Source of the DNA: an uncultured Ruminococcus sp.
Lineage (GTDB): Bacteria; Bacillota; Clostridia; Oscillospirales; CAG-272
NCBI GenBank assembly: GCA_964558485.1
Contig: CAZLED010000002.1
Location: 16,853 to 80,852, forward strand
DNA: 64,000 nt
Direction: 5' to 3'
Positions 1-64,000 of this stretch are shown one piece after another (the stretch's first letter is position 1; every line of letters starts with the position of its first letter). The notes under the pieces are model-generated. The model searched no databases and was not told the origin of the DNA. It saw only the letters and a program-made list of their open reading frames with translations. The position numbers and the translations under genes are program-made.

Positions 1-213
1 CGCATCAAAATCCTTGTCCTCGTGCAGCAGCTTGATCACGACCCGTTTACCGCTTGCCAACCGCACGGACAGAATGCTCTTGACCTGCTGTTCACGGTCG
101 TCGTTTTTGATGTAGTGGATGTATGCCGTTTGTTCCCCGAAAGCGGTGTCCAGTCCATAGATAGCAAGAATGGATCGGATATCCACCTCCGGTAGTGCTT
201 GTTTTTCTTTCAT
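1..213 (-). CDS. Phosphotransferase (APH/kinase-like) family protein. Only the N-terminal 71 codons are present; the gene runs off the left window edge.
   Basis: ATG at 213-211 follows GGAGAAATATT. The frame MKEKQALPEVDIRSILAIYGLDTAFGEQTAYIHYIKNDDREQQVKSILSVRLASGKRVVIKLLHEDKDFDA stays open to base 1. It is absent from the ORF track because there is no stop in the window. The N-terminal layout ending in a V-I-K strand resembles aminoglycoside/kinase-like phosphotransferases. Confidence 0.4.
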   Translation of the reverse strand, partial: MKEKQALPEVDIRSILAIYGLDTAFGEQTAYIHYIKNDDREQQVKSILSVRLASGKRVVIKLLHEDKDFDA

Positions 214-256
214 AATATTTCTCCAAAATCGTGGTTTTCCAGCGTGGGCATCGGTG

Positions 257-1528
257 TCAGCGCAGCTCGGTCGGCAGCTTTCTTTGGGCTTCGGTCAGCT
301 CCTGTTCCAGCACATCGGCAAAGCGCTGTATGGGTCCTGCCAAGGTTTCGGCATAGTCCATGACCGCTTGGTCGTCCTTGTATCGCTGTGGTGCCCGGCG
401 AACCGTAAGCGCATACGACAGCACAGCCGGATCGGGACAAAGGTCGTTTTCCAGTGCCCATTCGGCAGCAGCGGTTTTGGCGATGATCGCACCGGTGCGT
501 AGGGTATAGATACAGCGAGCCGTGTCCAGCAGCCAACCAAAGCTGTACAGGCTTCGGCCCGTGTGGGTACAGTACTGCCGGATCGTTTCATAGTGCCGCC
601 GGACATCGGTGTACAGCTCATGAAACGTGGGACGTGCCAGTGCTTGTCGAACATCCTCGCCGTGCAGAAGAATACCGCTGTCCAATAGCTGCATCCTGCC
701 AAAGCTGTCCAGGACATACCGATCCGTGATCCGTTCGCCGCTGGTCCCCCAATAGACGACCGGGGTAGGTGTGCCCCGGTCAGGATCCCCTCGAACCAAG
801 GCATCCAGCGGCAGGATACCACCTTCCATGGAACGATAGTAGGAATTGCGCTGCTCTTGGGACAGCATCGTCTGCCGCAGTCCCACCAGGTGCGCCGCCT
901 GTGCTTCGGTGAGCGGCCGCCTTGTCAAAACCAGCATATCGATGTCGCTCCAGCCCAGCCGGAAATCGTCCAGGGCACAGGAGCCGTACAAATATATAGT
1001 AGGCTCGTTGTCGGCAAGGATCTGGCAGATTTTTTGCACCATGGCGTTGATGGCAAGCTGGCGGCCTTTTCGTTCGGCCCCGGTGGGATGGTGCACGAAT
1101 ACCTGATTGGGGTAACCGAATTCCTCGACCAGCGCATCGGGCACAAAGCCGAACTTTTCGTAGAGCGCTCTGGGGGCTGTCCCCTTGGGGTCGTCTGCCC
1201 GAAAGGTCGAGACGGAGATCTCCTTGGTCCGATCCAGCTGGGCAAGGGCTTCCTCCAGGAGCATGGACGCTACCCCACGCCGCCGGTATGCCGGAGCGAC
1301 TACCAGACAGCAGATCCTATTGTGTCCCCGGGAAAACAGCAGTACACCGGCCAGGGTTGTCCCATCCTTGACGCAGATCGCCTGCCGTTTTTCCATGAAG
1401 CGCAGAACGGTGGCACGGTGCTCGTCCAGTGCTTCCGCAGTCTCCAGTCCCGGAAAATTCCATCGTACTTCGGTCACCAGCGCCATCCAGGGTCCGATAT
1501 CGGTCGGTACGCCATAACAGAGCTGCAT
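257..1528 (-). CDS. GNAT N-acetyltransferase fused to an AadA-like nucleotidyltransferase (ANT)
   Basis: From ORF 257..1561, with the start moved to ATG 1528, which has GAGAAGGTGAGACC upstream (no SD before 1561). The N-half carries the GNAT acetyl-CoA motif ICCLVVAPAYRRRGVASMLLEEA. The C-half carries the minimal nucleotidyltransferase motif IYLYGSCALDDFRLGWSDIDMLVL (G-S...D-x-D), followed by a helical AadA-type C-domain. Confidence 0.7.
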   Translation of the reverse strand: MQLCYGVPTDIGPWMALVTEVRWNFPGLETAEALDEHRATVLRFMEKRQAICVKDGTTLAGVLLFSRGHNRICCLVVAPAYRRRGVASMLLEEALAQLDRTKEISVSTFRADDPKGTAPRALYEKFGFVPDALVEEFGYPNQVFVHHPTGAERKGRQLAINAMVQKICQILADNEPTIYLYGSCALDDFRLGWSDIDMLVLTRRPLTEAQAAHLVGLRQTMLSQEQRNSYYRSMEGGILPLDALVRGDPDRGTPTPVVYWGTSGERITDRYVLDSFGRMQLLDSGILLHGEDVRQALARPTFHELYTDVRRHYETIRQYCTHTGRSLYSFGWLLDTARCIYTLRTGAIIAKTAAAEWALENDLCPDPAVLSYALTVRRAPQRYKDDQAVMDYAETLAGPIQRFADVLEQELTEAQRKLPTELR

Positions 1529-1631
1529 GGTCTCACCTTCTCTTTCTTTTTGTGTAGACAAAAACAGACGACATCGCCAAAAAGTACGATGCCGCCTGTT
1601 TGGTGGTGGATATGCGGATTGCCAAAATCGA

Positions 1632-3158
1632 TCAGTCGTTCAGCGCCATAACGGCATCCAGGATCTCCGTCACGGCCTTTTCCACCTTGCTGCGGTTGGA
1701 GGCTTCCTGAGAGGCATAGTTGAACGTAGAGGCTACACCAATATTCTGCAGGAAGGACTGCATACCGGTGGAGCTGTTGAAGGCAAAGGAAATATCGAAG
1801 TTCCGGGAACCAAAGATGATGTCCAGCATTTCGCCGGAGTTGGTGTCCCGGGCATTGCGCAGGGTCAGGGTGTAGTCGTAGTACGCCGGCATGATGGTGT
1901 CGTGGGCGTACATCTGGTAGGCTTCGGTGATCAGACCCACACGCTTGGTGTCGCCACAGGTCTTGGGCACGGAGATGGCGTCCGCATTGTTGTACTGGAA
2001 GGTGGAGTAGTAGCCTTCCTGTGCCGGGTCTACCTTGGGGAAGGGCAGGATCCCGAAGTCCGACTGCATATCGCCGCCCACCAGGGTCACGGTGCCCAGG
2101 TGGCTCATGAAGAAGCCGATCTTATCCGACATGAACAGGTTGCGGAATTCGACCCAGTTGTCCTTGTATTCCCCGGCCCGGTTACAGTTCAGGATGTGGT
2201 CGCCGCTGTTCAGGAAGCTGTGGATCTGCTCCATGGCGTCCACCACACGGCTGTCTGCCATATTGTAGGTATACGATCCGTCCGGCTGGATCTCGATGAG
2301 CTTTTCTCCGCCACCAAGCAGCAGCGGCAGCGTCACTTCGTCCTGCAGAGCGATGCCGAACACATCCACGCCCCAGGTCATTTGACCGTCGCCGTCGGTG
2401 TCCTGTGCGATCTGCTGGCCATAGGTGTTGAGTCGATCCAGGGTCCAGGCGCCTTCCTTGACGGTGCCGTACAGATCTGTGATCCCGGCATTGGCAGTCA
2501 GCGCCTTATTGAACAGCACCACCCACGTGGCCTTCTTGCCGTTGAGCTGTCCGTCGCCGATGCCAAAGTAGATCCGGTCACCGATGGAGATGCCTTCGAT
2601 GGATGTAGAATCCCACCAGGCCTTGGAGAAATCGATGTAGTCCATGTCGGACAGATTCAGCAGGTAGCCCTGGATCACCAGCTGGCTTTGGTTCTGGGTG
2701 TGATCCTGGAACAGATCGAAGGTGTCGTCGCCGCTCTGGATCAGCTTCTTGGCGGTGTTCAGCCGGTCGGTCACCTGCATTTCCTGCACCTTGACGCCAA
2801 ACCGATCCAGGATCGCCAGGTTCCGTTCGAACACCGCATCGTTGATCCGTTCGCCGTTGAGCTCCTCGGTGTACACGTCCCAGGTCTGCCAGGATACGGA
2901 TTCGCCGGTGCGGTCTCGATACAGCACCACAAAATCGGTGCCGTCGTAGTCCTTCATGTCCGTGGGCAGATCATCCTTTTCGGCAGGGTCCTCGGTTTCT
3001 GCCGTCTCGATGGTTTCTGTACTGCCGGACCCATTGTTGCCGTTGCCAGTCGTTTCCTCGTTTCCTGCTTCTGTCGTACCACAGCCAGCCGCCGTAAGCA
3101 GCAGTGCCGCAAGCAGCAGTGCCGCAAGCAGCAGGGAAGTCCACATTCGTTTACGCAT
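1632..3158 (-). CDS. Extracellular solute-binding lipoprotein (large ~500-aa sugar-type SBP), paralogue 1 of 5
   Basis: SD AGGAGG before ATG 3158. Signal peptide with lipobox LLTAAGC. Conserved blocks shared with the other copies: FSKAWW, DTDGDGQMT, DFGILPFPK. Confidence 0.85.
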   Translation of the reverse strand: MRKRMWTSLLLAALLLAALLLTAAGCGTTEAGNEETTGNGNNGSGSTETIETAETEDPAEKDDLPTDMKDYDGTDFVVLYRDRTGESVSWQTWDVYTEELNGERINDAVFERNLAILDRFGVKVQEMQVTDRLNTAKKLIQSGDDTFDLFQDHTQNQSQLVIQGYLLNLSDMDYIDFSKAWWDSTSIEGISIGDRIYFGIGDGQLNGKKATWVVLFNKALTANAGITDLYGTVKEGAWTLDRLNTYGQQIAQDTDGDGQMTWGVDVFGIALQDEVTLPLLLGGGEKLIEIQPDGSYTYNMADSRVVDAMEQIHSFLNSGDHILNCNRAGEYKDNWVEFRNLFMSDKIGFFMSHLGTVTLVGGDMQSDFGILPFPKVDPAQEGYYSTFQYNNADAISVPKTCGDTKRVGLITEAYQMYAHDTIMPAYYDYTLTLRNARDTNSGEMLDIIFGSRNFDISFAFNSSTGMQSFLQNIGVASTFNYASQEASNRSKVEKAVTEILDAVMALND

Positions 3159-3247
3159 ACCAATACCTCCTGAAATGAAATGATCTTGTCAGAAACACAG
3201 GGATGCGCCGATCCCATGAAGGCCCCGGCACATCCCTGACTTTGTCT

Positions 3248-5437
3248 TTATTCCTTCACGATGTGCAGTACAGCCGTGTTGTAGTCGCCGCCGACCCGGA
3301 TGGGCAGACCGGCACGCATGATGGTGTCGCCGTGGAGATGCATGGTTTCCTTCAGTCCATCGCCTTCTACGGTGTACAGGGCATCGGCCACCAGTCCCTT
3401 GGGATATACCCGGTGCTGGGCGTGCATCAGGTGCCGGATGATCACAAAGGTCACCAGTGCTTCGCTGCCATCCTCGGTCACATATTCCCAGGCGCAGTGG
3501 GTGCCGTTCTTTTCAAAGGGACTTGCCAGACGGTAGTAGTCGCCCCAGTTCACTAAGCTGTAGTACTTGGTGTAGTCGGCGACCTGCTTTTTCACCATGG
3601 CCTTTTCGTCATCCGTCAGCTTGTTCAGGTCCAGCTCGTAGCCAAAGGCACCTGCCATGGCCACGTCTCCTCTGGTCTTGAAGGAAGAGATACGGCCGGT
3701 CTGGTGGTTGGGTACAGCGGAAACGTGGGCCGACATGGAGGACGCCGGGAACACGTGTGCCGTGCCCCACTGGATGAAGCAGCGGTCGATGGCGTCGGAG
3801 TTGTCGCTGGTCCAGAACTGGGGAGAATAGTACAGCATACCGGCATCGTACCGTCCACCACCGCCGGAGCAGCCTTCCAGCAGCAGATCCGGGAAAGCGG
3901 TCAGCAGCCGTTCCATCAGGTCATATACGCCCAGCACATACCGGTGGAAGAATTCCTTCTGTCTTTCCGGCGGCAGCAGGGCAGAACCGGCTTCGGTGAT
4001 GTTCCGGTTGAAGTCCCACTTCACGTAGGCGATATTGGCACTGGACAGAATATCGGTCATCTGCGCCAGAATGTTGTCCCGCACATCGGCTCTGGTCATA
4101 TCCAGCACGCACTGCCGCCGACCCAGGGAACGCTCTCTGCCTTCTACATGGATGCACCAGTCGGGATGGGCTCTGTACAGGTCGGAATCGGGAGAGATCA
4201 TCTCCGGCTCGAACCAGATACCGAACTTGAGCCCCAGGGCATTCACGCGTTCTACCAGGGGCTTCAGACCGCCTTTGAGCTTGTCGGTGTTCACGAACCA
4301 GTCGCCCAGAGAGCAGTTGTCGGAGTTGCGCACGCCGAACCAGCCGTCGTCCATGACCAGCATTTCGATCCCCAGCTCTGCTGCATCCTTGGCGATGGAC
4401 ACCAGCTTGTCGTCGTCAAAGCCAAAGTAGGTGGCTTCCCAGTTGTTCACCAGAATGGGACGGCGTGTGGTCTTCCAGGGGCCACGGCACACGTGCTCCC
4501 GAATGATCTTGTGGAACTGCCGGGACATACCACCCATACCCTCGGCAGAATAGACTGCCAGCACTTCCGGGGTCGTAAAGGTCTCACCGGGGGTCAGATG
4601 CCAGCCGAAGTCGTCGGGATTGATACCGCACAGCAGCCGGGTCTCCCCAAAGGTGTCTACCTCGCACTCCATGGCAAAGTTGCCGGAATACAGCATGGTG
4701 AAGCCGTATACGTCACCGGTCTCCTCGCCGCTGCCGGACTGAGCCAGTGCTACAAAGGGCGTATGGTTGTGGGAAGAGGAGCCACGCTTGGAAGCAATGG
4801 ACTGATAGCCATGGTGGAGCGGATACCGTTCCAGCTGCCGTTCCTTGGCCCAGGCGCCGTACAGGTGTACAAAGTCAAAATCGTCCCGGTAGAAGTCGAA
4901 GCCGGCAGACAGGGCACGTTCGATCTCGATGTCGTCTACGGACTTGTTGGTGATCCGTGCGCTGCGGGCAATGGCATCGTATTTGGGGAATACGGAGTAG
5001 GACAGCACCACGATGGCACCCCACAGGCTGTCCTCCATGGTGATCTCCAGGGTCTGGCATTCGGTGTCGTCCCCATAGGAAGCCGGCATACCGGGCAGTG
5101 CCTTTTTGCCGTTGAAGATCTCATGGGACACATACTTCAGTGTGGTGGCCGAGTTGCCGGTCTTGCCCCGAAGCGAGATAGCAGAGATCCGGCAGTCACC
5201 GGTGCCATTGGTGGGATATTCCTGCAGCCGGGCGTCCAGGGAGTACCAGCTTTCCGGCACAGAGGCAGAGAAGGAGGCGTTTTGCGTCCAGGGCTGCAGA
5301 TAGTCCAGCGCTTCGTCGGATATGGTGCTGCCCCAATAGGAGTGGAACAGATAGCCATGCTTGGCAATGGCCATAACATAGGTGGAATGGTCGGTGTCCA
5401 GACGGAAGGTCTTGGTGGATTCGTTATACTGGATCAT
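3248..5437 (-). CDS. Alpha-galactosidase, glycoside hydrolase family 36
   Basis: 729 aa. GH36 hallmarks present: MDDGWFG, YVKWDFNRNITE, LLEGCSGGGGRYD. SD AAGGAG upstream. Confidence 0.9.
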   Translation of the reverse strand: MIQYNESTKTFRLDTDHSTYVMAIAKHGYLFHSYWGSTISDEALDYLQPWTQNASFSASVPESWYSLDARLQEYPTNGTGDCRISAISLRGKTGNSATTLKYVSHEIFNGKKALPGMPASYGDDTECQTLEITMEDSLWGAIVVLSYSVFPKYDAIARSARITNKSVDDIEIERALSAGFDFYRDDFDFVHLYGAWAKERQLERYPLHHGYQSIASKRGSSSHNHTPFVALAQSGSGEETGDVYGFTMLYSGNFAMECEVDTFGETRLLCGINPDDFGWHLTPGETFTTPEVLAVYSAEGMGGMSRQFHKIIREHVCRGPWKTTRRPILVNNWEATYFGFDDDKLVSIAKDAAELGIEMLVMDDGWFGVRNSDNCSLGDWFVNTDKLKGGLKPLVERVNALGLKFGIWFEPEMISPDSDLYRAHPDWCIHVEGRERSLGRRQCVLDMTRADVRDNILAQMTDILSSANIAYVKWDFNRNITEAGSALLPPERQKEFFHRYVLGVYDLMERLLTAFPDLLLEGCSGGGGRYDAGMLYYSPQFWTSDNSDAIDRCFIQWGTAHVFPASSMSAHVSAVPNHQTGRISSFKTRGDVAMAGAFGYELDLNKLTDDEKAMVKKQVADYTKYYSLVNWGDYYRLASPFEKNGTHCAWEYVTEDGSEALVTFVIIRHLMHAQHRVYPKGLVADALYTVEGDGLKETMHLHGDTIMRAGLPIRVGGDYNTAVLHIVKE

Positions 5438-5476
5438 GAGAATAAACTCCTTGTAGGATAGTATTTTTTGTGTTTT

Positions 5477-7123
5477 TTATTGCTGTGCTTCCATAGTTAC
5501 GGTGAGCTGTACTTCTTTGCCCGGCACCGGTGTCAGCGTGAAGTCCACATACCGGGACTGGCGCAGGGTCACCGTTTCGTAGGGCACCGCCACGCCATCA
5601 GCCGTCACACCAGTGCAGGTCGTGCCTTGCGGCAACAGGATATGTCCCTCGATCCGGCGGCTGGGCACGTGCAGGACGTAGGTCATGGTGTCGGCACTGC
5701 GTTCCCAGCCGTAGGCGACCAGAATGCCGCTGTCCGCATAGCCGGTGTAGTATTCCATTTTGGTGTAATCGGTCACAGCCCAACGAGGAGAGAAGCCCAG
5801 CACATCGTACTGCACACCTCTGTCCTCCAGGCCGGCCAGTCCTTCTTCGATGGCACAGAGGATCTCCGCCGCACCCCAGCCCACGGGACCGCCGTTGACG
5901 TCTGCCCCGTCCACCGGATCGTACATGAAGAAGATCTTGCCGTCCTTTTCTGCCAGAGACCGGAGCCGGCACAGAATGTCCCAGCCATAGGCCTCGTAGC
6001 CATGCCGGAAAGCAGCCAATGCCAGCTGTCCTGCCGCCACAGAGGAAATGGAGCCGTTGATGTAGGTGCCGCCGGGATAGGTGCCAAAGGTGGGATACGG
6101 CGGATCCAACGTGAACCACTCGGCAAAGGTGTGCCCGTCCCGGCGCCGGATGTATTCGTCCAGAATGGAGCAGGCCTGTTCGTGGCTGGTGGCACCCCGG
6201 TTGATGCTGTGGCATTCGGACAAAGAGAGCATTTCTTCCTCCGGCATCTCTTGGCCACTGTGGTTCAGGTGCAGGTTGTGGGTGTAGATCCTGCCGTTCC
6301 ACAGGTGGCGATCGATATTGGCCCGCAAGGTATCCGCACGGGTCTCCCAGGCGGCGGCAGCATCGTCTTCTCCAAAAATACGGCGCATCCGGGCAAGGGT
6401 CTTCATGGCAGCATAGGTACCGGTGTTGTCTCCATAGAACACGGACATGGGCGAATCCGGGTAGATCAGCCGTGGTTTACCAAAATATTTGCCGTGGGTA
6501 AAGTCGAACATATCGATGGAAAATTCCCGTTTCACCAGGCCCAGCGTAGGTTCCCAGCGCTTCTTGTCGGAGGTGCAGTAGTCGATGCCCTTTTCCAGCT
6601 TCGGTAGGATCCAGCGCAGCCAGTCTTTGTCCCCGGTTGCCTGGAACACCTGCCAAGCCCCTTCTACCATGAGAAACTCGATATCCGCTTCCATCTCGAT
6701 CCGACCCAGCGCCAGACCGCCGGGCAGGAACTTTAATAGCTCCGTATCGTGGTCACGGCCGTGTATCTCGGAGACGATATGGCCATCGGTCTCCCGTTGG
6801 AGCATTTCGTAAAAGAAGCCGGTTTCGGTCTGGTGTTTTGCGATGAAGGTGATGTAATCCTTCAGGTGGCTCTCCCAATGCTTGAAGGCTTTGAGCTCGA
6901 AGATGTAGTCTCGCAGCCATTTGGGATTGAGCCGAAGGATCTTGCCGTCCACAAAGGCAGTGAAGGTGTCGAACTCCACCTGCCGTTCCAGCAGACGCAT
7001 AAATCCGTCCAGCGTCAGGGTATCCGGCTCTTTCCCGCTGCCTCGTCTGTGTCCGAAGCCGGGACGTTCGCAGCGTTCCCCGGTGGTGGGGATATGTCCA
7101 TAGGACAGGCTATGCAGTTCCAT
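5477..7123 (-). CDS. Uncharacterised protein, possibly an (alpha/alpha)6-barrel glycosidase with a C-terminal beta-sandwich
   Basis: 548-aa ORF heading the same minus-strand unit as the GH36 and SBP genes. The helical-repeat-like middle and beta-rich tail suggest a six-hairpin GH fold. I recognise no diagnostic motif. Confidence 0.5.
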   Translation of the reverse strand: MELHSLSYGHIPTTGERCERPGFGHRRGSGKEPDTLTLDGFMRLLERQVEFDTFTAFVDGKILRLNPKWLRDYIFELKAFKHWESHLKDYITFIAKHQTETGFFYEMLQRETDGHIVSEIHGRDHDTELLKFLPGGLALGRIEMEADIEFLMVEGAWQVFQATGDKDWLRWILPKLEKGIDYCTSDKKRWEPTLGLVKREFSIDMFDFTHGKYFGKPRLIYPDSPMSVFYGDNTGTYAAMKTLARMRRIFGEDDAAAAWETRADTLRANIDRHLWNGRIYTHNLHLNHSGQEMPEEEMLSLSECHSINRGATSHEQACSILDEYIRRRDGHTFAEWFTLDPPYPTFGTYPGGTYINGSISSVAAGQLALAAFRHGYEAYGWDILCRLRSLAEKDGKIFFMYDPVDGADVNGGPVGWGAAEILCAIEEGLAGLEDRGVQYDVLGFSPRWAVTDYTKMEYYTGYADSGILVAYGWERSADTMTYVLHVPSRRIEGHILLPQGTTCTGVTADGVAVPYETVTLRQSRYVDFTLTPVPGKEVQLTVTMEAQQ

Positions 7124-7214
7124 GGGTGACTCCTTTCTATGGAGCGATGTTTTCCTCTGTTACAGTATACTAAAAAATCCACAAAAAAGCAAGAGGTTTT
7201 CCAGAAATCATGAT

Positions 7215-7250
7215 CAAAAAAAGAGAACCCCTTTTGTGGGAGTCCTCTTT
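7215..7250 (-). terminator. Rho-independent terminator after the Na/Pi transporter gene
   Basis: On the minus strand: AAAGAGGACTCCC-acaaaa-GGGGTTCTCTTT followed by TTTTTT. Stem is imperfect. Confidence 0.5.
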
Positions 7251-7254
7251 GGTT

Positions 7255-9012
7255 TCAGATCATATACTTCTTCGCATAGGCGTGGTACTGCTTCCGGAAG
7301 TCTTCGCTGTCTTCCTTGACCTCTCGGGTGGTCTGGTGCAGGTTCATGTTGTTCTGCGCCACGTCGATGATGCAGGCCGCAATGTTGGAGCAGTGGTCCG
7401 AGGTGCGTTCCAGGTTCGTCAGCATATCCGACCATACAAAGCCGGTCTCGATGCTGCAGCCGCCCTGCTGCAAACGGATCATGTGCCGTGTCCGCATGGT
7501 CTCCTTCAGATCGTCGATGACCTGTTCCAGAGGCTCCACCGCACGGGCCGCTTCCAGATCGTTGTCCGTGAAGGCACGCAGGGTCAGGGAAATGATCTCC
7601 TGGATGGCTTCACTGATCACAGCCAGCTCTCCGGAGGCCGCTTCCGACAGGTTCAGCTTCTTGGTACGCAGCTCCTCTGCCGATTCCACCAGGTCTACCC
7701 CATGGTCGGAGATCCGCTCGAAGTCCCCGATGATCTTCAGTAGCTTTGTGGCTTCTGCACTGTCCCGGTCGCCGATCTGCCGGGCACTGAGCTTCACCAG
7801 ATAGGTACCGATCACGTCTTCGTAAATATCCGTCTTTTCTTCGTTATCTCTCGCATATTGTGCCAGCTCCGGATTGTAGCTGCCCAGGGAACGCACACCG
7901 GACAGCAGTGCCGCCGCCGCACTTTGTGCCATATCCATGGCCACATTGTGACATTGTTCCAGCGCCACCGTCGGCGTAGCCAGCAGACGTTCGTCCAGCT
8001 CCACACGCTTTTCGGCTTCCTTTGCCACGTCCTCCGGCGTATCCGGGATCAGCTTGTACACAAACTTTTCCAGCAGCCCCGACATGGGTAGCAGCAGAGA
8101 TACCTTTGCCATACTGATCACGGAATGGCAGATGGCGACCCCTAAATAATCCGTTGCGGTGTCCAGGAATGCCGGGGCAAAAATGGCGTCCAGCAGCATG
8201 AACAGGATCAGATACACACAGGTACCGATGATGTTGAACCACAGATGCACCTGTGCCGCACGCTTGGCGTTTTTGCTGGTGCCGATGGAGGACAGCAGCG
8301 CCGTCACCGTGGTACCGATCTGCTGACCCATGATGATCGGGATCGCTGCACCAAAGGACACAAAGCCCGTGGTGGTCAGCGCCTGCAGGATACCCACCGA
8401 GGCCGAGGAGGACTGGATCAGTGCCGTAAGCAGCGCACCGGCCAGCATACCTAAGAAGGGGTTCTTGAACATGATAAAGAGCTTCTGGAAGGCCGGCACC
8501 TCACCCAGACCGGACACAGCCCCGGACATGGTGTCCATACCAAACATCAATACCGCAAAGCCTAAGAAGATCAGCCCCAGATCCTTGTGCTTGCTGTTGG
8601 AGATGAACATATAGAGAATGATACCGATCAGCGCCAGAATGGGGGTAAAGGACGAAGGCTTGAGCAGCTGCAATACAAAGCTGCCGCTGCCGATACCACC
8701 CAGTGACAGGATCCAGGCGGTCACGGTGGTACCAATGTTGGCACCCATGATCACGTTGATGGCCTGCTTCAGGGTCATCAGACTGGAGTTGACAAAGCCC
8801 ACCACCATAACGGTCGTGGCCGATGAGGATTGGATGATGGCTGTGACTGCAAGACCGGTCAGCATACCGGCAAATTTGTTGGTGGTCAGCGTTGCCAGAA
8901 GAGACTGCATTCTGTTTCCTGCGCAGCGTTCCAGCGCCTGTCCCATGATGTTCATACCGAACAGGAACAGACATAGACCACCGATCATGGTCAGCACGTC
9001 AAAAATGTCCAT
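7255..9012 (-). CDS. Na+/phosphate cotransporter (NptA family) with C-terminal PhoU-like domain
   Basis: 585 aa. Duplicated Na/Pi-cotransporter repeats (GGLCLFLFGMNIMG, IQSSSATTVM / IQSSSASVGI) followed by a soluble helical PhoU-type tail. Confidence 0.9.
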   Translation of the reverse strand: MDIFDVLTMIGGLCLFLFGMNIMGQALERCAGNRMQSLLATLTTNKFAGMLTGLAVTAIIQSSSATTVMVVGFVNSSLMTLKQAINVIMGANIGTTVTAWILSLGGIGSGSFVLQLLKPSSFTPILALIGIILYMFISNSKHKDLGLIFLGFAVLMFGMDTMSGAVSGLGEVPAFQKLFIMFKNPFLGMLAGALLTALIQSSSASVGILQALTTTGFVSFGAAIPIIMGQQIGTTVTALLSSIGTSKNAKRAAQVHLWFNIIGTCVYLILFMLLDAIFAPAFLDTATDYLGVAICHSVISMAKVSLLLPMSGLLEKFVYKLIPDTPEDVAKEAEKRVELDERLLATPTVALEQCHNVAMDMAQSAAAALLSGVRSLGSYNPELAQYARDNEEKTDIYEDVIGTYLVKLSARQIGDRDSAEATKLLKIIGDFERISDHGVDLVESAEELRTKKLNLSEAASGELAVISEAIQEIISLTLRAFTDNDLEAARAVEPLEQVIDDLKETMRTRHMIRLQQGGCSIETGFVWSDMLTNLERTSDHCSNIAACIIDVAQNNMNLHQTTREVKEDSEDFRKQYHAYAKKYMI

Positions 9013-9223
9013 GCAAAATTTTCTCCTTTGAATTTCTTCTTTTTCTTCATTTTTCTTTCATATTTCGCCACCATATATTGTACCCAATCTGTGGGGAAAT
9101 TGCAATAGGTTTTTCCAAAATTTCTGTTTCTGCCCTGCGATTTTACATGGATTTTCCAAAACCATGGTGGCAGGACACCTGGGAATGCTTCGATGGATGC
9201 TTGGGCAATTTGTATCCAAAAGT

Positions 9224-9258
9224 AAAAACCGACCGGGACAAAGAACCCGATCGGTCTT
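9224..9258 (-). terminator. Rho-independent terminator after the Gfo/Idh/MocA gene
   Basis: On the minus strand: CCGATCGGG-ttctttgt-CCCGGTCGG followed by TTTTTACTTTT. Confidence 0.5.
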
Positions 9259-9295
9259 GGATTGGTGTATATACGTGTGGTTCGGTGGGCAAGGC

Positions 9296-10555
9296 TTACA
9301 GCAGGCCGGCTTCCTTCCATTCGGCTGTTGCCTTGGCGATGTCTTCTTCGGTGGGATGATAGTCCGGGTGACTGCAGCAGGCCATGGTGGCGTTGCCGTT
9401 TTCGTCCGGGAAGGGAGAATCGTTGTCGTTTTCCCACTGCTTCCGTTCTTCTTCGTTGGTGAAGTCCGGGATCTGGTATTCCATACCGCCGTTCTGGGAG
9501 CTGCGCAGAGCCAGGATCGCCGTGGCCGACATGGAGACAGAACGGTATACGTCAAAGAAGGGCTTTTCGTCTTCCAGAATGTACTTGGCAAAGTGGTAGG
9601 CCACCCAGAAGTCGCCGCCGCCGTGACCAGCGTTCCCCGGCATGGCGTTCATCTCGTCGTCCTCATACCAACGGGCCGGGACGATGGAGACCTCCTTTTC
9701 CCCTTCCGGTACGTTCCAGCCGTTGTACTGGATGCGCACTTCTTCCAGGGTACCACGGACGTTTTCCATGTTGCCCTTTTCGGCGCAGATCCGGTACCAG
9801 TTGCCGTGACCACCCCAGGCTGCACAGCCGGTGACTCTTGCCAGGGAGCCGTCCTTCATTTCGCACAGCATGATCGCCGCCAGGTCGCCCACCTGACAAG
9901 CGGTGCCGGCCAGGGTCTCCGGTGCAAATACGCACTTGCAGTTCACGGACTTCAGCTCATTGCCGGTGATGAACAGGATGGGGGCCAGTGCATGGGTCAG
10001 GTAGTAGGAGCGGGGCAGCCAGTTGCGCCAGTGCAGGGTACCGGGAGAGAGCATATTCTTGTCGTGGGGCGTGACCGGATGGTTGTATTCCCCTTCGCAG
10101 TACAGGGCCTTCCCGAAGTTGCCCGTGGCGTACCGGCGGTGCATTTCCATATTGCAGGCAAAGAAGGGATAGTTTTCTGCCAGCATATACTTGCAGCCGG
10201 TCTTCTCCACGGTGCGGCAAAGGGCTACGCATTCTGCCATGGTCAGGGCCGGTGTGCATTCGCTGAGCACGTGGATGCCACGCTCCATCGCTTTGATGGC
10301 AAAGGGCACGTGTTCACAGAAGTAGTTGCACAGCATGACGGCGTCGAACTTGCCGCTGTTGATGAAGTCGTCAAAGTTGTCGAAAACGGCGATGTCCGGA
10401 TCCTTGTCCAGCACATCCTGGATGGAAGCGATGGAGTGAGCCTGGTTGTCGCACACAGCCGTGACCCTGGTGTTGGGCAGGTCGTGGAAGATGCGGACAT
10501 AGTTGCCGCCACGGAGCGTACCGAAGATACCAATACGCATGATCTTTGTTTCCAT
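9296..10555 (-). CDS. Gfo/Idh/MocA family NAD(P)-dependent oxidoreductase
   Basis: From ORF 9296..10684, with the start moved to METKIMRIGIFG (ATG 10555, GAGGTATATATC upstream). N-terminal Rossmann strand plus the typical C-terminal alpha/beta domain. Confidence 0.85.
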   Translation of the reverse strand: METKIMRIGIFGTLRGGNYVRIFHDLPNTRVTAVCDNQAHSIASIQDVLDKDPDIAVFDNFDDFINSGKFDAVMLCNYFCEHVPFAIKAMERGIHVLSECTPALTMAECVALCRTVEKTGCKYMLAENYPFFACNMEMHRRYATGNFGKALYCEGEYNHPVTPHDKNMLSPGTLHWRNWLPRSYYLTHALAPILFITGNELKSVNCKCVFAPETLAGTACQVGDLAAIMLCEMKDGSLARVTGCAAWGGHGNWYRICAEKGNMENVRGTLEEVRIQYNGWNVPEGEKEVSIVPARWYEDDEMNAMPGNAGHGGGDFWVAYHFAKYILEDEKPFFDVYRSVSMSATAILALRSSQNGGMEYQIPDFTNEEERKQWENDNDSPFPDENGNATMACCSHPDYHPTEEDIAKATAEWKEAGLL

Positions 10556-10616
10556 GATATATACCTCGATTCTGGATAGAATATTTCGAAATCCTATAAA
10601 AGACTGTATGTTGTCG

Positions 10617-11096
10617 TCACAGGGTCTTGCTGTACCGTACGTCGCAGGCAAAGTGTTCGGTGACCACCAGGGGCTCTGCCACACGGGTGAAGCCGTTTTT
10701 TTCGTAGAACCGCCGGGCGGCTGTCATGTTTTCCAGTGTTTCCAGATAGCAGATCTGGTAGTACCCTTTGGCATAGGTCAGTGCCGTATCCAATAGTGCC
10801 TTGGCAATACCGCAGCCTCGTGCCGCCGGAATGCAGTACATTTTCTGCAGCTCACATATGCTGCCCAGCTTGTCCAGGGTACCGATGCCCACGCCGCCCA
10901 GCACCCGATCCGTGTCCGCCACAGCGACCCAGTACCGGTTGCCGGTGGTGTTGTATATGTGGGAAAACCGACCCAAGTTGGGATCTGTCCAGGCGGTCCC
11001 GGCGTGGTCACCACCAAACTCGATGAGGCAGTCCCGGATGATCCGTTCGATAACAGGGTCGTCCTTTGGCTCGATCTGGCGAATGTGATAGTCCAT
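10617..11096 (-). CDS. GNAT family N-acetyltransferase
   Basis: 159 aa. Acetyl-CoA-binding motif LQKMYCIPAARGCGIAKALLDTAL. Confidence 0.85.
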   Translation of the reverse strand: MDYHIRQIEPKDDPVIERIIRDCLIEFGGDHAGTAWTDPNLGRFSHIYNTTGNRYWVAVADTDRVLGGVGIGTLDKLGSICELQKMYCIPAARGCGIAKALLDTALTYAKGYYQICYLETLENMTAARRFYEKNGFTRVAEPLVVTEHFACDVRYSKTL

Positions 11097-11208
11097 AGAG
11101 TGCGCTCCTTTGTGTAACGTATCTATAGTATACCGGACCTGCGTGGATTTGTCAAGGGAAAATAGGGAAAAATATCATCACCCTGCCATTTGGTACGCAA
11201 ACGAAAAA

Positions 11209-11253
11209 CCGCCTGATCTCGGCATACGTATTCCAAAATCAGACGGTTTTTTT
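11209..11253. terminator. Hairpin terminator, usable on either strand; most likely serves the AroD-like gene
   Basis: CCGCCTGAT (11209-11217) pairs with ATCAGACGG (11238-11246). An A-run lies on one side and a T7 run on the other. Confidence 0.6.
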
Positions 11254-11263
11254 GTTTACAAAA

Positions 11264-12052
11264 TCACAGCATCCGCACGTCCGGCACGTAGTCCAATGTG
11301 TCTACGAGCTGACGCATGGGCTGGAGCAGCGGCTGGCTTCTGGTGGACAGGGCATCGTACCGCTCTACGCACAGCACGATGTCACAGCCAAAGGCAAAGC
11401 CTAAGGTACGGTGCCGCTTGTTGTGGGTGCCGCCGGAGAGGAACACAAAGGGTGTGTCCAGCTCCTTGGCCAGCAGCTGTGTGGTGCGCAGGTTGTCGAT
11501 CTCCTCTTCATCGGAGTTGGCGGCAGTGACGATCTTGATCACGTCTGCCCCACGCTTCCGCTGTTCCCAGGCGATCCGCAGCACTTCCTCTGCCGGTGTA
11601 TATTTCAGCACGTGGGAGGACATGAGCACCTCACCACCGGCTTCGTGGATCCGGTCGATGAGACGACGCTGCTTGTCGATGGCAGTGGGATCCATAGTCA
11701 GCTGGATCGGGTCGGGACAGAACATATCGCCGATCACGTCTGCCAGAGTGGCACCCTGTCTTATCAGCGTGAGCAGACCTTCGCCCAGCTCGTCATCGTT
11801 CATGCCTTCGTTCATGCAGCCACGATAGTTGGTCACGTAAATGGGCTTGTTTGCCATCAAAGCGAACAGACCACGGATCGTGGCATCGTCTCTGTATTTC
11901 TGCTCCATCTGGCACTGCTGGAACCCAAAAGCGTCACAGCCGGAGAAGGCCGCATTGCGAATGGTCAAGGTGGCATCCATGGGATTTCTCGCCTGGATCA
12001 TGCAGGTCAGCAGCGGACGGGACTGGTGTAAAAAGGTAGGTTTCTTTTGCAT
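11264..12052 (-). CDS. Type I 3-dehydroquinate dehydratase (AroD)-like TIM-barrel protein
   Basis: By eye, the segment VLMSSHVLKYTPAEEVLRIAWEQRKRGADVIKIVTAANSDEEEIDNL aligns with the AroD block VVMSNHDFHKTPEAEEII...ADIPKIALMPQS. The catalytic His and Schiff-base Lys positions are kept. Confidence 0.6.
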   Translation of the reverse strand: MQKKPTFLHQSRPLLTCMIQARNPMDATLTIRNAAFSGCDAFGFQQCQMEQKYRDDATIRGLFALMANKPIYVTNYRGCMNEGMNDDELGEGLLTLIRQGATLADVIGDMFCPDPIQLTMDPTAIDKQRRLIDRIHEAGGEVLMSSHVLKYTPAEEVLRIAWEQRKRGADVIKIVTAANSDEEEIDNLRTTQLLAKELDTPFVFLSGGTHNKRHRTLGFAFGCDIVLCVERYDALSTRSQPLLQPMRQLVDTLDYVPDVRML

Positions 12053-12056
12053 GGTC

Positions 12057-12818
12057 TTATCCTCTGTTCATGGCATTGCGGCCGCCGTCGATCAGGATGT
12101 TGGTACCGTTGATGAATTGTCCCTTATCGGAGGCAAGGAACAGCACCAGGTCGATGATCTCCTGGGGTTCGGCAGCACGACCCAGCAGCGTCTTCATATT
12201 GGCCATAGCGGCTCTGGTCAGCACCGGTCCGGGAGAAACACAAACGCAGCGGACGCCATAGGGTGCACCGGCCTTGGCGATCCCCTTGGTCAGACCGTAC
12301 ATGGCACCGCTCTTGGCAGCACCGTATTCTACGCCGTAGCCGTCTCCTTCTTCGCCGGTGATGGAACCGATGTTGATGATCAGACCGCTTCTCTGTTCCC
12401 GCATCTGCTTCATGACCGCATGGTCAAAATACATCTGGGCCCGCAGGTTTACGTCCAGACCCCAGTCGAACACCTCGATCGGCACGTCGCAGAAGGTGGG
12501 GTACTTGCTGCCGTCCACCTTGCACATCCGCACAGCCGTACCGCCGGCGAAGTTGCACATCAGGTCGATGGAGCCAAATTCGGCAACCGCCATATCTCTG
12601 GCGGCGCAGACCTGTTCGTAGTCCCGTACATCGCAGTGGCAGGCTACCGCACGACCTACACCCTTGGCGTTGATCTCGGCTACCTTTTCGGCCAGCACTT
12701 CGTCGTTGATGTCACACATCAGCACATTGCCGCCTTCTGCTGCCCAGTTCTGTGCCAGGCAAAGACCCATACCGGATGCGGCGCCGGTAGAAATCGCTGT
12801 TTTGTTCTGGAATTGCAT
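12057..12818 (-). CDS. Short-chain dehydrogenase/reductase (SDR)
   Basis: From ORF 12057..12905, with the start moved to MQFQNK (ATG 12818, GGAGGACACAACT upstream). Contains TGAASGMG (TGxxxGxG) and YGAAK (YxxxK). Confidence 0.9.
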   Translation of the reverse strand: MQFQNKTAISTGAASGMGLCLAQNWAAEGGNVLMCDINDEVLAEKVAEINAKGVGRAVACHCDVRDYEQVCAARDMAVAEFGSIDLMCNFAGGTAVRMCKVDGSKYPTFCDVPIEVFDWGLDVNLRAQMYFDHAVMKQMREQRSGLIINIGSITGEEGDGYGVEYGAAKSGAMYGLTKGIAKAGAPYGVRCVCVSPGPVLTRAAMANMKTLLGRAAEPQEIIDLVLFLASDKGQFINGTNILIDGGRNAMNRG

Positions 12819-12891
12819 AGTTGTGTCCTCCGGTCGTTGGAATGAATAATGAAGAATTATGGTGGGAAATACGGCGTATCCCCTTTTTGGA

Positions 12892-13800
12892 CTATTTTGT
12901 GCCACCTTGTTTTTTGGCCATTTTCAGGGTCATGCGCACCAGAGCCGATTCGTAGGCTTCCCACTGGTCGATGTTGTCCAGATAGGTGCCGTACCAGCGG
13001 ATGCCTCTTTCGTCATTGCCAGCCTTGGCGTTTTCGTATCGCTCCTTTGCCAGAGCCCGGAGCGCCGGGTGCCCCATGGGATATTGTACCCGCTCGGTGT
13101 GCATCTGGTTCCACTCCACGAAGTACAGGAAGCGCAGCCGGTTCTCGATGGCAAACCGTTCTTCCGCTTCGGCGGTGGGCAGGGTGTAGGGTGCGGTATC
13201 GATGGTGTCGATATATCCCATGGCACGCAGGAAGGTCTGGGCTAAGAGATGCTCACCGGCTCTCGAAGGATGCACCCGGTCGGGTTCGGTGGTGTAGACC
13301 TTGCCCACCAGCGGCCGCAGTGTCCCGAACATATCCACCAGCGGCAGGCCGTATTCCGCAGCCAGCGCCCGTACAATGGCCGCACATTGCTCCAGCCCGT
13401 CGTTGACACGCAGGGTGCCCTCATCCGGGTCGGCATCGTTGTACGGCGGTGGGGTGCACAGGATCACGGAAACACCGCTGTCCAGGATGGCATCCACCAG
13501 GGCACGCAGGGATTTTTTGTAGTGCTCGACACGGTCCCGGTGGTGCTGCTCTTGCTCCGGTGTGGGATTTTGCACATATTGGTTCCACCAGATGTCGTTG
13601 ACGCCGTACATGACGGAGACCGTATCCGGTGTGCGGCACAGACAGTTGGTGTACAGCCGTTCCAGGGCGATGTCCACGTTGTCTCCGGACACGCCACAGT
13701 TGTACATATAAATGCCGTCCTTGCGCAGGGTCTCAAAAATCTCCGCCGTCCAGTAGCCACGCATGGTGATGCTGTCGCCTAAAAAACAAATCGTCTTCAT
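12892..13800 (-). CDS. SGNH/GDSL hydrolase (esterase/deacetylase type)
   Basis: Block I is FLGDSIT at the N-terminus; block V is DRVHPS. Confidence 0.85.
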   Translation of the reverse strand: MKTICFLGDSITMRGYWTAEIFETLRKDGIYMYNCGVSGDNVDIALERLYTNCLCRTPDTVSVMYGVNDIWWNQYVQNPTPEQEQHHRDRVEHYKKSLRALVDAILDSGVSVILCTPPPYNDADPDEGTLRVNDGLEQCAAIVRALAAEYGLPLVDMFGTLRPLVGKVYTTEPDRVHPSRAGEHLLAQTFLRAMGYIDTIDTAPYTLPTAEAEERFAIENRLRFLYFVEWNQMHTERVQYPMGHPALRALAKERYENAKAGNDERGIRWYGTYLDNIDQWEAYESALVRMTLKMAKKQGGTK

Positions 13801-13951
13801 AAAGCTGCTCCTTTGTTGGCCAAGCTTGTAGCTTATGCCTATTGCTTGCCTATAGTATACCGGATTCTTGGAACGTTGTACAGTGGCGAATTGACGGAAA
13901 ACGGCGAATTAAATTGAATGCGTATCGTGCAAAGTGACGGTGAACGCAGAT

Positions 13952-15424
13952 TTATTCTTCGGTGGTCAGCACTTCCACGAATTCGTCGATGGATTTGGTC
14001 ACCTTGCCTTCCACACCGGCGATGATGGAGGCCACCTGGTTGGAGCCCTTCTTGAAGCCGTCCATCATGGTATTGGTGATGCTGCCAAAGTTGTACACAC
14101 AGCCGGGGTCATACACACGGTTGTCTAAAATGATGTCCAGGTTCTTCCGAGAGGTCTCGTCCCGCACGATCTTACCGCCTAAAATCTTGTCGTACAGTGC
14201 TTCGCTTACGGAATAGTAGGATTCAGCCGCCAGGGTGTCCAGCACGGTGACGGTCATGTCCAGATCCTTGACCACAGCCGGGATCGTTTCACAGAAGGTC
14301 ACGGTGTAGCCGATGGAGGTGTAGTAGTCTTCCTGATCCGGCAGTACCTTGGGCGTGGGAATGATGCCGAAGTCGGCTTCCATGTTCCGCAGCTCAAAGG
14401 CGCACTGGATCTGCCGCATGATGAACAGAGCCTGGTTGTTGGCGAACATATTGCACACGCCGATGGTGTCCACGCCCATATCCATCCGGTTGAAGAACAT
14501 ATTCTTGTCGTTCATAAAGTCGTAAACCGTCTGGAACACGGATACGGCTTCTTCGTTGTTCACAGTCAGTTCGGGAATGCCTTCGCTGTTGATGCGGCAA
14601 TACTGCTGTCCGGCAGACTGGTAGAGCTGGTACACGGCATCGTTCTGGCTGATGACGCCAAAGCGGTCGGCGGTGGTCATTTTGCCGTCCCCATCCACGT
14701 CGGTGGCCACGGTCTCGCACAGGGTCTTCATGAGATCAAAGGTCCAGTCCCCGTCCAGAACGGTCTGGTACAGGTCGCCCAGGTCGTAGTCGATGGCCAT
14801 ATCCTTGTTGAACAGGATAACGATAGACAGCATTTTGTCCATGTAGGTCAGGTCGGAGATGGTGGCATAGGACTTGCCAAAGATCGAGAAGGCGTTGCGT
14901 GCCTTGCTGTCGTACCAGGGCATGGAGAAATCGATGAGGGGTTCCATGTCGGTCAGGTAGCCGCCGGAGATCATGGAGTACAGGGAATACCAGCCGGGGA
15001 ATGCGGCATCGTAATCGTCGGTACCGGCGGTGACCTGCTGCCGGATCTCGTCCATGCTGCCGCTGCTGGTGGTGGACTTGGTGCCGAACTTGATGTTGTA
15101 CATTTCGGCAACGGTAGAGTTTCGGGTGTATACCGCATCGGACAGAGCGTCACCGGTCAGCTCTTCAACGGCGATATCGCAGGGGATCGTATTGCCCCAA
15201 CCGCAGGCTTCCACGGCATCGTAGTAGATCATGTTGAAGTCGGCGCCATTGTAGTTGGCCTCGTACTTGGGATAGAGCCGTTCGGTCTCGGTTTCGGTCT
15301 CCGTAGGCGTGGTGCTTTGGGAAGTGGGTGTGGTCTCGTCCACATCAGCCGCGCCGCCGCAGGAGAGCAGCGTGGGTGTGGTCAAGAGGAATGCCAGCAG
15401 TAAGCAGAGGATATGCTTTTTCAT
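13952..15424 (-). CDS. Extracellular solute-binding lipoprotein, paralogue 2 of 5
   Basis: Lipobox TLLSCGG. Shared blocks FSMPWY, DVDGDGKMT, ADFGIIPTPK. SD AAAGGA upstream. Confidence 0.85.
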   Translation of the reverse strand: MKKHILCLLLAFLLTTPTLLSCGGAADVDETTPTSQSTTPTETETETERLYPKYEANYNGADFNMIYYDAVEACGWGNTIPCDIAVEELTGDALSDAVYTRNSTVAEMYNIKFGTKSTTSSGSMDEIRQQVTAGTDDYDAAFPGWYSLYSMISGGYLTDMEPLIDFSMPWYDSKARNAFSIFGKSYATISDLTYMDKMLSIVILFNKDMAIDYDLGDLYQTVLDGDWTFDLMKTLCETVATDVDGDGKMTTADRFGVISQNDAVYQLYQSAGQQYCRINSEGIPELTVNNEEAVSVFQTVYDFMNDKNMFFNRMDMGVDTIGVCNMFANNQALFIMRQIQCAFELRNMEADFGIIPTPKVLPDQEDYYTSIGYTVTFCETIPAVVKDLDMTVTVLDTLAAESYYSVSEALYDKILGGKIVRDETSRKNLDIILDNRVYDPGCVYNFGSITNTMMDGFKKGSNQVASIIAGVEGKVTKSIDEFVEVLTTEE

Positions 15425-15619
15425 AAGTCATGTTCCTTTCGTGAAATGAAGAGATAGGAATACCATTTTGTTCAATCTCCATTATACTCCATTTTCCCAG
15501 GGTTGTATAGAAGAAAAAACGATAGGAATATGCAAAAACGCTGTTAAAATACGGAAAAAGGATTGTAAAATACAGAGGCATCGTATATAATAAAGGCAGA
15601 AAAAAAGGAGGACAACCTT

Positions 15620-16381
15620 ATGCAGCGACTGGAAAATGCCATTCTGACGGGAGAGCTGGATTTTATGATGGTATATTCGATGGCAGGACAGGACCAATGG
15701 ATCGTGGAGCGGCCGAACTATGCGCTGTCCTTCTGCCGCAGCGGCCGGATCGTATACGAAAAGGATGGGTGCCAGGTGGTATCCACGCCGGACACAGCGG
15801 TACTGCTGCCCCAAGGAGAGACGTATTATCTTCGTCGTGAGGAGACCGGGGAGTTTCCGCTGATCAACTTCACCTGCACGATGCCGCTGGGGATCGATCG
15901 TCCAACAGCCATAGAGATCGCCCATCCGGAGGCCTATCTGTGGGAATACGAAACCATGCGTTCCCTTGCCATTTTCCGGCACAATCGCCTGCGGGTCATG
16001 AGCCTGTTTTACGATATGCTCCATCGGGTGGTGCAGGAGACCCGTGGGCAGTGTGGACGGCTGCAGCAGGTGATCACCTACCTGGAGCAGCATTACACCG
16101 ACTGGGATCTCTCCTGTGCGGTATTGGCGGAACAAGGTGGGATCAGCGAGGTCTATATGCGGCAGCTGTTCCATGCCCAGTTCGGCGTATCTCCCAAGCG
16201 GTACCTGTTGGAGCTTCGCATCGAACGGGCCCGTCAGCTTCTCAGCGATACGTCCCTTGCCATCCAGGAGATCGCTGCGACCTGTGGCTTTGGCACGGCC
16301 AACCATTTCTGCCGTCTCTTCCGGGAGATGACCGGCCAGACCCCCGGAGAATACCGCCGCCTGAGCCGATTGGGAGGCTGA
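15620..16381 (+). CDS. AraC family transcriptional regulator
   Basis: SD AAGGAGG. N-terminal cupin-like sensor and C-terminal double HTH (IAATCGFGTANHFCRLFREMTGQTPGEYRR). Divergent from SBP paralogue 2. Confidence 0.9.
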   Translation: MQRLENAILTGELDFMMVYSMAGQDQWIVERPNYALSFCRSGRIVYEKDGCQVVSTPDTAVLLPQGETYYLRREETGEFPLINFTCTMPLGIDRPTAIEIAHPEAYLWEYETMRSLAIFRHNRLRVMSLFYDMLHRVVQETRGQCGRLQQVITYLEQHYTDWDLSCAVLAEQGGISEVYMRQLFHAQFGVSPKRYLLELRIERARQLLSDTSLAIQEIAATCGFGTANHFCRLFREMTGQTPGEYRRLSRLGG

Positions 16382-16511
16382 GATGGACGAGGGTTTCAAA
16401 ATTTTTTCCGCCAGACGCAAGAACCGGCTATAGCGGAATCAGGATAGGATCTTACGAAAAGGTACCGCTTGCCCGAGGAAAACAATTGCCGTGGCGAACA
16501 AAAAATCCCTC

Positions 16512-16540
16512 TTGACATACGGGTGGATCTGGTGTATAAT
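16512..16540 (+). promoter_or_regulatory. Sigma-70-type promoter with no downstream protein gene
   Basis: TTGACA (16512-16517), 17-nt spacer, TATAAT (16535-16540). Both hexamers are exact consensus. Confidence 0.55.
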
Positions 16541-16545
16541 AAAAA

Positions 16546-16720
16546 CAGAGAGAGGTACGCTGGTAACGTACCTCTCTCTGGTGCAACAGATACAACGGTT
16601 GCCTCAAATATGTGTCAGTTAGGATTTACGAATGGAAATCTTAACGTTGATTTCCATTTCACCCAAGTGAGCCATACTGGCGTACCAACTGTGTTGGTAC
16701 TGCAGACGGCTCACTTTTTT
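16546..16720 (+). ncRNA. Candidate small RNA of about 175 nt, class unknown
   Basis: Starts just after the consensus promoter. Contains a 13-bp perfect hairpin (16547-16559 / 16567-16579), internal hairpins, and a terminator GTGAGCC (16667-16673) / GGCTCAC (16708-16714) followed by T6. No SD-preceded ORF. The next plus-strand gene is more than 5 kb away. Confidence 0.4.
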
Positions 16721-16822
16721 CCTGCTTATTTTTACGGATCGCCCGATACAGTCTGCATATTTGAAATAAAACAGCCAGAACTGCACCGAGAAAATGCAAC
16801 GCAAAAATAACCATATAGCAAT

Positions 16823-16862
16823 ACAAAAAAAGCATTCGCCGACACAAACGGTACGAATGCTT
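16823..16862 (-). terminator. Rho-independent terminator of the GH2 gene
   Basis: AAGCATTCG (16830-16838) pairs with CGAATGCTT (16854-16862). A T-run follows on the minus strand. Confidence 0.7.
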
Positions 16863-16881
16863 TTCTTATTTTTATCCTATA

Positions 16882-18633
16882 TCACTGCTCGATAGCCGCT
16901 TTGGTCTGGTTTGCTTCCCGGATCCTATCGTAGATCGCCGGAGAGAACTTGGGCGTGCGGTCGTAGTGGTACAGCCCGTTCTTCTCCTGCTCGATGTCCG
17001 TCAGCTGGGTGTAGCAGAAGCCGCAGACACGGGGACAGTCCAGCAGCACCTTTGTCAGCCCCACATACCGGTCACCAAATTCTTCCTCCGTCTTCGGCCC
17101 GTCTCCATAGCCCCAGCCGGCTTCTTTCTCCGTGGGATTCCAGTAGGTGCCGCCGTATTCGCTGATCCAGTAGGGCTGTCCCTTGTACTGCATATCCCGC
17201 AGGGGCCAGTTGTGTACCGGATTGTGGAAGTACGTGGGATCGTCTACCATTTTGTCCAGATTGGCCTTCAGGCTTTCCGGGTTCTGGTCGTAGTCGTGGA
17301 TGTCGAACATATCGGTGGTGTAGTGCATACCGCCGGAGGAGTCGATCACCGGACGATAGGGGTCTACGAGCTTTGTCATCTGGTAGAATACTTCCAGGCA
17401 AGAGGCGTTGATCCCCTGGGCCCAGTAGGTCTCGTTCTGGGGACACCAACCGATGATGGCCGGATGGCTGTAGTCCCGACGCACCGTCTCCAACCATTCC
17501 GGCAGGAAATCGCCTACCCCGGTCAGATCGTGCAGCTCCGTGCCGCTGGCGTATTCACCCCACACGATGTACCCCAGCTTGTCGGCCCAATACAGGGTAC
17601 GCTCCTCGAACACACGCTGGTGCAGTCTGGCGCCGTTGAAGCCCAGCTCCATGGACAGCTCGATGTCCCGGCGCAGGAATTCGTCGGTGGGAGCCGTGTA
17701 GATCCCTTCCGGATTGAAGCCCTGGTCCAGGATCGTCCGCATGAACAAAGGCTTGCCGTTCAGGTACAGGGCGTCCGGCCGGATCTCCACGGTGCGCAGC
17801 CCAAAGTAGCTTTCCAGCCGGTCGGTGGTGCCAGCTTCGTCGGTCAGGGTCAGCACCAGATCGTATAGCGCCGGCTGACCCACGTCCCACAGATGCACCT
17901 CCGACACCGGCAGCCGGAAGGACACTGCGTATCCCACAGCCGTTGCGTCTGCCTGGCCTACGGACTTGCCGTTGTAGAATGCCTCTGCAGTCACGTGCCC
18001 GTTGCCGGATACCTCCAGATCGATCTGCACACAGCTGTCTGCCGGAAATGGCGTGATCCTGGAGTAGCGGATGTAGGTCTCTGGTACGAATTCCAGCCAC
18101 ACCGTCTGCCAGATCCCGGTGGTACGGGTGTAGGAGCAAGCGGCAGAATGGTAGTCCAGACACTGCTTTCCGAAGGACTGTCTGCCTTTCCGGAAGGTGT
18201 CCTTGGCATAGACCACAAGGGTGTTTTCCCCTTCGTGGACCAGAGCGGTGATGTCCATGGTGAAGGACGCATAGCCACCTTTGTGCTCCCCGGCTTTTTC
18301 TCCGTTGACCCACAGGATGGCATGGAAGTCCACGGCGCCAAAGTGGATCAGTACCCGACCGGCGCACTGTTCTTGGGTCAGGGTGACCGCACGGCGATAC
18401 CACACAGCCGGGATAAAATCGGTGTAGCCAATGCCGGACAGGGTGCTTTCCGGACAGAAGGGCACGGTGATCTTCTGCACGTCGCCGGTGTCAAAGTTGT
18501 TGTCGGCAAAGAGTCTGCGGTCGATGCCGGAGAGACCGAAATCAAACTGGAAATCCCAGGTGCCGTTCAGGTTCATCCAGTCCTGGCGAACAAACTGCGG
18601 ACGGGGATATTCCGGACGAGGAATGTTGGTCAT
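16882..18633 (-). CDS. Glycoside hydrolase family 2 protein (beta-galactosidase/beta-glucuronidase class)
   Basis: From ORF 16882..18705, with the start moved to MTNIPRPEYPRPQF (ATG 18633, GGAGAAAAAGCC upstream). Shows the GH2 N-terminal sugar-binding signature (RPEYPRPQF...LNGTWDF) and the TIM-barrel part (FNGARLHQ). Confidence 0.85.
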   Translation of the reverse strand: MTNIPRPEYPRPQFVRQDWMNLNGTWDFQFDFGLSGIDRRLFADNNFDTGDVQKITVPFCPESTLSGIGYTDFIPAVWYRRAVTLTQEQCAGRVLIHFGAVDFHAILWVNGEKAGEHKGGYASFTMDITALVHEGENTLVVYAKDTFRKGRQSFGKQCLDYHSAACSYTRTTGIWQTVWLEFVPETYIRYSRITPFPADSCVQIDLEVSGNGHVTAEAFYNGKSVGQADATAVGYAVSFRLPVSEVHLWDVGQPALYDLVLTLTDEAGTTDRLESYFGLRTVEIRPDALYLNGKPLFMRTILDQGFNPEGIYTAPTDEFLRRDIELSMELGFNGARLHQRVFEERTLYWADKLGYIVWGEYASGTELHDLTGVGDFLPEWLETVRRDYSHPAIIGWCPQNETYWAQGINASCLEVFYQMTKLVDPYRPVIDSSGGMHYTTDMFDIHDYDQNPESLKANLDKMVDDPTYFHNPVHNWPLRDMQYKGQPYWISEYGGTYWNPTEKEAGWGYGDGPKTEEEFGDRYVGLTKVLLDCPRVCGFCYTQLTDIEQEKNGLYHYDRTPKFSPAIYDRIREANQTKAAIEQ

Positions 18634-18709
18634 GGCTTTTTCTCCTATGAAAAGGGCAGGGGACTGTATGCGATTCGCCATAGAGCCTCTGCCACTTTTG
18701 ATCATTCTA

Positions 18710-19075
18710 TTATTGTACGTTCTTGCAGGCCACCAGGTCCACGCCGGGTTCCATGAAATCCTTCAGCAGTACCGTACCGGTGGTGACGGGTGCCGATACC
18801 GTGAAGCCGGCCAGCTCCTTCATGGCAGCAAACAGCAGCTCACGGGAAAGGGGATGGTTGGTCTTCACCGGCAGGGTCTTGGCGCCACTTTTGGCGTTGT
18901 CCAGTCCCACCGTGGTGGTCAGGGTACGTACCGGATGGGTCACTTCGTTTTCGGCATAGATCTTCCCACGAGGGCAGGTGTTGCCTTTTACCTCTGTGAC
19001 TTTGCCGTCCTCCAGCGTTACGGTGATCCGACAGCCGGCAGGGCAGACAACACAGGTCAGTTCTCTTGTTTCCAT
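18710..19075 (-). CDS. DUF1667 domain protein
   Basis: 121 aa with the N-terminal LTCVVCPAGCRITV Cys motif. Third gene of the conserved FAD-oxidoreductase trio. Confidence 0.8.
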   Translation of the reverse strand: METRELTCVVCPAGCRITVTLEDGKVTEVKGNTCPRGKIYAENEVTHPVRTLTTTVGLDNAKSGAKTLPVKTNHPLSRELLFAAMKELAGFTVSAPVTTGTVLLKDFMEPGVDLVACKNVQ

Positions 19076-19076
19076 G

Positions 19077-20357
19077 TTACATTTCCTCCAATGCTACCGT
19101 GATCGTGGTGCAACCGGTATCCTTCAGCGCAGCCAGCACGTCCACCGGCAGGGTCAGGGATTCCATCTCGCCGGGTGCCACAGCGCTCTTTGCCTTCTTC
19201 ACCAGCACGTTGCCGTTTCCATCCGTGATGGTCAGCCGTACCTTCTTGAAAATATCCGTTACTCTAAAGAACAGGCGCACCTCTTCCTTGGGGTCTGCGG
19301 CAATGTCGATCCGTTCCGGTACCGTGTAGCGCACACCGTGTCCGGTCTGGACAGATACAGAATGTACGGTAGGTGCCGTTTTGCCCAGGATCTTTTCTGC
19401 GGCGGCCCGACCGGCAATGGCGGCTTCTTCGGATACAAAGTCCACCAGGTCGTGTACGTGCAGCACGTTGCCGCAGGCGTAGATGCCCTCGGTCTCCGTC
19501 TCCCGATTCTGGTTCACAAAGGCACCATTGGTCATCCGGTCGATGGCAACACCGGCGCCACGGGTCAGTTCGTTTTCCGGGATCAGACCCACGGACAACA
19601 GCAACGTGTCGCAGTCGTAGGTGATCTCGGTTCCGGGGATGGGACGGCGGTTTTCGTCCACTTCGGCAACGGTCACGGACTCCACTCTGTCCTTGCCGCC
19701 GATGTTGGTCACGGTGTGGGACAGGTACAGCGGAATGTCAAAGTCCTCCAGGCACTGTACGATGTTTCGTGCCAGACCGCCGGAGTAGGGCATCAGCTCG
19801 CAGACCGCCAGCACCTTTGCGCCTTCCAGGGTCATTCGTCTTGCCATGATCAGACCAATGTCACCGGAGCCCAGGATCACGACCCGCTTACCGGGCATAT
19901 AGCCTTCCACGTTCACGTACCGCTGGGCCGTACCGGCTGTGAAGATACCGGCCGGACGGGTACCGGGAATGTTCAGTGCGCCTCTGGTCCGTTCCCGACA
20001 ACCCATGGCCAGGATCACGCAGTCGGCAGAGCAGGTCACATACCCGGTCTCCGGAGACACATAGGTCACTTCTTTGTTTTCGGACAGGGACAGCACCATG
20101 GCGTTGACGGTGATGGTCAGTCCGGCTGCCTTTGCCATTTCGATATAGCGACCGGCGTATTCCGGACCGGTCAGCTCTTCGCCGAACCGATGCAGACCAA
20201 AGCCGGCATGGATACACTGGTTCAGGATCCCACCGGGTTCACTGTCCCGTTCCAGAATGCAGATGTCTGCCGGAGAGAGACCGTTTTCTACCGCAGAGAG
20301 AGCAGCAGCCAGCCCGGCAGGACCGCCGCCGATGACGATGAGTTTCTTGTGCATCAT
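19077..20357 (-). CDS. NAD(P)/FAD-dependent (pyridine nucleotide-disulfide type) oxidoreductase
   Basis: Two dinucleotide-binding motifs: IVIGGGPAGLAAA and VVILGSGDIGL. The start overlaps the upstream stop (ATGA). Confidence 0.85.
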   Translation of the reverse strand: MMHKKLIVIGGGPAGLAAALSAVENGLSPADICILERDSEPGGILNQCIHAGFGLHRFGEELTGPEYAGRYIEMAKAAGLTITVNAMVLSLSENKEVTYVSPETGYVTCSADCVILAMGCRERTRGALNIPGTRPAGIFTAGTAQRYVNVEGYMPGKRVVILGSGDIGLIMARRMTLEGAKVLAVCELMPYSGGLARNIVQCLEDFDIPLYLSHTVTNIGGKDRVESVTVAEVDENRRPIPGTEITYDCDTLLLSVGLIPENELTRGAGVAIDRMTNGAFVNQNRETETEGIYACGNVLHVHDLVDFVSEEAAIAGRAAAEKILGKTAPTVHSVSVQTGHGVRYTVPERIDIAADPKEEVRLFFRVTDIFKKVRLTITDGNGNVLVKKAKSAVAPGEMESLTLPVDVLAALKDTGCTTITVALEEM

Positions 20358-21820
20358 TCCTTGTCGCCTCCTTGGGTATTTTTGGGGACCACCAGCCAGG
20401 ACTTTCCGCCACGCTTGGTGACCGTTTCCAGACCGGCCTGTTCATGCTCGGCAATGATGGCTGCCACACGGGGAGAGCAGAAGCCACCCTGACAGCGACC
20501 CATGCCACTGCGGTTCCGGCTCTTCTGCATATCCAGGGTGATGGCCGGGATGGGAGAATCCAGTGCGTCCAGAATGTCCCCTTCGGTCACGGTCTCACAA
20601 CGGCAGATGATCTTGCCGTAGGCCGGATTTCTCTGGATCGCTTCGTTCTTTTCCTCAGCAGACATCTGCCGGAACAGCTTGTGGTTGCCGTCACGCCGTC
20701 TGGTGGGGATAAAGTTATCTTTGTCGGTGAACTTCAGACCGGCATCGGTCAGCAGCTCTGCAATGTATTCTGCCGTAGCAGGACCGGAGGCAAAGCCGGG
20801 GGATTCTACGCCCACAGCATGGACCACGCCGGGCAGCTGCTCGGAGTTCTTGATATAGAAGTCGTAAATATTGGGCGTCGGACGGACACCGGAGAAGGAG
20901 GTGATGGCGTTCCGGGTGTTCACCGAGGGCATGAGCCGCAGGGCACCGGAGGTGATCTCGTCCAGACCCGGCTGGGTGGTGCGGGTGTCGTCGGGATCGT
21001 CGATGGCGTAGGCATTGGGCCCAATGATCAGGTTGCCGTCCACGGTGGGGCTGACCAGGATCCCCTTGCCGCGGCTGGAGGGAACCACGAACAGAGTCGC
21101 ATTTGCCATGTTGCCGCAGATCTTATCCATCACGATGTACTCACCACGACGGGGCTGGATGGTGATGGGGAAGTCGTGCTCGCCCAGGATCTCTGCGACC
21201 TCGGCGGAATGCACGCCGGCGCAGTTGACTATGTACCGGGCTGCCACAGTGGTTTCTCCGTTGGTCACATAATAGATCCCACCGGCATGGGAGCAGTCGT
21301 CTACCTTGAAGTTGAAATAGAAATCCACACCATTGGTAGCGGCACATTCGGCGGCGGCAATGGTGATCCCATAGGGGCAGGTGATGGCAGCGGTGGGGGC
21401 CCAGAGAGAATGGGTGGCCTCCGGAGAAATGTTGGGCTCCATGCGGCGCAGCTCGTCCTGCTCGATGATCCGCAGATCCGGCACACCATTGGCGATCCCT
21501 CTTTCGTACAGCTCCTTCAGGTGCTTGGTGTCTTCCTCACCAAAGCCCACCACATGGGAGCCTACGTTCTTCACTTCCACATCCAGCTCACGAGCGATCT
21601 CCTTCATGAGCTTGTTGCCCCGTACATTGAGGCGTGCCTTCAGGGTGCCCGGCTTGGCATCATATCCGGCGTGGACGATGGCAGAGTTGGCTCTGGTGGC
21701 ACCCATGGCAACATCGCATCCGGCTTCGCATACGGCGACTGTGCAGGTCTTGGCAGAGAGATAACGAGCCGTCATCACTCCTGTGACCCCTGCGCCGATG
21801 ATCAATACATCGTAAATCAT
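20354..21820 (-). CDS. FAD-dependent oxidoreductase, GlpA/GlpO-like, with a BFD-like [2Fe-2S] domain
   Basis: N-terminal DVLIIGAGVTGV FAD motif. C-terminal ICRCETVTEGDILDA...CQGGFC BFD-type Cys pattern. Confidence 0.85.
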   Translation of the reverse strand: MIYDVLIIGAGVTGVMTARYLSAKTCTVAVCEAGCDVAMGATRANSAIVHAGYDAKPGTLKARLNVRGNKLMKEIARELDVEVKNVGSHVVGFGEEDTKHLKELYERGIANGVPDLRIIEQDELRRMEPNISPEATHSLWAPTAAITCPYGITIAAAECAATNGVDFYFNFKVDDCSHAGGIYYVTNGETTVAARYIVNCAGVHSAEVAEILGEHDFPITIQPRRGEYIVMDKICGNMANATLFVVPSSRGKGILVSPTVDGNLIIGPNAYAIDDPDDTRTTQPGLDEITSGALRLMPSVNTRNAITSFSGVRPTPNIYDFYIKNSEQLPGVVHAVGVESPGFASGPATAEYIAELLTDAGLKFTDKDNFIPTRRRDGNHKLFRQMSAEEKNEAIQRNPAYGKIICRCETVTEGDILDALDSPIPAITLDMQKSRNRSGMGRCQGGFCSPRVAAIIAEHEQAGLETVTKRGGKSWLVVPKNTQGGDKE

Positions 21821-22201
21821 GAAATTGTAACTTGCCTTTCTGTCTTCCGTGCTCCGGGCAGTCTGGCCGGGGAGACGGGACGGTATGGTAAAGGCGGCTG
21901 TTTTTTGACAGAGAAAACCGAAAAAATCCCGCTCTCGTCAGCAAACAGCATTCCTTACTATAAGTATATCACAAACCCTTGGTCAATACAACAAAAAATG
22001 CAAAAAATTTTTTGTGAGATTCTCCGAATCCTTTGGAAATTTGGGAAAGACTGTTGTAATTATGCGCAGAGTGTGGTATGATAGAGATAGAAAAGCCTGT
22101 CCGAAATGGATATGATTTGGCAAAAAAGCCAGTTTCGGGCAGAAGCAGGCATGACCCCACAAAGACATATGATCCCATCAAAGCAAAGGAGACGCATATA
22201 T

Positions 22202-23245
22202 ATGGCAGAAGAGATCCGTGAAGTGGAAATGAGAGAGGGCACCGCACTGACGGCCCAGGCAAGAGCGCTCATCGACGAAGTGGAAAAGGTCGTGATCGGG
22301 AAGCACAATGAGGTGGTACTGCTGGTGACGGCACTGCTGGCCGGTGGTCACGTGCTGATCGAAGACGTGCCCGGTACCGGGAAGACCACGCTGGCCTCCG
22401 CATTGGCAAGAGCAGCCGGACTGGACTTCAATCGTGCCCAGTTCACCCCGGACGTGATGGCGTCGGATATCACCGGCTTCAATGTATACAATCGACAGAA
22501 GGAACAGTTTGAGTTTAACGAAGGTCTGGTCATGACCAACATCCTGCTGGCAGATGAGATCAACCGTGCCTCGCCCAAGACCCAGTCGGCACTGCTGGAG
22601 GCCATGGAAGAATCCCGTGTGACCGTAGACGGCGTGACCTATCCGGTGCCGGATCCGTTCATGGTCATCGCCACCCAGAACCCCACCGGCTACGTAGGTA
22701 CCTATCCGCTGCCGGAAGCCCAGCTGGACCGTTTCGCCATGCGGCTGTCCATGGGATATCCCACGCTGACCGAGGAAGTGCAGATCATCACCGACCGCCG
22801 GAAGACCAGTCCCATGGAAAAGGTCCGTCCCATCACGGATATGGAGACCATCCGGATGCTGCGTGCCATGGTGCAGAACGTGACCGTCTCGCCGGAGATC
22901 GCCGAATACATCGTCACCCTGATCCACGCCACAAGAAAATCCCGGAAGCTGTCGTTGGGGGCGTCTCCCCGTGCATCCCTGCTGCTGATGAAGCTGTCCC
23001 AGGCCTATGCCTTCTTAAAGGAAAGAGACTACGTAAAGCCGGAGGACGTGGCGTTCGTGTTCACACCCGGCATCGCACACCGTATCGTGCTGAGCCAGGA
23101 AGCAAGACTGAATCGGGAAACGGCAGAGGGCATTTTGTCCGAGCTGCTCCGTGGTACCGACGTGCCCTTCCACGGGGAACGCTATTCCGACAAGCCCAAT
23201 CGCCGCCGGGAAGATCGGGACAACCGGGACAACCAGGAAGCGTAA
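22202..23245 (+). CDS. MoxR-family AAA+ ATPase
   Basis: From ORF 22106..23245, with the start moved to MAEEIRE (ATG 22202, AAGGAG upstream). Walker A DVPGTGKT, Walker B ILLADEINR, and the MoxR C-terminal lid. Confidence 0.9.
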   Translation: MAEEIREVEMREGTALTAQARALIDEVEKVVIGKHNEVVLLVTALLAGGHVLIEDVPGTGKTTLASALARAAGLDFNRAQFTPDVMASDITGFNVYNRQKEQFEFNEGLVMTNILLADEINRASPKTQSALLEAMEESRVTVDGVTYPVPDPFMVIATQNPTGYVGTYPLPEAQLDRFAMRLSMGYPTLTEEVQIITDRRKTSPMEKVRPITDMETIRMLRAMVQNVTVSPEIAEYIVTLIHATRKSRKLSLGASPRASLLLMKLSQAYAFLKERDYVKPEDVAFVFTPGIAHRIVLSQEARLNRETAEGILSELLRGTDVPFHGERYSDKPNRRREDRDNRDNQEA

Positions 23246-23257
23246 GGAGACCGAACG

Positions 23258-24931
23258 ATGAAAGAATCCCGTACAGGTCACGCTCCCTTCCGGCTCCATG
23301 GGGGACTGGCGATCTATGGTGCGTTGTTCGTCTTTTCGATCTTCTTCACCCAGGCACTGCGTTCCATTGCCTCGTCCCTGTTTTTTACGTTCCTGCTCCT
23401 ATACCCCATCGTGGCGCTGCTGTACGTGCTCATCGGTCGGCTGACGATCCAGGTGTTCGTGCAGGCTGACCAGACCCGGACGGAGAAGATGACGCCCACG
23501 GCCTATGAGATGCGGATCATCAATCCCACGCCGCTGGTCTTTCCCTTTGTGGAAGCGCATCTGCAAATGCCCCAGCCGGATGGGATCCGCTGTGAACGCC
23601 GCACCCTGCGCCTGACCCTGCTGCCGCTGGATAGCTGCCATATCGCAGAGAAGGCCGTTTTCCCCTATCGTGGCACCTATGAGATCGGTATGGAGGACAT
23701 TTACATCAGCGATTTTCTGCGGCTGTTCAGCATTCGTCTGCCCGTGGATATCTACACGAATATCCTGGTGATGCCCAGACGATTGGGAGCCGAGCGCCGC
23801 ACCAAGACCTCTGCCACCGATATTCCCAACGACAATGCCGCACTGGTCTTCTCTACGGAAAAGGCAGAGATCGGCAATATCCGGGAATACATCCCCGGCG
23901 ACGCACTGAAATCCATCCACTGGAAGCTGTCCTCCAAAACGCCACAGACCCTGATGGTCAAGGAGTTCAACACCAACACGTCCCGACAGGTGTACGTGCT
24001 GTGCGATTTTTCCTGCGCCATTCCACCGGACGTGTTTGCACCGGAGGAGACGGAAGAAAAGCCGGACAAACCAAAGAAAAAAGAAAAGGAAGCCGTGAAG
24101 CTCCAGACACCGGTGTCGGCGGAAAAGACGAAGAAGGGGAAGAAGCGCAAGGGCAGAACGGCTGTAGGCGAAGCGGATGCTGCCATGATCGACGAGCTGA
24201 TCGCCGGTACTGCCGAGCCCACCACCATGGGGATCCTCCGGGAGAAGCTGGCGGACAAAAGACAACAGCAGGTGGCAAGGCAGGTGCAAAAGCTCACGGC
24301 GTCTTTGGACGGAAACGGTGCACCAAAGGAAAAGGATCCAATGGCAGACCCGGCGTACCAGGCTGCGTCTCTGGCGATGGGTGGCCGGATCCAGACAAAA
24401 TACCGGGACGACATGGACGAATACTGTGCCGATGGCGTGGCGGAAATGGCCATTGCCGTGGTGGAAAACGAGCTGCGGCAGGGCAACGAGGTCACACTGA
24501 TCTGGATGGACAGCCGTATGGAAGACGGTATCGCCTGTGCGTATCTGACTTGTGTAGAAGACTTTGCGGCTTTGTACGAGACCTTTGCCACCACGCCGTC
24601 CTGCACGGAGCACCAGACCTTGGAACGACTGCTGCCGCTGATCACCGAATCCTTGAACGTGACCATCCGCATCTGTACGTCCCACATCGATCCGGTGTCC
24701 CTGGGACAATACGGTGCGATCCCGTCGCTGTTTGGCGGTGCCGGCAGTGGATGTATGGCAGAGGTGCTGCTGTTCAATCCGGAGGATCGATACGAAAACG
24801 TGTCCCTGCGCCGGGAATACGTTGCCATGAGCCGGATCCAGCTGGCAAAGGATGGGGTCGAGCTGACGGAGCTGTCGGTGGAAAACGAGACCGAAGGCAC
24901 GCCCATCCTGCGTGAAGTACAAAATAGGTAA
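23258..24931 (+). CDS. DUF58 protein with two N-terminal TM helices and a Lys/Glu-rich insertion
   Basis: SD AAGGAG. DUF58 signature REYIPGDALKSIHWKLSSKTPQTLMVKEF. Insertion EEKPDKPKKKEKEAVK...KTKKGKKRKGR. Confidence 0.8.
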   Translation: MKESRTGHAPFRLHGGLAIYGALFVFSIFFTQALRSIASSLFFTFLLLYPIVALLYVLIGRLTIQVFVQADQTRTEKMTPTAYEMRIINPTPLVFPFVEAHLQMPQPDGIRCERRTLRLTLLPLDSCHIAEKAVFPYRGTYEIGMEDIYISDFLRLFSIRLPVDIYTNILVMPRRLGAERRTKTSATDIPNDNAALVFSTEKAEIGNIREYIPGDALKSIHWKLSSKTPQTLMVKEFNTNTSRQVYVLCDFSCAIPPDVFAPEETEEKPDKPKKKEKEAVKLQTPVSAEKTKKGKKRKGRTAVGEADAAMIDELIAGTAEPTTMGILREKLADKRQQQVARQVQKLTASLDGNGAPKEKDPMADPAYQAASLAMGGRIQTKYRDDMDEYCADGVAEMAIAVVENELRQGNEVTLIWMDSRMEDGIACAYLTCVEDFAALYETFATTPSCTEHQTLERLLPLITESLNVTIRICTSHIDPVSLGQYGAIPSLFGGAGSGCMAEVLLFNPEDRYENVSLRREYVAMSRIQLAKDGVELTELSVENETEGTPILREVQNR

Positions 24932-24946
24932 GGAGGGAAGACGTCT

Positions 24947-27900
24947 ATGAATATACGATGGGATCCTGCTGTGAGATCATTTTTACGGAAAAGACGGCTT
25001 TCCTGGAAAAGCAAGCCTTCCCGCAAAAAGACGGAGCTGACTCTGTCCCAGAAGGTGGAGAAGCGGCTCACGGCGATGCAAAGGGAAGACCGGTCTGCCG
25101 AGGGTGAAGCGGTCTCTGTTTCGCCGGAAAAAAATATGAGCACCCTGATGACTGTCCTTGGCTGGCTGGGCAGGGCAATACTGCTCTTTGCCATCCTGTA
25201 CGGTACGGGTCTGTTCCTGTGCGATGCCCTGCGGCTGGTCAGTCTGACGGGCAAGCGACCGATCTCCGAGGTGGTGCTGTCCACCAAATATCTGCTGGGC
25301 GTCTGTGCCCTGTATGCGGTGTTCTTTTCGGCCTGTGCCTGGAACCGGCTGACCAAGTGGCTCCTGCCGATATTGGGGCTGGGCGGTGGCTTTCTCTGGC
25401 TGAGCCAGGCGTCGGACCCACTGCGGTATCTGTTTGAGGCCCTGCGCAAAACAGCCGACGTGGCACTGGACAACTTGGCCCAAATCGGCTACACGGCCTA
25501 CGTGCGCTACAGCTACGAAGGCAGCTACACCTACACCAATACGGAAGCACTGGTGAAGCTGGGCGTGGCGGTGGTGCTGCTGGTCTTTGGTGTGTTCTTT
25601 GCCATCGGTATGCTGCGGCGCACACGACCGATCCTTTTGACGCTGCTTCTGGCACTGGAAATGGTGCCGGTGTTTCTGTTCAATATCACCGAGACCAACA
25701 AGGGCCTGGCATGGCTGCTGGTGTCCATCTGGGGACTGCTCTGTCTGTGGTTCTACGATGTGCGATACGCCGTGGGACAGGAGAGAGCGATCGCCAAGGC
25801 AGCACTGCGCCGGGAGAAAAAGGCAGCGAAAAAAGCGGCTCGACTTGCCAAAAAGGAAGAAAAGCAAAAGCGCCGGATGCAGGAGAAGCTGTCCTATCTG
25901 ACGGTACTGCAGGACGGCGGCAGTCGCAAGGATGCGGTAGCTGCCAGACGTGCGTTCCGGAAAGCGGAGAAAAAACGCAAGCTGGCTGCAAAAACACAGG
26001 CAAAAAAGCTGGCACTTGCCAAAAAGACGGAACAAAAGGAAGCACGACTTTCGGCCAAGAAAGCCAAGAAGGAAGCCAAGGCTGCTGTGGTCGCCAAGAG
26101 ACGTGCTGCCGGTGATAATAAGGAAGCTCTGGCCGCACTGCGTTCCGGTGAAAAAGCACAGAAGAATGCACGGCGGGAACAGAAGCAAACCGCACGCAAG
26201 AGCGCCTGGGTCGAGAAGCGCACGAAGCTGCATGCGGCCAACCGGAAGATCGCCGGTGGTGGCTTTGCGGCGGTGCTGTCGATGGTGGTGGCTGTGGTGG
26301 CGATCTGGCTGCCGGCAAAAGCCATCGAAGAAAATTTCCCCATCATCGATGCCATCAACAACCGGATGCAGATCGCCCGGATGTACGTGACGGCCTACCT
26401 GATGGGAGATGACGTGGATCTGAACTCCCTGTCCCTGTACGGCGGTGTGTCGGAGCTGAATCCCCGGACGGTCAGCTTCGATTCGCCCCAGTTCACCGGA
26501 CAGCGTGTGTTTACGGTGGACAGTGGCTATGCGTCTCCGGTGTATCTGCGCAGCTGGATGGGGCAGAACTACGACCTTGAAACGGACACCTGGACCTCCG
26601 CAGACGCAGATGCGGTGCTGGACTACCGGAGCCGGTTCGGTTCGACCTTTACGCCGGACAGCATCACCACGGCCTTCAACGGGTATGTATATCCCAAGTC
26701 CGTGGACGTGACCCGGTTCGACCAATACCGGAATCTGGATGCCTATGGGTTCCGGGTGTTCCAGGTGAATGTACGGCGCACGGCAGGTTCCAGCAAGCTG
26801 CTGTTCGTACCGGCTACCATGAACACGAATCTGAAGCTCATGGAGTACGGCAGCATCCAACCGGTGAAGCTGAAATATTCCGCATACTACGATGGGATCT
26901 ATTCCTCTCGATTCTTTGGGGTAGACGATGGCTATTCCACGTCCTCGTTCGTACCGGTGATGAAGGATCCGGCGCTGGGAGAAAATCTGGAAAACTCCAT
27001 TCAATATTACAACGAAGCACTGCGGATCGCCGAACAGATCGACTTTATCGAGGATTCTGCCGAGCAGGGCATTTACTATGTGGACGATGAAGACAGCTAC
27101 ACCATGACCAACGGTCGGGACTACGTGACGGACTACAGCGGCCTGGTGATGGATTTTGAATCCTGGGCGAAAAATGAGCTTGGTTACAAATGGGACGGCG
27201 ACAGTCTGGTGTACCGGTATCTTGCCATGGACGACGAGGACAGAGAGGGATTTTTGGCTTCTCACAAAAAGGAAATGGCGTACCGGGAATACGTATATGA
27301 GACCTACACCGAATCCTTTGGCAGCGACGTGATCGCAGATTTGGCAGAGACGATCCTTGCGGAAAACGGTATTCGTATGGCAGAACCACAGGAGAATTTC
27401 ATCACGGATTCCCGTTGGGTCGATTACGAATCCACCTGGTTCTATGACCTGGAGACACGTACAGCCATGCCCCGGCACGATGTGATCATGACGGTCATTG
27501 ACTATCTCCGGGAGAACTACACGTATTCTTTGGAGCCGGCGGTGCCTATAACCACGGTGGTGGACGAGGACGGCAATGCAGTGGAGGTGCCGGATATCCA
27601 CTATGACAGCGACTTAGAAGCGTTTCTCATGGAGGTCAAGGAAGGGTACTGCGTCCACTTTGCCACCTCTGCGGTGGGACTGCTGCGGGAGCTGGGCTTT
27701 GCGGTGCGGTACACGGAAGGATACATTGCGGATGGCTTCAGTCGCAGCTACGCAGCCGATGCGGTAGCCCGGTATCGGACGGCGGTACGGGACAACGATG
27801 CCCATGCGTGGATCGAGGTCTACTACCCGGATATGGGTTGGGTACAATACGAGACCACGCCGACCTTCTGTGAAGCCATGTACGATGAAGAATACGCAGA

Positions 27901-28474
27901 GGCCACCACCAGCACCAGCACGTCTACCGGCAGCAGCTACACCAGCAGCGGCATTACGGAGACGGAAACGGAGGAAGAGGAAGAAGCCGAAGAGGACTAC
28001 AGCGATGAGATCATGGTCGCCATTGCCATTGTGGTAGGACTTTTGCTCCTGTTCTCGTTGGTGGTGTGGATCCTTGGCAAGCGAGCCGAAAAGGCTGCGG
28101 CACGACGGGAAGCCCTGATCCGCCAGACCGATGACAGACGAGAGTTTTCGGCCGGTCGTGTGGACGTACACCAGACGGCACGGGCGCTGATCGACTGCCT
28201 CTTTGCGCTGTTCCGGGGACTGGGACTGCCCAACGAGCTGGGTGAGCAGCCGACGGAATACGCACTGCGGTTGGAAAAGGAGATCGGTTCTCTGTCCACC
28301 ACGCCGCTTACGGAGATCATGGAGATCATCGAGCGTGAGGAATTCGGCGGTACGCTGACCTGGCAGGAGCTGCACGCTCTGGGCAAGTGCCTGGAGGATA
28401 TGTCCAAGGGAGCCTACGCCGGTCTTGGTTGGCGACAGAAGATCCGTATGCGGTATCTGCTGGCACTGCTGTGA
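24947..28474 (+). CDS. Polytopic transglutaminase-like protein (YebA-like), 1175 aa
   Basis: SD AAGGAGG. Several N-terminal TM helices, then a ~130-aa Lys/Ala/Glu-rich segment. Transglutaminase core EGYCVHFAT...DAHAWIEVYYPDMGWVQYETTP (Cys-His-Asp). Acidic S/T linker, TM helix and C-terminal helical domain. Confidence 0.85.
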   Translation: MNIRWDPAVRSFLRKRRLSWKSKPSRKKTELTLSQKVEKRLTAMQREDRSAEGEAVSVSPEKNMSTLMTVLGWLGRAILLFAILYGTGLFLCDALRLVSLTGKRPISEVVLSTKYLLGVCALYAVFFSACAWNRLTKWLLPILGLGGGFLWLSQASDPLRYLFEALRKTADVALDNLAQIGYTAYVRYSYEGSYTYTNTEALVKLGVAVVLLVFGVFFAIGMLRRTRPILLTLLLALEMVPVFLFNITETNKGLAWLLVSIWGLLCLWFYDVRYAVGQERAIAKAALRREKKAAKKAARLAKKEEKQKRRMQEKLSYLTVLQDGGSRKDAVAARRAFRKAEKKRKLAAKTQAKKLALAKKTEQKEARLSAKKAKKEAKAAVVAKRRAAGDNKEALAALRSGEKAQKNARREQKQTARKSAWVEKRTKLHAANRKIAGGGFAAVLSMVVAVVAIWLPAKAIEENFPIIDAINNRMQIARMYVTAYLMGDDVDLNSLSLYGGVSELNPRTVSFDSPQFTGQRVFTVDSGYASPVYLRSWMGQNYDLETDTWTSADADAVLDYRSRFGSTFTPDSITTAFNGYVYPKSVDVTRFDQYRNLDAYGFRVFQVNVRRTAGSSKLLFVPATMNTNLKLMEYGSIQPVKLKYSAYYDGIYSSRFFGVDDGYSTSSFVPVMKDPALGENLENSIQYYNEALRIAEQIDFIEDSAEQGIYYVDDEDSYTMTNGRDYVTDYSGLVMDFESWAKNELGYKWDGDSLVYRYLAMDDEDREGFLASHKKEMAYREYVYETYTESFGSDVIADLAETILAENGIRMAEPQENFITDSRWVDYESTWFYDLETRTAMPRHDVIMTVIDYLRENYTYSLEPAVPITTVVDEDGNAVEVPDIHYDSDLEAFLMEVKEGYCVHFATSAVGLLRELGFAVRYTEGYIADGFSRSYAADAVARYRTAVRDNDAHAWIEVYYPDMGWVQYETTPTFCEAMYDEEYAEATTSTSTSTGSSYTSSGITETETEEEEEAEEDYSDEIMVAIAIVVGLLLLFSLVVWILGKRAEKAAARREALIRQTDDRREFSAGRVDVHQTARALIDCLFALFRGLGLPNELGEQPTEYALRLEKEIGSLSTTPLTEIMEIIEREEFGGTLTWQELHALGKCLEDMSKGAYAGLGWRQKIRMRYLLALL

Positions 28475-28484
28475 GGATACAAAA

Positions 28485-28519
28485 ATGGACTATCTCTAAA
28501 ATGAGGTAGTCCATTTTTA
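28485..28519 (+). terminator. Rho-independent terminator of the MoxR/DUF58/TGase operon
   Basis: ATGGACTA (28485-28492) pairs with TAGTCCAT (28507-28514), followed by TTTTT. Confidence 0.7.
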
Positions 28520-28521
28520 AG

Positions 28522-28567
28522 TAAGAAGTCAGAAGTATGTTTACGTTATACTACTTCTGACTTCTTA
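28522..28567. repeat. Perfect 16-bp-arm palindrome built from the GTCAGAAGT motif
   Basis: TAAGAAGTCAGAAGTA (28522-28537) and its exact reverse complement TACTTCTGACTTCTTA (28552-28567). The same motif is reiterated at 36238-36465. Confidence 0.8.
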
Positions 28568-28578
28568 TTTCATACTTC

Positions 28579-30054
28579 TTACTTTTCGAAAAACATATCC
28601 CGTACCTTTTCGTAGTGGCTCATGACGGTGTTTTCCTTTTGCGCCACGTAGGTCGGCAGTGCGGTGCTGCCCTTCAGGATCTCGGCGGTCTTATATACGA
28701 ATCCGTTGAAGGCGTCGTACACGAAGCTGAAGTCCAGGCTGCGGCCGTTGAGCACCAGGTCGATCATGGCAATGGACGCTTCGTCACGGGCGCCCTTGTA
28801 TTTCAGCACCACATCGTAATACTGGGGCTGTACGGTCTTCCAGGTCTCGGCCGACAGTGCGGCAAACATGGTCCCCACCAGCTCATCTCGCATAGCGGTC
28901 AGCGGAATGGCAGAGGAGCTATAGGAGCCGCCGGCCACGGTATAGTAGCTGTCCTGTTCCTCGTTATACTTCGGATAGGGAATGATACCGTAGTCAAAGT
29001 CGCAGTCTTCCCGATACACCGTCACAGATTCGCCCAGCACGCCGGTGACGAAAATGGCAGATTGGCTGATGAACGTATCCTGGTAGCCGATGGTATCCGT
29101 GGTCACGTTATAGGAGCCTTGGCTGCCGTACAGCAGTGTCTTCAGCTTTTCAATGGCATCCACAGAGCGTTCGCTGGTGCCAAAGAGCAGGGTGATCTCG
29201 CCGGTCTGGGACATCTCCATGACGTCCAGATCGAAGGAGTACAGGTAGGCCACGGTGGAGTTGGTCTTTTCGCCGGAGAAGCCGTACAGGTCCCCGTTGC
29301 CCACCACGCCGTCGCCGTTCAGATCCTGGTACACGGACGCCACGTTCTGCAGCAGGTAATCGATGGTCCAGCGGCCTTCGTTGACCACCGTATAGGGATC
29401 CTCCATGCCGTTGTCTGCGATCAGGTCCTTGTTGAAGAAGTAGCAATAGGTGTTGGAGGACAGGGACAGACAGATGTCGCTGGGGATCAGGAACATCTTG
29501 TTGTTGATGGTCAGATTGCCCACAGCCACCTGGGGATACCAGGGCTTGCTGAAATCGATATTCAGTTCCTTGGCGTTGCGAAAAATGCCCTGAACCGCAT
29601 ATTTGCCGGTGTACATGGTGTGTCCCATGTAGAGGTCGTATTCATCGTTGCCGGCCAGAACAGAGTTTTTGATGTCCATGGCAAGCTGCTCCTCGGCGCC
29701 TACGTTGTGGACGATCTTGGCATTGAACCGATCCTCCACGTTCATGTTCCGGTTGTAGACGGCATCGTTCAGCACGTCCCCGGTCAGCTCCTCCACGTAC
29801 TGGAATTCCGCATACCGCTCCTGGTACAGCATCCGGTAGTCCTCGCCACCGAAGTCGTGTTCGCCCAGACCATCGTCGATGCGCTTCCGGGCTTCCAGGG
29901 AGTCGGTCTCTTCTTCGGTTTCTGTGGCAGCAGGCGTGGTATCGGCGGTGGTGACTGCTGTGGTTTCGTTTTCCGTCTGTCCGCACGCCGCAAAGGACGT
30001 GGAGACCAGCAGTGCTGCAAGCAGCAAAATGAGGCTGTGTTTTCCGTTTTTCAT
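28579..30054 (-). CDS. Extracellular solute-binding lipoprotein, paralogue 3 of 5
   Basis: From ORF 28579..30174, with the start moved to MKNGKHSLILLL (ATG 30054, AAGGAGCACCTGT upstream). Lipobox SFAACGQ. Shared blocks FSKPWY, DLNGDGVVGNGD, DFDYGIIPYPKY. Confidence 0.85.
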   Translation of the reverse strand: MKNGKHSLILLLAALLVSTSFAACGQTENETTAVTTADTTPAATETEEETDSLEARKRIDDGLGEHDFGGEDYRMLYQERYAEFQYVEELTGDVLNDAVYNRNMNVEDRFNAKIVHNVGAEEQLAMDIKNSVLAGNDEYDLYMGHTMYTGKYAVQGIFRNAKELNIDFSKPWYPQVAVGNLTINNKMFLIPSDICLSLSSNTYCYFFNKDLIADNGMEDPYTVVNEGRWTIDYLLQNVASVYQDLNGDGVVGNGDLYGFSGEKTNSTVAYLYSFDLDVMEMSQTGEITLLFGTSERSVDAIEKLKTLLYGSQGSYNVTTDTIGYQDTFISQSAIFVTGVLGESVTVYREDCDFDYGIIPYPKYNEEQDSYYTVAGGSYSSSAIPLTAMRDELVGTMFAALSAETWKTVQPQYYDVVLKYKGARDEASIAMIDLVLNGRSLDFSFVYDAFNGFVYKTAEILKGSTALPTYVAQKENTVMSHYEKVRDMFFEK

Positions 30055-30127
30055 ACAGGTGCTCCTTTTGGGAAAGATGATATGGATACGACAAGAAGGC
30101 AGGCGGCTTACCACGGGTTTTTGCATA

Positions 30128-31243
30128 TTAAGGGTTTTCCGGATGCGGTGTATCTCCGATGAGACCGGCGTCATCCTGAGGTCGCATGGTATTCTTACTA
30201 TGCCATTTTTCCAGCACAGTCTCCACCTGCCGGATCAGCTGCGCTTTGTCTGGCATGTATAGCACATAGCGAGATGCAAAAATGTTGTTGGACAAACCAC
30301 CCAAGGCGTATTCCGCTGTAATGCTGTCCTTGTCAGTACAGAGAATGATGCCGATAGGAGGATTGTCGTTCGCATCGTTCACCTCTGATGCATAATAGTT
30401 CAGATACATATTGATCTGCCCGGCAGCTTCCGGCGTCAACTTTGTTGTTTTCAGCTCGATCAGCACGTAGGCACGAAGGATCTTATTATAAAATACCATG
30501 TCTACATAGTAATGGGTGTTGTGTAGCGTTACCCGTTGCTGTGTGCCCACGAACATAAAACCACGTCCCAGTTCCAGCAGAAACTTCTCGATTTGCTGTA
30601 CCAATGCCCGTTCCAGATCACTTTCTAAGAAAGGTCTATCCTCGGGCAGACCCAGAAATTCAAATACATACGGATCCCGGATCATGTCCACTGGCGTAGA
30701 AATTTCATTGCCGTGCAGTGCCAAGGATAGTACCTGTTCTTTGTTTGAATCTCCACGGGACAAAAGCAGACGTTCAAATAAGGAGCTGTCGATCTGCCGT
30801 TTCAACTCCCGTACGGACCAGTTTGCCTGGATCGCTTCTTTTTCGTAAAAGCTGCGTCGGTCTGCATCAGAGATGGACAAAAGCTCACAGTAATGCGACC
30901 AACTCAATTTGCCAGACACTGTCTGGCATTTCGAATAGGTCAAATAGAATTGTCGCATATATTGCAGATTGGCTCTTGAGAATCCTTTGCCAAATTCCTG
31001 CGTCAAAGCTTTGGAAAGGGCCTTTAGGGTTTGCTTGCCGTAGTCGGCCCGTTCCGGACAGGTCTGTTCATGCTCACAGATAATGCGGCCGATATGCCAA
31101 TAGGTATGCAAAAGCTCGTGATTGACCTGCCGAGCCACATTGCTGCGTGCCGCAAGCAAAAGGCTTCCGATCTCCTGCACGATAGAGGTGATCTCTTCTG
31201 TAGGTTCTGAATGCTTATATTCCAAATGTGTACTGCCTTTCAT
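30128..31243 (-). CDS. YhcG-like PDDEXK nuclease domain protein (DUF1016)
   Basis: From ORF 30128..31300, with the start moved to MKGSTHLEYK (ATG 31243). N-terminal helical YhcG domain (LLHTYWHIGRII), then the nuclease core YYVDMVFYNKILRAYVLIELKTTKL (D...E-L-K). Confidence 0.8.
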   Translation of the reverse strand: MKGSTHLEYKHSEPTEEITSIVQEIGSLLLAARSNVARQVNHELLHTYWHIGRIICEHEQTCPERADYGKQTLKALSKALTQEFGKGFSRANLQYMRQFYLTYSKCQTVSGKLSWSHYCELLSISDADRRSFYEKEAIQANWSVRELKRQIDSSLFERLLLSRGDSNKEQVLSLALHGNEISTPVDMIRDPYVFEFLGLPEDRPFLESDLERALVQQIEKFLLELGRGFMFVGTQQRVTLHNTHYYVDMVFYNKILRAYVLIELKTTKLTPEAAGQINMYLNYYASEVNDANDNPPIGIILCTDKDSITAEYALGGLSNNIFASRYVLYMPDKAQLIRQVETVLEKWHSKNTMRPQDDAGLIGDTPHPENP

Positions 31244-31400
31244 CGGGTACTTTTCTAAGGCACCACCGCACAGTTCACGGCTAACGCCTTGATGGCACAT
31301 CTGCTTGCATCTTTTCGGCGCATCTGTACCATCAGAACTGTGCGGTGTCGCCTTCAGTGAAAATGGCGGCGTTATCTGCCCACGGATTTTCTTGCTTCCC

Positions 31401-32361
31401 TTACGAATTCAGCTTGTTGAAGCCGTCCAGCACTTCCTGCAGTGCGGTTTCCTGTGCGACCTTGTTGGAGGCAAGGAAGGAGGCGATGCTTTCGTTGCCC
31501 TTGCCCATTTCGGCATACAGGGCGTCACTGAACTTGGTGCCCACGATCTTGATCACGTAGGAGATGCTGTCGTGGATCAGGTCCAGCATAGCGGCGGATT
31601 CCTCGTCCCGTGCGGACTTGCCCTTCAGCATGGTGTCAAAGTAGGCCGGCAGCAGCTCCACACTGGAGTAATACGCCATTTCCTCCATGACCGTGCCGGC
31701 AAAGGTTTGGTCGCCAACGGTCACCGGTACAAGCAGTGCATGGGCATTGGGGCTGACGTTCCAGTATTTCTCCTGATCGACGCTGTACTTGGGAGAGGGC
31801 AGGATACCAAAGTCCGTGTCCATTTCCCGCATAGCAGCCGTGCTGGCCAGTGTACCGCCAAGCCTTGGTCAGGTCGATGGCAGGCATATCGTACAGGTCG
31901 ATGCAGTAGTTCTGTACCACCAGGCTCATGATGTTGGTCAGATCCACAAAGGTCATATGGGCAAAATCGTCCCCGGCTGCGATGTTGGATTTGATCTGGG
32001 ACAGGGTGCCTTCGTTGACGGTGATCACACAGCCCAGCTTTTCCTCCGTGCTGACACAGCGGTTGTACATGGCATCGTTCAGGGCATCCCCGGTGGTCTC
32101 CTCCGGATAGATGGCGGTGCTGACGTATTTGCCTTCGTTGTAGTAGCCGTTCAGGATCACATATTCCTGTCCGTTAAAATTGTCTGTGAACGCCGGCGGT
32201 ACACGAGTGGGATCGGTGGTTTCGACCGGTGCGGTGTCCTCCGTGCCCACTTGTTCGCCATTTGACGAATGCGTTTCCTTGGTGTCGCTTTCTCCGCAGG
32301 ACGGCAGAACGGAAGCACAGAGCAGTGCTGCCAAAAGTAATGGAAGGATATGTTTTTTCAT
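31401..32361 (-). pseudogene. Solute-binding lipoprotein paralogue 4 of 5, inactivated by an internal deletion plus frameshift
   Basis: The N-terminal part (MKKHILPLLLAALLCASVLPSCG ... AIDLTKAW) ends near 31869. The C-terminal part (GTLASTAAMREMDTDFGILPSPKY ... to the stop at 31401) resumes in another frame near 31866. Comparison with paralogue 3 puts about 160 codons, including the DGDG loop, as missing. Confidence 0.75.
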
Positions 32362-32743
32362 ACGAGATACTCCTTTTTCACCCAATGGGTCTGATTATAA
32401 AATACAGAGATAGAATAGCACATTCTCATGAACCGGAAAACGGATAGCGATGAACAAATTGTAAACATTGGGAGACTATCGTGTAGAAAAAACGCCGATC
32501 CCACAGAACCGACGCTTTCGGAAAATAGTTGCGATGGATAGCCGTGATCGTTGGGGAATAAAGGGCCTTGGTCTTCGTGGCAGCGTGGACGGTCTGTGCA
32601 AGTACCAGTGGTGATGCTCTATCGGAATGGTGCATAGGATGTCGCCTGCGTTGGGAAAACTACAGCAGGATGGCAGGGTACACAAAAGTTGGCTGGGAAA
32701 GGGGAACGCCCGCTTTTCCTATGACAGATTGCTGCATATTGGC

Positions 32744-32772
32744 TTGACGAAACCGGAAAAGCATGCTATAAT
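32744..32772 (+). promoter_or_regulatory. Near-consensus sigma-70 promoter of the ATPase/small-protein pair
   Basis: TTGACG (32744-32749), 17-nt spacer ending TGC (extended -10), TATAAT (32767-32772). Followed by a ~65-nt leader and SD AGAGGT. Confidence 0.65.
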
Positions 32773-32844
32773 ACTGATACTGCAAGGACGGGGGAACAAT
32801 ATAGCTGCGACCGAAAGAACGAGTTTAGAAAAAGAGGTACTGCC

Positions 32845-33870
32845 ATGCGATATGGAATAGATTCGCTTCAACTTGCCAATTTTGGACAGATCGGCACTGC
32901 TGCGTTTGACCATTTTTCCGGCATCAATCTGATCATTGGCGAGAACGGGACCGGAAAGACCTGCCTTTTGAAGGCCTTATATGCAGCAGTCCGTTCTATG
33001 GAAGAATATGAGCGGGGAGACGATGTGCGTTCTATTGGAGAGATCTTAGCCGAGAAACTGCGCTGGACCTTCCAGGTGGAGAAATTAGGAGATCTTGTGA
33101 CCAAAGGAGCTGCCGAGCCGCTGCAATTTTCCATGACGATGCGGGAGCAGAAATTTGTCTATCAGTTTGGGCAGGACTGCACCCGAAAGCTGACCAATAT
33201 ACAGCCGGTACAGCCAAAGGGTGGGAATTCTGTCTGCATCCCGGCGAAAGAGGTACTGTCGCTGTTTCCAGTCATTTTGAAATCCAGGGACGTAGATCGA
33301 TCCTTTGGCTTTGACGATACGTACTATGACCTTGCCCGTGCCTTACAAATACCGCCGACCCGTGGAAAAAACTATTCTGCCTTTTCCCAGTCCAGAAAGC
33401 TTGTGGCCGATGTGATCGATGGCAAGGTGGACTACGATACCGAAACAGGAAAATGGTTTTACAAAAACAGCCGGAACCAGAAATTTTCCATTGGGGCAAC
33501 GTCTGAGGGGGTCAAAAAGATCGCCATTATGGACAGGCTATTGGCAAACGGTTACTTAGACAAAAATTCGATCCTGTTCATCGATGAGCTCGAATCTGCT
33601 CTACACCCGGAGGCGATATGTAAATTTCTCGATATGATCGATACCATTTCTCGAAATATGGGCATCCAATTCTTTATCACGAGCCATTCCTATTTTGTGA
33701 TCAAAAAGCTGTATCTGCTTGCTCTGCAAAACGGTGGAAATGTCACCTGTATTTCTTTGAGCAAAGGAAATGCACCTGTGCTCTCCGATATGTCCCTTGG
33801 AATGCCAAAAAACTCCATCATAGATACCTCCATTCGCCTGTATGAGGAAGAGATCGATGAGGTACTGTGA
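32845..33870 (+). CDS. Soluble ABC/SMC-like ATPase (AAA_21 / COG1106-type)
   Basis: 341 aa. Walker A GENGTGKT near the N-terminus. Signature-like TSEGVKK, Walker B ILFIDELESALH and H-loop FFITSHS in the C-terminal third. No TM or substrate-binding domains. Confidence 0.8.
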   Translation: MRYGIDSLQLANFGQIGTAAFDHFSGINLIIGENGTGKTCLLKALYAAVRSMEEYERGDDVRSIGEILAEKLRWTFQVEKLGDLVTKGAAEPLQFSMTMREQKFVYQFGQDCTRKLTNIQPVQPKGGNSVCIPAKEVLSLFPVILKSRDVDRSFGFDDTYYDLARALQIPPTRGKNYSAFSQSRKLVADVIDGKVDYDTETGKWFYKNSRNQKFSIGATSEGVKKIAIMDRLLANGYLDKNSILFIDELESALHPEAICKFLDMIDTISRNMGIQFFITSHSYFVIKKLYLLALQNGGNVTCISLSKGNAPVLSDMSLGMPKNSIIDTSIRLYEEEIDEVL

Positions 33871-34400
33871 TGCAGAAGAAGATCATCATAGAATCGGGGA
33901 TGCAGTTTGGTCCATACGACAGGGACGATCTGTTTTCTATAGAGAAGAGCGACCAATATCTATCCTGTGATACGAAATCTGTATGTTCGTGCGAGTTTTT
34001 GCTGCGACACAAAGGGAAGCTGCTGTTTGTGGAAGCGAAGACCTCCTGTCCCAATTATGAAGGGAAGGATGCCTCTGCGGAAAAGAAAAAGAAATATGAT
34101 GCGTATGTTGACGAGATCACCAAAAAGATGCGGCATTCCCTCATGTTGTACGGTGCGATGCTGGCAGGTCGTCACACTATGGAAACGGTCGGCGAAAACA
34201 TCGTTAGATTGGATATGGCAAAAACAGAGATCGTCCTTGTGTTGGTCGTAAAGGATGCAGAAGCATCGTGGCTGGTTCCCTATGTGGATGTATTTCGAGA
34301 AAAGCTGCGTCCGGAGATGTGTATGTGGCATATTCGTTCCTTCATGGTGATAAACGAAGCTGCTGCCATACGTCGTGGACTCACAGAAGTACAACCATAA
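33870..34400 (+). CDS. 176-aa protein of unknown family; putative PD-(D/E)xK-fold nuclease
   Basis: The ATG overlaps the ATPase stop (TGATG at 33868-33872), with GAGGT 8 nt upstream. The motif SCEFLLRHKGKLLFVEAKTS fits the pattern of an acidic residue, a beta-hairpin, then E-x-K. The ORF track lists it from a GTG at 33867. Confidence 0.6.
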   Translation: MQKKIIIESGMQFGPYDRDDLFSIEKSDQYLSCDTKSVCSCEFLLRHKGKLLFVEAKTSCPNYEGKDASAEKKKKYDAYVDEITKKMRHSLMLYGAMLAGRHTMETVGENIVRLDMAKTEIVLVLVVKDAEASWLVPYVDVFREKLRPEMCMWHIRSFMVINEAAAIRRGLTEVQP

Positions 34401-34543
34401 AAAAATTTACACAAAATCCCATTTTTTCGCAGACCGGGGATGTACAAACGGGAAAAAATATGGTATACTAATTCCGTACCTGTGCATCCTCTCTTTTTGT
34501 GCGGTTACACAGGTACGTATGTCAAACGATAAGGAAACAAAAC

Positions 34544-34948
34544 ATGATAGAAAAATGCATGGAAGGGAAGGATCCCTTTCAGATGTCGGCGGCTTCTCTG
34601 GCGTACCTGGGAGATGCTGTCTACGAGATCCAGGTGCGTACCGCTCTGGTGGCAGCCGGTGTGCAGCGTCCCAGCGTAGCCTCGCTCCGGTACGTGACCG
34701 CCACGGCCCAGTGTCAGGTGGTGGACAAGCTTCTGCCACACCTGAATGAGAAAGAAGCGGACATCTATCGCCGGGGCCGGAACTGCGTCCACAATATGCC
34801 ACCGAAAAGCTGCACCATGGCAGAATACCGTCGGGCCACGGGACTGGAAGCACTGTTTGGCTACCTGTGGCTTTGTGGTGATACCGCACGGCTGGCAGAG
34901 CTCTGCAGCATTGGTTTTGCCGGGACAGAGCTGGCTTTGGAAACCTGA
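34544..34948 (+). CDS. mrnC: Mini-ribonuclease III
   Basis: Start moved to MIEKCMEG (ATG 34544). Contains LAYLGDAVYEIQVR, RRGRN and YRRATGLEALFGYLWL, matching the Mini-III blocks LAYIGDA..E..VR / RGRN / FEAL.GYL. Confidence 0.8.
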   Translation: MIEKCMEGKDPFQMSAASLAYLGDAVYEIQVRTALVAAGVQRPSVASLRYVTATAQCQVVDKLLPHLNEKEADIYRRGRNCVHNMPPKSCTMAEYRRATGLEALFGYLWLCGDTARLAELCSIGFAGTELALET

Positions 34949-35042
34949 ATACATTTACACAGGAAGACGATCCCGGAGAGAAAAACGGTCGCCTGTCCTG
35001 CGCACCTGCATCAAAATAACACTCGAATAGAGGGAGTAGAAT

Positions 35043-36236
35043 ATGAAATATATTGCCATTATCGGATTTGGCGTGGTCGGCGGTGGGATCGCTGCCGTGC
35101 TGGACGAAAACAAAGCGGCGATCCAGGCAGCCGTTGGAGAAGCGGTGGAGCTGAAATACATCCTGGATCTGCGGGATTTTCCGGATTCTCCCTATGGTGA
35201 CCGGGTGGTACATACCATCGATCCCATTGTGAACGACCCGGATGTGGCGCTGGTATGTGAGACCATGGGCGGCTCTCACCCGGCACTGGAATACACCCTG
35301 CAGCTGCTGTCTGCCGGCAAGAGCGTGGTCACCTCCAACAAAGAAGTGGTCGCCAACTTTGGAGACAAAATGCTGGCTTGTGCCGCAGAGCATGGGGTGA
35401 ACTACCTGTTTGAAGCCAGCGTAGGCGGTGGGATCCCGGTGCTCCGCAGTATGCTGACCTCTCTGGCCGGCGAAAATATCACCCGGATCGACGGTATCCT
35501 CAACGGTACCACCAACTATATCCTGACCCGTATGCGGGACGAAGGCAGCGACTACGAGACCGTTCTGGCAGACGCACAGAAGCTGGGCTACGCCGAACGG
35601 AATCCGGCTGCAGACGTGGACGGGATCGATGCCCAGCGGAAGATCATCATCCTGACCGCTCTGGCCACCGGGAAGCTGATCCCGTCCGAAAAGGTGTATG
35701 CAGAGACCATGCGCCACATTTCTGCGGCCGATATGGCAGGTGCGAAAAAGTGCGGTGGTGCCATCAAGCTCATTGGCTCTGCCCGGATCGGAGAGGGTGT
35801 ATCGCTGTTTGTGGCGCCCCGGATCGTGCCGGACACCTGTATGCTGTCCCACATCGACGACGTGTACAACGGGATCAGCGTGACCACCAATATGCTGGGA
35901 GACGTGCTGTACTACGGTCGTGGTGCCGGACGATTCCCCACGGCTTCGGCGGTAGTGGCAGACGTGTGCGGCGTCCTGTCCGGTGCAGCCATGCAGGAGA
36001 AGCGTCCTACCTTCACCGTGACCACCGAAGGCGTGGCAGACTTTGACACCATTCCCTTCACCTATTATGTTCGCTTTGCTGCACCTATCGCAGACAAAGA
36101 GCTGACCGCAATGGTGGACACGGCAGAAAAGCTGTCGGATACCGAATGGAAGCTCGGCCAGCTGTCGAAAACGGAACTGACAGCTCTGTGCCAGAAGCTG
36201 CAGGCCCAGCCGGAATCGATCATACGGATACTGTGA
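35043..36236 (+). CDS. hom: Homoserine dehydrogenase
   Basis: N-terminal IAIIGFGVVGGG Rossmann motif, catalytic-domain blocks (GILNGTTNYIL, GYAE.NP..DV.G.DA) and a C-terminal ACT-like tail. Confidence 0.9.
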   Translation: MKYIAIIGFGVVGGGIAAVLDENKAAIQAAVGEAVELKYILDLRDFPDSPYGDRVVHTIDPIVNDPDVALVCETMGGSHPALEYTLQLLSAGKSVVTSNKEVVANFGDKMLACAAEHGVNYLFEASVGGGIPVLRSMLTSLAGENITRIDGILNGTTNYILTRMRDEGSDYETVLADAQKLGYAERNPAADVDGIDAQRKIIILTALATGKLIPSEKVYAETMRHISAADMAGAKKCGGAIKLIGSARIGEGVSLFVAPRIVPDTCMLSHIDDVYNGISVTTNMLGDVLYYGRGAGRFPTASAVVADVCGVLSGAAMQEKRPTFTVTTEGVADFDTIPFTYYVRFAAPIADKELTAMVDTAEKLSDTEWKLGQLSKTELTALCQKLQAQPESIIRIL

Positions 36237-36237
36237 T

Positions 36238-36465
36238 AAGTCAGAAGTCAGAAATAAGAAGTCAGAAGTCGCTTTGCAAAGGCAGAGGTAAGAAGTCACT
36301 TCGGCAAGTCAGAAGTCCGGCTTAGGGATTTCGTACCCACAAAAAACAAAGGTATCACCGGTTACAACAGATGATACCTTTTTGATAAAAATAACAATCT
36401 CAGACTTCTGACTTTTCTACGACTTCAGACTTCTGACCTCTCTACGACATCTGACTTCTGCCTTC
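36238..36465. repeat. Cluster of GTCAGAAGT-motif copies in inverted arrangement around a terminator
   Basis: Forward copies (AAGTCAGAAGTC-like) begin at about 36238, 36256, 36290 and 36306. Reverse copies (GACTTCTGAC-like) begin at about 36400, 36421 and 36448. Same motif as the 28522-28567 palindrome. Confidence 0.75.
36348..36384 (+). terminator. Rho-independent terminator after hom
   Basis: AAAGGTATCA (36348-36357) pairs with TGATACCTTT (36372-36381), running into a T tract. Confidence 0.75.
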
Positions 36466-37314
36466 TCACTTTGCCCTGACGCCTGCCAATGCTGCGCCGA
36501 TGACGGTACCGAAGCGGGCGTTTTCCGGGATCTGGAAGCGCATATCGAACATGGTGTTCAGCGTATCGAATACTTCCTTGGCGTAAGCGACGCTGGTCAG
36601 GTTGCCGGTCAGGACCACGTCCTTGATCTGGTAGTTCCGGGCCGCAAAGATGGAGACCATACCGATGGTTTCGAAGACCATATTCAAAAGCCCCTTGGCG
36701 ATATCGTTTTTGTTTGCCATATCGCTGACCTTGCCGAAGTTGGAAGCGGTCATGGTGTCGCCGAAGCCGGGCACGATGTCGTTCCGGGAGATGTCCTTGA
36801 TTTTCAGGTCCACATTGGACAGGAAGCCGTTTTCCGCCATCTTTTCAATGTGCTGGATATTTTCCAGACCTAAAAGCTTTTTGGACAGTCCCATGAGCGT
36901 ACCACCGCCGACGCCGGTGCCGCCCAGGTAGAGCGGATCGCTGTCTCTGGTGGCATAGACCAAGGCTGTACCGGTGCCGCAGCTGGTGATGATGGCACGG
37001 TCCAGGCCGGAAAGATAGAGACCGCCCAGCCCATTGGCACGGAATTCTTCGATCCGTTCAAAGGGCAGGTCATAGATGGGTTTGGTGATGTAGGTGGAGC
37101 CCACACCGGTGATCATGACCTTTTCGATGTCCGAAAGCGCCAGATCGTTGTTTACAAGAAATTTACCGAATGCGCCATAGATCGACGTAATGGGGTCGGT
37201 CGCACGCACGAACAGAGGCGCAATGAGCTGCCACTGTCCTTCCTTTATACCAAAGCCGACGATCTTGGTGGTGCTGCCACCGACGTCGATGCCGATAACG
37301 ATACCTGATGCCAT
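36466..37314 (-). CDS. coaW: Type II pantothenate kinase
   Basis: 282 aa. GIDVGGSTTKIV, SCGTGTAL, GGTGVGGGTLMGLSKKLL, DLKIKDI...PGFGDTMTASNFG and RFGTVIGAAL parallel the staphylococcal CoaW blocks (GIDAGGTLIKIV, VGTGTSL, GGIGTGGGMIQGL, DLKVRHIY...GDLTAANFG, AFSGAIGAL). Confidence 0.75.
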   Translation of the reverse strand: MASGIVIGIDVGGSTTKIVGFGIKEGQWQLIAPLFVRATDPITSIYGAFGKFLVNNDLALSDIEKVMITGVGSTYITKPIYDLPFERIEEFRANGLGGLYLSGLDRAIITSCGTGTALVYATRDSDPLYLGGTGVGGGTLMGLSKKLLGLENIQHIEKMAENGFLSNVDLKIKDISRNDIVPGFGDTMTASNFGKVSDMANKNDIAKGLLNMVFETIGMVSIFAARNYQIKDVVLTGNLTSVAYAKEVFDTLNTMFDMRFQIPENARFGTVIGAALAGVRAK

Positions 37315-37349
37315 AACAATTTTTGATCCTTTCCCACAATGTATGGTTC

Positions 37350-37379
37350 AGTATACCACAGATGGGGGTCAGTTGTCAA
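37350..37379 (-). promoter_or_regulatory. Putative coaW promoter
   Basis: On the minus strand: TTGACA (37379-37374), 18-nt spacer ending TGG, TATACT (37355-37350). Confidence 0.55.
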
Positions 37380-37491
37380 GAGGGTGTGTTGGGGGTAAGG
37401 GAGTTTATACTCCCTTTCTGCGGAACCCCGGTGGCTTTCAACGGGCGTTGGGCTTGTGATTCCATGGAGTTCTCCATGAGCCTTGGTTTTT

Positions 37492-37871
37492 CCGTTTTTG
37501 ATCAGGCTAACCGCAGGGGTACGGGGTGCAAATCGTTCGGGTTCTGGTGCATTCCGATATGGGGATCGTATGCGGTAAGAATTTGGTAAAACGAAAGTAG
37601 GGCGGGATGACCTACCCTTGGTATTCGTATCGCTCTTAGCTGACGACATCCCGCCGTCGATATTTTTGTATGCCCGGTATGGGTATCCGCCAAAACGAAC
37701 ATTTCACAATAGAAAATATTTTCGAAATACGATACGGATATCAACGCACTACATTACCCGTCGAATGATTTGGTGTTCCTTATTGGTATCCACCCAAACG
37801 TCCGTCCAGCACCAAACGATATTCCCAATGTAGCCTAACCGTCCTAATGCGGTTAGCCCAATCAAAAACGG
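37492..37871. repeat. 380-bp non-coding unit bounded by 23-nt inverted repeats (MITE-like, or a long-range RNA helix)
   Basis: CCGTTTTTGATCAGGCTAACCGC (37492-37514) against the reverse complement of 37849-37871, CCGTTTTTGATTGGGCTAACCGC: 21 of 23 match. The interior has no ORF and holds the stem GGGCGGGATG (37600-37609) / CATCCCGCC (37647-37655). Confidence 0.4.
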
Positions 37872-37976
37872 GTGTTTTAAGGCGTACCCCATTTATTGCC
37901 GAATGCCCTGCTTCCAGAGAAACCGTCTGTCAACTGAGGTAGTGCTTTTCGAGACGATTAATAGGGGATGGGAGGT

Positions 37977-38108
37977 CTCGGAGGGTAAGGGGGAACAAAC
38001 TGTCGAGGAAGTTTGATCTTCCCCCTTACCCTCTGAGTACTGCCTGTACAAGGCAGTCATTCCGAAACTCTTCGGAAAAAGAAACTGGGTGTCAGCTCAA
38101 CGCCAGTT
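37977..38108 (+). other. Four consecutive strong hairpins in a gene-free region; possible structured RNA, strand uncertain
   Basis: Arm CTCGGAGGGTAAGGGGGAACAAACT (37977-38001) pairs with AGTTTGATCTTCCCCCTTACCCTCTGAG (38010-38037), roughly 25 bp with one bulge and one G-T pair that is only a wobble on the plus strand. Then ACTGCCT/AGGCAGT, TTCCGAA/TTCGGAA and AACTGG/CCAGTT. Confidence 0.35.
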
Positions 38109-38262
38109 GAAGACGAAAAAACAAAGGATGTAGACAGCCCCCAATGCAGTTGGAAAAATGTGCGACCCTTGCAGAAAGTTAGGTTAAGGGCAACTTTGCT
38201 ACGAGCGAATGTTGGACGCCCTTGCCCCAAAAATAAACTACATGAAGAATGGAGAACAACCT

Positions 38263-39102
38263 ATGATCAAGAATACAGATACCCAAGGCCGCATGGCAGA
38301 GAAGGAGCTGTTCATTTTCGATATGGACGGCACCATTTACCTAGGCGGCAATCCCTTTCCCTTTGCCATCGACTTTATCAAAAAGCTGCGGGCCCATGGA
38401 AAACGGGTGATGTTTTTCACCAACAACGCCTCCCACAATCCGGGGTTCTATCTGGAAAAGCTGACCCGGCTGGGGTATGAACCGACTGCCGAGGAAATCT
38501 GCACCTCCGGCAACGTGACCACCGCTTTTCTGACCCGGAAGAGAGCCGGCAAAAAGGTCTATCTGCTGGGCACGCCGGAGCTGTGGGACCAGATGCACGA
38601 AGGCGGCGTAGCGCTGGTCTGTGACCGCAACGGCCGTCCTACCGAAGAAAAGGCAGACATCGTAGTCACCAGCTTTGACACCACGCTGGACTACGAAAAA
38701 ATGACCGTGACCTGTGATTTTGTGCGGTATGGTGCGGAGTATCTCTCCACCCACCCGGACTTCAACTGCCCCACTGAGACCGGCTTCATTCCGGACAGCG
38801 GCGCCATTGCTGCCTTTGTGACCGCTTCCACTGGTGTGAGCCCCACCTATTTTGGCAAGCCCTATCCGGAGACGGTGGACATGATCGAGGAGATCACCGG
38901 TCTGGACAGAAGCAAAATGTGCATCTTTGGCGACCGGCTGTACACGGACATTGCCACAGGCAGACGGCATGGGATCCTGTCCTGCCTGGTGCTGACCGGG
39001 GAGACCACCGAAGCAGACGTGGATGCTGCCGATGAAGCCGACAAGCCGGATCTGCTGTACGATTCTCTGGCAGAGGTGGACGAGACGATCTTTGGCAAAT
39101 AA
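38263..39102 (+). CDS. HAD-IIA family hydrolase (NagD-like sugar-phosphate/nucleotide phosphatase)
   Basis: Start moved to MIKNTDT (ATG 38263, GGAGAACAACCT upstream). Motif I FIFDMDGTIY, motif II FFTNNAS, motif IV IFGDRLYTDI. Confidence 0.85.
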   Translation: MIKNTDTQGRMAEKELFIFDMDGTIYLGGNPFPFAIDFIKKLRAHGKRVMFFTNNASHNPGFYLEKLTRLGYEPTAEEICTSGNVTTAFLTRKRAGKKVYLLGTPELWDQMHEGGVALVCDRNGRPTEEKADIVVTSFDTTLDYEKMTVTCDFVRYGAEYLSTHPDFNCPTETGFIPDSGAIAAFVTASTGVSPTYFGKPYPETVDMIEEITGLDRSKMCIFGDRLYTDIATGRRHGILSCLVLTGETTEADVDAADEADKPDLLYDSLAEVDETIFGK

Positions 39103-39240
39103 AAAAAGTGGCGGCACCGGTGACCGTGCAGGTATCGTTCTCCACGGCCGGAAATGCCCAACGGCTTGGCCAAAGCAGGGAAGCGGCTCTTCTCTGTTTG
39201 GATATATACCACAACACTTGCAGAAAGGAAATACTGCGCT

Positions 39241-40290
39241 ATGTCTATGCTGGCGTTTTTTGAGCAACTGACCCAAAGTCCCATGCTGCTTGTTTCCACC
39301 ATCCTGACCCTGGGTGTGATCCTGGTGAACGGATGGACGGATGCGCCCAATGCCATTGCCACCTGCGTTTCCACCAGAGCCATTGGCGTGCGAAAGGCGA
39401 TCCTGATGGCAGCGGTGTTCAACTTCCTTGGCGTTCTGGTGATGACCTCTCTGAATGCTTCGGTGGCCATGACCATCTACAACATTGCCGATTTTGGCGG
39501 CGACCCGCAAACGTCCCTGATCGCGCTCTGTGCCGCTATGGCTGCCATTGTGATCTGGGCTACGGCCGCCTGGTACTTCGGCATTCCCACCAGTGAGAGC
39601 CATGCCCTGATCGCCGGGATCTCCGGTGCTGCGGTTGCCATCCAGAACAGCTTCTCCGGCATCAACGGCGGCGAATGGATCAAGGTTTTATACGGGATCG
39701 TGCTGTCCACGGTGTTGGGGTTTGTCATGGGCTTTCTTTCGTCCCGGCTGGTGGTGTTCTGCTTCCGGGACAAAAACCGGCTGAAATGTGAGAAATTCTT
39801 CTCCGGTGCCCAGGTGGCCGGTGGTGCTGCTATGGCATTCATGCACGGTGCCCAGGACGGTCAAAAATTCATGGCCATCTTCCTGCTGGGTGCAGCCTTT
39901 TCCAGCGGCAACGCAGAGGCCACCAGCTTTACGGTACCCCTGTGGCTCATGATCTTATGCTCTGCCGTCATGGGACTGGGCACCTCCATCGGCGGCTATC
40001 GGATCATCAAATCCGTGGGCATGGACATGGTCAAGCTCAAGCCCTACCAAGGCTTTGCGGCGGATCTGTCTGCCACACTGTGTCTGCTGCTGTCCTCTCT
40101 GACCGGTATTCCCGTCAGCACCACCCATACCAAGACCACGGCCATCATGGGTGTAGGAGCGGCACGGCGGATCAGCAACGTGAACTGGAGCGTGGTGAAG
40201 GAGCTGGTGCTGACCTGGGTATGTACCTTCCCCGGCTGCGGTCTGTTGGGATTCGGCATGGCCAAGCTGTTTTTGGCAGTATTTGCATAA
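39241..40290 (+). CDS. pit: Inorganic phosphate transporter, PiT family
   Basis: Start moved to MSMLAFFEQ (ATG 39241). Duplicated PiT signature: GWTDAPNAIAT near the N-terminus and IPVSTTHTKTTAIMGVG near the C-terminus. Confidence 0.9.
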   Translation: MSMLAFFEQLTQSPMLLVSTILTLGVILVNGWTDAPNAIATCVSTRAIGVRKAILMAAVFNFLGVLVMTSLNASVAMTIYNIADFGGDPQTSLIALCAAMAAIVIWATAAWYFGIPTSESHALIAGISGAAVAIQNSFSGINGGEWIKVLYGIVLSTVLGFVMGFLSSRLVVFCFRDKNRLKCEKFFSGAQVAGGAAMAFMHGAQDGQKFMAIFLLGAAFSSGNAEATSFTVPLWLMILCSAVMGLGTSIGGYRIIKSVGMDMVKLKPYQGFAADLSATLCLLLSSLTGIPVSTTHTKTTAIMGVGAARRISNVNWSVVKELVLTWVCTFPGCGLLGFGMAKLFLAVFA

Positions 40291-40302
40291 GGAGATATTA
40301 CA

Positions 40303-40923
40303 ATGGCTAAGAAGAACAACGACTATTTTGCTCTGATCCAGAGCCAGACCTCGTATGCCGTAAAGGCTTCTGACCTGCTGGAAGAGATCCTGACCGGGTT
40401 CCGGGCCGACAACGTTGCCGACTACCGGAGCCGGATGCACGAGATCGAGAACACGGCAGACGGTGTCCACCACGATATTCTGAAAAAACTGTCCACGGAG
40501 TTCATCACGCCCATCGACCAGGAGGACATCCTGCGGCTGGTGCAGATCATCGACGACATCACCGACGCACTGGACGAAGTGATCTTAGACATTTATATGT
40601 ACTGCATCGAAGCGGTGCCGCCACGGACCGTGGAGCTGTCCCACGTGGTGAATCGGTGTGTCAAGGCATTGGACGAAGCGGCCGGGGAACTGAAGAACTT
40701 CAAGAAGCCGGAGAATCTGCGTGCGCTGCTGGTGAAGGTCAACGACATCGAGATCGAAGCGGATGCGATCTATATCGAAGCGATCCACGCTCTGTTTGGC
40801 TCTGCCGCCGACGGAAAGGTGTTGATGGGCTCCAAGGCAGTCTACGAGGCGCTGGAGGACTGCTGTGACCTATGTGAACACGCCGCCGACGTGATCGAGC
40901 AGATCGTGATCAAGAACACCTGA
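40303..40923 (+). CDS. DUF47 family protein (PhoU-like Pit accessory/regulator)
   Basis: SD AAGGAG. 206 aa, all helical. Blocks E..AD.....L...F..P.D.EDI and D.L..A typical of DUF47. Directly follows pit. Confidence 0.8.
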   Translation: MAKKNNDYFALIQSQTSYAVKASDLLEEILTGFRADNVADYRSRMHEIENTADGVHHDILKKLSTEFITPIDQEDILRLVQIIDDITDALDEVILDIYMYCIEAVPPRTVELSHVVNRCVKALDEAAGELKNFKKPENLRALLVKVNDIEIEADAIYIEAIHALFGSAADGKVLMGSKAVYEALEDCCDLCEHAADVIEQIVIKNT

Positions 40924-40935
40924 GAAAAGCGCCAA

Positions 40936-40980
40936 AAAGAGATCAGAGAAGTGCCAAGCCTGCTCCGATCTCTTTTGCTT
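40936..40980. terminator. Bidirectional terminator between the convergent DUF47 and spoIIP genes
   Basis: AAAGAGATCAGAG (40936-40948) pairs with CTCCGATCTCTTT (40963-40975), with one mismatch. T-rich tail. Confidence 0.6.
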
Positions 40981-41011
40981 TGATGTACTGCGTTTCCCTT
41001 TTTCTACCAAA

Positions 41012-42337
41012 TTATTTTTGTTCTTGTAGGATCTCCTCTGCCAGTGCTTCCCCCAGCAGTCGTATGCCCTGTACCGCTTCCTCCAAGGCGGAGCAGGCAG
41101 CACCGGCTTCGATCAGCAGTGCTCCCGGCGCATATTGGGCATTGAAGGAGGCGGAGCGCAGGTTGATGTCTCGCATCAGGGTCGGATGGCTTTCGTGGAT
41201 CGACGACTGCAGACGGGCCGCCAACGCCAGATTGGTCTCCCATTCGGTGTGTCCGCTGCCACCATGGTCGGTGCCCACCACGAACATGAGCTGGGCATAT
41301 TCCGTATCGCCTTCCACGGACAAGGGCCGGATGCCCATGCCGTCTGCATTGGTGATGGCGTCCCGATGGATGTCCAGTATGTACCGGATGGACGGGTGTG
41401 CTGCCAGGGTCTCCCGGATGTAGCGGGCCGCATTGTAGTACGCCATGTCAAAGGCACCTTCGTCAAACAGCTCCGTACAATGGATGACCCCGATCCCCTT
41501 TTCCGTCAGCACCTCCGACAGCGCCTTGCCGACCTGCAGGATGCTGTGGTCCCGATCGGTGGTGTGATAGCCCGTCTCCGCCTGGTCTGCAAAGGCTTCG
41601 GTACCGTGGGTGTGCAGGATCAGCACCGCAGGACAATCCTTCCCATAGATGGATTCCAGTGCCCCGTACCGGTCGATCACCGGATCGGTTCGGGCAAGGA
41701 CCGACAGCTCCGGTGTGTAGGGCGTTTCGTTGATCAGTCCCAGCCCACCGGCACTGCGGGAGGACAGATCCTTGGTCAGTACCTCCGTCACCGGCATCGG
41801 CACCACACCTTCGTTGGCTGGCGGCGCATCGGTCTCCGGTTCCGGTATGGGAAGCGCAGGTGTGTCCGACTCCGGTGTGTCCGGCCCCGGTGTATCCTGT
41901 CGGGGTTTGGCGGCGGCAGTCGCACCGGACGGTGGCACCTCCGGCAGTACGGTCACGGTATGGGTGCTGCCGAATACAGCCTTGGCTGCCCATGCACCAT
42001 CCGTGAACCACGCCTTTGCGTTCTGCCAAAGCAGCAGCCCATACACACCGGCGCCCACCAGTGCCAGTGCTACCACCGCACCGGTACGAAAGCGACCCAT
42101 CCGGCGGCGTGTCCGTGGTGTGCGTATCGTGGGCACGTCGATGGCAGCAGGCAGAGGAAATCCAGGCTCTGGTACAGGTGCAGGTGTGACATCGGGACGT
42201 ATGGGCGTCACCGGTGTCGCTATGGCAGCAGGCAGCGTGGGTGCGTCTAAATCTCCCACCTCGCCGGCGTCCGGATACAGCGCATAGCAGGACACACCGG
42301 CATCGGTCGGCATGGTGGTCTCCAGCATCTTGTCCAT
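41012..42337 (-). CDS. spoIIP: Stage II sporulation protein P
   Basis: From ORF 41012..42382. ATG 42337 (MDKMLE) is preferred because GGAAGGAAG lies upstream. One TM helix, a Pro/Thr-rich linker, then SpoIIP blocks VLILHTHGTEAF, LDIHRDA and MFVVG. Confidence 0.8.
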   Translation of the reverse strand: MDKMLETTMPTDAGVSCYALYPDAGEVGDLDAPTLPAAIATPVTPIRPDVTPAPVPEPGFPLPAAIDVPTIRTPRTRRRMGRFRTGAVVALALVGAGVYGLLLWQNAKAWFTDGAWAAKAVFGSTHTVTVLPEVPPSGATAAAKPRQDTPGPDTPESDTPALPIPEPETDAPPANEGVVPMPVTEVLTKDLSSRSAGGLGLINETPYTPELSVLARTDPVIDRYGALESIYGKDCPAVLILHTHGTEAFADQAETGYHTTDRDHSILQVGKALSEVLTEKGIGVIHCTELFDEGAFDMAYYNAARYIRETLAAHPSIRYILDIHRDAITNADGMGIRPLSVEGDTEYAQLMFVVGTDHGGSGHTEWETNLALAARLQSSIHESHPTLMRDINLRSASFNAQYAPGALLIEAGAACSALEEAVQGIRLLGEALAEEILQEQK

Positions 42338-42437
42338 TTTCTTCTTCCTTCCATAGGTTCCGTAGTGATATGTCCTATACATATGCCCGCCGGTGCCAAA
42401 TTATGCCATGTGCCGTGGTCATTTCCCGTGGACGGCC

Positions 42438-43211
42438 CTAAGAGATCTGCGGTGGATCCGGTGTGGTGGCCGCTTGCAGGATGGCAGAGGAAAGCAGACT
42501 GCCCCAGCGCTCCACCGTGCGGTCTGTGTCTCCGGCGCTCACCAGATACCGCAGGTCGCCACCATCCGGCAGCGTGGTGCGTATCACGGTGGGCACGCCA
42601 ACGGTCACCACGGGGCAGGGCATGGTCCGTGTGGAGATCTCCGGCGCATCGGTGTCGGCAGCTGCCGTTGTCCCACTGCCCGGTGTCAGCCCCACATCGG
42701 AGAACTGCACCACCTTGCCCAGTGAAGCGGCACGACAGGCACACAGTGCATCGATGGCTACGATCCGGTCGGCGTGGAGCAGCGCTGCCGTATGGGCGAC
42801 CAGTTGGTCGGTGGGGATCCCCGTGACGGCCGACACACCGGGCACCAGGCTGTAGAGCGTTCGCTGCCCCAGTGGTACGCCGCCCAGCGTCAATCGACTG
42901 CACACCGCCGTACCCAGCCGGTCAGCCGTCAGCGCCCCGTTGCCCAGTCCCACCACCAGCACCTGCCCGGCGTCCTGCAGATACAGGTTCAGCAGCGCCG
43001 CTATGGCACGGGTGAGACGGCGACAGGCATCGGCTCCCAAGGACACCACGTCCCCGGCACTCAGCGTATGGTGGCGTGTATGGCCAAGACGCCCTTCCTG
43101 CACAGGCCAGCCGAACAGGGTATGCGATGGGGTCTCGCCGGTCTCCATGCCTCCTTGCGACGGGTCCGCACACTCCATGTACAGCGCACTTTCATGACGG
43201 GAATATTGCAT
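42438..43211 (-). CDS. gpr: Germination protease (spore endopeptidase GPR)
   Basis: From ORF 42438..43556, with the start moved to MQYSRHE (ATG 43211, AAAGGAGGAG upstream). VLVVGLGNGALTADRLG, IVAIDAL, GLTPGSG and VGVPTVI match GPR family blocks. Adjacent to spoIIP, as in other Firmicutes. Confidence 0.75.
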   Translation of the reverse strand: MQYSRHESALYMECADPSQGGMETGETPSHTLFGWPVQEGRLGHTRHHTLSAGDVVSLGADACRRLTRAIAALLNLYLQDAGQVLVVGLGNGALTADRLGTAVCSRLTLGGVPLGQRTLYSLVPGVSAVTGIPTDQLVAHTAALLHADRIVAIDALCACRAASLGKVVQFSDVGLTPGSGTTAAADTDAPEISTRTMPCPVVTVGVPTVIRTTLPDGGDLRYLVSAGDTDRTVERWGSLLSSAILQAATTPDPPQIS

Positions 43212-43497
43212 CCGCTTCTCCTCCTTTTTGGCTGTTTTTGCGTCCGAAAGCAGTGTTGCCTGCCATGCCGGGATCCATGCAGTGCAGTGAAAAATGAGGA
43301 GAGCGGACGTTCGTTTCCTGCGTTGGATCGGTGGTACACAAATGTAAAATGAGCTCCGTTGGCAAAAAATGGAAAAAAACCGGCTCGAACGGGGCTGCGG
43401 AGCGGAAAATGCGAAAAAATCGTTGGCAAAAGTGCACAAAAAAATAAGGCGAAATTGTGCATTTGGATGAATCTTGACAATTCTGCAAAAGAAGATG

Positions 43498-43526
43498 TTG
43501 ATTCTCTGACAAAAAAGTGGTATAAT
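43498..43526 (+). promoter_or_regulatory. Putative promoter of the peptide-binding protein gene
   Basis: TTGATT (43498-43503), 17-nt spacer ending TGG, TATAAT (43521-43526). Confidence 0.5.
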
Positions 43527-43602
43527 GTGGTGAGTAATAAATGACCCGTAGTCCACTACAGTCTACTACGCTTTATTTACCGTTAGGAGGAAATACGAAA
43601 TC

Positions 43603-45366
43603 ATGAAAAAAAAGGTGTTATCCCTGCTTCTGGCTGCGCTGATGCTGATGACCACGCTGGCGAGCTGCACGACTCTGGAGGAAGATGACAAGGGTGCTAT
43701 CATCGATATGTACCTGACCACCGAAGTCTTTGACTTTGACCCCCAGCTGAGCATGACCGACGACGCACAGCTCAAGTACATGAGCCTGATGTTCGAAGGC
43801 CTGACCCGTATCGATGAAAAGGGCAAGTGGGAAAAGGCCCTGATGAGCAACTACAAGGTGGAAGTGGACGACGGCGAAAACTTCTCCATCCTGATCGACA
43901 TGAATATCACCCGTTGGAGCGATGGTCGTACCGTACAGGCCGGCGACTTCATCTACTCCTGGAAGAGACTGCTTGACCCCGACCAGCAGTGGGAAGGCGC
44001 ATCTCTGCTCTACGACATAAAGAATGCCAAGGCTGCCAAGATGGGCGATGCGTCCATCGACGACATCGGTATCGCAGCCGTGGATACCTATACCATTCAG
44101 GTGGAATTCGAATCCAAGATCGACCTGGACGGCTTCTTTGAAAAGCTGTCTGCCATCTGCCTGGTACCGCTGCGTGAAGACGTGATCACCCGGTATGGCG
44201 ACACCTGGGCCAGAAAGACCACCTCCATCGTGACCAATGGTGCCTTTGTACCCAAGGAAGTTGTAGCCGGCTCCGACATCCGTCTGGAACGCTCCACCTA
44301 TTACTATCTGGATCCCGATAAGGAAGAGCATCTGGATAAGTATGTTATCCCCTACAGACTGCTGACCAAGTATGCGACCGGTACGGCTGCCGACCAGCTG
44401 GCTTCCTTTACTGCCGGTGGTATCTTCTATGACGGTGAGCTCTCTCTGGCTGACCGTGCGACCTACAAGGATTCTGCTGTTGTGACGGACATGATGGGCA
44501 CCCACACCTATATGTTCAACACCAACAACAAGCTGTTTGAAAAGGCAGAGGTACGCCGTGCTCTGTCTCTGGCACTGGACAGAAATGCCATTGCACAGAT
44601 CGTGACCTTCGCAAAGCCTGCTACCGGTTACGTTCCCTATAAGGTATTCGACACCGCATCCGGCACTTCCTTCCGGGAAGTCGGTGGAGACGTGATCTCT
44701 GCCTCCGCCAATGTTTCTGAGGCACAGAGCCTGCTGGCCTCTGCCGGTGTCAAGAGCGGTTCCTTCAGCATCGCTGTACGGAACAACGAAGTAGACCTGG
44801 CCGTTGCTGACTATGTCAAGGGTGTTTGGGAAGGTCTGGGCTTCACCGTAACTGTGGAGACCCTGGGCACCAAGAAGAACGCTGAGGATACCGTAGACGA
44901 CCTGTTCCAGGATGCGTACGAATCCGGTGACTTTGACGTGATCGCCATCGACACCATGTTCCTGTCTGCTGACGCCTTTGGTGCACTGTCTCAGTTCTCC
45001 ACGGCCTACTCCGGCAATGGTGTGGACATGAACTCCGCTTCCTACGATCTGTACGGCCACGTATCCGGTTATGCCAATGCCGACTACGATGCCCTGATCG
45101 ACTCTGCTTATGCTACCTATGACAGAGCTGCCAGAACCGCTATCCTGCACGACGCCGAAAAGAAGCTGATGGAAGATATGCCGGTTTGCCCGCTGTACTT
45201 CCTGCAGGACGCTTATATCTACTCCACCGAGCTGTCCGGCCTTGCTACGGATTACTACGGTGTACGGAACTTCAACGATGTAAAACTGAACGATTACATG
45301 ACCTATAAGGCTGCTACCGATACGTCGGAAGCCGCTGCTCCTGCCGGAGACACCACTGCACAGTAA
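43603..45366 (+). CDS. ABC transporter substrate-binding lipoprotein, family 5 (oligo/dipeptide type)
   Basis: SD AGGAGG. Lipobox TLASCTT. 587 aa with the typical family-5 N-terminal block (YLTTEVFDFDPQ...MFEGLTR). No adjacent permease genes. Confidence 0.85.
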   Translation: MKKKVLSLLLAALMLMTTLASCTTLEEDDKGAIIDMYLTTEVFDFDPQLSMTDDAQLKYMSLMFEGLTRIDEKGKWEKALMSNYKVEVDDGENFSILIDMNITRWSDGRTVQAGDFIYSWKRLLDPDQQWEGASLLYDIKNAKAAKMGDASIDDIGIAAVDTYTIQVEFESKIDLDGFFEKLSAICLVPLREDVITRYGDTWARKTTSIVTNGAFVPKEVVAGSDIRLERSTYYYLDPDKEEHLDKYVIPYRLLTKYATGTAADQLASFTAGGIFYDGELSLADRATYKDSAVVTDMMGTHTYMFNTNNKLFEKAEVRRALSLALDRNAIAQIVTFAKPATGYVPYKVFDTASGTSFREVGGDVISASANVSEAQSLLASAGVKSGSFSIAVRNNEVDLAVADYVKGVWEGLGFTVTVETLGTKKNAEDTVDDLFQDAYESGDFDVIAIDTMFLSADAFGALSQFSTAYSGNGVDMNSASYDLYGHVSGYANADYDALIDSAYATYDRAARTAILHDAEKKLMEDMPVCPLYFLQDAYIYSTELSGLATDYYGVRNFNDVKLNDYMTYKAATDTSEAAAPAGDTTAQ

Positions 45367-45391
45367 ATCGTTCGCCGATACAGAAGAAATG

Positions 45392-45423
45392 AACGGAGGA
45401 GCGACCAACTCCTCCGTTTTTCT
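45392..45423 (+). terminator. Rho-independent terminator
   Basis: AACGGAGGAG (45392-45401) pairs with CTCCTCCGTT (45409-45418), followed by a T tract. Confidence 0.75.
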
Positions 45424-45513
45424 GTAAAGGCCTAAGTGGACGCTGATGATGCACCAACCCTGCACAGCGTTTACTTCAGGCATCGATCTCTGGAAGAAAT
45501 GAGGAACACGAGC

Positions 45514-46107
45514 ATGGCTGAGCTTCTGAGAGAACCGGATCAGGTGAAGGTGTTCATCCTGTATCTGCTGGATAAGATCGGCTATCCACTGAACTATACC
45601 GATGTGGGTACGATCATCATCCGAGATGGTTTGGTTGATTATTTTAATTTTGTGGAAAATTTCCGGAGCCTACTGGAAAACGGACACATCCGTGGTATCC
45701 GTCCGGATGGTTCCATCGTAGAGCCGGACGAGGACTTTCATCCGGACGACGACAGCATTTTGTACGAGGTCACCCGCAAGGGCAAGGTGGTGGCCGAGGG
45801 ACTGGCAGACGACCTGCTGATGGCTGCGGTGCGGGAAAAAAGCTACGTCAGTGCGATGCGGCATTTGTCCCTGGAAAAGCGTGGCGCCGTCATCGACCAG
45901 TCGGCAGAGAACAACGGCGACAGCGGCTTTCTCTTCCATTGCACCATCAAGGATAAGGACGGCCTGGCGCTGAAGCTGTCTCTCCGTGCGGAGACCTACA
46001 ACCAGCTGCGCCGTATGCAGATGAACTTCGAGGACAAACCGGATGTGGTCCTGCGTGGGATCACCGCACTGGTCACGGGCAATGTAAACTATCTGTTTGA
46101 TGAATGA
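45514..46107 (+). CDS. DUF4364 family protein (PadR-like winged-helix N-domain)
   Basis: Start moved to MAELLREP (ATG 45514, GAGGAACACGAGC upstream). The N-terminal VKVFILYLLDKIGYPLNYTDV pattern is typical of this Clostridia family. Confidence 0.6.
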   Translation: MAELLREPDQVKVFILYLLDKIGYPLNYTDVGTIIIRDGLVDYFNFVENFRSLLENGHIRGIRPDGSIVEPDEDFHPDDDSILYEVTRKGKVVAEGLADDLLMAAVREKSYVSAMRHLSLEKRGAVIDQSAENNGDSGFLFHCTIKDKDGLALKLSLRAETYNQLRRMQMNFEDKPDVVLRGITALVTGNVNYLFDE

Positions 46108-46150
46108 CAACCGGTTTGACGAATGACAACCGCTTTGGCGAATGCCAAAA
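46094..46150 (+). repeat. Three tandem 19-nt units spanning the stop codon of the DUF4364 gene
   Basis: TTTGATGAATGACAACCGG / TTTGACGAATGACAACCGC / TTTGGCGAATGCCAAAAAC. Confidence 0.6.
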
Positions 46151-46302
46151 ACACCGGCGCAGGATCCAATGTGTTTGAGATTATTCAATTCTACATCTGT
46201 GTAATTCGTCGAAATCACCTAACAAAGCGGAAGAAAAATGGTGAATTTGCACATGAGCCGATTGGGAGACGAAAAAAATCTGCCTTTATTTTTACAAAAC
46301 TA

Positions 46303-46330
46303 TTGACAAATTCGCAATTCATGATATAAT
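46303..46330 (+). promoter_or_regulatory. Sigma-70-type promoter of the sigma factor gene
   Basis: TTGACA (46303-46308), 16-nt spacer, TATAAT (46325-46330). Confidence 0.6.
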
Positions 46331-46371
46331 GAAATCAAGTATCGATTTGGGAAAGTGTGTGTGACCTGTAT

Positions 46372-47052
46372 ATGAATCGTTCCGGAGATGAACCGGTCGC
46401 CGGGATGGCCACCGAGACGGTCGCCGAAAAGGAACTGGAAGTGCTGCTTGCCCAGATCCGGGAAGGTCATGACACCGGCGCTTTCGAGAAGCTCTGCGAG
46501 AAATATGCCCATCTGCTGGACGCCATGGTGAAGCAGTATGCACCATCACTGGGGATCACGGCGGCACAGGGTACCTCAGAGCTGTTGGGCATCGGTCGAG
46601 ACGAGCTGCGACAGGACGCCGCTATGGCACTGTATCGCGCCGCTATGACCTATGACCCGTCGTCGGACAAGGGACAAAAGGTGCGCTTCGGACTGTATGC
46701 CAAGATCTGCATCCGCAATGCCATGATCACCCAGATCCGGCGGTATGAACGGCTGCGTGCCCGGCGGGAACAGCAGACCAAAGGTCCACCCAGGCGTGAC
46801 AGACGGGAAAAATGGGAAGCACTGGATCCATCGGTCCTGACCGGCGATACCATGGTCCGGCTGCAAACGGCGTTGTCTGCCTACGAAAAGCAGATCCTGC
46901 CGCTGTATCTGCAGGGCAAACCACCCAGAGAGATCGCCACGGTGCTTGGCCGATCGGAAAGATCCATCAGCAATGGGATCTATCGGATCAAATGCAAGCT
47001 GAAGGAGCTGCGGCAAGCGGCAAAACAACATAGGACAAAGCCTCTTCCATAG
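46372..47052 (+). CDS. RNA polymerase sigma factor, sigma-70 family (regions 2 and 4 only)
   Basis: Region 2: DELRQDAAMALYRAAMTYDP...FGLYAKICIRNAMITQIRR. Region 4 HTH: LSAYEKQILPLYLQGKPPREIATVLGRSERSISNGIYRIKCKL. Start uncertain: GTG 46357, ATG 46372 or ATG 46405. Confidence 0.8.
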   Translation: MNRSGDEPVAGMATETVAEKELEVLLAQIREGHDTGAFEKLCEKYAHLLDAMVKQYAPSLGITAAQGTSELLGIGRDELRQDAAMALYRAAMTYDPSSDKGQKVRFGLYAKICIRNAMITQIRRYERLRARREQQTKGPPRRDRREKWEALDPSVLTGDTMVRLQTALSAYEKQILPLYLQGKPPREIATVLGRSERSISNGIYRIKCKLKELRQAAKQHRTKPLP

Positions 47053-47164
47053 AGAGGATGTCATATATGCCCGAATAGCTTAAAAGAGAGCGTTGGTTAC
47101 AAAGGTGACGGTGGGAATCCGTCGAGGGCAAGAAATTTTCACCATTCAAAGCGAGGAAAAAAAG

Positions 47165-47440
47165 ATGTACGAGGACAAGACCCTGAAGTGCAAGGAATGC
47201 GGCAATGATTTCGTTTTCACAGCCGGTGAACAGGAATTCTACGCAGAAAAGGGATTCCAGAACGAACCCCAGAGATGCAAGGCATGCCGTGACAAGAGAA
47301 AGAACGTAAACAAGGAACAGAGAGAAATGTTCACCACCGTTTGCGCAAACTGCGGCAAGGAAGCTAAGGTTCCGTTCCAGCCCAGCAACGACAGACCCGT
47401 ATATTGCAGCGAATGCTTCGCCGCTATGAAGCAGCAGTAA
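47165..47440 (+). CDS. Zinc-ribbon protein with duplicated CxxC-x17-CxxC motif
   Basis: Start moved to MYEDKTLKC (ATG 47165, GAGGAAAAAAAG upstream). Motifs CKECGNDFVFTAGEQEFYAEKGFQNEPQRCKAC and CANCGKEAKVPFQPSNDRPVYCSEC. Confidence 0.75.
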   Translation: MYEDKTLKCKECGNDFVFTAGEQEFYAEKGFQNEPQRCKACRDKRKNVNKEQREMFTTVCANCGKEAKVPFQPSNDRPVYCSECFAAMKQQ

Positions 47441-47611
47441 TCGGTCTTGTGGTATAGATCATCACGATCCTGTATCCCAAAAAAGGTGCGGTACTCCGGT
47501 ATCGTATCTTTTTTTTGTGAAAAAATGACTTTCGAGCCGGTTTTGTTGGAATTACCACTGTACAAAATGGAATTTGTGTGGTATAATAACCTTGTATAAC
47601 CTTGTGAACCG

Positions 47612-48547
47612 ATGGAGAGAGTGACCCGTTTCATGGAAAAAAACGATTTTAACAAAAATAAAAAACAAAGCAGTGACCGGAAACGGTACGACAACAGACC
47701 CGGCTATGGGGCAGATCGTGGATCCGGTTCAGGTTCCAGCTATGGCGGCGGCAAACAGAACCGTGCGCCCAGACGAGTGGACTACGACCGGGACGAGGAC
47801 ATCGGCTTTGATCCGGAGACCACGGGGCTGGTGCTGGGGCGTAATGCGGTGCGAGAGCTGCTGCGTGCCGGCCGACCCATCGATAAGCTGTACGTGGCAG
47901 GCAGAGAAGGCTCGATCGTGGCACTGGTGGCAGAAGCGAAAAAGGCCGGTGTGCCGGTGGTGGATGCGGATGTGCAAAAGCTGGACAAGCTGGCCGGTGG
48001 TGAGAACCATCAGGGGATCATAGCCCAGACCGCAGCCAAGGAATACAGCACCATCGAAGAGATCCTTGCCATTGCCGCCGCACGTGGGGAGCTGCCGCTG
48101 ATCGTGGTCTGTGACGGTGTAGAGGATCCCCACAATCTGGGTGCCATCATCCGGACGGCCGAATGCTGCGGTGCCCACGGCGTGATCATTCCCAAGCGTC
48201 GTGCCTGCGGACTGACGGCAGCGGTGTCCAGAGCCTCTGCAGGGGCCGTGGAGCATATGGCAGTGGCACGTGTACAGAACATTGCCTCCGCCGTAGAGGA
48301 GCTGAAGGAAGCCGGTGTGTGGACCTTTGCCGCAGAAGCCGGTGGTGCCGATTTCTACGATACCGATTTTCATTTGCCCTGTGCACTGGTGGTGGGCAGT
48401 GAAGGCAACGGCGTCAGCCACCTGGTGAAGGAACGGTGCGACTTCCTCGTATCCATTCCCATGTACGGACAGGTGAATTCTCTGAACGTCTCCGCCGCCA
48501 CAGCGATCCTGCTGGCCCATGCAGCCAGACGACAGAGACAGGGATAA
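47612..48547 (+). CDS. rlmB: 23S rRNA (guanosine-2'-O)-methyltransferase, SpoU/TrmH class, with a basic Gly/Ser/Arg-rich N-terminal extension
   Basis: GRNAVRELLRAGRPIDKLYV (substrate-binding domain), then the SpoU motifs DGVEDPHNLGAIIRTA, LVVGSEGNGVS and IPMYGQVNSLNVS. Start uncertain. Confidence 0.85.
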   Translation: MERVTRFMEKNDFNKNKKQSSDRKRYDNRPGYGADRGSGSGSSYGGGKQNRAPRRVDYDRDEDIGFDPETTGLVLGRNAVRELLRAGRPIDKLYVAGREGSIVALVAEAKKAGVPVVDADVQKLDKLAGGENHQGIIAQTAAKEYSTIEEILAIAAARGELPLIVVCDGVEDPHNLGAIIRTAECCGAHGVIIPKRRACGLTAAVSRASAGAVEHMAVARVQNIASAVEELKEAGVWTFAAEAGGADFYDTDFHLPCALVVGSEGNGVSHLVKERCDFLVSIPMYGQVNSLNVSAATAILLAHAARRQRQG

Positions 48548-48682
48548 GGCCAGAGGAGCATAAGGTAACGCTGGTGAACATAAGAGGTGCCGGGCTCTTG
48601 GGGAGACGATTTTCCAAAGGGTCGGACACCGGTAAGGCATAAGAAAGGAAAATCCTGCAGCGATACAGGATGGAATTGGATT

Positions 48683-51619
48683 ATGGCAAAAGACAAAAAG
48701 CAAGACCGATACGCCGCAGAGGACAAAGCCTCCCGTACGGCGGATATCGATGTGAGCGCCGATGCCCAGGGAACGTCGGACAGCGAGCTGGATATCCAGG
48801 CGCTCTTGCGTAAGTATATGCCCGATTACGATCGGGAACCAGGCAACGACATAGAGCCCGATAAGGAGCCTGTGCCACGGGCCAAAAAGGATGTACCTGC
48901 GCAGAAGGCGTACACGGATGGGTCGGAGACAGACGCATCCGGCACAGAGGACCCGCTGGACGGCTTTGCTGGACTGGATGCCGCATTCACACCGGAGGAT
49001 GGCGGTGAGTTCGATTTCACGGACAACATCCCGTCCCGGCCAGCGGAGGATGACGGCGGTCTGGAGGATGACGAGGGCATTTACGAGGACGACGACAAAC
49101 CGGCAAAGCCCACCAAAAAGGGTGAGAAGAAGGGACTTTTCGCCTTCCTCAGTGGCCGCAAAAAGACGGTGTCCACAGACACGGTGGCTGCTGACACGGT
49201 GGCTGCGGATGACGAGGATATGCCACTGCCAAGCGAGCCGGAGCCGGTGGAGGACGATGCCTTTGCCGGACTGGCTGATATGCTGGCCACCGACACCACC
49301 GAGGCTGTCACCGATGCAGACGATACGCTGCCCGACGACACGCTGGACGACTCCTTTGGCGACAAGCTCATGGACAGCATGGGTCTGGAGGAAGCAGAGG
49401 ACGATCCCCTGGAGACCTTCGCAGGCCTGCAGACAGATGCGGACGCAGACGACAACGTCTCGGCGCTGGATCTGTTTGCGGCAGAGCTGATGGGCGACAC
49501 AGAGCCGGAGAACGCCTCTGAGACGGTCTCGGTGCCACAGCAGAAGCCGCAGAAGTCGGATCATCTCACCGACGAGGAAATGCTGCGGATGGCTGAGGAA
49601 ATGCTGCGCAGCAGTCAGCCGGCACCGGAGGAAGCACCCCAGCCGGAGCCGGTGGCAGAAGAATCGGTTGCCGATGAACCGGAGGACGAGGACTTCGATC
49701 CCACGGACATCAACCTGATGGTGGCGTTCGGGCTGGAGGACGGCGAAGACAGCAAGAAGTCCGTCAACAAAAAAACGGACAACGCCGCTTGGCAGGATGC
49801 ACAGCAGAACGCCCACAAGCTGGGTGACAAGCTGGAGCACGAAAAGGTCACAAGAGAAGGCAAGAAGGTCAAGCTGGATCGACCGGAGTACGTGGACCGT
49901 TCCCAGAACAAGACCATCGAGCACGGCTACCGCACCAAGCTGGCTGGACTCTGGATCAAGCTGGGACTGTGTGCCATCTTCACGGTGCTGCTGCTGATCT
50001 TTGAAAATATCGAGGTGTTGGCAAAGCTGTTCACCGGCACGGCCAAGCAGTTCGGCGGCGTGTTCGACCCGGCGGTGTACCCGGTGGTCTATGCCATGGT
50101 ATCCCTGCAGCTGATGCTGCTGGCCTGCCTGTGCGCCTATGAGCAGATCGGCAAGGGCTTTACATATCTCTTCCGTGGCGTGCCAAGACCGGAGAGCATG
50201 ACCGCACTGATGCTGGTGGCAGGCGTGCTCTACACCATCGTCATTGCCCGTGTCACCGTACAATCCGAGGAACCGGTGATGTTCAACTTCGTGGTGGCAT
50301 TGGCGGCGCTGCTGACCCTGATCGGCGACATCTTCATTACCCGTCGGGAGTTCATGAACTTCCATGTGATCTCCTCCGACAAGCAGAAGTACATCGTCTG
50401 CCGGGTGTCCGATGAAGGCTCCCGTGGGGAAGCTACGGCCTTCTCCGAGGAAGACGACGTGTGCGACGTGATGCGCATCGAAAAGACCGACTTCATCGAC
50501 GGCTTCTACAACCGTCTGTATACACCGGATGGCACCACCAATGTGTTCATGAGCTGTGCCATGGGCGTGATGGTGGCGGTGGCTGTGCTGTTCGGCATCC
50601 TTGCCAGCGTCCGTGGTGGTTCGACCGTAGAGGTGGCCCGTGTGGTCTGCGTGACCATGATGACGGTGGCACCGCTGTCGGTGTTCCTGTCCCTGACCTA
50701 TCCCTTCTACCGGGCCAATACGGCGGCGGCTGCATACGACAGTGCCATCATCGGCGAAGTATCGCTTGCGGAATATTCCAATGCGTCCGTTGTGACCTTT
50801 GACGACAAGAACGTGTTCCCCTCCTACAGCGTGAAGGTGCAGAATATCCGCATCTTCAACAATGCCCGTATCGACCGGGTGCTGTACTATGCGGCCAGCG
50901 TGTTTGCCAAGGCAGGTGGTCCCCTGCAGGATGTGTTCGAGATCGCCACGCTGGAAGTGGGTCACTCGGACAACGTGCAGATCTTTGGCACCGAAACGGG
51001 GATCTTGGCCGCTGAGGTGGATGGCGTGAACATCATCTTTGGTACCGGCGCAGCGCTGACGAAGAAGGGACTGAAGATCCGGCGGCAGGAGATGGAGGAC
51101 GATATGGATCTCTCCGATGAGCTCTCCATCATGTATATGTTCCGGGAAGACAAGCTGGTGGCGAAGATGTACATCCAATACGTGATGGACAGCGACATCG
51201 AGCTGATTCTGAGCCAGTTCCAGAACAGCGGCCTGTACGGCTGTGTCCGCACCTTTGACCCCAATATCGATGAGAGAATGATCGCACGGAAGGTCAAGAT
51301 GAAGCGGATGCCACTGAAGGTGATCCGGTACAACGAGCCCGAAGAAGTGACGGCGTATACAGAGAAGATGAACAGCGGTCTGGTGACCAGCGGTTCCCCC
51401 AAGTCGCTCTTGCAGATCATTTCCTATTGCGACAAGGTACTGCATACCCGGAAGACCAATATGGCACTGGCGATTTTAGCGATCCTGGTTGGTGCGGCGA
51501 TCATGCTGCTGTTGGTGCTGTCCGGCTCCATTGGCATCATGAACTCCCTGTACGTGATGCTCTACCAGCTCCTGTGGCTCATCCCCATGCTGTTTTCATC
51601 CCGCATGTTTATCCGGTGA
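48683..51619 (+). CDS. Membrane protein related to P1B-type ATPases with degenerate catalytic motifs, plus a ~400-aa acidic disordered N-terminus
   Basis: From ORF 48587..51619. ATG 48683 (MAKDKKQ) preferred, though its SD is weak. The C-terminal ~600 aa aligns by eye with heavy-metal ATPases, but VVTFDDKNVFP replaces DKTGT, TVAPLSV replaces CPC, TFDPN replaces TGDN and TSGSPKS replaces GDGxND. Confidence 0.65.
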   Translation: MAKDKKQDRYAAEDKASRTADIDVSADAQGTSDSELDIQALLRKYMPDYDREPGNDIEPDKEPVPRAKKDVPAQKAYTDGSETDASGTEDPLDGFAGLDAAFTPEDGGEFDFTDNIPSRPAEDDGGLEDDEGIYEDDDKPAKPTKKGEKKGLFAFLSGRKKTVSTDTVAADTVAADDEDMPLPSEPEPVEDDAFAGLADMLATDTTEAVTDADDTLPDDTLDDSFGDKLMDSMGLEEAEDDPLETFAGLQTDADADDNVSALDLFAAELMGDTEPENASETVSVPQQKPQKSDHLTDEEMLRMAEEMLRSSQPAPEEAPQPEPVAEESVADEPEDEDFDPTDINLMVAFGLEDGEDSKKSVNKKTDNAAWQDAQQNAHKLGDKLEHEKVTREGKKVKLDRPEYVDRSQNKTIEHGYRTKLAGLWIKLGLCAIFTVLLLIFENIEVLAKLFTGTAKQFGGVFDPAVYPVVYAMVSLQLMLLACLCAYEQIGKGFTYLFRGVPRPESMTALMLVAGVLYTIVIARVTVQSEEPVMFNFVVALAALLTLIGDIFITRREFMNFHVISSDKQKYIVCRVSDEGSRGEATAFSEEDDVCDVMRIEKTDFIDGFYNRLYTPDGTTNVFMSCAMGVMVAVAVLFGILASVRGGSTVEVARVVCVTMMTVAPLSVFLSLTYPFYRANTAAAAYDSAIIGEVSLAEYSNASVVTFDDKNVFPSYSVKVQNIRIFNNARIDRVLYYAASVFAKAGGPLQDVFEIATLEVGHSDNVQIFGTETGILAAEVDGVNIIFGTGAALTKKGLKIRRQEMEDDMDLSDELSIMYMFREDKLVAKMYIQYVMDSDIELILSQFQNSGLYGCVRTFDPNIDERMIARKVKMKRMPLKVIRYNEPEEVTAYTEKMNSGLVTSGSPKSLLQIISYCDKVLHTRKTNMALAILAILVGAAIMLLLVLSGSIGIMNSLYVMLYQLLWLIPMLFSSRMFIR

Positions 51620-51799
51620 CGGGTAAACATGCGATGTTCCATACGGTGACATAGCACCACATGACCAAAACATAACAAACGATAGGGAAAGGAGAGGTGG
51701 CACAATGCTTCTCCTTTTTCCTCTGCGTATTCCCCATATTCTGTAGGGAACGGTCTTGACCGTTCCAACAATGTGTATCATAAGAAAGTGAACAGAACC

Positions 51800-54421
51800 A
51801 TGAGAGACGATATCAAAAGCTTTATAACCACCGTTGCCAAGCCGGGGCGATATTCCGGCGGTGAGACCGGCAGCGTGTTCAAGGATTTAGACAAGGTCAA
51901 GATGCGTGTGGCGTTTTGCTTCCCGGACGTGTACGAGATCGGTATGTCCAACCTGGGGATGCGGATCCTGACCGGATGCTTCAATGCCCTGGACGAGGTT
52001 TGGTGTGAGAGAGTATATGCGCCCTGGGTGGATATGGCGGCGGAGATGGAAAAGCGGCACATTCCGCTGTTCACCCACGAAAGCGGCGACCCGGTCTGTG
52101 ACTTTGACGTAGTGGCCTTCACCCTGCAGTACGAGCTGTGCTACACCACCATGCTGAAAATGCTGTCTTTGGCCGGTATCCCCATGCGCCGGGAGGACCG
52201 TGGAGAAGACGGTCCGGTGATCCTGGCCGGTGGTCCCTGCTCCTACAACCCGGAACCGGTGGCAGACTTTGTGGACATTTTCTCCATCGGGGAAGGCGAA
52301 GAGGCGCTGCAGGAGCTGGCACGGCTGTATATGCGCATGAAGGACGAGGGCACCTACACCAAGTCTGCGTTCCTGTATGCGGCGGCTACGGAGCTGAAGG
52401 GCTTCTACGTGCCGTCCCTGTACGACATTGCCTACCACGACGACGGTACCATCGCTGCCATCACGCCCAAGGATGACAAGGTGCCGGAAAAGGTGGTCAA
52501 GCGGGTCATTGGGGATCTGGACAAGTGCTACATTCCCACGGAAACGGTGATCCCCTACATCGAGACGGTGCAGGACAGAGTGACCATCGAGATCATGCGT
52601 GGCTGCGTCCGGGGCTGTCGGTTCTGCCAGGCCGGCTTTGTGACCAGACCTGTCCGGGAACGTTCGCCGGAGCTGCTGAACGAAGCCTGCCACACCATGA
52701 TCCAGAATTCCGGTTACAGCGAGATCTCCATGTGTACCCTGTCCGTCAGCGACTACTCCAAGATCCGGGAGCTGACCGACCAGCTTCTCTCCTGGACAGA
52801 CGACGAAAAGGTCAGCCTGTCTTTGCCGTCCATGCGTGCCGACAGCTTCACCAAGGAGCTGATGGAGAAGATCTCCTCTGTCCGTTCCTCTACCCTGACC
52901 TTTGCACCGGAAGCCGGTTCCCAGCGTCTCCGGGACGTGATCAACAAAAACATCACCGAGGAAGCGATCCTCCGTGCGGCCGGTGTGGCATATGCTGCCG
53001 GAAAGAACCAGGTGAAGCTGTACTTCATGAACGGTCTGCCCTACGAGACCTACGAGGACCTGACCGGTATTGCGGAATTGTCCAAGCACGTGGTGGACGA
53101 ATACTATCGCACACCCAACCGGAATAAGGCAAGACAGCCCCAGGTCACCCTGAGCGTTGCCTGCTTTATCCCCAAGCCCCACACGCCCTTCCAGTGGGAA
53201 AGACAGAACACCTTTGCCGAGCTGGAAGACAAGCAGCACTTCCTGTCCGAGCAGATCACCGACCGGAAGGTGCGCTACAACTACCACGATGCCAAGGTGT
53301 CCCACATCGAAGCGGTGTTTGCCCGTGGGGACAGACGGGTGGGCAAGGCGATCCAGACGGCCGTGGAACGTGGGATGTGGCTGGACGCATGGGAAGAACA
53401 GTTCCAGTTCGATAGCTGGATGCAGGTGTTTGCCGACTGCGGTATCGACCCGGCCTTCTATGCCAACCGCACCATTCCGGACGAAGAGATCCTGCCCTGG
53501 GATATGATCGACTGCGGTGTCACCAAGGCCTTCCTGCTGTCCGAACGGCATAAGGCTGCTCAGGCTGCCACCACTCCGTCCTGTCGGGAAAAATGCTCCG
53601 GCTGTGGCGTGAACAAGCTGGTGGACAAGCAGTACTGCCGCTGGTGCCCCGGTCATCCGGATTCCTCCGACAGTGCCGGAGACATCGCCGGAGACTACAA
53701 GCCCAAGGAAAAGCCGGAAGCACCGGTGAAGGGCAGCATCAAACCGGCCCGTACCCTGCGGATCCGCTTTGCCAAAACGGGTCCGGCGCTGTACATCTCC
53801 CACCTGGACCTGTCCAAGGTCATGAGCCGGTGTATCGTTGCCTCCGGTCTGCCGGTGTATTACACGGAGGGCTTCAATCCCATCCCGAAGTTGGTGTTCG
53901 CAACACCTTTGTCCCTGGGCTGCGGTGGTGACGAAGAGGTGCTGGACATCCGGCTCCTGAAGGACGTATCCAATGCGGAGGCCATGGAGAAGCTTCGTGG
54001 TGCTATGGCAGAGGGGATCGTGGTGAAGGAAGTGTACACCGCAAAGGACAAGATCTCCGACATCCAGTATGCCCACAACCGGATCACCTACGGTGGTTTC
54101 GAGCCGGCAGACTATATGGTGGACGCCATAAACGATCTGTTTAAGAAGCCGGTGGTCATGCTGAAAAAGTCCAAGAGCGGCGAAAAGGAAGTGGACATCT
54201 GCACCTTCATCCGTTCCATCGAAGCGAAGATCGAGGACGTGGACGGCAAGAAGACCTTAGTGATCGATGCCATCACCTCCGCCAGCCAGGACAGCTACCT
54301 GAATCCGGAATACATTGCCACAGCCATCGAACGGGAATTTGCCCTGTCCGGTGAAGACGGCTACCACACCATCTGCCGGAAGCATTTGTATTTGGCAGAC
54401 GGCGAAACGCTGTTCCACTGA
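51800..54421 (+). CDS. B12-binding-domain radical SAM protein (TIGR03960-type) fused to a DUF2344 (TIGR03936-type) domain
   Basis: N-terminal VAKPGRYSGGE. Radical SAM cluster motif MRGCVRGCRFCQAG. C-terminal ~230 aa (LRIRFAKTGPALYISHLDL...) matches the DUF2344 pattern. Start is 51773 or 51800. Confidence 0.85.
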   Translation: MRDDIKSFITTVAKPGRYSGGETGSVFKDLDKVKMRVAFCFPDVYEIGMSNLGMRILTGCFNALDEVWCERVYAPWVDMAAEMEKRHIPLFTHESGDPVCDFDVVAFTLQYELCYTTMLKMLSLAGIPMRREDRGEDGPVILAGGPCSYNPEPVADFVDIFSIGEGEEALQELARLYMRMKDEGTYTKSAFLYAAATELKGFYVPSLYDIAYHDDGTIAAITPKDDKVPEKVVKRVIGDLDKCYIPTETVIPYIETVQDRVTIEIMRGCVRGCRFCQAGFVTRPVRERSPELLNEACHTMIQNSGYSEISMCTLSVSDYSKIRELTDQLLSWTDDEKVSLSLPSMRADSFTKELMEKISSVRSSTLTFAPEAGSQRLRDVINKNITEEAILRAAGVAYAAGKNQVKLYFMNGLPYETYEDLTGIAELSKHVVDEYYRTPNRNKARQPQVTLSVACFIPKPHTPFQWERQNTFAELEDKQHFLSEQITDRKVRYNYHDAKVSHIEAVFARGDRRVGKAIQTAVERGMWLDAWEEQFQFDSWMQVFADCGIDPAFYANRTIPDEEILPWDMIDCGVTKAFLLSERHKAAQAATTPSCREKCSGCGVNKLVDKQYCRWCPGHPDSSDSAGDIAGDYKPKEKPEAPVKGSIKPARTLRIRFAKTGPALYISHLDLSKVMSRCIVASGLPVYYTEGFNPIPKLVFATPLSLGCGGDEEVLDIRLLKDVSNAEAMEKLRGAMAEGIVVKEVYTAKDKISDIQYAHNRITYGGFEPADYMVDAINDLFKKPVVMLKKSKSGEKEVDICTFIRSIEAKIEDVDGKKTLVIDAITSASQDSYLNPEYIATAIEREFALSGEDGYHTICRKHLYLADGETLFH

Positions 54422-54574
54422 GCGAATATATCGATAATGCATCGCCAAACGAAGGATACGCCAAACGAAGAAATTGCCAAGCGAGTATATCGATAAACGA
54501 ATACATCGCCGATCGCAAAACCCATGTATATTTTCCTCCATGTCGGACATACTGCCGGTGTGGGGGAATTTTTT

Positions 54575-55243
54575 ATGCTGACGGTTTTTTTGCGAACGAT
54601 CCTGATCTATATATTTTTGTTGGTGGTCATGCGTGTCATGGGCAAACGGCAGGTGGGAGAGCTGCAGCTGCAGGAGCTGATCGTGACCTTTATGCTGTCG
54701 GAGCTGGCGGTCAGTCCCATCGCTACGCCCACAACGCCGCTGCTGTACGCCATCATTCCCATCTTGACGCTTCTTTCCATCGAGCTGATCCTGTCCTTCT
54801 GGATGACCCGTTCCAACCGGATGAAGCGGCTATTGTCCGGCAAACCGGCTTTGGTGATCTGCAAGGGCAAGCTGGACCAGAAGATCATGGCAGACAACCG
54901 GCTGGAGATCGAGGAGCTGCTGGCAGAGCTGCGGCAAAACGGCATAGCGTCGCCCACAGAGGTACAGTATGCGGTGCTGGAGGAAAATGGCAAGCTGTCG
55001 GTGTTCCCCAAGGCCGGTTATGGTGCCGCTACCTGGCAGGAGCTCCAGAACGGCGCCACAGAGACCGGGATCGCCCATGCGGTGGTGGTGGACGGTGAGG
55101 TGCGTTCGGAAGCGCTGACCTTGGCTGGCCGGGACGAAAAGTGGCTCACGGCGTATCTGCGGCGAAAGAAGCTGACCTTGTCCCAGGTGTTTCTCATGAC
55201 CGTAGATGACAGCGGAGACGTGTATCTGGTGGCAAAGGATTGA
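54575..55243 (+). CDS. DUF421 (YetF-like) membrane protein
   Basis: Start moved to MLTVFLRT (ATG 54575). LLVVMRVMGKRQVGELQLQELIVTFMLSE is the family's N-terminal signature. Confidence 0.8.
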   Translation: MLTVFLRTILIYIFLLVVMRVMGKRQVGELQLQELIVTFMLSELAVSPIATPTTPLLYAIIPILTLLSIELILSFWMTRSNRMKRLLSGKPALVICKGKLDQKIMADNRLEIEELLAELRQNGIASPTEVQYAVLEENGKLSVFPKAGYGAATWQELQNGATETGIAHAVVVDGEVRSEALTLAGRDEKWLTAYLRRKKLTLSQVFLMTVDDSGDVYLVAKD

Positions 55244-55270
55244 TCCTATAGAAAAAAGGAGTGGGAACCT

Positions 55271-55648
55271 ATGCGTGTGTTTGTACTGGCACTGGTGGTA
55301 TTTGTGGCAACGGCAGGCTGTATCGGCTGGGGAAGCTGGTATGTCCAAGGACTGTGCGACCGGCTGACGGAGGTGCTTTCGCAAATGACAGCGCTGGCAC
55401 CGGGAGACATCGATGGCTACACACAGATATACAGATCCTACGAGAAGCTTTGGCAAAGTGGCAGATTCTGGCTCCATCTGCTGGACGGACACCAGGGCGC
55501 CGATAGTATCGAGGATCTGTTCACGGAGCTGGGTCTGCGGTATCTGGCCGGGGACGAGCTGGGTGTGGCGGTGGTGCAGGAGAAGCTGGCATTGCAGATC
55601 GATAAGCTGCGGGAAGGGGAGCGGATCACGGTGGATGATATTTTCTAA
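55271..55648 (+). CDS. DUF4363 family protein
   Basis: SD AAGGAG. 125 aa with an N-terminal anchor helix and the W....W......H.G.D.IE pattern. Forms the usual pairing with DUF421 in Clostridia. Confidence 0.6.
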   Translation: MRVFVLALVVFVATAGCIGWGSWYVQGLCDRLTEVLSQMTALAPGDIDGYTQIYRSYEKLWQSGRFWLHLLDGHQGADSIEDLFTELGLRYLAGDELGVAVVQEKLALQIDKLREGERITVDDIF

Positions 55649-55705
55649 GGCATCTGCCGCACAAAAATCTGCAAAAATTTCCCCAAAAAAATTTCCCGAA
55701 ACCCA

Positions 55706-55734
55706 TTGACAAATCTGCGATAATCCTGTACAAT
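55706..55734 (+). promoter_or_regulatory. Sigma-70-type promoter of the T-box leader
   Basis: TTGACA (55706-55711), 17-nt spacer, TACAAT (55729-55734). Confidence 0.65.
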
Positions 55735-55740
55735 ATCGGG

Positions 55741-56068
55741 TAGAGGCCATGCGGGAGAGGGTTTGCTTGGCATCGTTCCATGAGAATGTCCATCGGTGGT
55801 ATTCTCCAGAGAAGTGGCGGTCGGTGTGAGCCACAGGGAACGGAGAGCAAAGGTGTAGCTCCCAAGCCGAAGGGAAGAACGTTGGTATGTGTCCGATCAG
55901 TAGAACCCTTCCGTGATTGCTGCGTCAAGGCATACGGCTTGTTTGAGCCTGAGGGGCGTTTGTGGAAAGCGCAATTTGAGTGGTACCGCGGACTATACAT
56001 AGAATTTGTTTGGTTCGTCTCAAAGAAACTCCGGTTAGGAGGATCTCTTGAGGCGAGCCAATTTTTTG
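55741..56068 (+). promoter_or_regulatory. T-box riboswitch leader (tRNA-sensing transcription attenuator)
   Basis: T-box sequence AATTTGAGTGGTACCGCG (55973-55990) against consensus AAUUAGGGUGGUACCGCG. Stem I distal elements: AGAGA (55808-55812) and loop GGTCGGTGTGA (55819-55829) closed by GTGGC/GCCAC. The antiterminator can be drawn with a 7-nt bulge TGGTACC. The competing terminator stem at 56011-56060 is followed by T6 (56062-56067). Confidence 0.85.
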
Positions 56069-56127
56069 CTTGTGAACAATACCATCCTAACCATAGAAAA
56101 CAGAGAGAGCAGAAAGGAACGAGAAGC

Positions 56128-58452
56128 ATGAAAAAACAGATCACCGGGCTGTCGTTCAAGATCCAGGAAATGGCAGGCCGTATCAAGGAGCTGCGGGAGA
56201 TCGAAGGATTTTCTACGGCCGATATGGCATCCAAGACCGGCGTGACCGAAGCCGAATACATCGCCTGTGAAGCAGGACTGGACGACCTGAACTTTGCCTT
56301 TATCTATCGTTGTGCCCTGGCGCTGGGCGTGGACGTGACCGATATCATCGAAGGGCAGTCTCCCACATTGGCCGGTTACACCGTGACCAGACGTGGCGAA
56401 GGGCAGGAGATCAACCACGCCCACGGGATGACCTACTACAATATGGCGCCTTCCTTCAAGAACCGTATCTCGGAGCCTTTGTATGTGGAAATGGAATACG
56501 ACGAAGAAGCTGCCAGAGCCGATATCGAAATGACCACCCACGAGGGACAGGAATGCGATATTGTCATCGAAGGGACCCTGAAGGTGCAGGTGGGCGAGCA
56601 TAAGGAGATCCTGCACGCCGGGGACACCATCTACTACGACTCCTCGATCCCCCACGGCATGGTGGCGGTGGAAGGGCAGAAGTGCGTGTTCTACGCCATC
56701 GTGCTCAATCCGTCCGGTGCGCCTGTGGAAGAATTCTCCATTCCCGGTGCCGAGACCACCCAGACGCCACGCCGGATCGGCAAGCCGGAGAGCGAACGGA
56801 TCTACAAGCGGTTCATCTCTGTGACCAAGGACGACAACGGCACACCCACCAAGATCACCTTCCAGAACGCCGACAAGTTCAACTTTGCCTTTGATCTGGT
56901 GGACGCTATGGGGACCGAAAAGCCCGATAAGCTGGTTATGCAGTACGTGGGCAACGACCTGACCGACCGGAAGTTCACCTTTGCCGACATCATGCACGGC
57001 TCCGCACGGTGCGCCAACTACTTCACCGCACTGGGCATCCGCAAAGGCGACCGGGTTATGCTGGTGTTGAAGCGGCACTGGCAGTATTGGTATGCCATGA
57101 TCGGTCTGAACAAGATCGGTGCCATCGCCATTCCGGCTACCAACCAGCTTTTGTCCCACGACTTTACCTATCGGTTTGAAGCCGCCGGTGTGTCTGCCAT
57201 CCTGTGTACCGCCGACGGAGACACCGCACACCAGGTGGATATCGCCATGGCAGACTACCAAAAGCCCATGACCAAGATTCTGGTCTGTGGTGGTACGGCT
57301 GGGGAAGAAAGCCCGGTACAGCGGGAAGGCTGGCACGACTTCAACAGCGAATACAGTATGTACAGCAGCCACTACGACCGGCGGGACGATTCTCCCTGCG
57401 GCGACGAACCGCTGCTGGCCTTCTTCACCTCCGGTACCACCGGCTACCCGAAGATCGCACTGCACAACCACAAGTATCCTCTGGGGCATTTTCATACGGC
57501 AAAATATTGGCACTGCGTAGACCCGGACGGCTTGCACTTCACCATCTCCGATACCGGCTGGGCAAAGTCCATGTGGGGCAAGCTGTACGGCCAGTGGCTG
57601 TGTGAAGCGGCCACCTTTGTGTACGACTTTGACCGGTTCGATGCTTCTCACATCCTGCCCATGTTTGGCAAGTACCATATCACCACCTTCTGCGCACCGC
57701 CGACCATGTATCGGATGCTGATCAAGGACGACCTGTCCGGCTATGATTTCTCCAGCTTAGAGCACGCCACCACCGCCGGGGAAGCCCTGAATCCGGAGGT
57801 ATACAAGCGGTTCGAGGAAGCTACCGGATTGCAGATCATGGAAGGTTTTGGTCAGTCCGAGACCACCTGCATGATCGGGAACCTGACCGGCGCACCCCAC
57901 AAGATCGGCTCTATGGGTCGGCCCTGTCCCATCTACGACATCCACCTGCTGGACAGCGACGGCAAGGATGTACCGGATGGGGAAAACGGCGAGATCTGTA
58001 TCCGTGTGGCAGACGGCGCACCCTGCGGTCTGTTCATGGGCTATTACCGGGACGAAGAGAAGACGAAGGAATGCTGGCACGACGGATACTACCATACCGG
58101 CGACCTGGCATGGCGTGACGAAGATGGGTTCCTGTGGTACGTAGGCCGGGCCGACGACGTGATCAAGTCCTCCGGCTACCGGATCGGGCCCTTCGAGATC
58201 GAGAACGTGATCATGGAGCTGCCGTACGTGCTGGAATGTGGCGTATCGGCCGCACCGGATGAGATCCGTGGTCAGGTGGTCAAGGCATCGATCGTGCTGA
58301 CCAAGGGCACAGAGGGCACCGAGGAATTGAAGAAGGAGATCCAGAACTACGTGAAAAAGAACACGGCACCGTACAAGTACCCCCGGATCGTGGTATTCCG
58401 GGACGAGCTGCCGAAGACGGTCTCCGGCAAGATCATGCGCAACAAACTTTGA
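56128..58452 (+). CDS. Fusion protein: XRE-type HTH + cupin domain + AMP-forming acyl-CoA synthetase/ligase (ACSM-like)
   Basis: Single open frame (part of ORF 55780..58452), start ATG 56128 with AAAGGAACGAGAAGC upstream. HTH IKELREIEGFSTADMASKTGVTEAEYIACE. Cupin HEGQECDIVIEGTLKVQVGEH...GDTIYYDSSIPHG. Ligase motifs FTSGTTGYPK, YHTGDLAWRDEDGFLWYVGRADDVIKSSGYRIGPFEIE and PKTVSGKIMR. Confidence 0.8.
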   Translation: MKKQITGLSFKIQEMAGRIKELREIEGFSTADMASKTGVTEAEYIACEAGLDDLNFAFIYRCALALGVDVTDIIEGQSPTLAGYTVTRRGEGQEINHAHGMTYYNMAPSFKNRISEPLYVEMEYDEEAARADIEMTTHEGQECDIVIEGTLKVQVGEHKEILHAGDTIYYDSSIPHGMVAVEGQKCVFYAIVLNPSGAPVEEFSIPGAETTQTPRRIGKPESERIYKRFISVTKDDNGTPTKITFQNADKFNFAFDLVDAMGTEKPDKLVMQYVGNDLTDRKFTFADIMHGSARCANYFTALGIRKGDRVMLVLKRHWQYWYAMIGLNKIGAIAIPATNQLLSHDFTYRFEAAGVSAILCTADGDTAHQVDIAMADYQKPMTKILVCGGTAGEESPVQREGWHDFNSEYSMYSSHYDRRDDSPCGDEPLLAFFTSGTTGYPKIALHNHKYPLGHFHTAKYWHCVDPDGLHFTISDTGWAKSMWGKLYGQWLCEAATFVYDFDRFDASHILPMFGKYHITTFCAPPTMYRMLIKDDLSGYDFSSLEHATTAGEALNPEVYKRFEEATGLQIMEGFGQSETTCMIGNLTGAPHKIGSMGRPCPIYDIHLLDSDGKDVPDGENGEICIRVADGAPCGLFMGYYRDEEKTKECWHDGYYHTGDLAWRDEDGFLWYVGRADDVIKSSGYRIGPFEIENVIMELPYVLECGVSAAPDEIRGQVVKASIVLTKGTEGTEELKKEIQNYVKKNTAPYKYPRIVVFRDELPKTVSGKIMRNKL

Positions 58453-58477
58453 AAAAGGGGCTTGTCCCCTTTTTTTG
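58452..58477 (+). terminator. Rho-independent terminator
   Basis: AAAAAGGGGC-ttgt-CCCCTTTTTTT immediately after the stop codon. Confidence 0.75.
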
Positions 58478-58744
58478 TGCAAATCCCCACGTGGTGGGTT
58501 GTACTGACGCACGGCGCACAGTGTACGGAGTGGTGGTTTCCATATAGAAAAACGTGATTCCCATAAAGAAATCCGACAAAACCATACGTCAGCCACTACT
58601 CCGACCGTTTTGTGTGAAGCCGAACATACGCCACAGACCAACGTTGCACCCACCAGACACCATACGTCTTGCACCCCGTAGCCCTGCGGCAGCGTGATCA
58701 AAAATTGAAAACCAGCCCAACACCAGTGTGAAAAATTTTTTTGA

Positions 58745-58792
58745 AATACTTTTCCAAAAAGTATTGACAAATCCCCACGGGTGTGGTATCAT
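58745..58792 (+). promoter_or_regulatory. Promoter of the amino-acid ABC operon with an overlapping palindromic operator candidate
   Basis: TTGACA (58764-58769), 17-nt spacer ending TGG, TATCAT (58787-58792). The perfect palindrome AATACTTTT-cca-AAAAGTATT (58745-58765) abuts and overlaps the -35. Confidence 0.55.
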
Positions 58793-58902
58793 AGTATTAC
58801 TTTAGTGCGATAAAGCATTAAAACACTGAAAACCAACAAGGAAACGTGAAAATGTGTGTGTCGCTTCCTTGCAAACTTTGATAGGCTCAAGGAGAATATA
58901 TC

Positions 58903-59673
58903 ATGAAAAAACTGCTTTCTTGTATTTTGGCTGGTATGCTGCTGGCTTGCTGCACCTCTTGTGGTGGCAATACCGCTACCATTGCAGACGTGCAGGCTGT
59001 GAAGGACGCCGGCAAAATGGTCATCGGGATCACCGAATATGCACCCATGAACTACCAGGAAGACGGCAAGTGGACCGGCTTTGATACCGAGTTCGCAGAA
59101 GCCGTTTGCGCCAAGCTGGGCGTTACCGCTGAATTCATCGTTATCGACTGGGACAACAAGATCCTGGAGCTGGACTCCGGTTCTATCGACGCCGTCTGGA
59201 ACGGTATGACCATCACCGATGAAGTCCGCAACGGTATGGAAGTTTCCGATGCCTATGTGAAGAACGCACAGGTCGTTGTGCTCAAGGATGCCGCAAACTA
59301 TGCCGACGTGGCTTCCGTGTCTGAACTGTCCTTCGCTGTAGAAGCCGGTTCTGCCGGAGAAGCTGTTGCCGCCGATTCCGGTTTTGCCAATGTTACCGCC
59401 GTTGTTGACCAGGCTACCGCACTGATGGAAGTGGCCTCCGGTTCCGTGGATGCCTGCATCATCGACATCACCATGGCAAACGCTATGACCGGCGAAGGCA
59501 CCAGCTATCCCGATCTGGGCTACAGCCTGGAGCTGAGCACCGAAGAATACGGCATCGGCTTCCGCAAGGGCTCTGACCTGGCCGCCGAAGTCAACGCCAT
59601 CATGGTGGAGCTGACCGCCGATGGTACCCTGCCTGCTCTGGCTGCCAAGTACAACCTGACGCTGGCGAAGTAA
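58903..59673 (+). CDS. Polar amino acid ABC transporter substrate-binding lipoprotein (family 3)
   Basis: SD AAGGAG. Lipobox LLACCTSCGG. Blocks GITEYAPMNYQ, GFDTEFA and DAVWNGMTIT typical of family-3 SBPs. Confidence 0.9.
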   Translation: MKKLLSCILAGMLLACCTSCGGNTATIADVQAVKDAGKMVIGITEYAPMNYQEDGKWTGFDTEFAEAVCAKLGVTAEFIVIDWDNKILELDSGSIDAVWNGMTITDEVRNGMEVSDAYVKNAQVVVLKDAANYADVASVSELSFAVEAGSAGEAVAADSGFANVTAVVDQATALMEVASGSVDACIIDITMANAMTGEGTSYPDLGYSLELSTEEYGIGFRKGSDLAAEVNAIMVELTADGTLPALAAKYNLTLAK

Positions 59674-59808
59674 TTGTGACGATCACCTAAAATATACGAC
59701 CGCAGACGGTGCTTTTTCCGGTGAGAAGGGTGCTGTCTGCGGTATATGTATGTTCACGCAGAACCGTATCGGTTTGCGTATCCCATTTTTGTAGCGAGGT
59801 ATGTATTG

Positions 59809-60480
59809 ATGTTCTGGCCTGTGACCCTGAGTCTTTTGGAGGGGTTTGGTTCCACTCTGAAGCTTTTTGCCCTGACGCTGGTCTTTTCTTTGCCACTGGG
59901 GCTGCTCATTTGCTTTGGTTCTATGAGCAAGTGGCAGATCCGGATCCGGAATTTTTCCATCCGTCCCCTGGGTGCCCTGATGAAGACCTTTGTCTGGATC
60001 ATCCGTGGTACGCCCCTGATGCTGCAGCTCATCGTGATCTATTATGGGCCGGGGCTCATGTTTGATTTGCCGCTGATGCCACGCTTTACCGCCGTGCTGG
60101 TGGCCTTTGTGATCAACTATGCCTGCTACTTCTCCGAGATCTACCGTGGCGGTATCGAGAGCATTTCCAAGGGACAGTACGAAGCCTGCCAGGTGCTGGG
60201 CATGACCAAGACCCAGACCTTTGTCCATGTGGTGCTGCTGCAGGTGGTGAAGCGCATTGTACCGCCTATGAGCAACGAGATCATCACCCTGGTGAAGGAT
60301 ACGTCCCTGGCCCGGATCATCTCCGTCTATGAGGTGATCTGGCACGCACAGGCCTACATCAAAAGCGCCGGGCTCATCTGGCCGCTGTTCTACACGGGGC
60401 TGTACTACCTGATCTTCAATGGCCTGCTGACCATTCTCTTTGGTTGGGTCGAAAAGAAAATGGACTATTTCAAAAACTGA
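59809..60480 (+). CDS. Amino acid ABC transporter permease (His/Glu/Gln/Arg/opine family)
   Basis: Start moved to MFWPVTLS (ATG 59809, GAGGTATGTATTG upstream). IRGTPLMLQLIVIYYG, and an EAA-like loop QYEACQVLGMTKTQTFVHVVLLQVVKRIVPPMSNE. Confidence 0.85.
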   Translation: MFWPVTLSLLEGFGSTLKLFALTLVFSLPLGLLICFGSMSKWQIRIRNFSIRPLGALMKTFVWIIRGTPLMLQLIVIYYGPGLMFDLPLMPRFTAVLVAFVINYACYFSEIYRGGIESISKGQYEACQVLGMTKTQTFVHVVLLQVVKRIVPPMSNEIITLVKDTSLARIISVYEVIWHAQAYIKSAGLIWPLFYTGLYYLIFNGLLTILFGWVEKKMDYFKN

Positions 60481-60494
60481 TGGAGGACGATACG

Positions 60495-61553
60495 ATGGCG
60501 ATCAAAGTTGGTATTTTGGGACTTGCCCACGGGCACGTCATGAACTATGGCAAAAAATGGATGGAGCACCCCGAATGGGATATCCAGCTGGTGGGTGGCT
60601 GGGATCACGATGCTGCCAGATGCGCACAGAGCACCGCTGCACTGGGGATCGCTGCCTACGACGATCCGGAAGCACTGCTGGCTGACGTGGATGCCGTGGT
60701 GATCTCTTCGGAGACCTCGTACCACGTGACTCTGACCGAGCTGGCTGCCGCTCATGGGAAGGACATCATCTGCTACAAGCCCATGGCGCTGACCCTGGAC
60801 GAAGCAGACCGGATGGTGGCCGCTGTGGAAAAGGCCGGTGTGCGCTTTACCCTGGGCTACCAGATGCGTGTGGACCCCCAGAACATCAAGATGAAAGAGC
60901 TGGTGCAAAGCGGTACCATCGGCAATATCTGCCACTACCGCCGCCGCCATGGTCTGGCTACCCACACCTGGGGCAACTTCGAGGATGCATGGCACGCCAA
61001 GGAACACTACAACCGGGACATCTTCGCCGACGACAGCGCCCATCCCATCGATATGATCAACTGGATGTTCGGCGTGCCGGAGACCGTGTCCTGCGAAATG
61101 ACCACCATGGTCAACCAGAAGGTCAAGAACGACAACGGTGTGGCCCTGTTCCGCTATGCCAATGGGATGATCGCCGAGATCACCTGCTCCTTTGTGTGCG
61201 TGGCATCGGAGATCACCACCGAGATCTACGGTACCAAGGGCTCTATCCAGCAGTACTACGGTGACGCTGTGTCCACCTCTCTGCCCAGACCTGCCGGACA
61301 GCCCGGACTGAAATACTATGTGCTGGGGGACAGCGACTGGACAGACAGCGAGATCCCCAGTCCCGTGTCCCACGGCGAACGGATCGGCGCACAGGGTGAG
61401 ATCTTTGCCCAGTTCCTGCGTGGCGAGAGAGGACCGGTCTGCTCGATCTATGAAGCAAGAGATTCGCTGAAGATGGTGCTGGCCTGCTATCTGTCTGCCC
61501 GAGAAGGCCGTAGAGTGCGCATCGACGACCCGGCCCTGTACGATATCCTGTAA
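60495..61553 (+). CDS. Gfo/Idh/MocA family oxidoreductase embedded in the ABC operon
   Basis: Start moved to MAIKVGILGLAHGH (ATG 60495, GGAGGACGATACG upstream). Rossmann N-domain and typical C-domain. Lies between the permease and ATPase genes with 14-15-nt gaps. Confidence 0.85.
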   Translation: MAIKVGILGLAHGHVMNYGKKWMEHPEWDIQLVGGWDHDAARCAQSTAALGIAAYDDPEALLADVDAVVISSETSYHVTLTELAAAHGKDIICYKPMALTLDEADRMVAAVEKAGVRFTLGYQMRVDPQNIKMKELVQSGTIGNICHYRRRHGLATHTWGNFEDAWHAKEHYNRDIFADDSAHPIDMINWMFGVPETVSCEMTTMVNQKVKNDNGVALFRYANGMIAEITCSFVCVASEITTEIYGTKGSIQQYYGDAVSTSLPRPAGQPGLKYYVLGDSDWTDSEIPSPVSHGERIGAQGEIFAQFLRGERGPVCSIYEARDSLKMVLACYLSAREGRRVRIDDPALYDIL

Positions 61554-61568
61554 ACGAAGGAGAATACC

Positions 61569-62387
61569 ATGCCAATTTTGGAAGTCAAGGATTTTCGCAA
61601 AAGCTTTGGAAATGTGGAAGTCCTGAAGGGGATCGATTTTACCCTGGAAAAAGGAGAGGTGCTGGTGATCATCGGCTCCTCCGGCAGCGGCAAGACCACC
61701 CTGCTGCGGTGCCTGAATTATCTGGAGACCCCGGATCATGGGATCATGAAGGTCGGTGGAGAGACGCTGTTTGATGCGTCTGAAAAGCGAAAGCTGACCG
61801 ACCGGGAGATCCGGCAGCGCAGACTGCATTTTGGGCTGGTGTTCCAATCCTTCAATCTGTTCCCCCAGTACACGGTGCTGAAAAACGTGACCCTGGCGCC
61901 GGAGCTGTTGATGCAGGAAGAAAACGGCGGCAAAAAGATGAGCCGGGAAGAAAAGGCTGCCGCACTGGAAAAGATCCACGCAGACGCTATGGCACTGTTG
62001 GCCACGGTAGGCATGACGGAGAAGGCAGACAGCTACCCCTGCCAGCTTTCCGGTGGACAGTGTCAGCGTGTGGCCATTGCCCGTGCCCTTGCCATGTCGC
62101 CGGATATCCTGTGCTTTGACGAGCCTACCTCTGCCCTGGACCCGGAGCTGACCGGTGAGGTGCTGCGTGTGATCCGGGGACTGAAATCCACCTCCGATGG
62201 AGAAAGCGGCCGCACCATGATCGTGGTGACCCATGAGATGGCCTTTGCCCGTGGGGTCGCCGACAAGGTGATCTACATGGCCGATGGTGTCATCGAAGAA
62301 ATGGGCACCCCGGAGGAAGTCTTCGATCATCCGAAAAGCGAGAAGACGAAGCAGTTTTTGGGTGCCGGAAAAGAATTCAGTATATGA
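61569..62387 (+). CDS. Amino acid ABC transporter ATP-binding protein
   Basis: Walker [11 protein letters not shown]-loop FQSFNLF, signature LSGGQCQR, Walker [13 protein letters not shown]. An insertion ([20 protein letters not shown]) precedes the signature. Confidence 0.9.
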
Positions 62388-62394
62388 CAAAGAT

Positions 62395-62440
62395 GCGCTG
62401 GCTGTACAGTCGTGTGGCTGTACAGGCGGCGCTTTTCTTT
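62395..62440 (+). terminator. Rho-independent terminator
   Basis: GCGCTGGCTGTACAG (62395-62409) pairs with CTGTACAGGCGGCGC (62418-62432) with two mismatches, followed by TTTTCTTT. Confidence 0.6.
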
Positions 62441-62485
62441 GCAAAAAAAAGCATACGACAGCCTGCGAAAACTTTTTGCCATGGC

Positions 62486-62514
62486 TTGACAGATCGGTCT
62501 GCGTGTGCTATAAT
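62486..62514 (+). promoter_or_regulatory. Sigma-70-type promoter of SBP paralogue 5
   Basis: TTGACA (62486-62491), 17-nt spacer ending TGC, TATAAT (62509-62514). Confidence 0.6.
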
Positions 62515-62547
62515 GGACAAAAATGGGTGCGAGATAGGAGATCTGAT

Positions 62548-64000
62548 ATGAAAAACGCTAAGAATATGCTGCTGGTGCTGTTGGCGGCGCTGCTGACGGC
62601 CTCTTCCTTGACGGCTTGCGGTGGCAGTGAACCGGCGACAGAATCGGAGTCGGCGGCAGATACCACAGCTGTGCCGACCGAAACAGAGACCGAGGACGAA
62701 CGGGCCCTGCAGGACGAAGTGCCGGCGCTGGATTTCGGCGGTGCGTCCTTCCGCAGCATCGTGCAGGAATCCACCAAGTACGATATTTACGTTGCGGAGG
62801 AAACCGGCGATGCACTGCCCGATGCCATCTATTACCGCAATCGGGACATTGAAGAACGCTTCGGGATCGTGATCGAAGAATCCTCTTCCGTGGTACACAA
62901 CGAATTGTCGCAGCGTGTCAAAAAATCCATCACCGCCGGGGACGACGAATTCGACCTGGTGCTGGGACAGATGGAAGAATCCGGGAAGGATGCGCAGGAA
63001 GGGATCTTCCGCAACTGGTACGACATTCCCTATGTGGATTTTGAAAAGCCCTGGTGGCCGAAGTCCATCTCTCAGGATGCTGCGACCGTCAACGGAAAGA
63101 TGTACAATACCGTCAGTGACCTGTGTGTGTCCTATGCCGAGCAGACCTGGGCGATCGTCTTCGATAAGGTGGAAGCCGAAAATTACGGTGTCGACTCTCC
63201 GTATGACCTTGTGCGTGACGGCAAATGGACCGTGGACAAGCTGCTTTCCATCACGGAGAGCATCTATACCGATGTGAACGGCGACGGTCAAAAGGATGCC
63301 GGGGACTACTATGGTTATACCTCTGCCATGAACGGCTGTCTGCTCCTGTCCTATTTCTACGGCTTCGACCAGAGACTGGCGGTGGTGGATGGACAAAATG
63401 TCAACATGATGCTGAATACGGAAAAGGCCGCCGCCATTTGTGACAAGCTCTACACCCTGCACTATGCTTCCTCCGGTACCTTTGTGCCGGCCGGTTCCAG
63501 CAATAAGGACATCTACACCTGCTTCACGGAAGGCCACACCCTGTTCTGCCCCATGCAGGTACAGCACCTGTACAGCCAGCTTCGGGAATACGAAAACGAC
63601 TTCGGGATCATCCCCATGCCCAAGTGGAACGAAGAGCAGGCAGAGTATTACTCCACCTGTGACGCCGGTGCCAATATCATGGCGATCCCGGTGACGGCTG
63701 CCAATATCGAAATGATCGGTGCTGTGGTAGAGGCATTGTCGGCCTATAGCTGGCGCACAGTGCTGCCCACCTATTACGACATCGCTTTGGGTGCAAAATC
63801 CGCACGGGACCCGGAATCGGTGGAAATGATCGACCTGGTGCTGTCCTCTCGTGTCATCGACTTTGCGTACCTGTACGACGGCTGGAGCGGCTGGGTATTC
63901 AAGCTTGCCGATTTTGTCAAGACCGAAGGCGCCTTTGCCAGCACCTACGAAAAGCACGCCAAGTCCATGCAGACCTACTATGACAAGGTGCTCGCATTCT
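62548..64000 (+). CDS. Extracellular solute-binding lipoprotein, paralogue 5 of 5; 3' end beyond the window
   Basis: Not in the ORF track because there is no stop in the window. My own translation from ATG 62548 gives MKNAKNMLLVLLAALLTASSLTACGG..., FEKPWWPKS, DVNGDGQKD, DFGIIPMPKW, open to base 64000. The listed minus-strand ORF 62377..63957 is its shadow. Confidence 0.85.
   Translation, partial: MKNAKNMLLVLLAALLTASSLTACGGSEPATESESAADTTAVPTETETEDERALQDEVPALDFGGASFRSIVQESTKYDIYVAEETGDALPDAIYYRNRDIEERFGIVIEESSSVVHNELSQRVKKSITAGDDEFDLVLGQMEESGKDAQEGIFRNWYDIPYVDFEKPWWPKSISQDAATVNGKMYNTVSDLCVSYAEQTWAIVFDKVEAENYGVDSPYDLVRDGKWTVDKLLSITESIYTDVNGDGQKDAGDYYGYTSAMNGCLLLSYFYGFDQRLAVVDGQNVNMMLNTEKAAAICDKLYTLHYASSGTFVPAGSSNKDIYTCFTEGHTLFCPMQVQHLYSQLREYENDFGIIPMPKWNEEQAEYYSTCDAGANIMAIPVTAANIEMIGAVVEALSAYSWRTVLPTYYDIALGAKSARDPESVEMIDLVLSSRVIDFAYLYDGWSGWVFKLADFVKTEGAFASTYEKHAKSMQTYYDKVLAF

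Follow-up and report, generated by a model that had tools for sequence, protein, structure and literature searches.

A probable nested, non-autonomous inverted-repeat insert between coaW and the HAD-pit-phoU genes of an uncultured Oscillospiraceae bacterium

What occupies the largest gap between genes in a 64,000-nt stretch of a gut bacterial genome (hereafter, the window), and is its pronounced secondary structure a property of an RNA or of the DNA itself? The block in question is the 948-nt gap between coaW (36466-37314, minus strand), whose product has Fumble/BcrAD_BadFG domains in Pfam, and a HAD hydrolase gene (38263-39102, plus strand) that is followed by pit (PHO4) and then by a PhoU-like gene. 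The host is an uncultured Oscillospiraceae bacterium from an animal (ruminant) gut, and the nearest genomes in GTDB are MAGs labelled "uncultured Ruminococcus sp.," "Clostridia bacterium," and "Candidatus Flemingiibacterium." An initial annotation, made from the sequence without database searches, described the block as gene-free and heavily structured, and offered two readings: a MITE-like relic plus a large structured ncRNA, or a long regulatory leader of the HAD and pit genes. It also called the genome tightly packed, which is roughly right, the next largest gaps in the window being ~450 and 408 nt. The GC content of the block, 0.43-0.52, is below that of the adjoining genes.

Here, we describe a computational analysis of this locus that combines comparison with sister species and co-occurring strains, inverted-repeat statistics, folding, and searches for further copies. 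The reading that we favor, with a probability of about 0.6, is that positions 37389-38228 hold nested or mosaic, non-autonomous, MITE/foldback-like inverted-repeat DNA lodged between the promoters of coaW and of HAD-pit-phoU.

Extent and coding capacity of the insert

Loci for comparison were obtained by scanning the GTDB species representatives with the HAD protein, which yielded 54 related loci. In the closest species overall, CoaW is 96-98.5% identical to the window protein and HAD is 96% identical where measured. Two loci, L013 and L014 (HAD 96%, CoaW 97-98.5% identical), share the divergent order of coaW and HAD, with a spacer of only 194-200 nt between the two genes, and their local alignments cover only window positions 37315-37388 and 38228-38265. 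Homology is thus interrupted between 37388 and 38228, where ~840 nt replace ~80 nt of the ancestral spacer. The features that define the insert are as follows.

37350-37379, minus strand: predicted coaW promoter, TTGACA-18-TG-TATACT (consensus-scan score 11/12), conserved in L013 and L014
37389-38228, unstranded: lineage-specific non-coding insert of ~840 nt, absent from L013/L014, L090-L092 and the 54 related loci
37392-37404, plus strand: outer terminal inverted repeat, left copy, GGGGTAAGGGAGT, matching the reverse complement of 38216-38228 at 11/13 positions
38216-38228, minus strand: outer terminal inverted repeat, right copy, ACGCCCTTGCCCC on the plus strand

Judged by these alignments, the predicted coaW promoter is ancestral and forms the left limit of homology with the sister species. 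Both copies of the outer inverted repeat lie at the insert boundaries, which the L013/L014 alignment had set independently. The insert is also missing from L090-L092, where the spacer is 200 nt long, so that a presence/absence polymorphism between close relatives is directly observed, and nothing resembling the insert was found in the 54 related loci. Among the relatives, 15 have the divergent arrangement, with spacers of 76-412 nt and unrelated sequences; in L016-L018 and more distant genomes, the spacers are 76-234 nt long and likewise unrelated. A small membrane-protein gene occupies the site in L015 and L036, and in many relatives the two genes share a strand, coaW lying immediately upstream of HAD. 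The insert is best explained as a recent acquisition, dating, on this comparison, from after the split from the L013/L014 lineage.

The description of the block as gene-free was borne out: its 7 ORFs have no Pfam match even at E <= 1, and no gene is called in it on public contigs of the same strain. We considered whether the insert could nevertheless be a decayed gene or a prophage fragment, in which the inverted repeats would be leftovers without mobility. The GC content, lower than in the neighboring genes, and the small membrane-protein gene found at the same site in other relatives fit such an origin, but we regard it as highly improbable. No frame gives a Pfam signal, no residual similarity to the small membrane protein of L015 and L036 emerges from tblastn, and distant-mode blastn returned no plasmid match and, on the phage side, one 31-nt chance match to a Flavobacterium phage; a hidden gene and a phage or plasmid origin were both rejected. 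Also against it are the terminal inverted repeats at the exact insert boundaries and a homologous module at a second locus (see below), which points to a repeat family. A replication origin was considered separately and also rejected: there are two TATCCAC-like boxes, but no skew switch and no dnaA context.

Inverted repeats and hairpins within the insert

Every element described in the initial annotation is present in the block, and all of its coordinates proved exact. Three structures dominate the interior.

37492-37871, unstranded: 380-nt unit with 33-nt imperfect terminal inverted repeats (TIRs) at 37492-37524 and 37839-37871 (TIR sequence CCGTTTTTGATYRGGCTAACCGCA...)
37970-38044, unstranded: long hairpin H1, with arms 37970-37995 and 38019-38044 (26 nt, 85%)
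38040-38057 (H2), 38061-38079 (H3) and 38084-38108 (H4), unstranded: short hairpins, the first two taken from the fold and the last one weak

The 23-nt inverted repeat reported at 37492-37514/37849-37871 was confirmed at 21/23 matches, and the 380-nt unit that it bounds is real; the repeat extends to 33 nt at 82% (27/33). To set these matches against expectation, ungapped inverted-repeat scores were compared with those of 100 dinucleotide shuffles, in which the best score had a mean of 9.35 and a maximum of 13. The 33-nt repeat scores 18 and the H1 hairpin 16, and a further inverted repeat missing from the initial annotation, 37437-37454/38094-38111, scores 12. Three inverted repeats thus exceed the dinucleotide-shuffle expectation: the one at 37492-37524/37839-37871, the hairpin at 37970-38044, and the additional pair. 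The arms of the latter are 17/18 complementary with the C allele at 38097, where a T/C polymorphism is the sole SNP of the region.

Other elements fared unevenly. Of the four back-to-back hairpins, H1, H2, and H3 fold as claimed, H1 as 19+6 bp and the H1-H3 block with a DNA dG of -37.7 (z = -8.9), but H4 is weak, with a stem of just 5 bp. The interior GC-rich stem (37601-37609/37647-37655) is there, but its score of 9 is at chance level. Likewise, the CTAACCG motifs at 37507 and 37835 and the CGGTTAG motif at 37850, proposed to form alternative helices, are in place, but 7-bp pairings alone are indistinguishable from chance. The GGGTAAGGG/CCCTTACCC motif does occur three times, at 37393, 37983, and 38023, with no further occurrence in the 64 kb; the H1 arms carry GGGTAAGGG, which is also present in the outer TIR.

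Strain alleles and a second copy

Public contigs with an identical HAD or CoaW protein are 99.97-100% identical to the window over the block, save for the SNP at 38097. A very different allele is found on L079, a contig of the same sample series that represents a co-occurring strain (HAD identical at 276/279 positions). Positions 585-941 of L079 are ~97-100% identical to window positions 37905-38262, and positions 7-584 carry a different mosaic in place of window positions 37391-37905. Comparison of the two alleles delineates the modules listed below.

37485-37549, plus strand: "A-end" module, including the left 33-nt TIR, shared with window 58714-58650 (minus strand) and L079 550-494 (minus strand) at 80-86% identity
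37717-38079, plus strand: "B unit," comprising the interior, the right TIR, a spacer, and H1-H3, with a 72%-identical, reverse-complemented paralogue at L079 7-396
37437-37454, plus strand: left arm of the intermediate inverted repeat, TTCAACGGGCGTTGGGCT (score 12), matching L079 790-773
38094-38111, minus strand: right arm of the intermediate inverted repeat, from the inverted-repeat search, holding the 38097 T/C SNP

In L079, the IR-bounded unit has the opposite orientation relative to HAD. At its left is the B end (C..TTTTTGATTGGGCTAACCGCATTAGGACGG; 242-274), which is 31/32 identical to the right TIR of the window, and at its right a longer A end (CCGTTTTTGATCAGGCTGCCGCAGGGTTACGGGGTGCA...; 550-425). 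The cores of the two units are 72-86% identical, ~100-170 nt in the middle are non-homologous, and the left flanks differ. The L079 unit is surrounded by inverted arms of ~225-253 nt (7-259 versus 534-758) that match in blocks of 72-94% identity, and the left arm belongs to the 72%-identical, reverse-complemented paralogue of window positions 37717-38079. Set against these long arms, the window allele looks like a derivative that lacks most of the left arm, and the short segment at 37437-37454 is probably, by its sequence match, a remnant of the longer left arm that L079 has intact. The L079 paralogue keeps the H1-H2-H3 architecture with a different H1 stem sequence and an extra hairpin in the loop, and has 3 double-sided changes in predicted pairs, counted from two sequences. 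Such retention of the H1-H3 fold at 72% identity would be compatible, too, with selection for a functional RNA or DNA structure. L011 carries a third variant, which departs from the window sequence beginning at 37578; of two other contigs, one stops at 37575 and one starts at 37574.

The opposite orientations call to mind invertons, phase-variable invertible promoters (PMC10028968, PMC11892184); the block shares with invertons an intergenic segment of a few hundred bp flanked by inverted repeats, in a gut bacterium, found in both orientations among strains, but differs in that the two orientations are divergent sequences with different flanks and that no invertase lies nearby. Under this explanation, a recombinase encoded elsewhere would flip the segment between the 33-nt repeats and switch an internal promoter between coaW and HAD-pit-phoU. 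The segment of ~314 nt between 82%-identical 33-nt repeats, its location between divergent genes, the flipped unit of L079 with its nearly identical B TIR, a promoter-like site within the unit (37744-37715, minus strand), and the breaks of several metagenome contigs within the region all agree with it. We nonetheless consider it unlikely. The L079 and window orientations are not two states of one switch, given the divergence of the cores, the non-homologous middle, and the differing left flanks; the repeat arms are imperfect (27/33); the internal promoter match scores a weak 9/12 and shows poor conservation in L079; and no recombinase was detected among the window genes tested or in the neighboring gene tables. 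The contig breaks, for their part, cluster at the strong hairpin (37947, 38036-38040, and 38061), where a drop in coverage may have caused them. With two states that differ in both sequence and context, and no invertase gene close by, an inverton is not supported.

A module of the insert recurs 21 kb away in the window's second-largest gap.

58571-58714, minus strand: second, partial family copy (a long A-end module), 83% identical over 123 nt to L079 425-547 (nhmmer E = 1e-43)

The part of the window that matches the L079 A end is 58582-58704, and the A-end proper at 58714-58650 (minus strand) is 80% identical to 37484-37549. An exact 21-mer, CCGCAGGGNTACGGGGTGCAA, occurs 2 times in the window against 0.01 expected. 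The second copy lies between an AMP-binding enzyme gene with its terminator and the promoter of a gene for an amino-acid ABC substrate-binding protein. In L070-L073, homology to the window begins at 58715/58732, exactly at the end of the module, and a different gene lies upstream of that point; in L075, three extra genes separate the same two neighbors. The end of the module is thus a synteny breakpoint, which indicates that the module marks a rearrangement junction. Folding of the A-end module gave little to suggest an RNA structure (-20 kcal/mol for 146 nt; a single double-sided change between two sequences), and this candidate was dismissed. We also discarded a 12-nt direct repeat, CAAATCCCCACG, that flanks the second locus as a potential target-site duplication (TSD): 54 nt of ancestral promoter-upstream DNA separate the end of the element from the right copy of the repeat.

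In both window copies, the A end faces a -35 box, at a distance of 105 nt in the first locus and 50 nt in the second. It is conceivable, if improbable, that the long-armed inverted-repeat modules form a recombination or inversion cassette that targets DNA upstream of -35 boxes and is flipped or exchanged between copies.

Searches for further members of the family returned little. With nhmmer and blastn, all modules were compared with ~0.76 Mb of related loci, and the only matches were to same-strain contigs, the second window locus, and L079; no family module was found in ~12 kb of adjoining sequence. The family is accordingly represented by two loci in the ~76 kb of genome examined, plus the rearranged strain alleles. 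An exact scan with the 21-mer matched 0 viral contigs and 1 JGI metagenome sequence, the latter by chance in an unrelated, high-GC coding sequence; a scan for the exact TIR pattern matched 0 viral contigs, and one with a 16-mer of the hairpin gave 2 matches that are probably due to chance. Contigs of the P0132 lineage (L086-89), from four independent samples, stop 132 or 182 nt upstream of coaW, three of them at 182, and the sequence at the break is 92% identical over 26 nt to window positions 58495-58520. This match, albeit short, suggests a repeat-induced assembly break.

There is no convincing target-site duplication around either the 380-nt unit or the outer element: the flanks of the unit, GGTTTTT and GTGTTTT, agree at only 5/7 positions, those of the L079 unit are inverted rather than direct, and there is no clean empty site, the outer element having replaced ~80 nt of ancestral spacer. 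No transposase or recombinase was identified among the window genes scanned for domains or in the ~12 kb of adjoining sequence.

RNA signals, known repeat families, and significance

Could the block still act as RNA? On the plus strand, its fold has an energy of -327 kcal/mol (z = -5.9 versus shuffles), and the minus strand does at least as well (z = -7.1). Such similar folding of the two strands is a hallmark of DNA palindromes and lends no support to a strand-specific RNA. The covariance models of Rfam 15 gave 0 matches at the gathering score in the whole window and, with the cutoff relaxed to E <= 10 over both intergenic regions, nothing credible; the matches within the block were to miRNA-precursor models only, on the hairpin and on both strands, and were judged spurious. 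The location of the best promoter-like site for HAD bears on the same question.

38131-38159, plus strand: candidate HAD/pit/phoU promoter, TAGACA-17-TG-AAAAAT (score 9/12, a consensus match only)

This site falls within the portion of the insert common to both strain alleles, on the 3' side of the variable segment, and most of the structure is therefore probably outside the HAD leader. A structured ncRNA particular to this species, or a long 5' leader of HAD-pit-phoU, in which a 33-bp long-range helix and H1-H4 would act as RNA, can draw on the very stable fold, on the H1-H3 architecture and the 3 double-sided changes in the L079 paralogue, and on the position of the block immediately 5' of HAD, on the same strand. 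Yet these readings are doubtful at best. The sequence is absent upstream of the HAD orthologues in all relatives, even the 96%-identical ones, and is radically different in L079 despite near-identical flanks; the antisense strand has a fold that is as good or better; most of the structure lies upstream of the best candidate promoter for HAD; Rfam is blank; and the covariation comes from two sequences only, both of them paralogous palindromes. Neither the large structured ncRNA nor the regulatory leader put forward in the initial annotation is supported by these comparisons. That annotation had named a unique and poorly conserved sequence as grounds against its proposal, and it is on conservation, across 54 related genomes, that the RNA reading fails. 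The MITE-like relic, in contrast, gained substance, as the 380-nt unit proved to be part of a larger ~840-nt insert that has its own terminal inverted repeat and is absent from sister species, with an end module that recurs at a second locus and is rearranged in another strain. Being absent from sister species and variable among strains, the insert looks like ordinary selfish DNA and not like a conserved RNA or leader.

Bacterial MITEs, such as Correia/CREE in Neisseria, RUP in Streptococcus pneumoniae, and Nezha in cyanobacteria, are non-coding elements of 0.1-0.8 kb with imperfect TIRs that form long hairpins on either strand; they are intergenic, often near promoters and frequently nested, and close relatives differ in whether they carry them. 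The block shares with them the small size (380 nt for the unit, ~840 nt for the insert), the lack of coding capacity, the imperfect TIRs, the hairpins on both strands, the intergenic, promoter-adjacent site, the presence/absence among relatives, and the nesting. Unlike MITEs, the block yielded no TSD and no parent IS with matching TIRs, and in L079 the TIRs run on into the ~250-nt inverted arms. In this last respect, the L079 allele resembles foldback or long-TIR elements, which are described mainly in eukaryotes: it is a long imperfect palindrome with arms of ~225-253 nt (72-94% identical in blocks), built from sub-hairpins, around a core of ~274 nt. Unlike foldback elements, the window allele is without most of the left arm. 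None of the papers searched mentions MITEs together with Oscillospiraceae.

REP units are palindromes of 20-40 nt that occur in hundreds of copies and are associated with a RAYT transposase; REP/BIME and ERIC elements are known from Enterobacteria. The block has in common with REP/BIME and ERIC the alternating palindromic modules, the intergenic site, and a module content that varies between strains, but its modules are much longer, its host is a Firmicute, and no RAYT-type gene was seen in the ~76 kb examined. A cluster of the REP/BIME type would consist not of mobile MITEs but of host-domesticated palindromes serving as insulators, terminators, or mRNA stabilizers between convergent or divergent transcription units, and we rate this possibility as rather unlikely. 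The mosaic of modules in alternating orientation, the hairpins maintained in paralogues, and the placement of both window copies just upstream of a -35 box are compatible with such a role, as is H4, which in the 38097-C allele reads as a weak terminator-like site on the minus strand. At 60-400 nt, however, the modules far exceed REP units, the copies seen, at two loci in ~76 kb, give no sign of a high copy number, and no T-run follows any strong hairpin on an incoming gene's strand.

Taken as MITE/foldback-like DNA, the locus would be organized as an outer element bounded by the 13-nt inverted repeat GGGGTAAGGGAGT, with the 380-nt MITE-like unit and the 75-nt H1 hairpin nested inside. The modules would be members of a dispersed repeat family, spread or reshuffled by a transposase or recombinase acting in trans and by recombination between copies. 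On such a scheme, the hairpins would be DNA palindromes, either needed for mobility or merely tolerated, and not functional RNA, and the elements would persist because insertion between two promoters that face outwards does no harm. As a side effect, the insert may set the two promoters ~750 nt apart and may supply the promoter of HAD.

If this reading is correct, the block belongs to an uncatalogued family of non-autonomous repeats in an uncultured lineage of ruminant-gut Oscillospiraceae and marks a site of structural variation at the strain level. The repeats may then account for the assembly breaks at this locus in several metagenomes, and the case would warn against calling ncRNAs from fold stability alone. 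A new biological question is opened only if the modules are an inversion or recombination cassette. In that event, a variable DNA switch would be tied to genes for phosphate uptake and CoA biosynthesis, related strains would carry different architectures upstream of the promoters of coaW and of the HAD-pit-phoU phosphate operon, and the locus would represent a previously undescribed mechanism of phase or strain variation in uncultured Oscillospiraceae.

The coaW-HAD spacer and the repeat block

The repeat block, a MITE-like inverted-repeat insert at 37389-38228, lies between the divergent genes coaW (minus strand) and HAD hydrolase (plus strand). In two relatives whose HAD proteins are 90-91% identical to that of the window, the coaW-HAD spacer is occupied by a gene for a hydrophobic, membrane-like protein of 77-85 aa (L015:3721-3951 and L036:5710-5964) instead of the repeat block, and therefore this spacer appears to represent a hot spot of small insertions. 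An operon-like arrangement, with coaW directly 5' of HAD and on the same strand, is found in Oscillospiraceae that are more distant (loci L021-L026, L029, L032-L034, L038, L039, L041, L053, L059, and L061), and the divergent coaW/HAD order of the window represents a derived inversion.

Among same-strain contigs, the only SNP over 3.5 kb, T/C at 38097, is located in the right arm of the inverted repeat formed by 37437-37454 and 38094-38111, and the C variant raises the complementarity of the arms from 16/18 to 17/18. Several metagenome contigs from independent samples (L003-L006 and L009) have an end at the edges of the long hairpin (37970-38044), namely, at 37947, 38036-38040, and 38061; these breaks could be due either to reduced coverage of the hairpin or to local heterogeneity.

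The second repeat locus

The intergenic gap at 58453-58902, the second in size within the window, contains another member of the repeat family at a synteny breakpoint:

58571-58714, minus strand, partial copy of the repeat-block family

A 12-nt exact direct repeat, CAAATCCCCACG, is present in this gap at 58481 and 58769, the latter copy falling within the spacer of the downstream promoter; this pair does not represent a TSD. The adjacent gene (58903-59673) encodes an amino-acid ABC substrate-binding protein with 99% amino-acid identity to its counterpart P0001 in L070-L073, compared with only ~87% nucleotide identity between the genes, the nucleotide differences being almost purely synonymous. 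The upstream neighbour of the P0001 gene in these loci differs from that in the window.

Possible defence genes at 30128-34400

The following genes may represent a defence-type gene pair:

30128-31300, YhcG/DUF1016 PDDEXK nuclease
32845-33870, AAA_15/AAA_21 ATPase, overlapping the next gene
33867-34400, 177-aa protein without a Pfam match

Some genes in this region have a low third-position GC content (0.53-0.54 vs ~0.7 in most of the clearly coding ORFs of the window). The pair of the ATPase and the 177-aa protein is retained in the relatives represented by L086 and L090.

Recurrent contig ends upstream of coaW

In a close relative (L086-L089; CoaW identical to that of the window at 274/282 positions), contigs from four independent samples stop 132 or 182 nt 5' of coaW, with exactly 182 nt in three of the four. 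Their terminal sequence (positions 1-110) resembles window positions 58495-58520 (92% over 26 nt). The recurrence of these ends, together with this resemblance, suggests that the genome of this relative carries a multicopy repeat.

Follow-up and report, generated by a model that had tools for sequence, protein, structure and literature searches.

A conserved P1B-ATPase-related protein family without canonical catalytic motifs is encoded next to rlmB in uncultured Clostridia

A 64,000-nucleotide stretch of DNA from an uncultured Ruminococcus sp. (the window) encodes a protein whose homology to P1B-ATPases is real and far beyond chance, and whose catalytic signatures have given way to other residues that are conserved across its family. 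It is highly probable that this protein derives from a P1B-ATPase and is not an ATP-driven pump. Our best explanation, to which we assign a probability of about 50%, is a non-catalytic, P1B-derived, membrane-anchored binding module that is co-expressed with RlmB; taken by itself, a main role as a membrane-anchored module for binding or scaffolding is an even bet.

The reading frame lies where a preliminary description had placed it, opening with ATG at 48683, which we preferred to an in-frame GTG at 48587 because a MAK(D/N)K N-terminus is common to homologues. A hydropathy scan found four transmembrane (TM) helices, a 61-aa loop, two TM helices, a 249-aa cytosolic block and two final TM helices, a layout that corresponds to the eight-helix P1B order MA-MB-M1-M2-A-M3-M4-P/N-M5-M6.

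48683–51619, forward strand: pseudo-P1B-ATPase coding sequence, 978 aa plus stop (stop codon 51617–51619)
48683–49693, forward strand: acidic disordered N-terminal tail, aa 1–337, 29% D+E, net charge −69
49694–49933, forward strand: juxtamembrane conserved segment, aa 338–417, with FDPTDINLMVAFGL, GDKLE and KLDRPEYVDRSQ
49934–50347, forward strand: TM helices MA, MB, M1 and M2, aa 418–555
50348–50530, forward strand: actuator-domain stump, aa 556–616, 61 aa, without a TGES loop
50531–50701, forward strand: TM helices M3 and M4, aa 617–673, with A663-P664-L665 in place of CPC
50702–51448, forward strand: P/N headpiece remnant, aa 674–922, the best-conserved region
51449–51616, forward strand: TM helices M5 and M6, aa 923–978

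The claim that the C-terminal part follows the order of a heavy-metal P-type ATPase was thus borne out by hydropathy and also by an AlphaFold2 model with a pLDDT of 92.5 and a pTM of 0.87 (a first run on 14 close sequences, with a pLDDT of 53, was not used). When the model was compared with the PDB by Foldseek, P1B-ATPases filled the top 12 matches over about 690 aligned columns, spanning the model from end to end, led by 4bbj (E = 3.6e-17) and followed by ATP7B, ZntA and CadA, and then by KdpB. Sequence comparison required a broad sample of the family. A diverse 89-sequence profile searched against PDB sequences matched Legionella pneumophila CopA (LpCopA, 3rfu; E = 6.2e-16) as its only significant hit, with CopB, ATP7B and CadA at about 1e-3; a narrow 14-sequence profile reached LpCopA only at E = 1.1, and the single sequence found only a chance match, MAGE-A3. 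The single sequence did give weak collinear NCBIfam matches to CopA, ZntA and ATPase-IB, that to CopA having E = 4.8e-5 and lying far under the curated cut-off of 1316 bits. Pfam searches at permissive thresholds returned nothing for the protein or for 10 distant relatives, including no E1-E2_ATPase or Hydrolase domain, and comparing the family profile by hhalign with one canonical P2-type ATPase (from L034) gave nothing meaningful.

Motif positions were assigned from the 89-sequence profile alignment, with columns counted over 135 relatives down to 25% identity; GDGxND was placed by extending the CopB alignment.

50801–50815, forward strand: D707-D708-K709-N710-V711, aligned with DKTGT
50915–50926, forward strand: G745-G746-P747-L748, preceded by A744, aligned with (S)EHPL
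51179–51190, forward strand: Y833-V-M-D836, aligned with the hinge D-P-x-K; Y833 is invariant (100%)
51251–51265, forward strand: T857-F858-D859-P860-N861, aligned with TGD(N); D859 is invariant
51386–51403, forward strand: T902-S903-G904-S905-P906-K907, aligned with GDGxND

The profile alignment upheld the proposed replacements of DKTGT by DDKNV and of the CPC of M4 by APL. The phospho-Asp position is variable in the 135 relatives (position 707: 65 D, 35 E, 11 N, 8 S, 4 A and 3 Q) and is followed by an almost fixed acid (position 708: 131 D and 4 E; D708 97%), so that the family form is [D/E/N/S/A]-D-x-[D/E/N]-V, and the CPC site has the family form xPx with variable hydrophobic flanks. In the N domain the adenine-pocket His is Gly746 in all 135 relatives, SEHPL becoming xGGPL; only one Gly of GxG is retained, and at the GN site G787 is kept (131/135) next to K, S or R at the Asn position. 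Two of the earlier assignments needed adjustment. The change of TGDN to FDPN holds for the Gly, which is Phe or Leu with an added Pro, but was slightly overstated, as T857 (120 T and 14 S of 135) and D859 (135/135) are retained. GDGxND is indeed replaced, but the segment read as SGSPKS had been placed one residue off the aligned T902–K907; the family form is [S/T]-[K/R]-x-[S/T]-x-K, which contains no acid, both Asp positions being replaced, by K/R at 903 and by K at 907 (79% K plus 9% R in the 135 relatives). The broader statement that every placeable signature is replaced therefore stands in that no canonical motif is left, and is qualified by the survival of the TGD motif's T and D and of the proline in M4. 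DKTG, TGE[SPANT], GDGxxD, CPx and HP[LIV] were found nowhere in the protein, and among the 135 relatives no canonical motif occurred at a homologous position and only chance occurrences elsewhere, supporting the reading of the protein as a pseudo-enzyme. Neither outcome that the preliminary description had named as refuting it, intact motifs elsewhere in the protein or no relationship to P-type ATPases, was observed.

The losses extend to whole structural elements. The M2–M3 loop, about 115–120 aa in P1B pumps, has a family median of 61 aa (range 49–86), leaving a halved actuator domain that lacks the TGES loop and in which F560, K569 and F604 are 98–99% conserved. The P domain is also shortened after the GDGxND position, with 16 aa from K907 to M5. 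Because the phospho-Asp position is not conserved, and TGES, the adenine-pocket His, the Mg2+-binding Asp of GDGxND and the CPC metal ligands of M4 are lost, the protein is probably unable to go through an E1/E2 transport cycle driven by ATP.

The family is large: at 50% identity, 2,632 representatives were recovered at a limit of E ≤ 1e-3, and 650 at the stricter E ≤ 1e-30. Its members carry only 'hypothetical' names in the databases and are covered neither by a Pfam model nor by a specific NCBIfam model. The named sources that we found were all uncultured Clostridia MAGs from gut and digester, and cluster look-ups and protein searches returned MAG-derived entries and no cultured isolate. A PADLOC search gave no match, which sets the protein apart from known defence proteins. 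Within the protein, most of the conservation lies in the headpiece: of the 93 positions that exceed 3 bits, 63 fall in P1, N and P2, and none in M1, M3 or M5. The replacement residues themselves, among them D708, G746, Y833, D859 and K907, are conserved across the 135 relatives, which on sequence grounds indicates that the substituted state is old and selected and not decay.

The most constant feature of the genomic context is rlmB, which lies upstream on the same strand and adjoins the pseudo-P1B-ATPase gene in 58 of 58 loci, usually at a spacing of 13–150 bp.

47612–48547, forward strand: rlmB (23S rRNA Gm2251 2'-O-methyltransferase; TIGR00186, 236.6 bits, cut-off 160)
51773–54421, forward strand: B12-binding radical-SAM protein, TIGR03960 fused to TIGR03936/DUF2344, the next gene downstream

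The rlmB product carries the Pfam domains SpoU_sub_bind and SpoU_methylase. The 58 loci include members only 22–30% identical with otherwise different neighbours; five distant loci (L066, L067, L070, L071 and L073) keep rlmB amid unrelated flanks, those of L070 being RecJ-RelA-Dtd-MetK upstream and an EF-G paralogue downstream. The GTDB loci, of which there are at least 62, were located by two very specific peptides and are all close relatives. The neighbours had been described correctly, with rlmB upstream and the radical-SAM gene downstream (55 of 61 loci), followed by DUF421 and then DUF4363. The hint of a link to sporulation did not survive comparison: SpoIIP, Gpr, DUF421 and DUF4363 are lost near distant members where rlmB stays, and we rejected a sporulation-specific role based on these neighbours, which form only a syntenic backbone. 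Also rejected was a charge pairing of the acidic tail with a 72-aa basic, Gly-rich N-terminal extension of this RlmB, as the extension is not conserved. No transporter or ion-homeostasis gene was consistently near in the loci inspected. The rlmB adjacency could reflect shared expression only.

Between rlmB and the start codon, the gene has a structured leader of its own, with a hairpin between a Shine-Dalgarno-like box and the AUG, which is a second and independent item of interest.

48643–48649, forward strand: GAAAGGA box, Shine-Dalgarno-like, 34–40 nt 5' of the start codon
48652–48671, forward strand: leader hairpin AUCCUG/CAGGAU with an 8-nt loop, between the GAAAGGA box and the AUG
51679–51728, forward strand: stable hairpin with a U-rich 3' arm, 60 nt past the stop (−22 kcal/mol, z −3.1)

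In an alignment of 32 leaders the box is near-invariant and present in 30, and 26 have a helix of at least 5 bp that begins 7–10 nt after the start of the box; in 24 the helix ends 10–14 nt before the AUG. The 5' arm of the hairpin occurs in 16 distinct sequences among these leaders. A match to a sigma-H promoter in the leader, AAAGGAAAA ... GGAAT, was rejected for its 17-nt spacer, the published consensus having 11–12 nt. The hairpin past the stop codon is possibly a weak terminator ahead of the radical-SAM gene. Rfam and tRNA scans of the window gave no matches.

We considered whether the membrane domain might instead form a passive pathway, conducting a cation or small molecule as a channel, a uniporter or a gated pore, with the headpiece as gate or ligand sensor and the polyanionic tail concentrating cations at the mouth. 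The helix-breaking M4 proline (P664) is present in 134 of 135 relatives, polar residues within the membrane are conserved (E441 in MA, 94%; Q476 in MB, 88%; S955, Y961, Q962 and W965 in M5/M6, 84–89%), and conserved P/N hinge residues suggest that coupling of the headpiece to M4/M5 has been retained. On this sequence pattern, with E441, Q476, P664, S955, Q962 and W965 all kept, the membrane domain may be more than an anchor. However, no part of the protein is less conserved than the TM core, with M1, M3 and M5 lacking any of the high-information positions; the known P1B ion ligands (CPC) have become variable hydrophobic residues; the best-conserved TM charge, E441, sits in the peripheral MA helix; and the surroundings of the gene hold no consistent transporter. 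As conservation concentrates in the cytosolic headpiece and not in the TM core, we consider binding or scaffolding a better fit than a channel, and regard a passive pathway as unlikely.

The N-terminus had been described as an acidic, disordered stretch of about 400 aa. That description fits aa 1–337, which fall on the disordered side of the charge–hydropathy boundary; aa 338–417 form a mixed-charge juxtamembrane segment in which E402 and Q408 are more than 90% conserved.

48788–48829, forward strand: short linear motif in the tail, LDIQALLRKYMPDY, invariant in close homologues
49178–49206, forward strand: perfect 15-bp tandem duplication encoding TVAADTVAAD

The short duplication noted earlier is thus a perfect tandem repeat at the DNA level. 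The tail evolves fast, its composition being conserved and its sequence not: homologues whose C-terminal part is 64–87% identical share only 14–38% identity in the tail, and the tails of 133 relatives have a median length of 260 aa, 29% acidic residues and a median net charge of −53, with a net charge below −10 in 128 of the 133. One element recurs near the N-terminus, x-[D/E]-L-[L/I]-x-[K/R]-L, which is found in 68 of 135 N-termini compared with 2.1 ± 1.3 in shuffles. Pfam detected no domain in the N-terminus, and hence no HMA-type heavy-metal-binding domain, and Cys-containing metal motifs (CPC and variants) are absent from the protein.

A tail of this kind could make the protein a low-affinity divalent-cation buffer or sensor that binds the hard cations Ca2+, Mg2+ or Mn2+ and whose headpiece reports occupancy. 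The tail occupies the place of the P1B metal-binding domains, and its acidity is preserved where its sequence is not; the hosts carry the sporulation genes SpoIIP and Gpr, and sporulation entails large Ca2+ fluxes. Yet no output domain or regulator is linked to the gene, the gene stays linked to rlmB rather than to any genes of ion homeostasis, and the amphipathic N-terminal motif resembles a protein-docking element rather than a metal site. We therefore consider such a role improbable.

The headpiece also invites a catalytic reading, as a diverged HAD-type phosphotransferase or ATPase with D708 as nucleophile and with T857, D859 and a Lys in a novel active site. Beside the near-invariant D708, position 710 is D or E in 100 of 135 members, a pattern that resembles the DxD of HAD motif I; T857 (T/S in 134/135) supplies the Ser/Thr of motif II, with D859 invariant; and basic candidates for motif III are available at K828 (K in 126/135), 879 (K/R in 125/135) and 882 (K/R in 124/135). 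A register shift of one residue would, on the alignment, put D708 at the nucleophile position. But the profile alignment and the strand end in the model assign that position to the variable D707, so that the D708-x-[D/E/N]710 element is shifted by one, and residue 710 is Asn here and in 18 others. The Mg2+-binding acids of motif IV are absent, K/R903 and K907 standing in their place, and the protein lacks the TGES loop, the adenine-pocket His and a full-length P domain; we judge this the least probable of the functional alternatives. A decaying pseudogene or a mis-called frame on the wrong strand, to which a 1,238-aa antisense ORF over the same region and the lack of a Pfam match might point, is effectively refuted by hundreds of full-length homologues with well-conserved C-terminal parts and invariant residues, by the confident predicted fold, and by the course of the antisense ORF, which crosses the intergenic region after rlmB and is of the shadow type common opposite GC-rich coding frames.

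We thus return to the non-catalytic, membrane-anchored binding module. Because D708, K828, Y833, D859, K903/K907 and GGPL outrank the membrane core in conservation, the headpiece has probably been retained to provide a binding site or a conformational latch, in which lysines may stand in for Mg2+ and phosphate by forming salt bridges with D708 and D859. The membrane domain would serve chiefly as an anchor, and the disordered polyanionic tail, which carries the conserved x-[D/E]-L-[L/I]-x-[K/R]-L motif near its N-terminus, may recruit basic partners. Since the gene is always the next after rlmB and has a conserved structured leader to itself, co-expression with RlmB appears most likely, as does a role tied to 50S maturation or to ribosome- or RNA-binding proteins at the membrane. 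That the partner lies within the RlmB/ribosome sphere is a tentative proposal. More speculative is an ancient dead pump that, having lost its sites for phosphorylation, dephosphorylation, nucleotide and metal, acts as a membrane receptor whose RNA-like polyanionic tail and remodelled pocket would tether RlmB, nascent 50S particles or basic ribosomal or RNA-binding proteins.

Among known systems, the closest are the P1B-1 Cu ATPases, represented by Legionella pneumophila CopA (3rfu/4bbj) and ATP7B, together with ZntA and CadA. Both share the eight helices including MA/MB, the A, P and N domain order, the proline in M4 and the TGD motif's T and D, and 4bbj is the best structural match with a TM-score of 0.5. 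In contrast to these pumps, the protein has no conserved phospho-Asp, KTGT, TGES or CPC and has lost half of the A domain, reducing it to a stump; it has GGPL for SEHPL, S-K/R-x-S-x-K for GDGxND, a shorter P domain before M5, and an acidic disordered tail instead of an HMA or His-rich domain. The next structural neighbour, the P1A protein KdpB (E = 1e-11 to 1e-9), is similar in that it is a P-type ATPase that works within a larger assembly (KdpFABC) and not as a stand-alone ion pump, but it has intact DKTGT and TGES and seven TM helices and is encoded with kdpA and kdpC, which have no linked counterpart here. A conceptual likeness exists to CFTR, an ABC transporter turned channel with one degenerate ATP site that still hydrolyses ATP at one: both retain a primary-active transporter fold after full catalytic cycling was lost, but CFTR has another fold, and for the pseudo-P1B-ATPase conduction is hypothetical.

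P-type ATPases are defined by an aspartyl-phosphate intermediate, and, to our knowledge, a P-type ATPase family that is non-catalytic has not been described before. A literature search on non-catalytic P-type ATPases, FUPA families and DUF2344/TIGR03960 found nothing relevant except the HAD pseudo-enzyme PcrP. PcrP, of the PcrP/PA2803 subfamily, is a soluble HAD-superfamily protein of Pseudomonas aeruginosa for which loss of catalysis and binding to protein partners have been demonstrated (PMC12132448), and it serves as a precedent. PcrP shares the HAD superfamily fold of the P-type P domain and likewise has lost activity and works by binding, but it is small, soluble and of the phosphonatase type, lacks the membrane domain, the N domain and the acidic tail, and is not kin at the family level.

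Together, these data describe a family of about 2,600 clusters that is under purifying selection, lacks the whole of the phospho-chemistry and is invisible to standard annotation, suggesting that the P-type fold is re-usable beyond pumping. The family further amounts to a natural experiment, in that it may show which residues keep a P-type headpiece intact when Mg2+, nucleotide and phosphate are presumably no longer bound. The strict linkage to rlmB is a testable lead to a membrane link with 50S maturation or ribosome-associated proteins; if the tether reading is true, ribosome maturation or storage would be coupled to the envelope throughout a large uncultured clade of Clostridia.

The pseudo-ATPase gene was defined by ORF scan and translation. 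A GTG codon at 48587 lies in the same frame, and the ATG at 48683 is favoured because the homologues share the protein's MAK(D/N)K N-terminus. A long antisense frame overlaps rlmB in part and the pseudo-ATPase gene over most of its length, crossing the intergenic region between them; it was rejected as a gene and taken for a shadow ORF of the kind that GC-rich coding sequence usually produces.

48683–51619, plus strand: pseudo-ATPase ORF, 978 aa (start codon ATG at 48683, stop codon 51617–51619)
47729–51445, minus strand: antisense ORF, 1,238 aa

Hydropathy analysis revealed four transmembrane (TM) segments (aa 418–555), a 61-aa loop, two TM segments (617–673), a 249-aa cytosolic block and two final TM segments (923–978). 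The resulting order, MA-MB-M1-M2-A-M3-M4-P/N-M5-M6, is specific to P1B-ATPases. A Pfam scan of the protein returned no match, even at E ≤ 10, and its NCBIfam matches, to CopA (E = 4.8e-5) and ZntA, were weak, collinear and far under the curated cut-offs. Searched against the PDB, a profile of 14 close homologues matched only Legionella CopA (E = 1.1); a profile of 89 diverse relatives found the same pump at E = 6.2e-16, followed by CopB, ATP7B and CadA. AlphaFold2 gave a poor model with the 14-sequence alignment (pLDDT 53) and reached a pLDDT of 92.5 and a pTM of 0.87 with the 89-sequence alignment. Foldseek comparison of the model with the PDB yielded 205 matches at E ≤ 1e-3, and P-type ATPases made up 50 of 50 among the matches listed. 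The top matches were P1B pumps, with about 690 columns aligned at about 12% identity; 4bbj (3.6e-17) was followed by 3rfu, ATP7B, ZntA, CopA 7r0g (TM-score 0.51–0.53) and CadA, with KdpB next. Together, the 89-sequence profile and Foldseek exclude the possibility that the protein is unrelated to P-type ATPases, in agreement with the preliminary description.

Motif positions were taken from the 89-sequence profile alignment, and columns were counted over 135 relatives with identities down to 25%. The CPC of M4 corresponds to A663-P664-L665, in which the proline, kept in 134/135 relatives, stands between variable hydrophobic positions. DKTGT aligns with D707-D708-K709-N710-V711, followed by F712 and P713; the position of the phosphorylated aspartate (707) is mixed across the family (D65/E35/N11/S8/A4/Q3), and the residue after it, 708, is acidic throughout (D131/E4). 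SEHPL has become x-G745-G746-P747-L748, with glycine in place of histidine in all 135 sequences, and the hinge D-P-x-K has become Y833-x-x-D836 with an invariant tyrosine. GDGxND corresponds to T902-S903-G904-S905-P906-K907, as placed by an extended CopB alignment; the family pattern here is [S/T]-[K/R]-x-[S/T]-x-K, so that both Mg2+-binding aspartate positions are now basic. K907 lies only 16 residues before M5, and the last Rossmann-fold strands of the P domain are absent. The actuator domain of P1B-ATPases is about twice the size of the 61-aa M2–M3 loop, which spans 49–86 aa in the family and has no TGE. The change from TGDN to FDPN that had been proposed was borne out as an alteration but not as a complete loss: in T857-F858-D859-P860-N861, the first position is T/S in 134/135 relatives and the aspartate is present in 135/135. 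A whole-protein search found no canonical P-type motif elsewhere in the protein, and the few matches in relatives fell at non-homologous places, excluding displaced intact signatures.

The protein is homologous to P1B-ATPases and has the same fold, yet it fails every catalytic test of membership. The appropriate label is a family of P1B-derived pseudo-ATPases rather than a heavy-metal ATPase; searches of Pfam, NCBIfam, PADLOC and the literature turned up no description of one. At E ≤ 1e-3 the close-homologue profile matched 2,632 cluster representatives (50% identity), and at 1e-10 and 1e-30 it matched 2,019 and 650. Because this profile barely detects real CopA, these representatives are family members and fragments rather than true pumps. 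Named sources are all uncultured Clostridia, Oscillospiraceae, Eubacteriales or Bacillota MAGs, recovered from animal and human gut, rumen and anaerobic digesters; the closest of them (98%) is labelled 'uncultured Ruminococcus sp.'.

The replacement residues at the former active site are among the best conserved in the protein (D708, G745, G746, P747, L748, K828, Y833, D859, P860, N861 and K907). Of 93 positions with information content above 3 bits, 63 lie in the P and N remnants and none in M1, M3 or M5; the few conserved intramembrane polar residues are E441 (MA, 94%), Q476 (MB) and S955/Y961/Q962/W965 (M6). Judged from these alignments, the degenerate motif set is a selected state, not decay. 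A pseudogene reading was excluded by the same conservation.

The N-terminal tail (aa 1–337) contains 29% Asp+Glu, has a net charge of −69 and falls on the disordered side of the charge–hydropathy boundary. The TVAADTVAAD duplication described previously is encoded by a perfect 15-bp tandem repeat (49178–49206). In homologues whose C-terminal part is 64–87% identical, the tail is only 14–38% identical. The pre-core regions of 133 relatives had a median length of 260 aa (54–663), 29% acidic and 9% basic residues and a median net charge of −53, with a charge below −10 in 128. An amphipathic motif, x-[D/E]-L-[L/I]-x-[K/R]-L, occurs in the first 80 residues of 68/135 members, versus 2.1 ± 1.3 in shuffled N-termini, and a second conserved stretch precedes MA.

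aa 37–49: amphipathic tail motif, ...DIQALLRKYMPDY
before MA: second conserved stretch, FDPTDINLMVAFGL ... KLDRPEYVDRSQ, with E402 and Q408 more than 90% conserved

These charge and motif statistics indicate that the composition and two docking-like elements of the tail are conserved while the remainder drifts.

The window gene order is SBP_bac_5, DUF4364, a SigH-like sigma factor, zf_Tbcl, rlmB, the pseudo-ATPase, a TIGR03960 radical-SAM protein fused to TIGR03936/DUF2344, DUF421 and DUF4363. The comparison covered 62 GTDB species loci together with 11 from more distant members. In all 58 loci with enough flank, an rlmB homologue lay directly upstream on the same strand, and a radical-SAM gene lay downstream in 55/61; the gap to rlmB is typically 13–150 bp. 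The operon-like rlmB link was retained where the flanks had changed: in L067 (SpoVG and MurC upstream), L066 (different downstream genes), L071 (an enolase gene and an ECF transporter nearby), L073 (a Na/H antiporter upstream, DUF1015 downstream) and L070, an approximately 22% identical member with RecJ-RelA-Dtd-MetK upstream and an EF-G paralogue downstream. The earlier hint of a sporulation link did not find specific support, because SpoIIP, Gpr, DUF421 and DUF4363 are part of a backbone that these distant members have lost. RlmB in the window carries a basic N-terminal extension; the E. coli and B. subtilis proteins are shorter. In relatives, the extension is shorter, only sometimes basic and not conserved.

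47612–47830: RlmB N-terminal extension, 72 aa, Lys/Arg/Gly-rich (KNKKQSSDRKRYDNRPGYG...GGGKQNRAPRR)

In L070, the most distant member found, the EF-G paralogue (9354–11384) immediately follows the pseudo-ATPase and is a second translation-related neighbour besides rlmB. In L034 (9772–12150; pseudo-ATPase 57% identical), the usual radical-SAM place directly after the pseudo-ATPase is taken by a canonical P-type ATPase, apparently P2-type, in which TGEA, DKTGT and GDGVND are intact; L030, L031 and L059 likewise have no radical-SAM gene downstream. The radical-SAM fusion (B12-binding TIGR03960 with TIGR03936/DUF2344) is one 882-aa ORF in the window (51773–54421) and two adjacent, slightly overlapping genes (606–624 and 206–238 aa) in the more distant L063, L064, L066–L069 and L072; a literature search found nothing on the function of either part. 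Between it and the pseudo-ATPase, a stable hairpin at 51679–51728 (−22 kcal/mol, z −3.1, U-rich 3′ arm) may act as a weak terminator or as a site of processing; the two genes are only 1–70 bp apart in distant relatives. Window positions 46357–47440 encode the sigma factor, SigH-like in region 4 only and under all curated cut-offs, and then the double treble-clef zinc-finger protein zf_Tbcl; both genes lie upstream of rlmB in most relatives. Farther downstream, an 890-aa ORF (55780–58452) combines HTH_19, a cupin and a full AMP-binding (acyl/aryl-CoA ligase-type) enzyme, an unusual fusion whose start codon is putative.

The leader of the pseudo-ATPase gene (48643–48685) is itself conserved in architecture.

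48643–48649, plus strand: GAAAGGA box, nearly invariant
48652–48671, plus strand: leader hairpin, followed by 11 nt to the AUG

The box was present in 30/32 related leaders. In 26/32, a continuous helix of 5 bp or more began 7–10 nt after the box start, and in 24/32 it ended 10–14 nt before the AUG. The helices have 16 distinct 5′ arm sequences; across L001–L060 the hairpin varies in sequence and length by lineage, and its position is fixed. Most leaders have no other Shine–Dalgarno-like sequence near the AUG, and Rfam gave no match at the gathering threshold. The leader could represent a split ribosome-binding site whose spacer is structured, or else a hairpin to which a regulatory protein binds. 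Some gene calls (homologue entries P0092, P0102, P0113 and P0116; loci L019, L025 and L043) begin within rlmB or shortly past its end, so that the leader is read in frame as protein (...LKVNVLIMAK...; ...KDREPRLKVNVLIMAK...). Such N-terminal extensions in database entries are false, and 'VNVLIMAK' is conserved because the leader (GTCAATGTACTTATTATGGCAAAA) is conserved at the nucleotide level.

With these substitutions, the protein is predicted to be unable to form an aspartyl phosphate or run an E1/E2 cycle, and would therefore not be an ATP-driven pump. A pump turned channel would fit P664 and the conserved polar TM residues, but the membrane core is poorly conserved and no ion-related gene is consistently nearby. 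Alternatively, the tail could buffer or sense cations. The D708-x-[D/E]710 pattern of 100/135 members would suit a residual enzyme of HAD type that uses D708, but the alignment register, Asn710 in this protein and the loss of the Mg2+ ligands, of TGES and of the adenine pocket argue against one. PcrP, a soluble HAD-fold protein, is non-catalytic and acts by partner binding (PMC12132448). Because the headpiece (the P/N remnant, aa 674–922) is most constrained and the TM core least, the membrane domain would chiefly anchor the protein and the headpiece would form a latch or binding site, in which Lys828, K/R903 and K907 may take the place of Mg2+ and phosphate against D708 and D859. Recruitment of basic partners would best explain the polyanionic tail and its conserved motifs; given the strict adjacency to rlmB, RlmB, 50S precursors and ribosomal or RNA-binding proteins may be the first candidate partners.

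Follow-up and report, generated by a model that had tools for sequence, protein, structure and literature searches.

The window analyzed here, a 64,000-nt stretch of contig CAZLED010000002.1 from an uncultured Ruminococcus sp., contains a transcription-attenuation (class I) T-box leader at 55741-56067, positioned ahead of a 774-aa gene in which an HTH-like segment, a cupin barrel and a ligase are joined in a single frame (Table 1). A sigma-70-like promoter precedes the leader, with the transcription start predicted at about 55741, and a Shine-Dalgarno-like AGGA is found at 56115-56118; an 890-aa ORF from 55780 was rejected as a spurious upstream extension running through the leader. Directly after the stop codon of the 774-aa gene a terminator-like hairpin could be read, which a consensus terminator scan did not flag because its T-run is part of the stem; with this hairpin, the ligase gene is monocistronic in the window. 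Neither tRNA genes nor genes for 2-oxoisovalerate:ferredoxin oxidoreductase (VOR), ilv or leu were visible in the 64-kb window, and no phosphonate genes were found near the 774-aa gene.

Table 1. Features of the T-box leader and the ligase gene (positions in the window).
Feature	Position	Strand	Basis
Sigma-70-like promoter, TTGACA-17-TACAAT	55706..55734	+	11/12 consensus matches
Stem I	55745..55868	+	Ensemble centroid fold; alignment with 43 orthologous/paralogous leaders; covariation counts
Stem I basal helix GGC/GCC	base begins 55745	+	
Stem I helix GGGAG x CUCCC	55753-55757 x 55859-55863	+	
Stem I, next in order: specifier loop, then helices UUUGCU/AGCAAA and CGUUCC/GGAACG		+	
Stem I inserted hairpin, lineage-specific	55782-55806	+	
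Stem I AG bulge, AGAGA	55808-55812	+	
Stem I distal helix GUGGC/GCCAC, loop GGUCGGUGUGA	loop 55819-55829	+	
Specifier codon GUA (Val)	55855..55857	+	Fold; covariance-model match; ortholog comparison
Stem II (GAAGAA/AGUAGA S-turn-like motifs), Stem IIA/B region and, 5' of the T-box sequence, two hairpins	55869..55972	+	Compensatory changes in alignment
T-box sequence and antiterminator	55973..56024	+	Sequence; covariance-model match; covariation; fold
Intrinsic terminator: hairpin 56010-56061, T6 56062-56067	56010..56067	+	Fold
774-aa fusion gene (HTH-like/cupin/ligase)	56128..58452	+	
HTH-like five-helix segment, acidic (aa 7-76)	56146..56355	+	
Cupin barrel (aa ~94-193; invariant H138, E142, H176)	56407..56706	+	
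AMP-forming acyl-CoA ligase: AMP-binding (aa 263-640), AMP-binding_C (aa 690-768)	56914..58431	+	
Terminator-like hairpin AAAAGGGG-CTTGT-CCCCTTTT, T-run to 58476	58453..58476	+	Read from sequence

Every sequence feature named in the initial annotation was found in its place, including the GGTGTGA element of the Stem I distal loop (55823-55829), and the mutually exclusive antiterminator and terminator that it had drawn were borne out by folding. The T-box sequence AATTTGAGTGGTACCGCG lies at 55973-55990, and the window contains a single copy of the 15-mer TTGAGTGGTACCGCG; with up to two mismatches, 0.17 matches would be expected by chance. The antiterminator, formed by helices A1 (TTTGAG/CTCAAA, 55975-55980/56019-56024) and A2 (GCGGA/TTCGT, 55988-55992/56014-56018) with the 7-nt bulge TGGTACC (RNA UGGUACC, 55981-55987) between them, is the minimum free energy (MFE) structure of its element at -14.6 kcal/mol (z -2.4). 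The terminator overlaps the 3' strand of the antiterminator at 56014-56024; its folding energy is -31.9 kcal/mol (z -6.1), and none of 200 shuffles folded equally well. Across 44 leaders, the canonical T-box structure left 89.5% of cells paired, compared with 39-50% when partners were slid, and compensatory changes were observed at 37 of 55 pairs, the observed values being attained by none of 500 shuffles. In addition, a hairpin with a T-run lies beyond the antiterminator in 106 of 109 leaders.

The leader is specific for tRNA-Val: its specifier codon, left unnamed by the initial annotation, is GUA, followed by an unpaired purine (G55858) and then the helix CUCC(C). The UGGU bulge, taken earlier to imply an A73 tRNA, fits tRNA-Val, which we take to carry A73 under established identity rules. 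The rule for reading the specifier was checked on a valS leader, which gave GUC, and on LeuA-like leaders, which gave CUC. Among 80 related genomes, leaders of Val-clade ligases read GUA in 77 cases and GUC in two, with one unreadable, while those of a second, Ile clade, often located in tandem just upstream of the Val-clade gene, read AUC in 42 of 42 readable cases (one more being unreadable). The specifier thus tracks the ligase paralog with perfect covariation. The leader is also kept in orthologs: 74 of 80 species-level loci have the T-box motif 78-189 nt 5' of the ligase gene, and of the other six, four have no upstream sequence. Orthologous genes lacking the leader, which the initial annotation had named as a refuting outcome, are thus not what was found.

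A P-loop ATPase gene lies directly 3' of the Val ligase in 57 of 80 loci, in most cases accompanied by a ferredoxin and a VorB-type VOR; VorB was found in 54 of the 57. In L037, for example, 10 nt separate the Val ligase from a downstream run of genes for the P-loop ATPase, a ferredoxin of the 2x[4Fe-4S] type, VorB (557 bits; cut-off 399) and the OFOR beta and gamma subunits. A LeuA-like gene is present in 25 of 80 loci, with a Leu T-box (CUC) on LeuA-like leaders, and in L042 the ligase, ATPase, ferredoxin, VOR and LeuA-like genes form one operon without a T-box. VOR is not adjacent in 23 of 80 loci, among them the closest relatives of the window.

Over the 774-aa protein, the Pfam models Cupin_2, AMP-binding and AMP-binding_C exceeded their thresholds. 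The earlier description of a fusion of HTH-like, cupin and ACSM-type ligase parts is supported. Judged by sequence, the ligase is a Macs/ACSM-type (Macs/MbcS-type) AMP-forming acyl-CoA ligase. Its closest PDB match is MacsMa (3ETC, 618 bits), aligned end to end over the ligase domain, and its top NCBIfam match is MbcS (NF047394), of which it is not an ortholog, because 414 bits falls far short of the equivalog cut-off of 850. W483, which is invariant, corresponds to the MacsMa pocket residue Trp259, and K480 presumably to Lys256. Y684, R714, Y749 and Y751, all four invariant, correspond to Tyr460, Arg490, Tyr525 and Tyr527 of MacsMa, for which CoA binding has been established by mutagenesis (PMC10455477). 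MacsMa favours 2-methylbutyrate (PMC10455477), and MbcS is selective for 2-methylbutyrate and isobutyrate but poor on isovalerate (PMC10026030), which fits the division of the ligases into Val and Ile clades alone. Two of the clade-discriminating residues, 479 and 482, are located at -4 and -1 relative to the pocket Trp; the Ile clade has the MacsMa residue at 328, 479 and 584, whereas the Val clade departs from both of these at 479 (Ala for Gly) and 482, next to the pocket. The substrate of the Val-clade ligase is most likely isobutyrate, which would be converted to isobutyryl-CoA.

We therefore consider it probable that valine starvation, acting through the Val T-box, induces the activation of isobutyrate for reductive carboxylation to valine. 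When valine is scarce, the anticodon of uncharged tRNA-Val(UAC) would pair with the GUA specifier in Stem I and its free NCCA end with UGGU in the 7-nt bulge, so that the weak antiterminator, at about -15 kcal/mol, would be stabilized against a far stronger terminator, at about -32 kcal/mol, and RNA polymerase would transcribe through into the ligase gene. VOR would then reductively carboxylate isobutyryl-CoA to 2-oxoisovalerate, which could be transaminated to valine or enter leucine synthesis via the separately Leu-T-box-controlled LeuA-like enzyme; by the same route, the ligase paralog with the Ile (AUC) T-box would direct 2-methylbutyrate to isoleucine. As VOR is reversible, we infer the direction of flux only from the regulatory logic. 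The target had been regarded as lying outside the usual T-box remit and as hinting at a loosely defined amino-acid-linked acyl activation; the evidence points instead to branched-acid activation for an alternative amino-acid biosynthesis route, from branched short-chain acid to acyl-CoA, by VOR to the 2-oxo acid, and on to the branched-chain amino acid. According to classical labelling work, rumen anaerobes and methanogens make branched-chain amino acids from branched short-chain acids by reductive carboxylation. The papers searched on the use of branched-chain volatile fatty acids stay at the nutritional level and name no genes. If the proposed route is correct, gut and rumen Clostridia remake valine from the fermentation acid isobutyrate, and the genes described here are candidates behind that old nutritional observation.

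The N-terminal module has been obligately associated with this ligase type since ancient times, and is found both split and fused. In split pairs the HTH-cupin and ligase genes can be translationally coupled by an ATGA overlap, and one of the split pairs adjoins an ATPase-ferredoxin-VorB set. The initial annotation raised a possible small-molecule-responsive DNA-binding role for the module. On that reading the protein would be a trigger enzyme, acting also as a transcription factor for its own gene or for other branched-chain amino-acid genes, in addition to the T-box. This is possible but doubtful, and none of the tests supported it. HTH_19, HTH_31 and HTH_3 all match the window protein, although sub-threshold, and stand-alone relatives have precomputed HTH_3 and HTH_19 hits without a weak mark; the nearest PDB sequence, 1Y9Q, is described in its deposition as a transcriptional regulator of the HTH_3 family; and 11 of 16 clade-discriminating positions fall in the module. 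Because the stand-alone relatives are the first genes of ligase operons, DNA binding may yet occur, and in L082 such a gene diverges from an ATPase-ferredoxin-VorB operon across an 86-nt gap, a classic regulator arrangement. Against this, the HTH-like segment is acidic, its net charge averaging about -6 (-5.8 in the Val clade, -6.5 in the Ile clade), with -3 to -3.6 on the putative recognition helix VSEEEYLACENG; no inverted repeat or operator is conserved across 109 promoter regions; and a 1:1 fusion or ATGA coupling to an enzyme suits a subunit more than a low-copy regulator. The closest folds across both sub-domains are the enzymes HppE, HEPD and MPnS, together with 1Y9Q (Foldseek E 2e-13 to 1e-9), with TM-scores of just 0.4-0.5, about 20% identity and a model of mean pLDDT 70 whose inter-domain geometry is unreliable; the alpha-domain of these three enzymes is not known to bind DNA. 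All of 123 fused proteins and 19 stand-alone relatives retain the His/Glu/His triad (H-x3-E...H). The module probably serves instead as a regulatory domain, specific to each paralog, that binds a ligand or metal and might mediate end-product feedback.

With the same T-box and chemistry, isobutyryl-CoA could instead prime branched-chain (iso-even) fatty acids, and induction in valine starvation would save valine from breakdown into primers. MbcS, the top NCBIfam match, has a documented role in salvage of branched fatty-acid primers (PMC10026030), and the window ligase itself has no VOR linkage. We regard this reading as unlikely: in 57 of 80 loci the ATPase gene directly follows the Val ligase, 54 of these loci have VorB, often near a Leu-T-box LeuA-like gene, an oxidative VOR induced in valine starvation would use up the valine precursor, and no fatty-acid synthesis genes were seen beside ligases in the loci examined.

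It is very improbable that the window leader is a decayed T-box with constitutive termination or lost tRNA sensing. At the gathering score, an Rfam scan gave no match anywhere in the window; RF00230 does match over its full length (model 1-219, window 55767-56025; E 2.5e-9), at 47.4 bits against a gathering threshold (GA) of 93, in an alignment that puts the 5' strand of Stem I in the wrong place. In addition, Stem I is canonical in the centroid alone, its MFE fold being non-canonical (z -0.6). The low score is explained by the lineage-specific hairpin of about 25-35 nt inserted in Stem I, and some orthologous ligase leaders exceed GA, with 99-102 bits for the Val type and 93.5-107 bits for the Ile type. 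Given the extra hairpin and the score, the label "canonical" has to be qualified. The basal helices, K-turn region, specifier with its purine, AGAGA, distal loop GGUGNGA, exact T-box 15-mer, bulge and terminator are intact, as is the gene, which is 89% identical to that of the nearest relative. Related leaders (L002, L003) have a Stem I insertion of another kind, and functional T-boxes with lineage-specific insertions are on record (PMC9177973).

A ligase acting on valine as such, to give for instance valyl-AMP or N-acyl-valine, would be the amino-acid-linked acyl activation of the initial annotation, and is scarcely credible. Some domains of the ANL superfamily do adenylate amino acids, and the T-box links the gene with valine, but the end-to-end alignment with an acyl-CoA synthetase, the retention of all four CoA-binding equivalents (PMC10455477), the absence of NRPS-type carrier or condensation domains from the 774-aa protein (Pfam) and the conserved linkage to the acyl-CoA-using VOR all argue against it.

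Compared with known branched-chain T-boxes (valS, ileS, ilv-leu, leuA; RF00230), the window leader has in common the Stem I K-turn region, specifier loop, AG bulge and distal loop, Stem II, Stem IIA/B, extra hairpins, the T-box sequence with its UGGN bulge and the competing terminator and antiterminator, and likewise a specifier that fits the amino acid with which the downstream gene is associated. It differs in its extra Stem I hairpin and its score below GA, and in its target: the known leaders regulate aminoacyl-tRNA synthetases, ilv/leu enzymes or transporters, whereas this one precedes an acyl-CoA ligase, joined in relatives by VOR. Neither CoA ligases nor 2-oxoacid:ferredoxin oxidoreductases are mentioned in the T-box regulon surveys PMC2494555 and PMC3766115.

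In modelled fold, the N-terminal module appears to resemble the two sub-domains of HppE, HEPD and MPnS and of the Vibrio cholerae HTH_3-cupin protein 1Y9Q, and the HppE triad His138/Glu142/His180 is similar to its own H-x3-E...H pattern (PMC7916636); oxygen-dependent HppE-type chemistry seems implausible in these anaerobes. The trigger enzymes BirA and PutA similarly combine an enzyme with an N-terminal DNA-binding-type fold, but here DNA binding is partly contradicted, and the two partners can also be encoded by separate genes in translational coupling.

The best solved relative of the ligase domain, MacsMa of Methanosarcina acetivorans, shares Trp259 of the alternate acyl pocket, with Lys256 beside it, and the CoA-pocket residues, but is archaeal, crystallised as a chain without the HTH-like/cupin module, and has no T-box. 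MbcS of Staphylococcus aureus uses isobutyrate and 2-methylbutyrate, exactly the two acids to which the Val and Ile T-box paralogs point, but supplies fatty-acid primer pools and has no T-box control, VOR linkage or cupin module. Finally, the ligase, ferredoxin, VorB/beta/gamma and LeuA-like genes of the relatives are the set required by the anabolic VOR pathway, and here the specifier codon marks the pathway genes with a specificity label of their own.

Every leader element that the initial annotation had named upstream of the 774-aa fusion gene was found in place on reading the sequence, and the 15-nt T-box core occurs only once in the 64 kb, with a chance expectation of 0.17 at up to two mismatches. 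Transcription is predicted to start near 55741, downstream of a near-consensus promoter (TTGACA-17-TACAAT) whose last base is 55734. The distal loop of Stem I, GGUCGGUGUGA at 55819-55829, is closed by a helix that covaries (GUGGC/GCCAC), and the AG bulge and the distal-loop motif, both of which are present, form a putative platform for the tRNA elbow. The antiterminator drawn in that annotation is the minimum free energy fold of 55973-56026 (-14.6 kcal/mol, z -2.4), in which helices A1 (TTTGAG/CTCAAA, 6 bp) and A2 (GCGGA/TTCGT, at least 5 bp) flank the 7-nt bulge TGGTACC. The terminator (56010-56061 followed by T6; -31.9 kcal/mol, z -6.1) overlaps the 3' strand of the antiterminator, and the two structures are mutually exclusive, as had been proposed.

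Features of the T-box leader and the gene that it precedes (positions in the window)
Feature	Position	Strand	Basis
AG bulge AGAGA of Stem I	55808-55812	+	sequence
Distal-loop motif GGTGTGA of Stem I	55823-55829	+	sequence
T-box sequence AATTTGAGTGGTACCGCG (= AAUUUGAGUGGUACCGCG)	55973-55990	+	sequence
774-aa gene (an 890-aa ORF is its in-frame extension through the leader)	56128-58452	+	ORF
Terminator-like hairpin of the gene's own	58453-58476	+	sequence

Orthologous genes have retained the leader. The ligase family was sampled by scoring 8000 candidates at E<=1e-20, and the 120 matches listed are each at least 71% identical to the query. At least 559 stretches of species-representative genomes encode relatives; the best 80, used for locus comparison, come nearly all from gut or rumen MAGs of Clostridia (Oscillospiraceae, Acutalibacteraceae, Ruminococcaceae, and Christensenellaceae), and the closest relative among them, 89% identical, is from a buffalo rectum MAG. 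In 74 of these 80 loci the T-box motif G[A/G]GTGGTACCGCG precedes the gene by 78-189 nt; of the six others, four lack any sequence upstream. RNAalifold paired AGAGA with a distant CUC, an artifact, and left out the helices at the base of Stem I; the canonical structure (basal, K-turn, and distal helices, Stem II, IIA/B, two hairpins, A1, and A2) was instead written explicitly onto an alignment of 44 leaders. With this structure 89.5% of cells are paired, versus 39-50% when the 3' partners are slid; changes on both sides occur in 37 of the 55 pairs, and the observed values were matched by none of 500 shuffles. A1 is paired in 100% and A2 in 94% of cells, and three helices in regions of variable length are poorly supported because MAFFT cannot align those regions. 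Furthermore, a hairpin with a T-run follows the antiterminator in 106 of 109 leaders (median -20 kcal/mol). On the strength of this pairing, covariation, and recurrent terminator, the window element is a transcription-attenuation T-box with a lineage-specific insertion in Stem I.

The covariance-model check suggested with the initial annotation had a divided outcome. At the gathering score, the Rfam scan returned no match anywhere in the 64-kb window; a permissive RF00230 scan gave a full-length match to the window leader with an E-value of 2.5e-9, at a score of 47.4 bits that lies below the gathering score of 93. Some orthologous ligase leaders in other genomes, which are free of the insertion, pass this score (Val-type, 99.2-101.6 bits; Ile-type, 93.5-107.2 bits). 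The distance from the base of Stem I to the T-box motif is 236 nt in the window versus approximately 200 nt in typical leaders, and alignment of the 44 leaders shows that the excess of approximately 35 nt was inserted into the 5' strand of Stem I. The centroid fold of 55743-55868 accordingly consists of a canonical Stem I plus one additional hairpin, 55782-55806, just 5' of the AG bulge. We considered whether the window leader might be a decayed riboswitch, to which the low score would lend itself, and found that this score coincides with the Stem I insertion, a region misaligned by cmscan, in a leader whose elements are all in place. Val leaders of two close relatives of the window (L002, ~5610-5890; L003, ~5606-5895) carry extra sequence inside the distal loop of Stem I (AGAGAAGTGGCGGTGTCATATGACAGACGGTGCGAGCCA), and the insertions in the window and in these relatives appear to be independent and lineage-specific.

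The specifier, left unnamed in the initial annotation, could be read from the fold. In the centroid fold, GGU-GUA-G forms the 3' side of the specifier loop and runs into the helix strand CUCCC, which pairs with GGGAG at 55753-55757; since the codon slot of the model falls on the same GUA in the cmscan alignment, the specifier is GUA (Val) at 55855-55857. An alternative register, UGU, was ruled out by GGUAG variants in two related loci (L010 and L043). We then extracted specifiers automatically from 123 T-box/ligase pairs across the loci, inspecting odd cases, and sorted the ligases by blastp into two clades. The first comprises orthologs of the window gene (~70% identical), and the second, ~60% identical, is encoded directly upstream in tandem in 43 loci. 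At the specifier position, which is conserved, valine codons were read in all 79 readable leaders of the first clade (77 GUA and 2 GUC, with one further leader at a contig end), and AUC in all 42 readable leaders of the second (one more being incomplete). The specifier thus covaries with the ligase paralog and matches the amino acid tied to the regulated gene. By the same reading rule, the leader of valS in one relative of the window (L003) gives GUC and those of LeuA-like genes give CUC. The fourth base of the T-box bulge pairs with the tRNA discriminator; the bulge is UGGU in all leaders, which implies A73 and fits both tRNA-Val and tRNA-Ile. No tRNA genes were found in the 64-kb window.

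Where one genome holds both a Val and an Ile leader, the two share almost the same sequence between Stem IIA/B and the antiterminator, and it is at the specifier loop that they differ; one such pair lies at 3060-3308 and 5698-5941 of locus L018, and others are found in further tandem loci. This near-identity suggests that leader and gene were duplicated, or that gene conversion took place, and that the specifier then changed. The evolution of T-boxes by duplication and specifier change has been described (PMC2494555; PMC3766115).

The claim of a fusion gene was borne out, as the single 774-aa frame matches Cupin_2, AMP-binding (PF00501, 210 bits), and AMP-binding_C (PF13193, 74.5 bits) above the Pfam thresholds. 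The Macs enzyme of Methanosarcina acetivorans (MacsMa, 3ETC) aligns end to end with the ligase domain (618 bits, query residues 248-771), and the next PDB matches, 4-hydroxybutyrate-CoA ligase and human ACSM2A, score ~330-338 bits. MacsMa prefers the branched acid 2-methylbutyrate and needs Trp259 in an alternate acyl pocket, and its CoA binding relies on Tyr460, Arg490, Tyr525, and Tyr527 (PMC10455477). The index of the 3ETC chain equals the MacsMa residue number plus 23, an offset verified on six residues, and therefore these five residues correspond to W483, Y684, R714, Y749, and Y751 of the window protein, all invariant or nearly so in the 123 ligases. The best NCBIfam model is that of the Staphylococcus aureus enzyme MbcS (NF047394); as the 414.6 bits do not reach its equivalog cut-off of 850, the window protein is not filed as MbcS and is a relative rather than an ortholog. 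MbcS is selective for 2-methylbutyrate and isobutyrate and poor with isovalerate (PMC10026030), which agrees with there being exactly two clades of T-box-controlled ligases, Val and Ile, leucine being served by the LeuA-like gene.

Sixteen alignment positions cleanly separate the two clades, and 5 of them fall in the ligase domain. Positions 479 and 482 sit at -4 and -1 from the pocket tryptophan, and the Ile clade has the MacsMa residue at 328, 479, and 584. The Val clade, with Ala instead of Gly at 479, may have a tighter pocket. Position 479 presumably corresponds, through the GW-x motif, to Ile312 of Acs. Ile312 is a pocket residue according to the literature. From the specifiers, the nearest characterized enzymes, and these pocket-adjacent substitutions, we infer that the Val and Ile ligases would prefer isobutyrate and 2-methylbutyrate, respectively. 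Direct activation of the amino acid by the ligase was considered as well and is held to be unlikely; the specifier ties the gene to an amino acid, and the domain aligns end to end with MacsMa and keeps its CoA-binding residues.

The genomic context of the orthologs points to a pathway in which such a ligase may act. In one related locus (L037), 10 nt separate the Val ligase from a downstream series consisting of a ParA/CbiA-like P-loop ATPase, a 68-aa ferredoxin with 2x[4Fe-4S], VorB (3-methyl-2-oxobutanoate dehydrogenase (ferredoxin) subunit; 557 bits versus a cut-off of 399), and the beta and gamma subunits of a 2-oxoacid:ferredoxin oxidoreductase. Among the best 80 loci, tblastn showed the Val ligase to be followed directly by the ATPase gene in 57, with VorB found in 54 of these; 25 loci have a LeuA-like gene with its own Leu T-box. 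The ATPase of L037 (8296-8946; ParA/CbiA/Mrp-like, ~216 aa) and its equivalents in the 57 loci always stand between the Val ligase and the ferredoxin and 2-oxoisovalerate:ferredoxin oxidoreductase (VOR) genes, and the same type of ATPase also adjoins VorB in a locus where module and ligase are separate genes (L082). This ATPase possibly helps to mature or assemble the Fe-S clusters of VOR. A Ruminococcus MAG locus that has no T-box (L042) holds a contiguous array of a LeuA-like gene, a second ligase fusion, the Ile ligase, the Val ligase, the ATPase, and VOR. The second fusion, an 830-aa ORF (1187-3679, +) between the LeuA-like gene and the Ile/Val ligases, pairs an AMP-binding ligase with an N-terminal xylose-isomerase-like TIM barrel (PF01261); ligases of this pathway setting thus come with two kinds of N-terminal fusion.

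In the 64-kb window itself, tblastn found no VOR, ATPase, or LeuA-like genes, and the window gene is therefore placed in the pathway by orthology only. Its neighbors are unrelated, with radical-SAM, DUF421, and DUF4363 genes upstream and an amino-acid-type ABC transporter downstream, and the ligase neighbors in the window-like loci L003 and L027 are likewise unrelated. Two genes after the ligase in L027, of 563 and 196 aa, were examined as IorA/IorB and turned out to be DsbD-like and thioredoxin-like. The upstream radical-SAM gene of the window (51773-54421, +; 882 aa) combines Radical_SAM_N2, Radical_SAM, and DUF2344 and is followed by the DUF421 (YetF-like) gene, the DUF4363 gene, and the T-box promoter. 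Between the permease and ATPase genes of the transporter (58903-62387; SBP_bac_3, permease, and ATPase) sits a Gfo/Idh/MocA oxidoreductase gene (60444-61553), which overlaps the end of the permease gene.

We propose that tRNA-Val-dependent antitermination induces an isobutyrate-CoA ligase that serves valine synthesis by reductive carboxylation, a reading that we consider probable. Under this proposal, a branched short-chain acid would be converted by the ligase to its acyl-CoA, which VOR, working reductively, would convert to the 2-oxo acid and thence to the amino acid. The T-box and its Val specifier, taken by themselves, are much more certain than this proposal as a whole; the substrate and the direction of flux are less certain. 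Salvage of isobutyryl-CoA as a primer for branched-chain lipids was considered as another use of the ligase product; it would be compatible with the unrelated surroundings of the window gene, and the VOR genes that adjoin the Val ligase in most of the compared loci would be accounted for by valine synthesis; we hold this rival to be unlikely.

The N-terminal module, for which DNA binding had been suggested, presents a more complex picture. No HTH model reached its Pfam threshold in the window protein (HTH_19, 25.5 against 30.2; HTH_31, 20.1 against 27; HTH_3, 17.4 against 23), and precomputed HTH matches are present in many orthologs and stand-alone relatives. The cupin is clear (Cupin_2, 45.7 versus a threshold of 27.2), with its beta-barrel modeled at pLDDT 81-90. 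The sole PDB sequence match of the module is 1Y9Q, deposited as an HTH_3 family regulator (E 8e-5). The AlphaFold model has a mean pLDDT of 70, with both sub-domains at 80-90 and a disordered linker, and therefore its inter-domain geometry and rmsd values are not meaningful. The best two-domain fold matches are HppE, HEPD, MPnS, Psf4, and 1Y9Q (Foldseek E 2e-13, at a TM of only 0.42-0.49). HppE binds Fe(II) via His138, Glu142, and His180 (PMC7916636), and H138, E142, and H176 are invariant in the 123 fused proteins and in 19 stand-alone relatives, so that the putative site of the fused family matches the pattern of the HppE metal triad. In addition, 11 of the 16 clade-separating positions fall in this module, which may bind DNA, a metal, or the end product.

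A trigger-enzyme role, conferred on the fusion protein by the HTH module, was also considered. It would draw on the HTH matches of the relatives and on 1Y9Q; on the other side stand the mean net charge of the HTH-like segment, -5.8 in the Val clade and -6.5 in the Ile clade, with an acidic helix 3, and the promoters. Across 109 promoter regions, no conserved inverted repeat was found (exact 7-nt arms, spacing up to 30), and TATCACA arms occurred in 3 closely related loci only. A few closely related Acutalibacteraceae MAGs (L044-L047 and L078; ~3000-3060) carry the inverted repeat TGTGATA-N~20-TATCACA across the Ile-type leader promoter; it could be a lineage-specific operator, not a family-wide one.

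The module has 550 relatives at E<=1e-10 among 1.8 billion cluster representatives, many of them stand-alone proteins of ~185 aa. Three stand-alone relatives were examined, and in each case the next gene encodes a Macs-like ligase of its own (48-63% identical to MacsMa), lying 4-16 nt away or sharing an ATGA overlap; none of the three loci has a T-box. The partnership between the HTH-like/cupin module and the ligase therefore predates, and reaches beyond, both the fusion and the T-box. In one of these loci, the metagenome contig L082, 86 nt (1379-1464) separate a divergent ATPase-ferredoxin-VorB operon from the stand-alone HTH-cupin gene, whose end overlaps the ligase gene (ATGA), an arrangement in which the HTH-cupin protein could well control transcription.

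Taken together, these observations allow a broader and more tentative reading, which we hold to be possible but short of even chances. Hundreds of species of gut and rumen Clostridia would carry an unannotated, riboswitch-labeled synthesis of branched-chain amino acids from fermentation acids, in which the substrates of the cupin-fused ligase paralogs (isobutyrate or 2-methylbutyrate) are encoded by the Val or Ile specifier, with a dedicated VOR, ferredoxin, and maturation ATPase. The HTH-like/cupin module with its His/Glu/His site would then be a new, paralog-specific sensor on an ANL enzyme, acting through end-product feedback or as a metal-dependent gate, and no classical repressor.

Isobutyrate, 2-methylbutyrate, and isovalerate have for decades been recognized as required by, or beneficial to, cellulolytic ruminococci and related Clostridia, and "isoacids" are used as feed additives to meet this need. 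The literature searched treats the subject at the nutritional level only and names no genes for branched-acid use. Our finding supplies candidate genes, namely two ligase paralogs, each tied to its amino acid by the specifier of its own riboswitch, together with a physically linked VOR, ferredoxin, and ATPase in most relatives. It would also give better annotation to a family of thousands of sequences that are publicly labeled just "AMP-binding protein" or "cupin domain-containing protein", and it brings to notice a conserved HTH-like/cupin partner of ANL enzymes. T-box control of acyl-CoA ligases, the specifier-labeled Val/Ile paralog pair, and the link to VOR appear to be unreported, as the literature searched contained no report of them, and an earlier mention is possible. 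In terms of known systems, the leader RNA adds one member to a class that is well known, and it extends the documented T-box regulon to acyl-CoA ligases.
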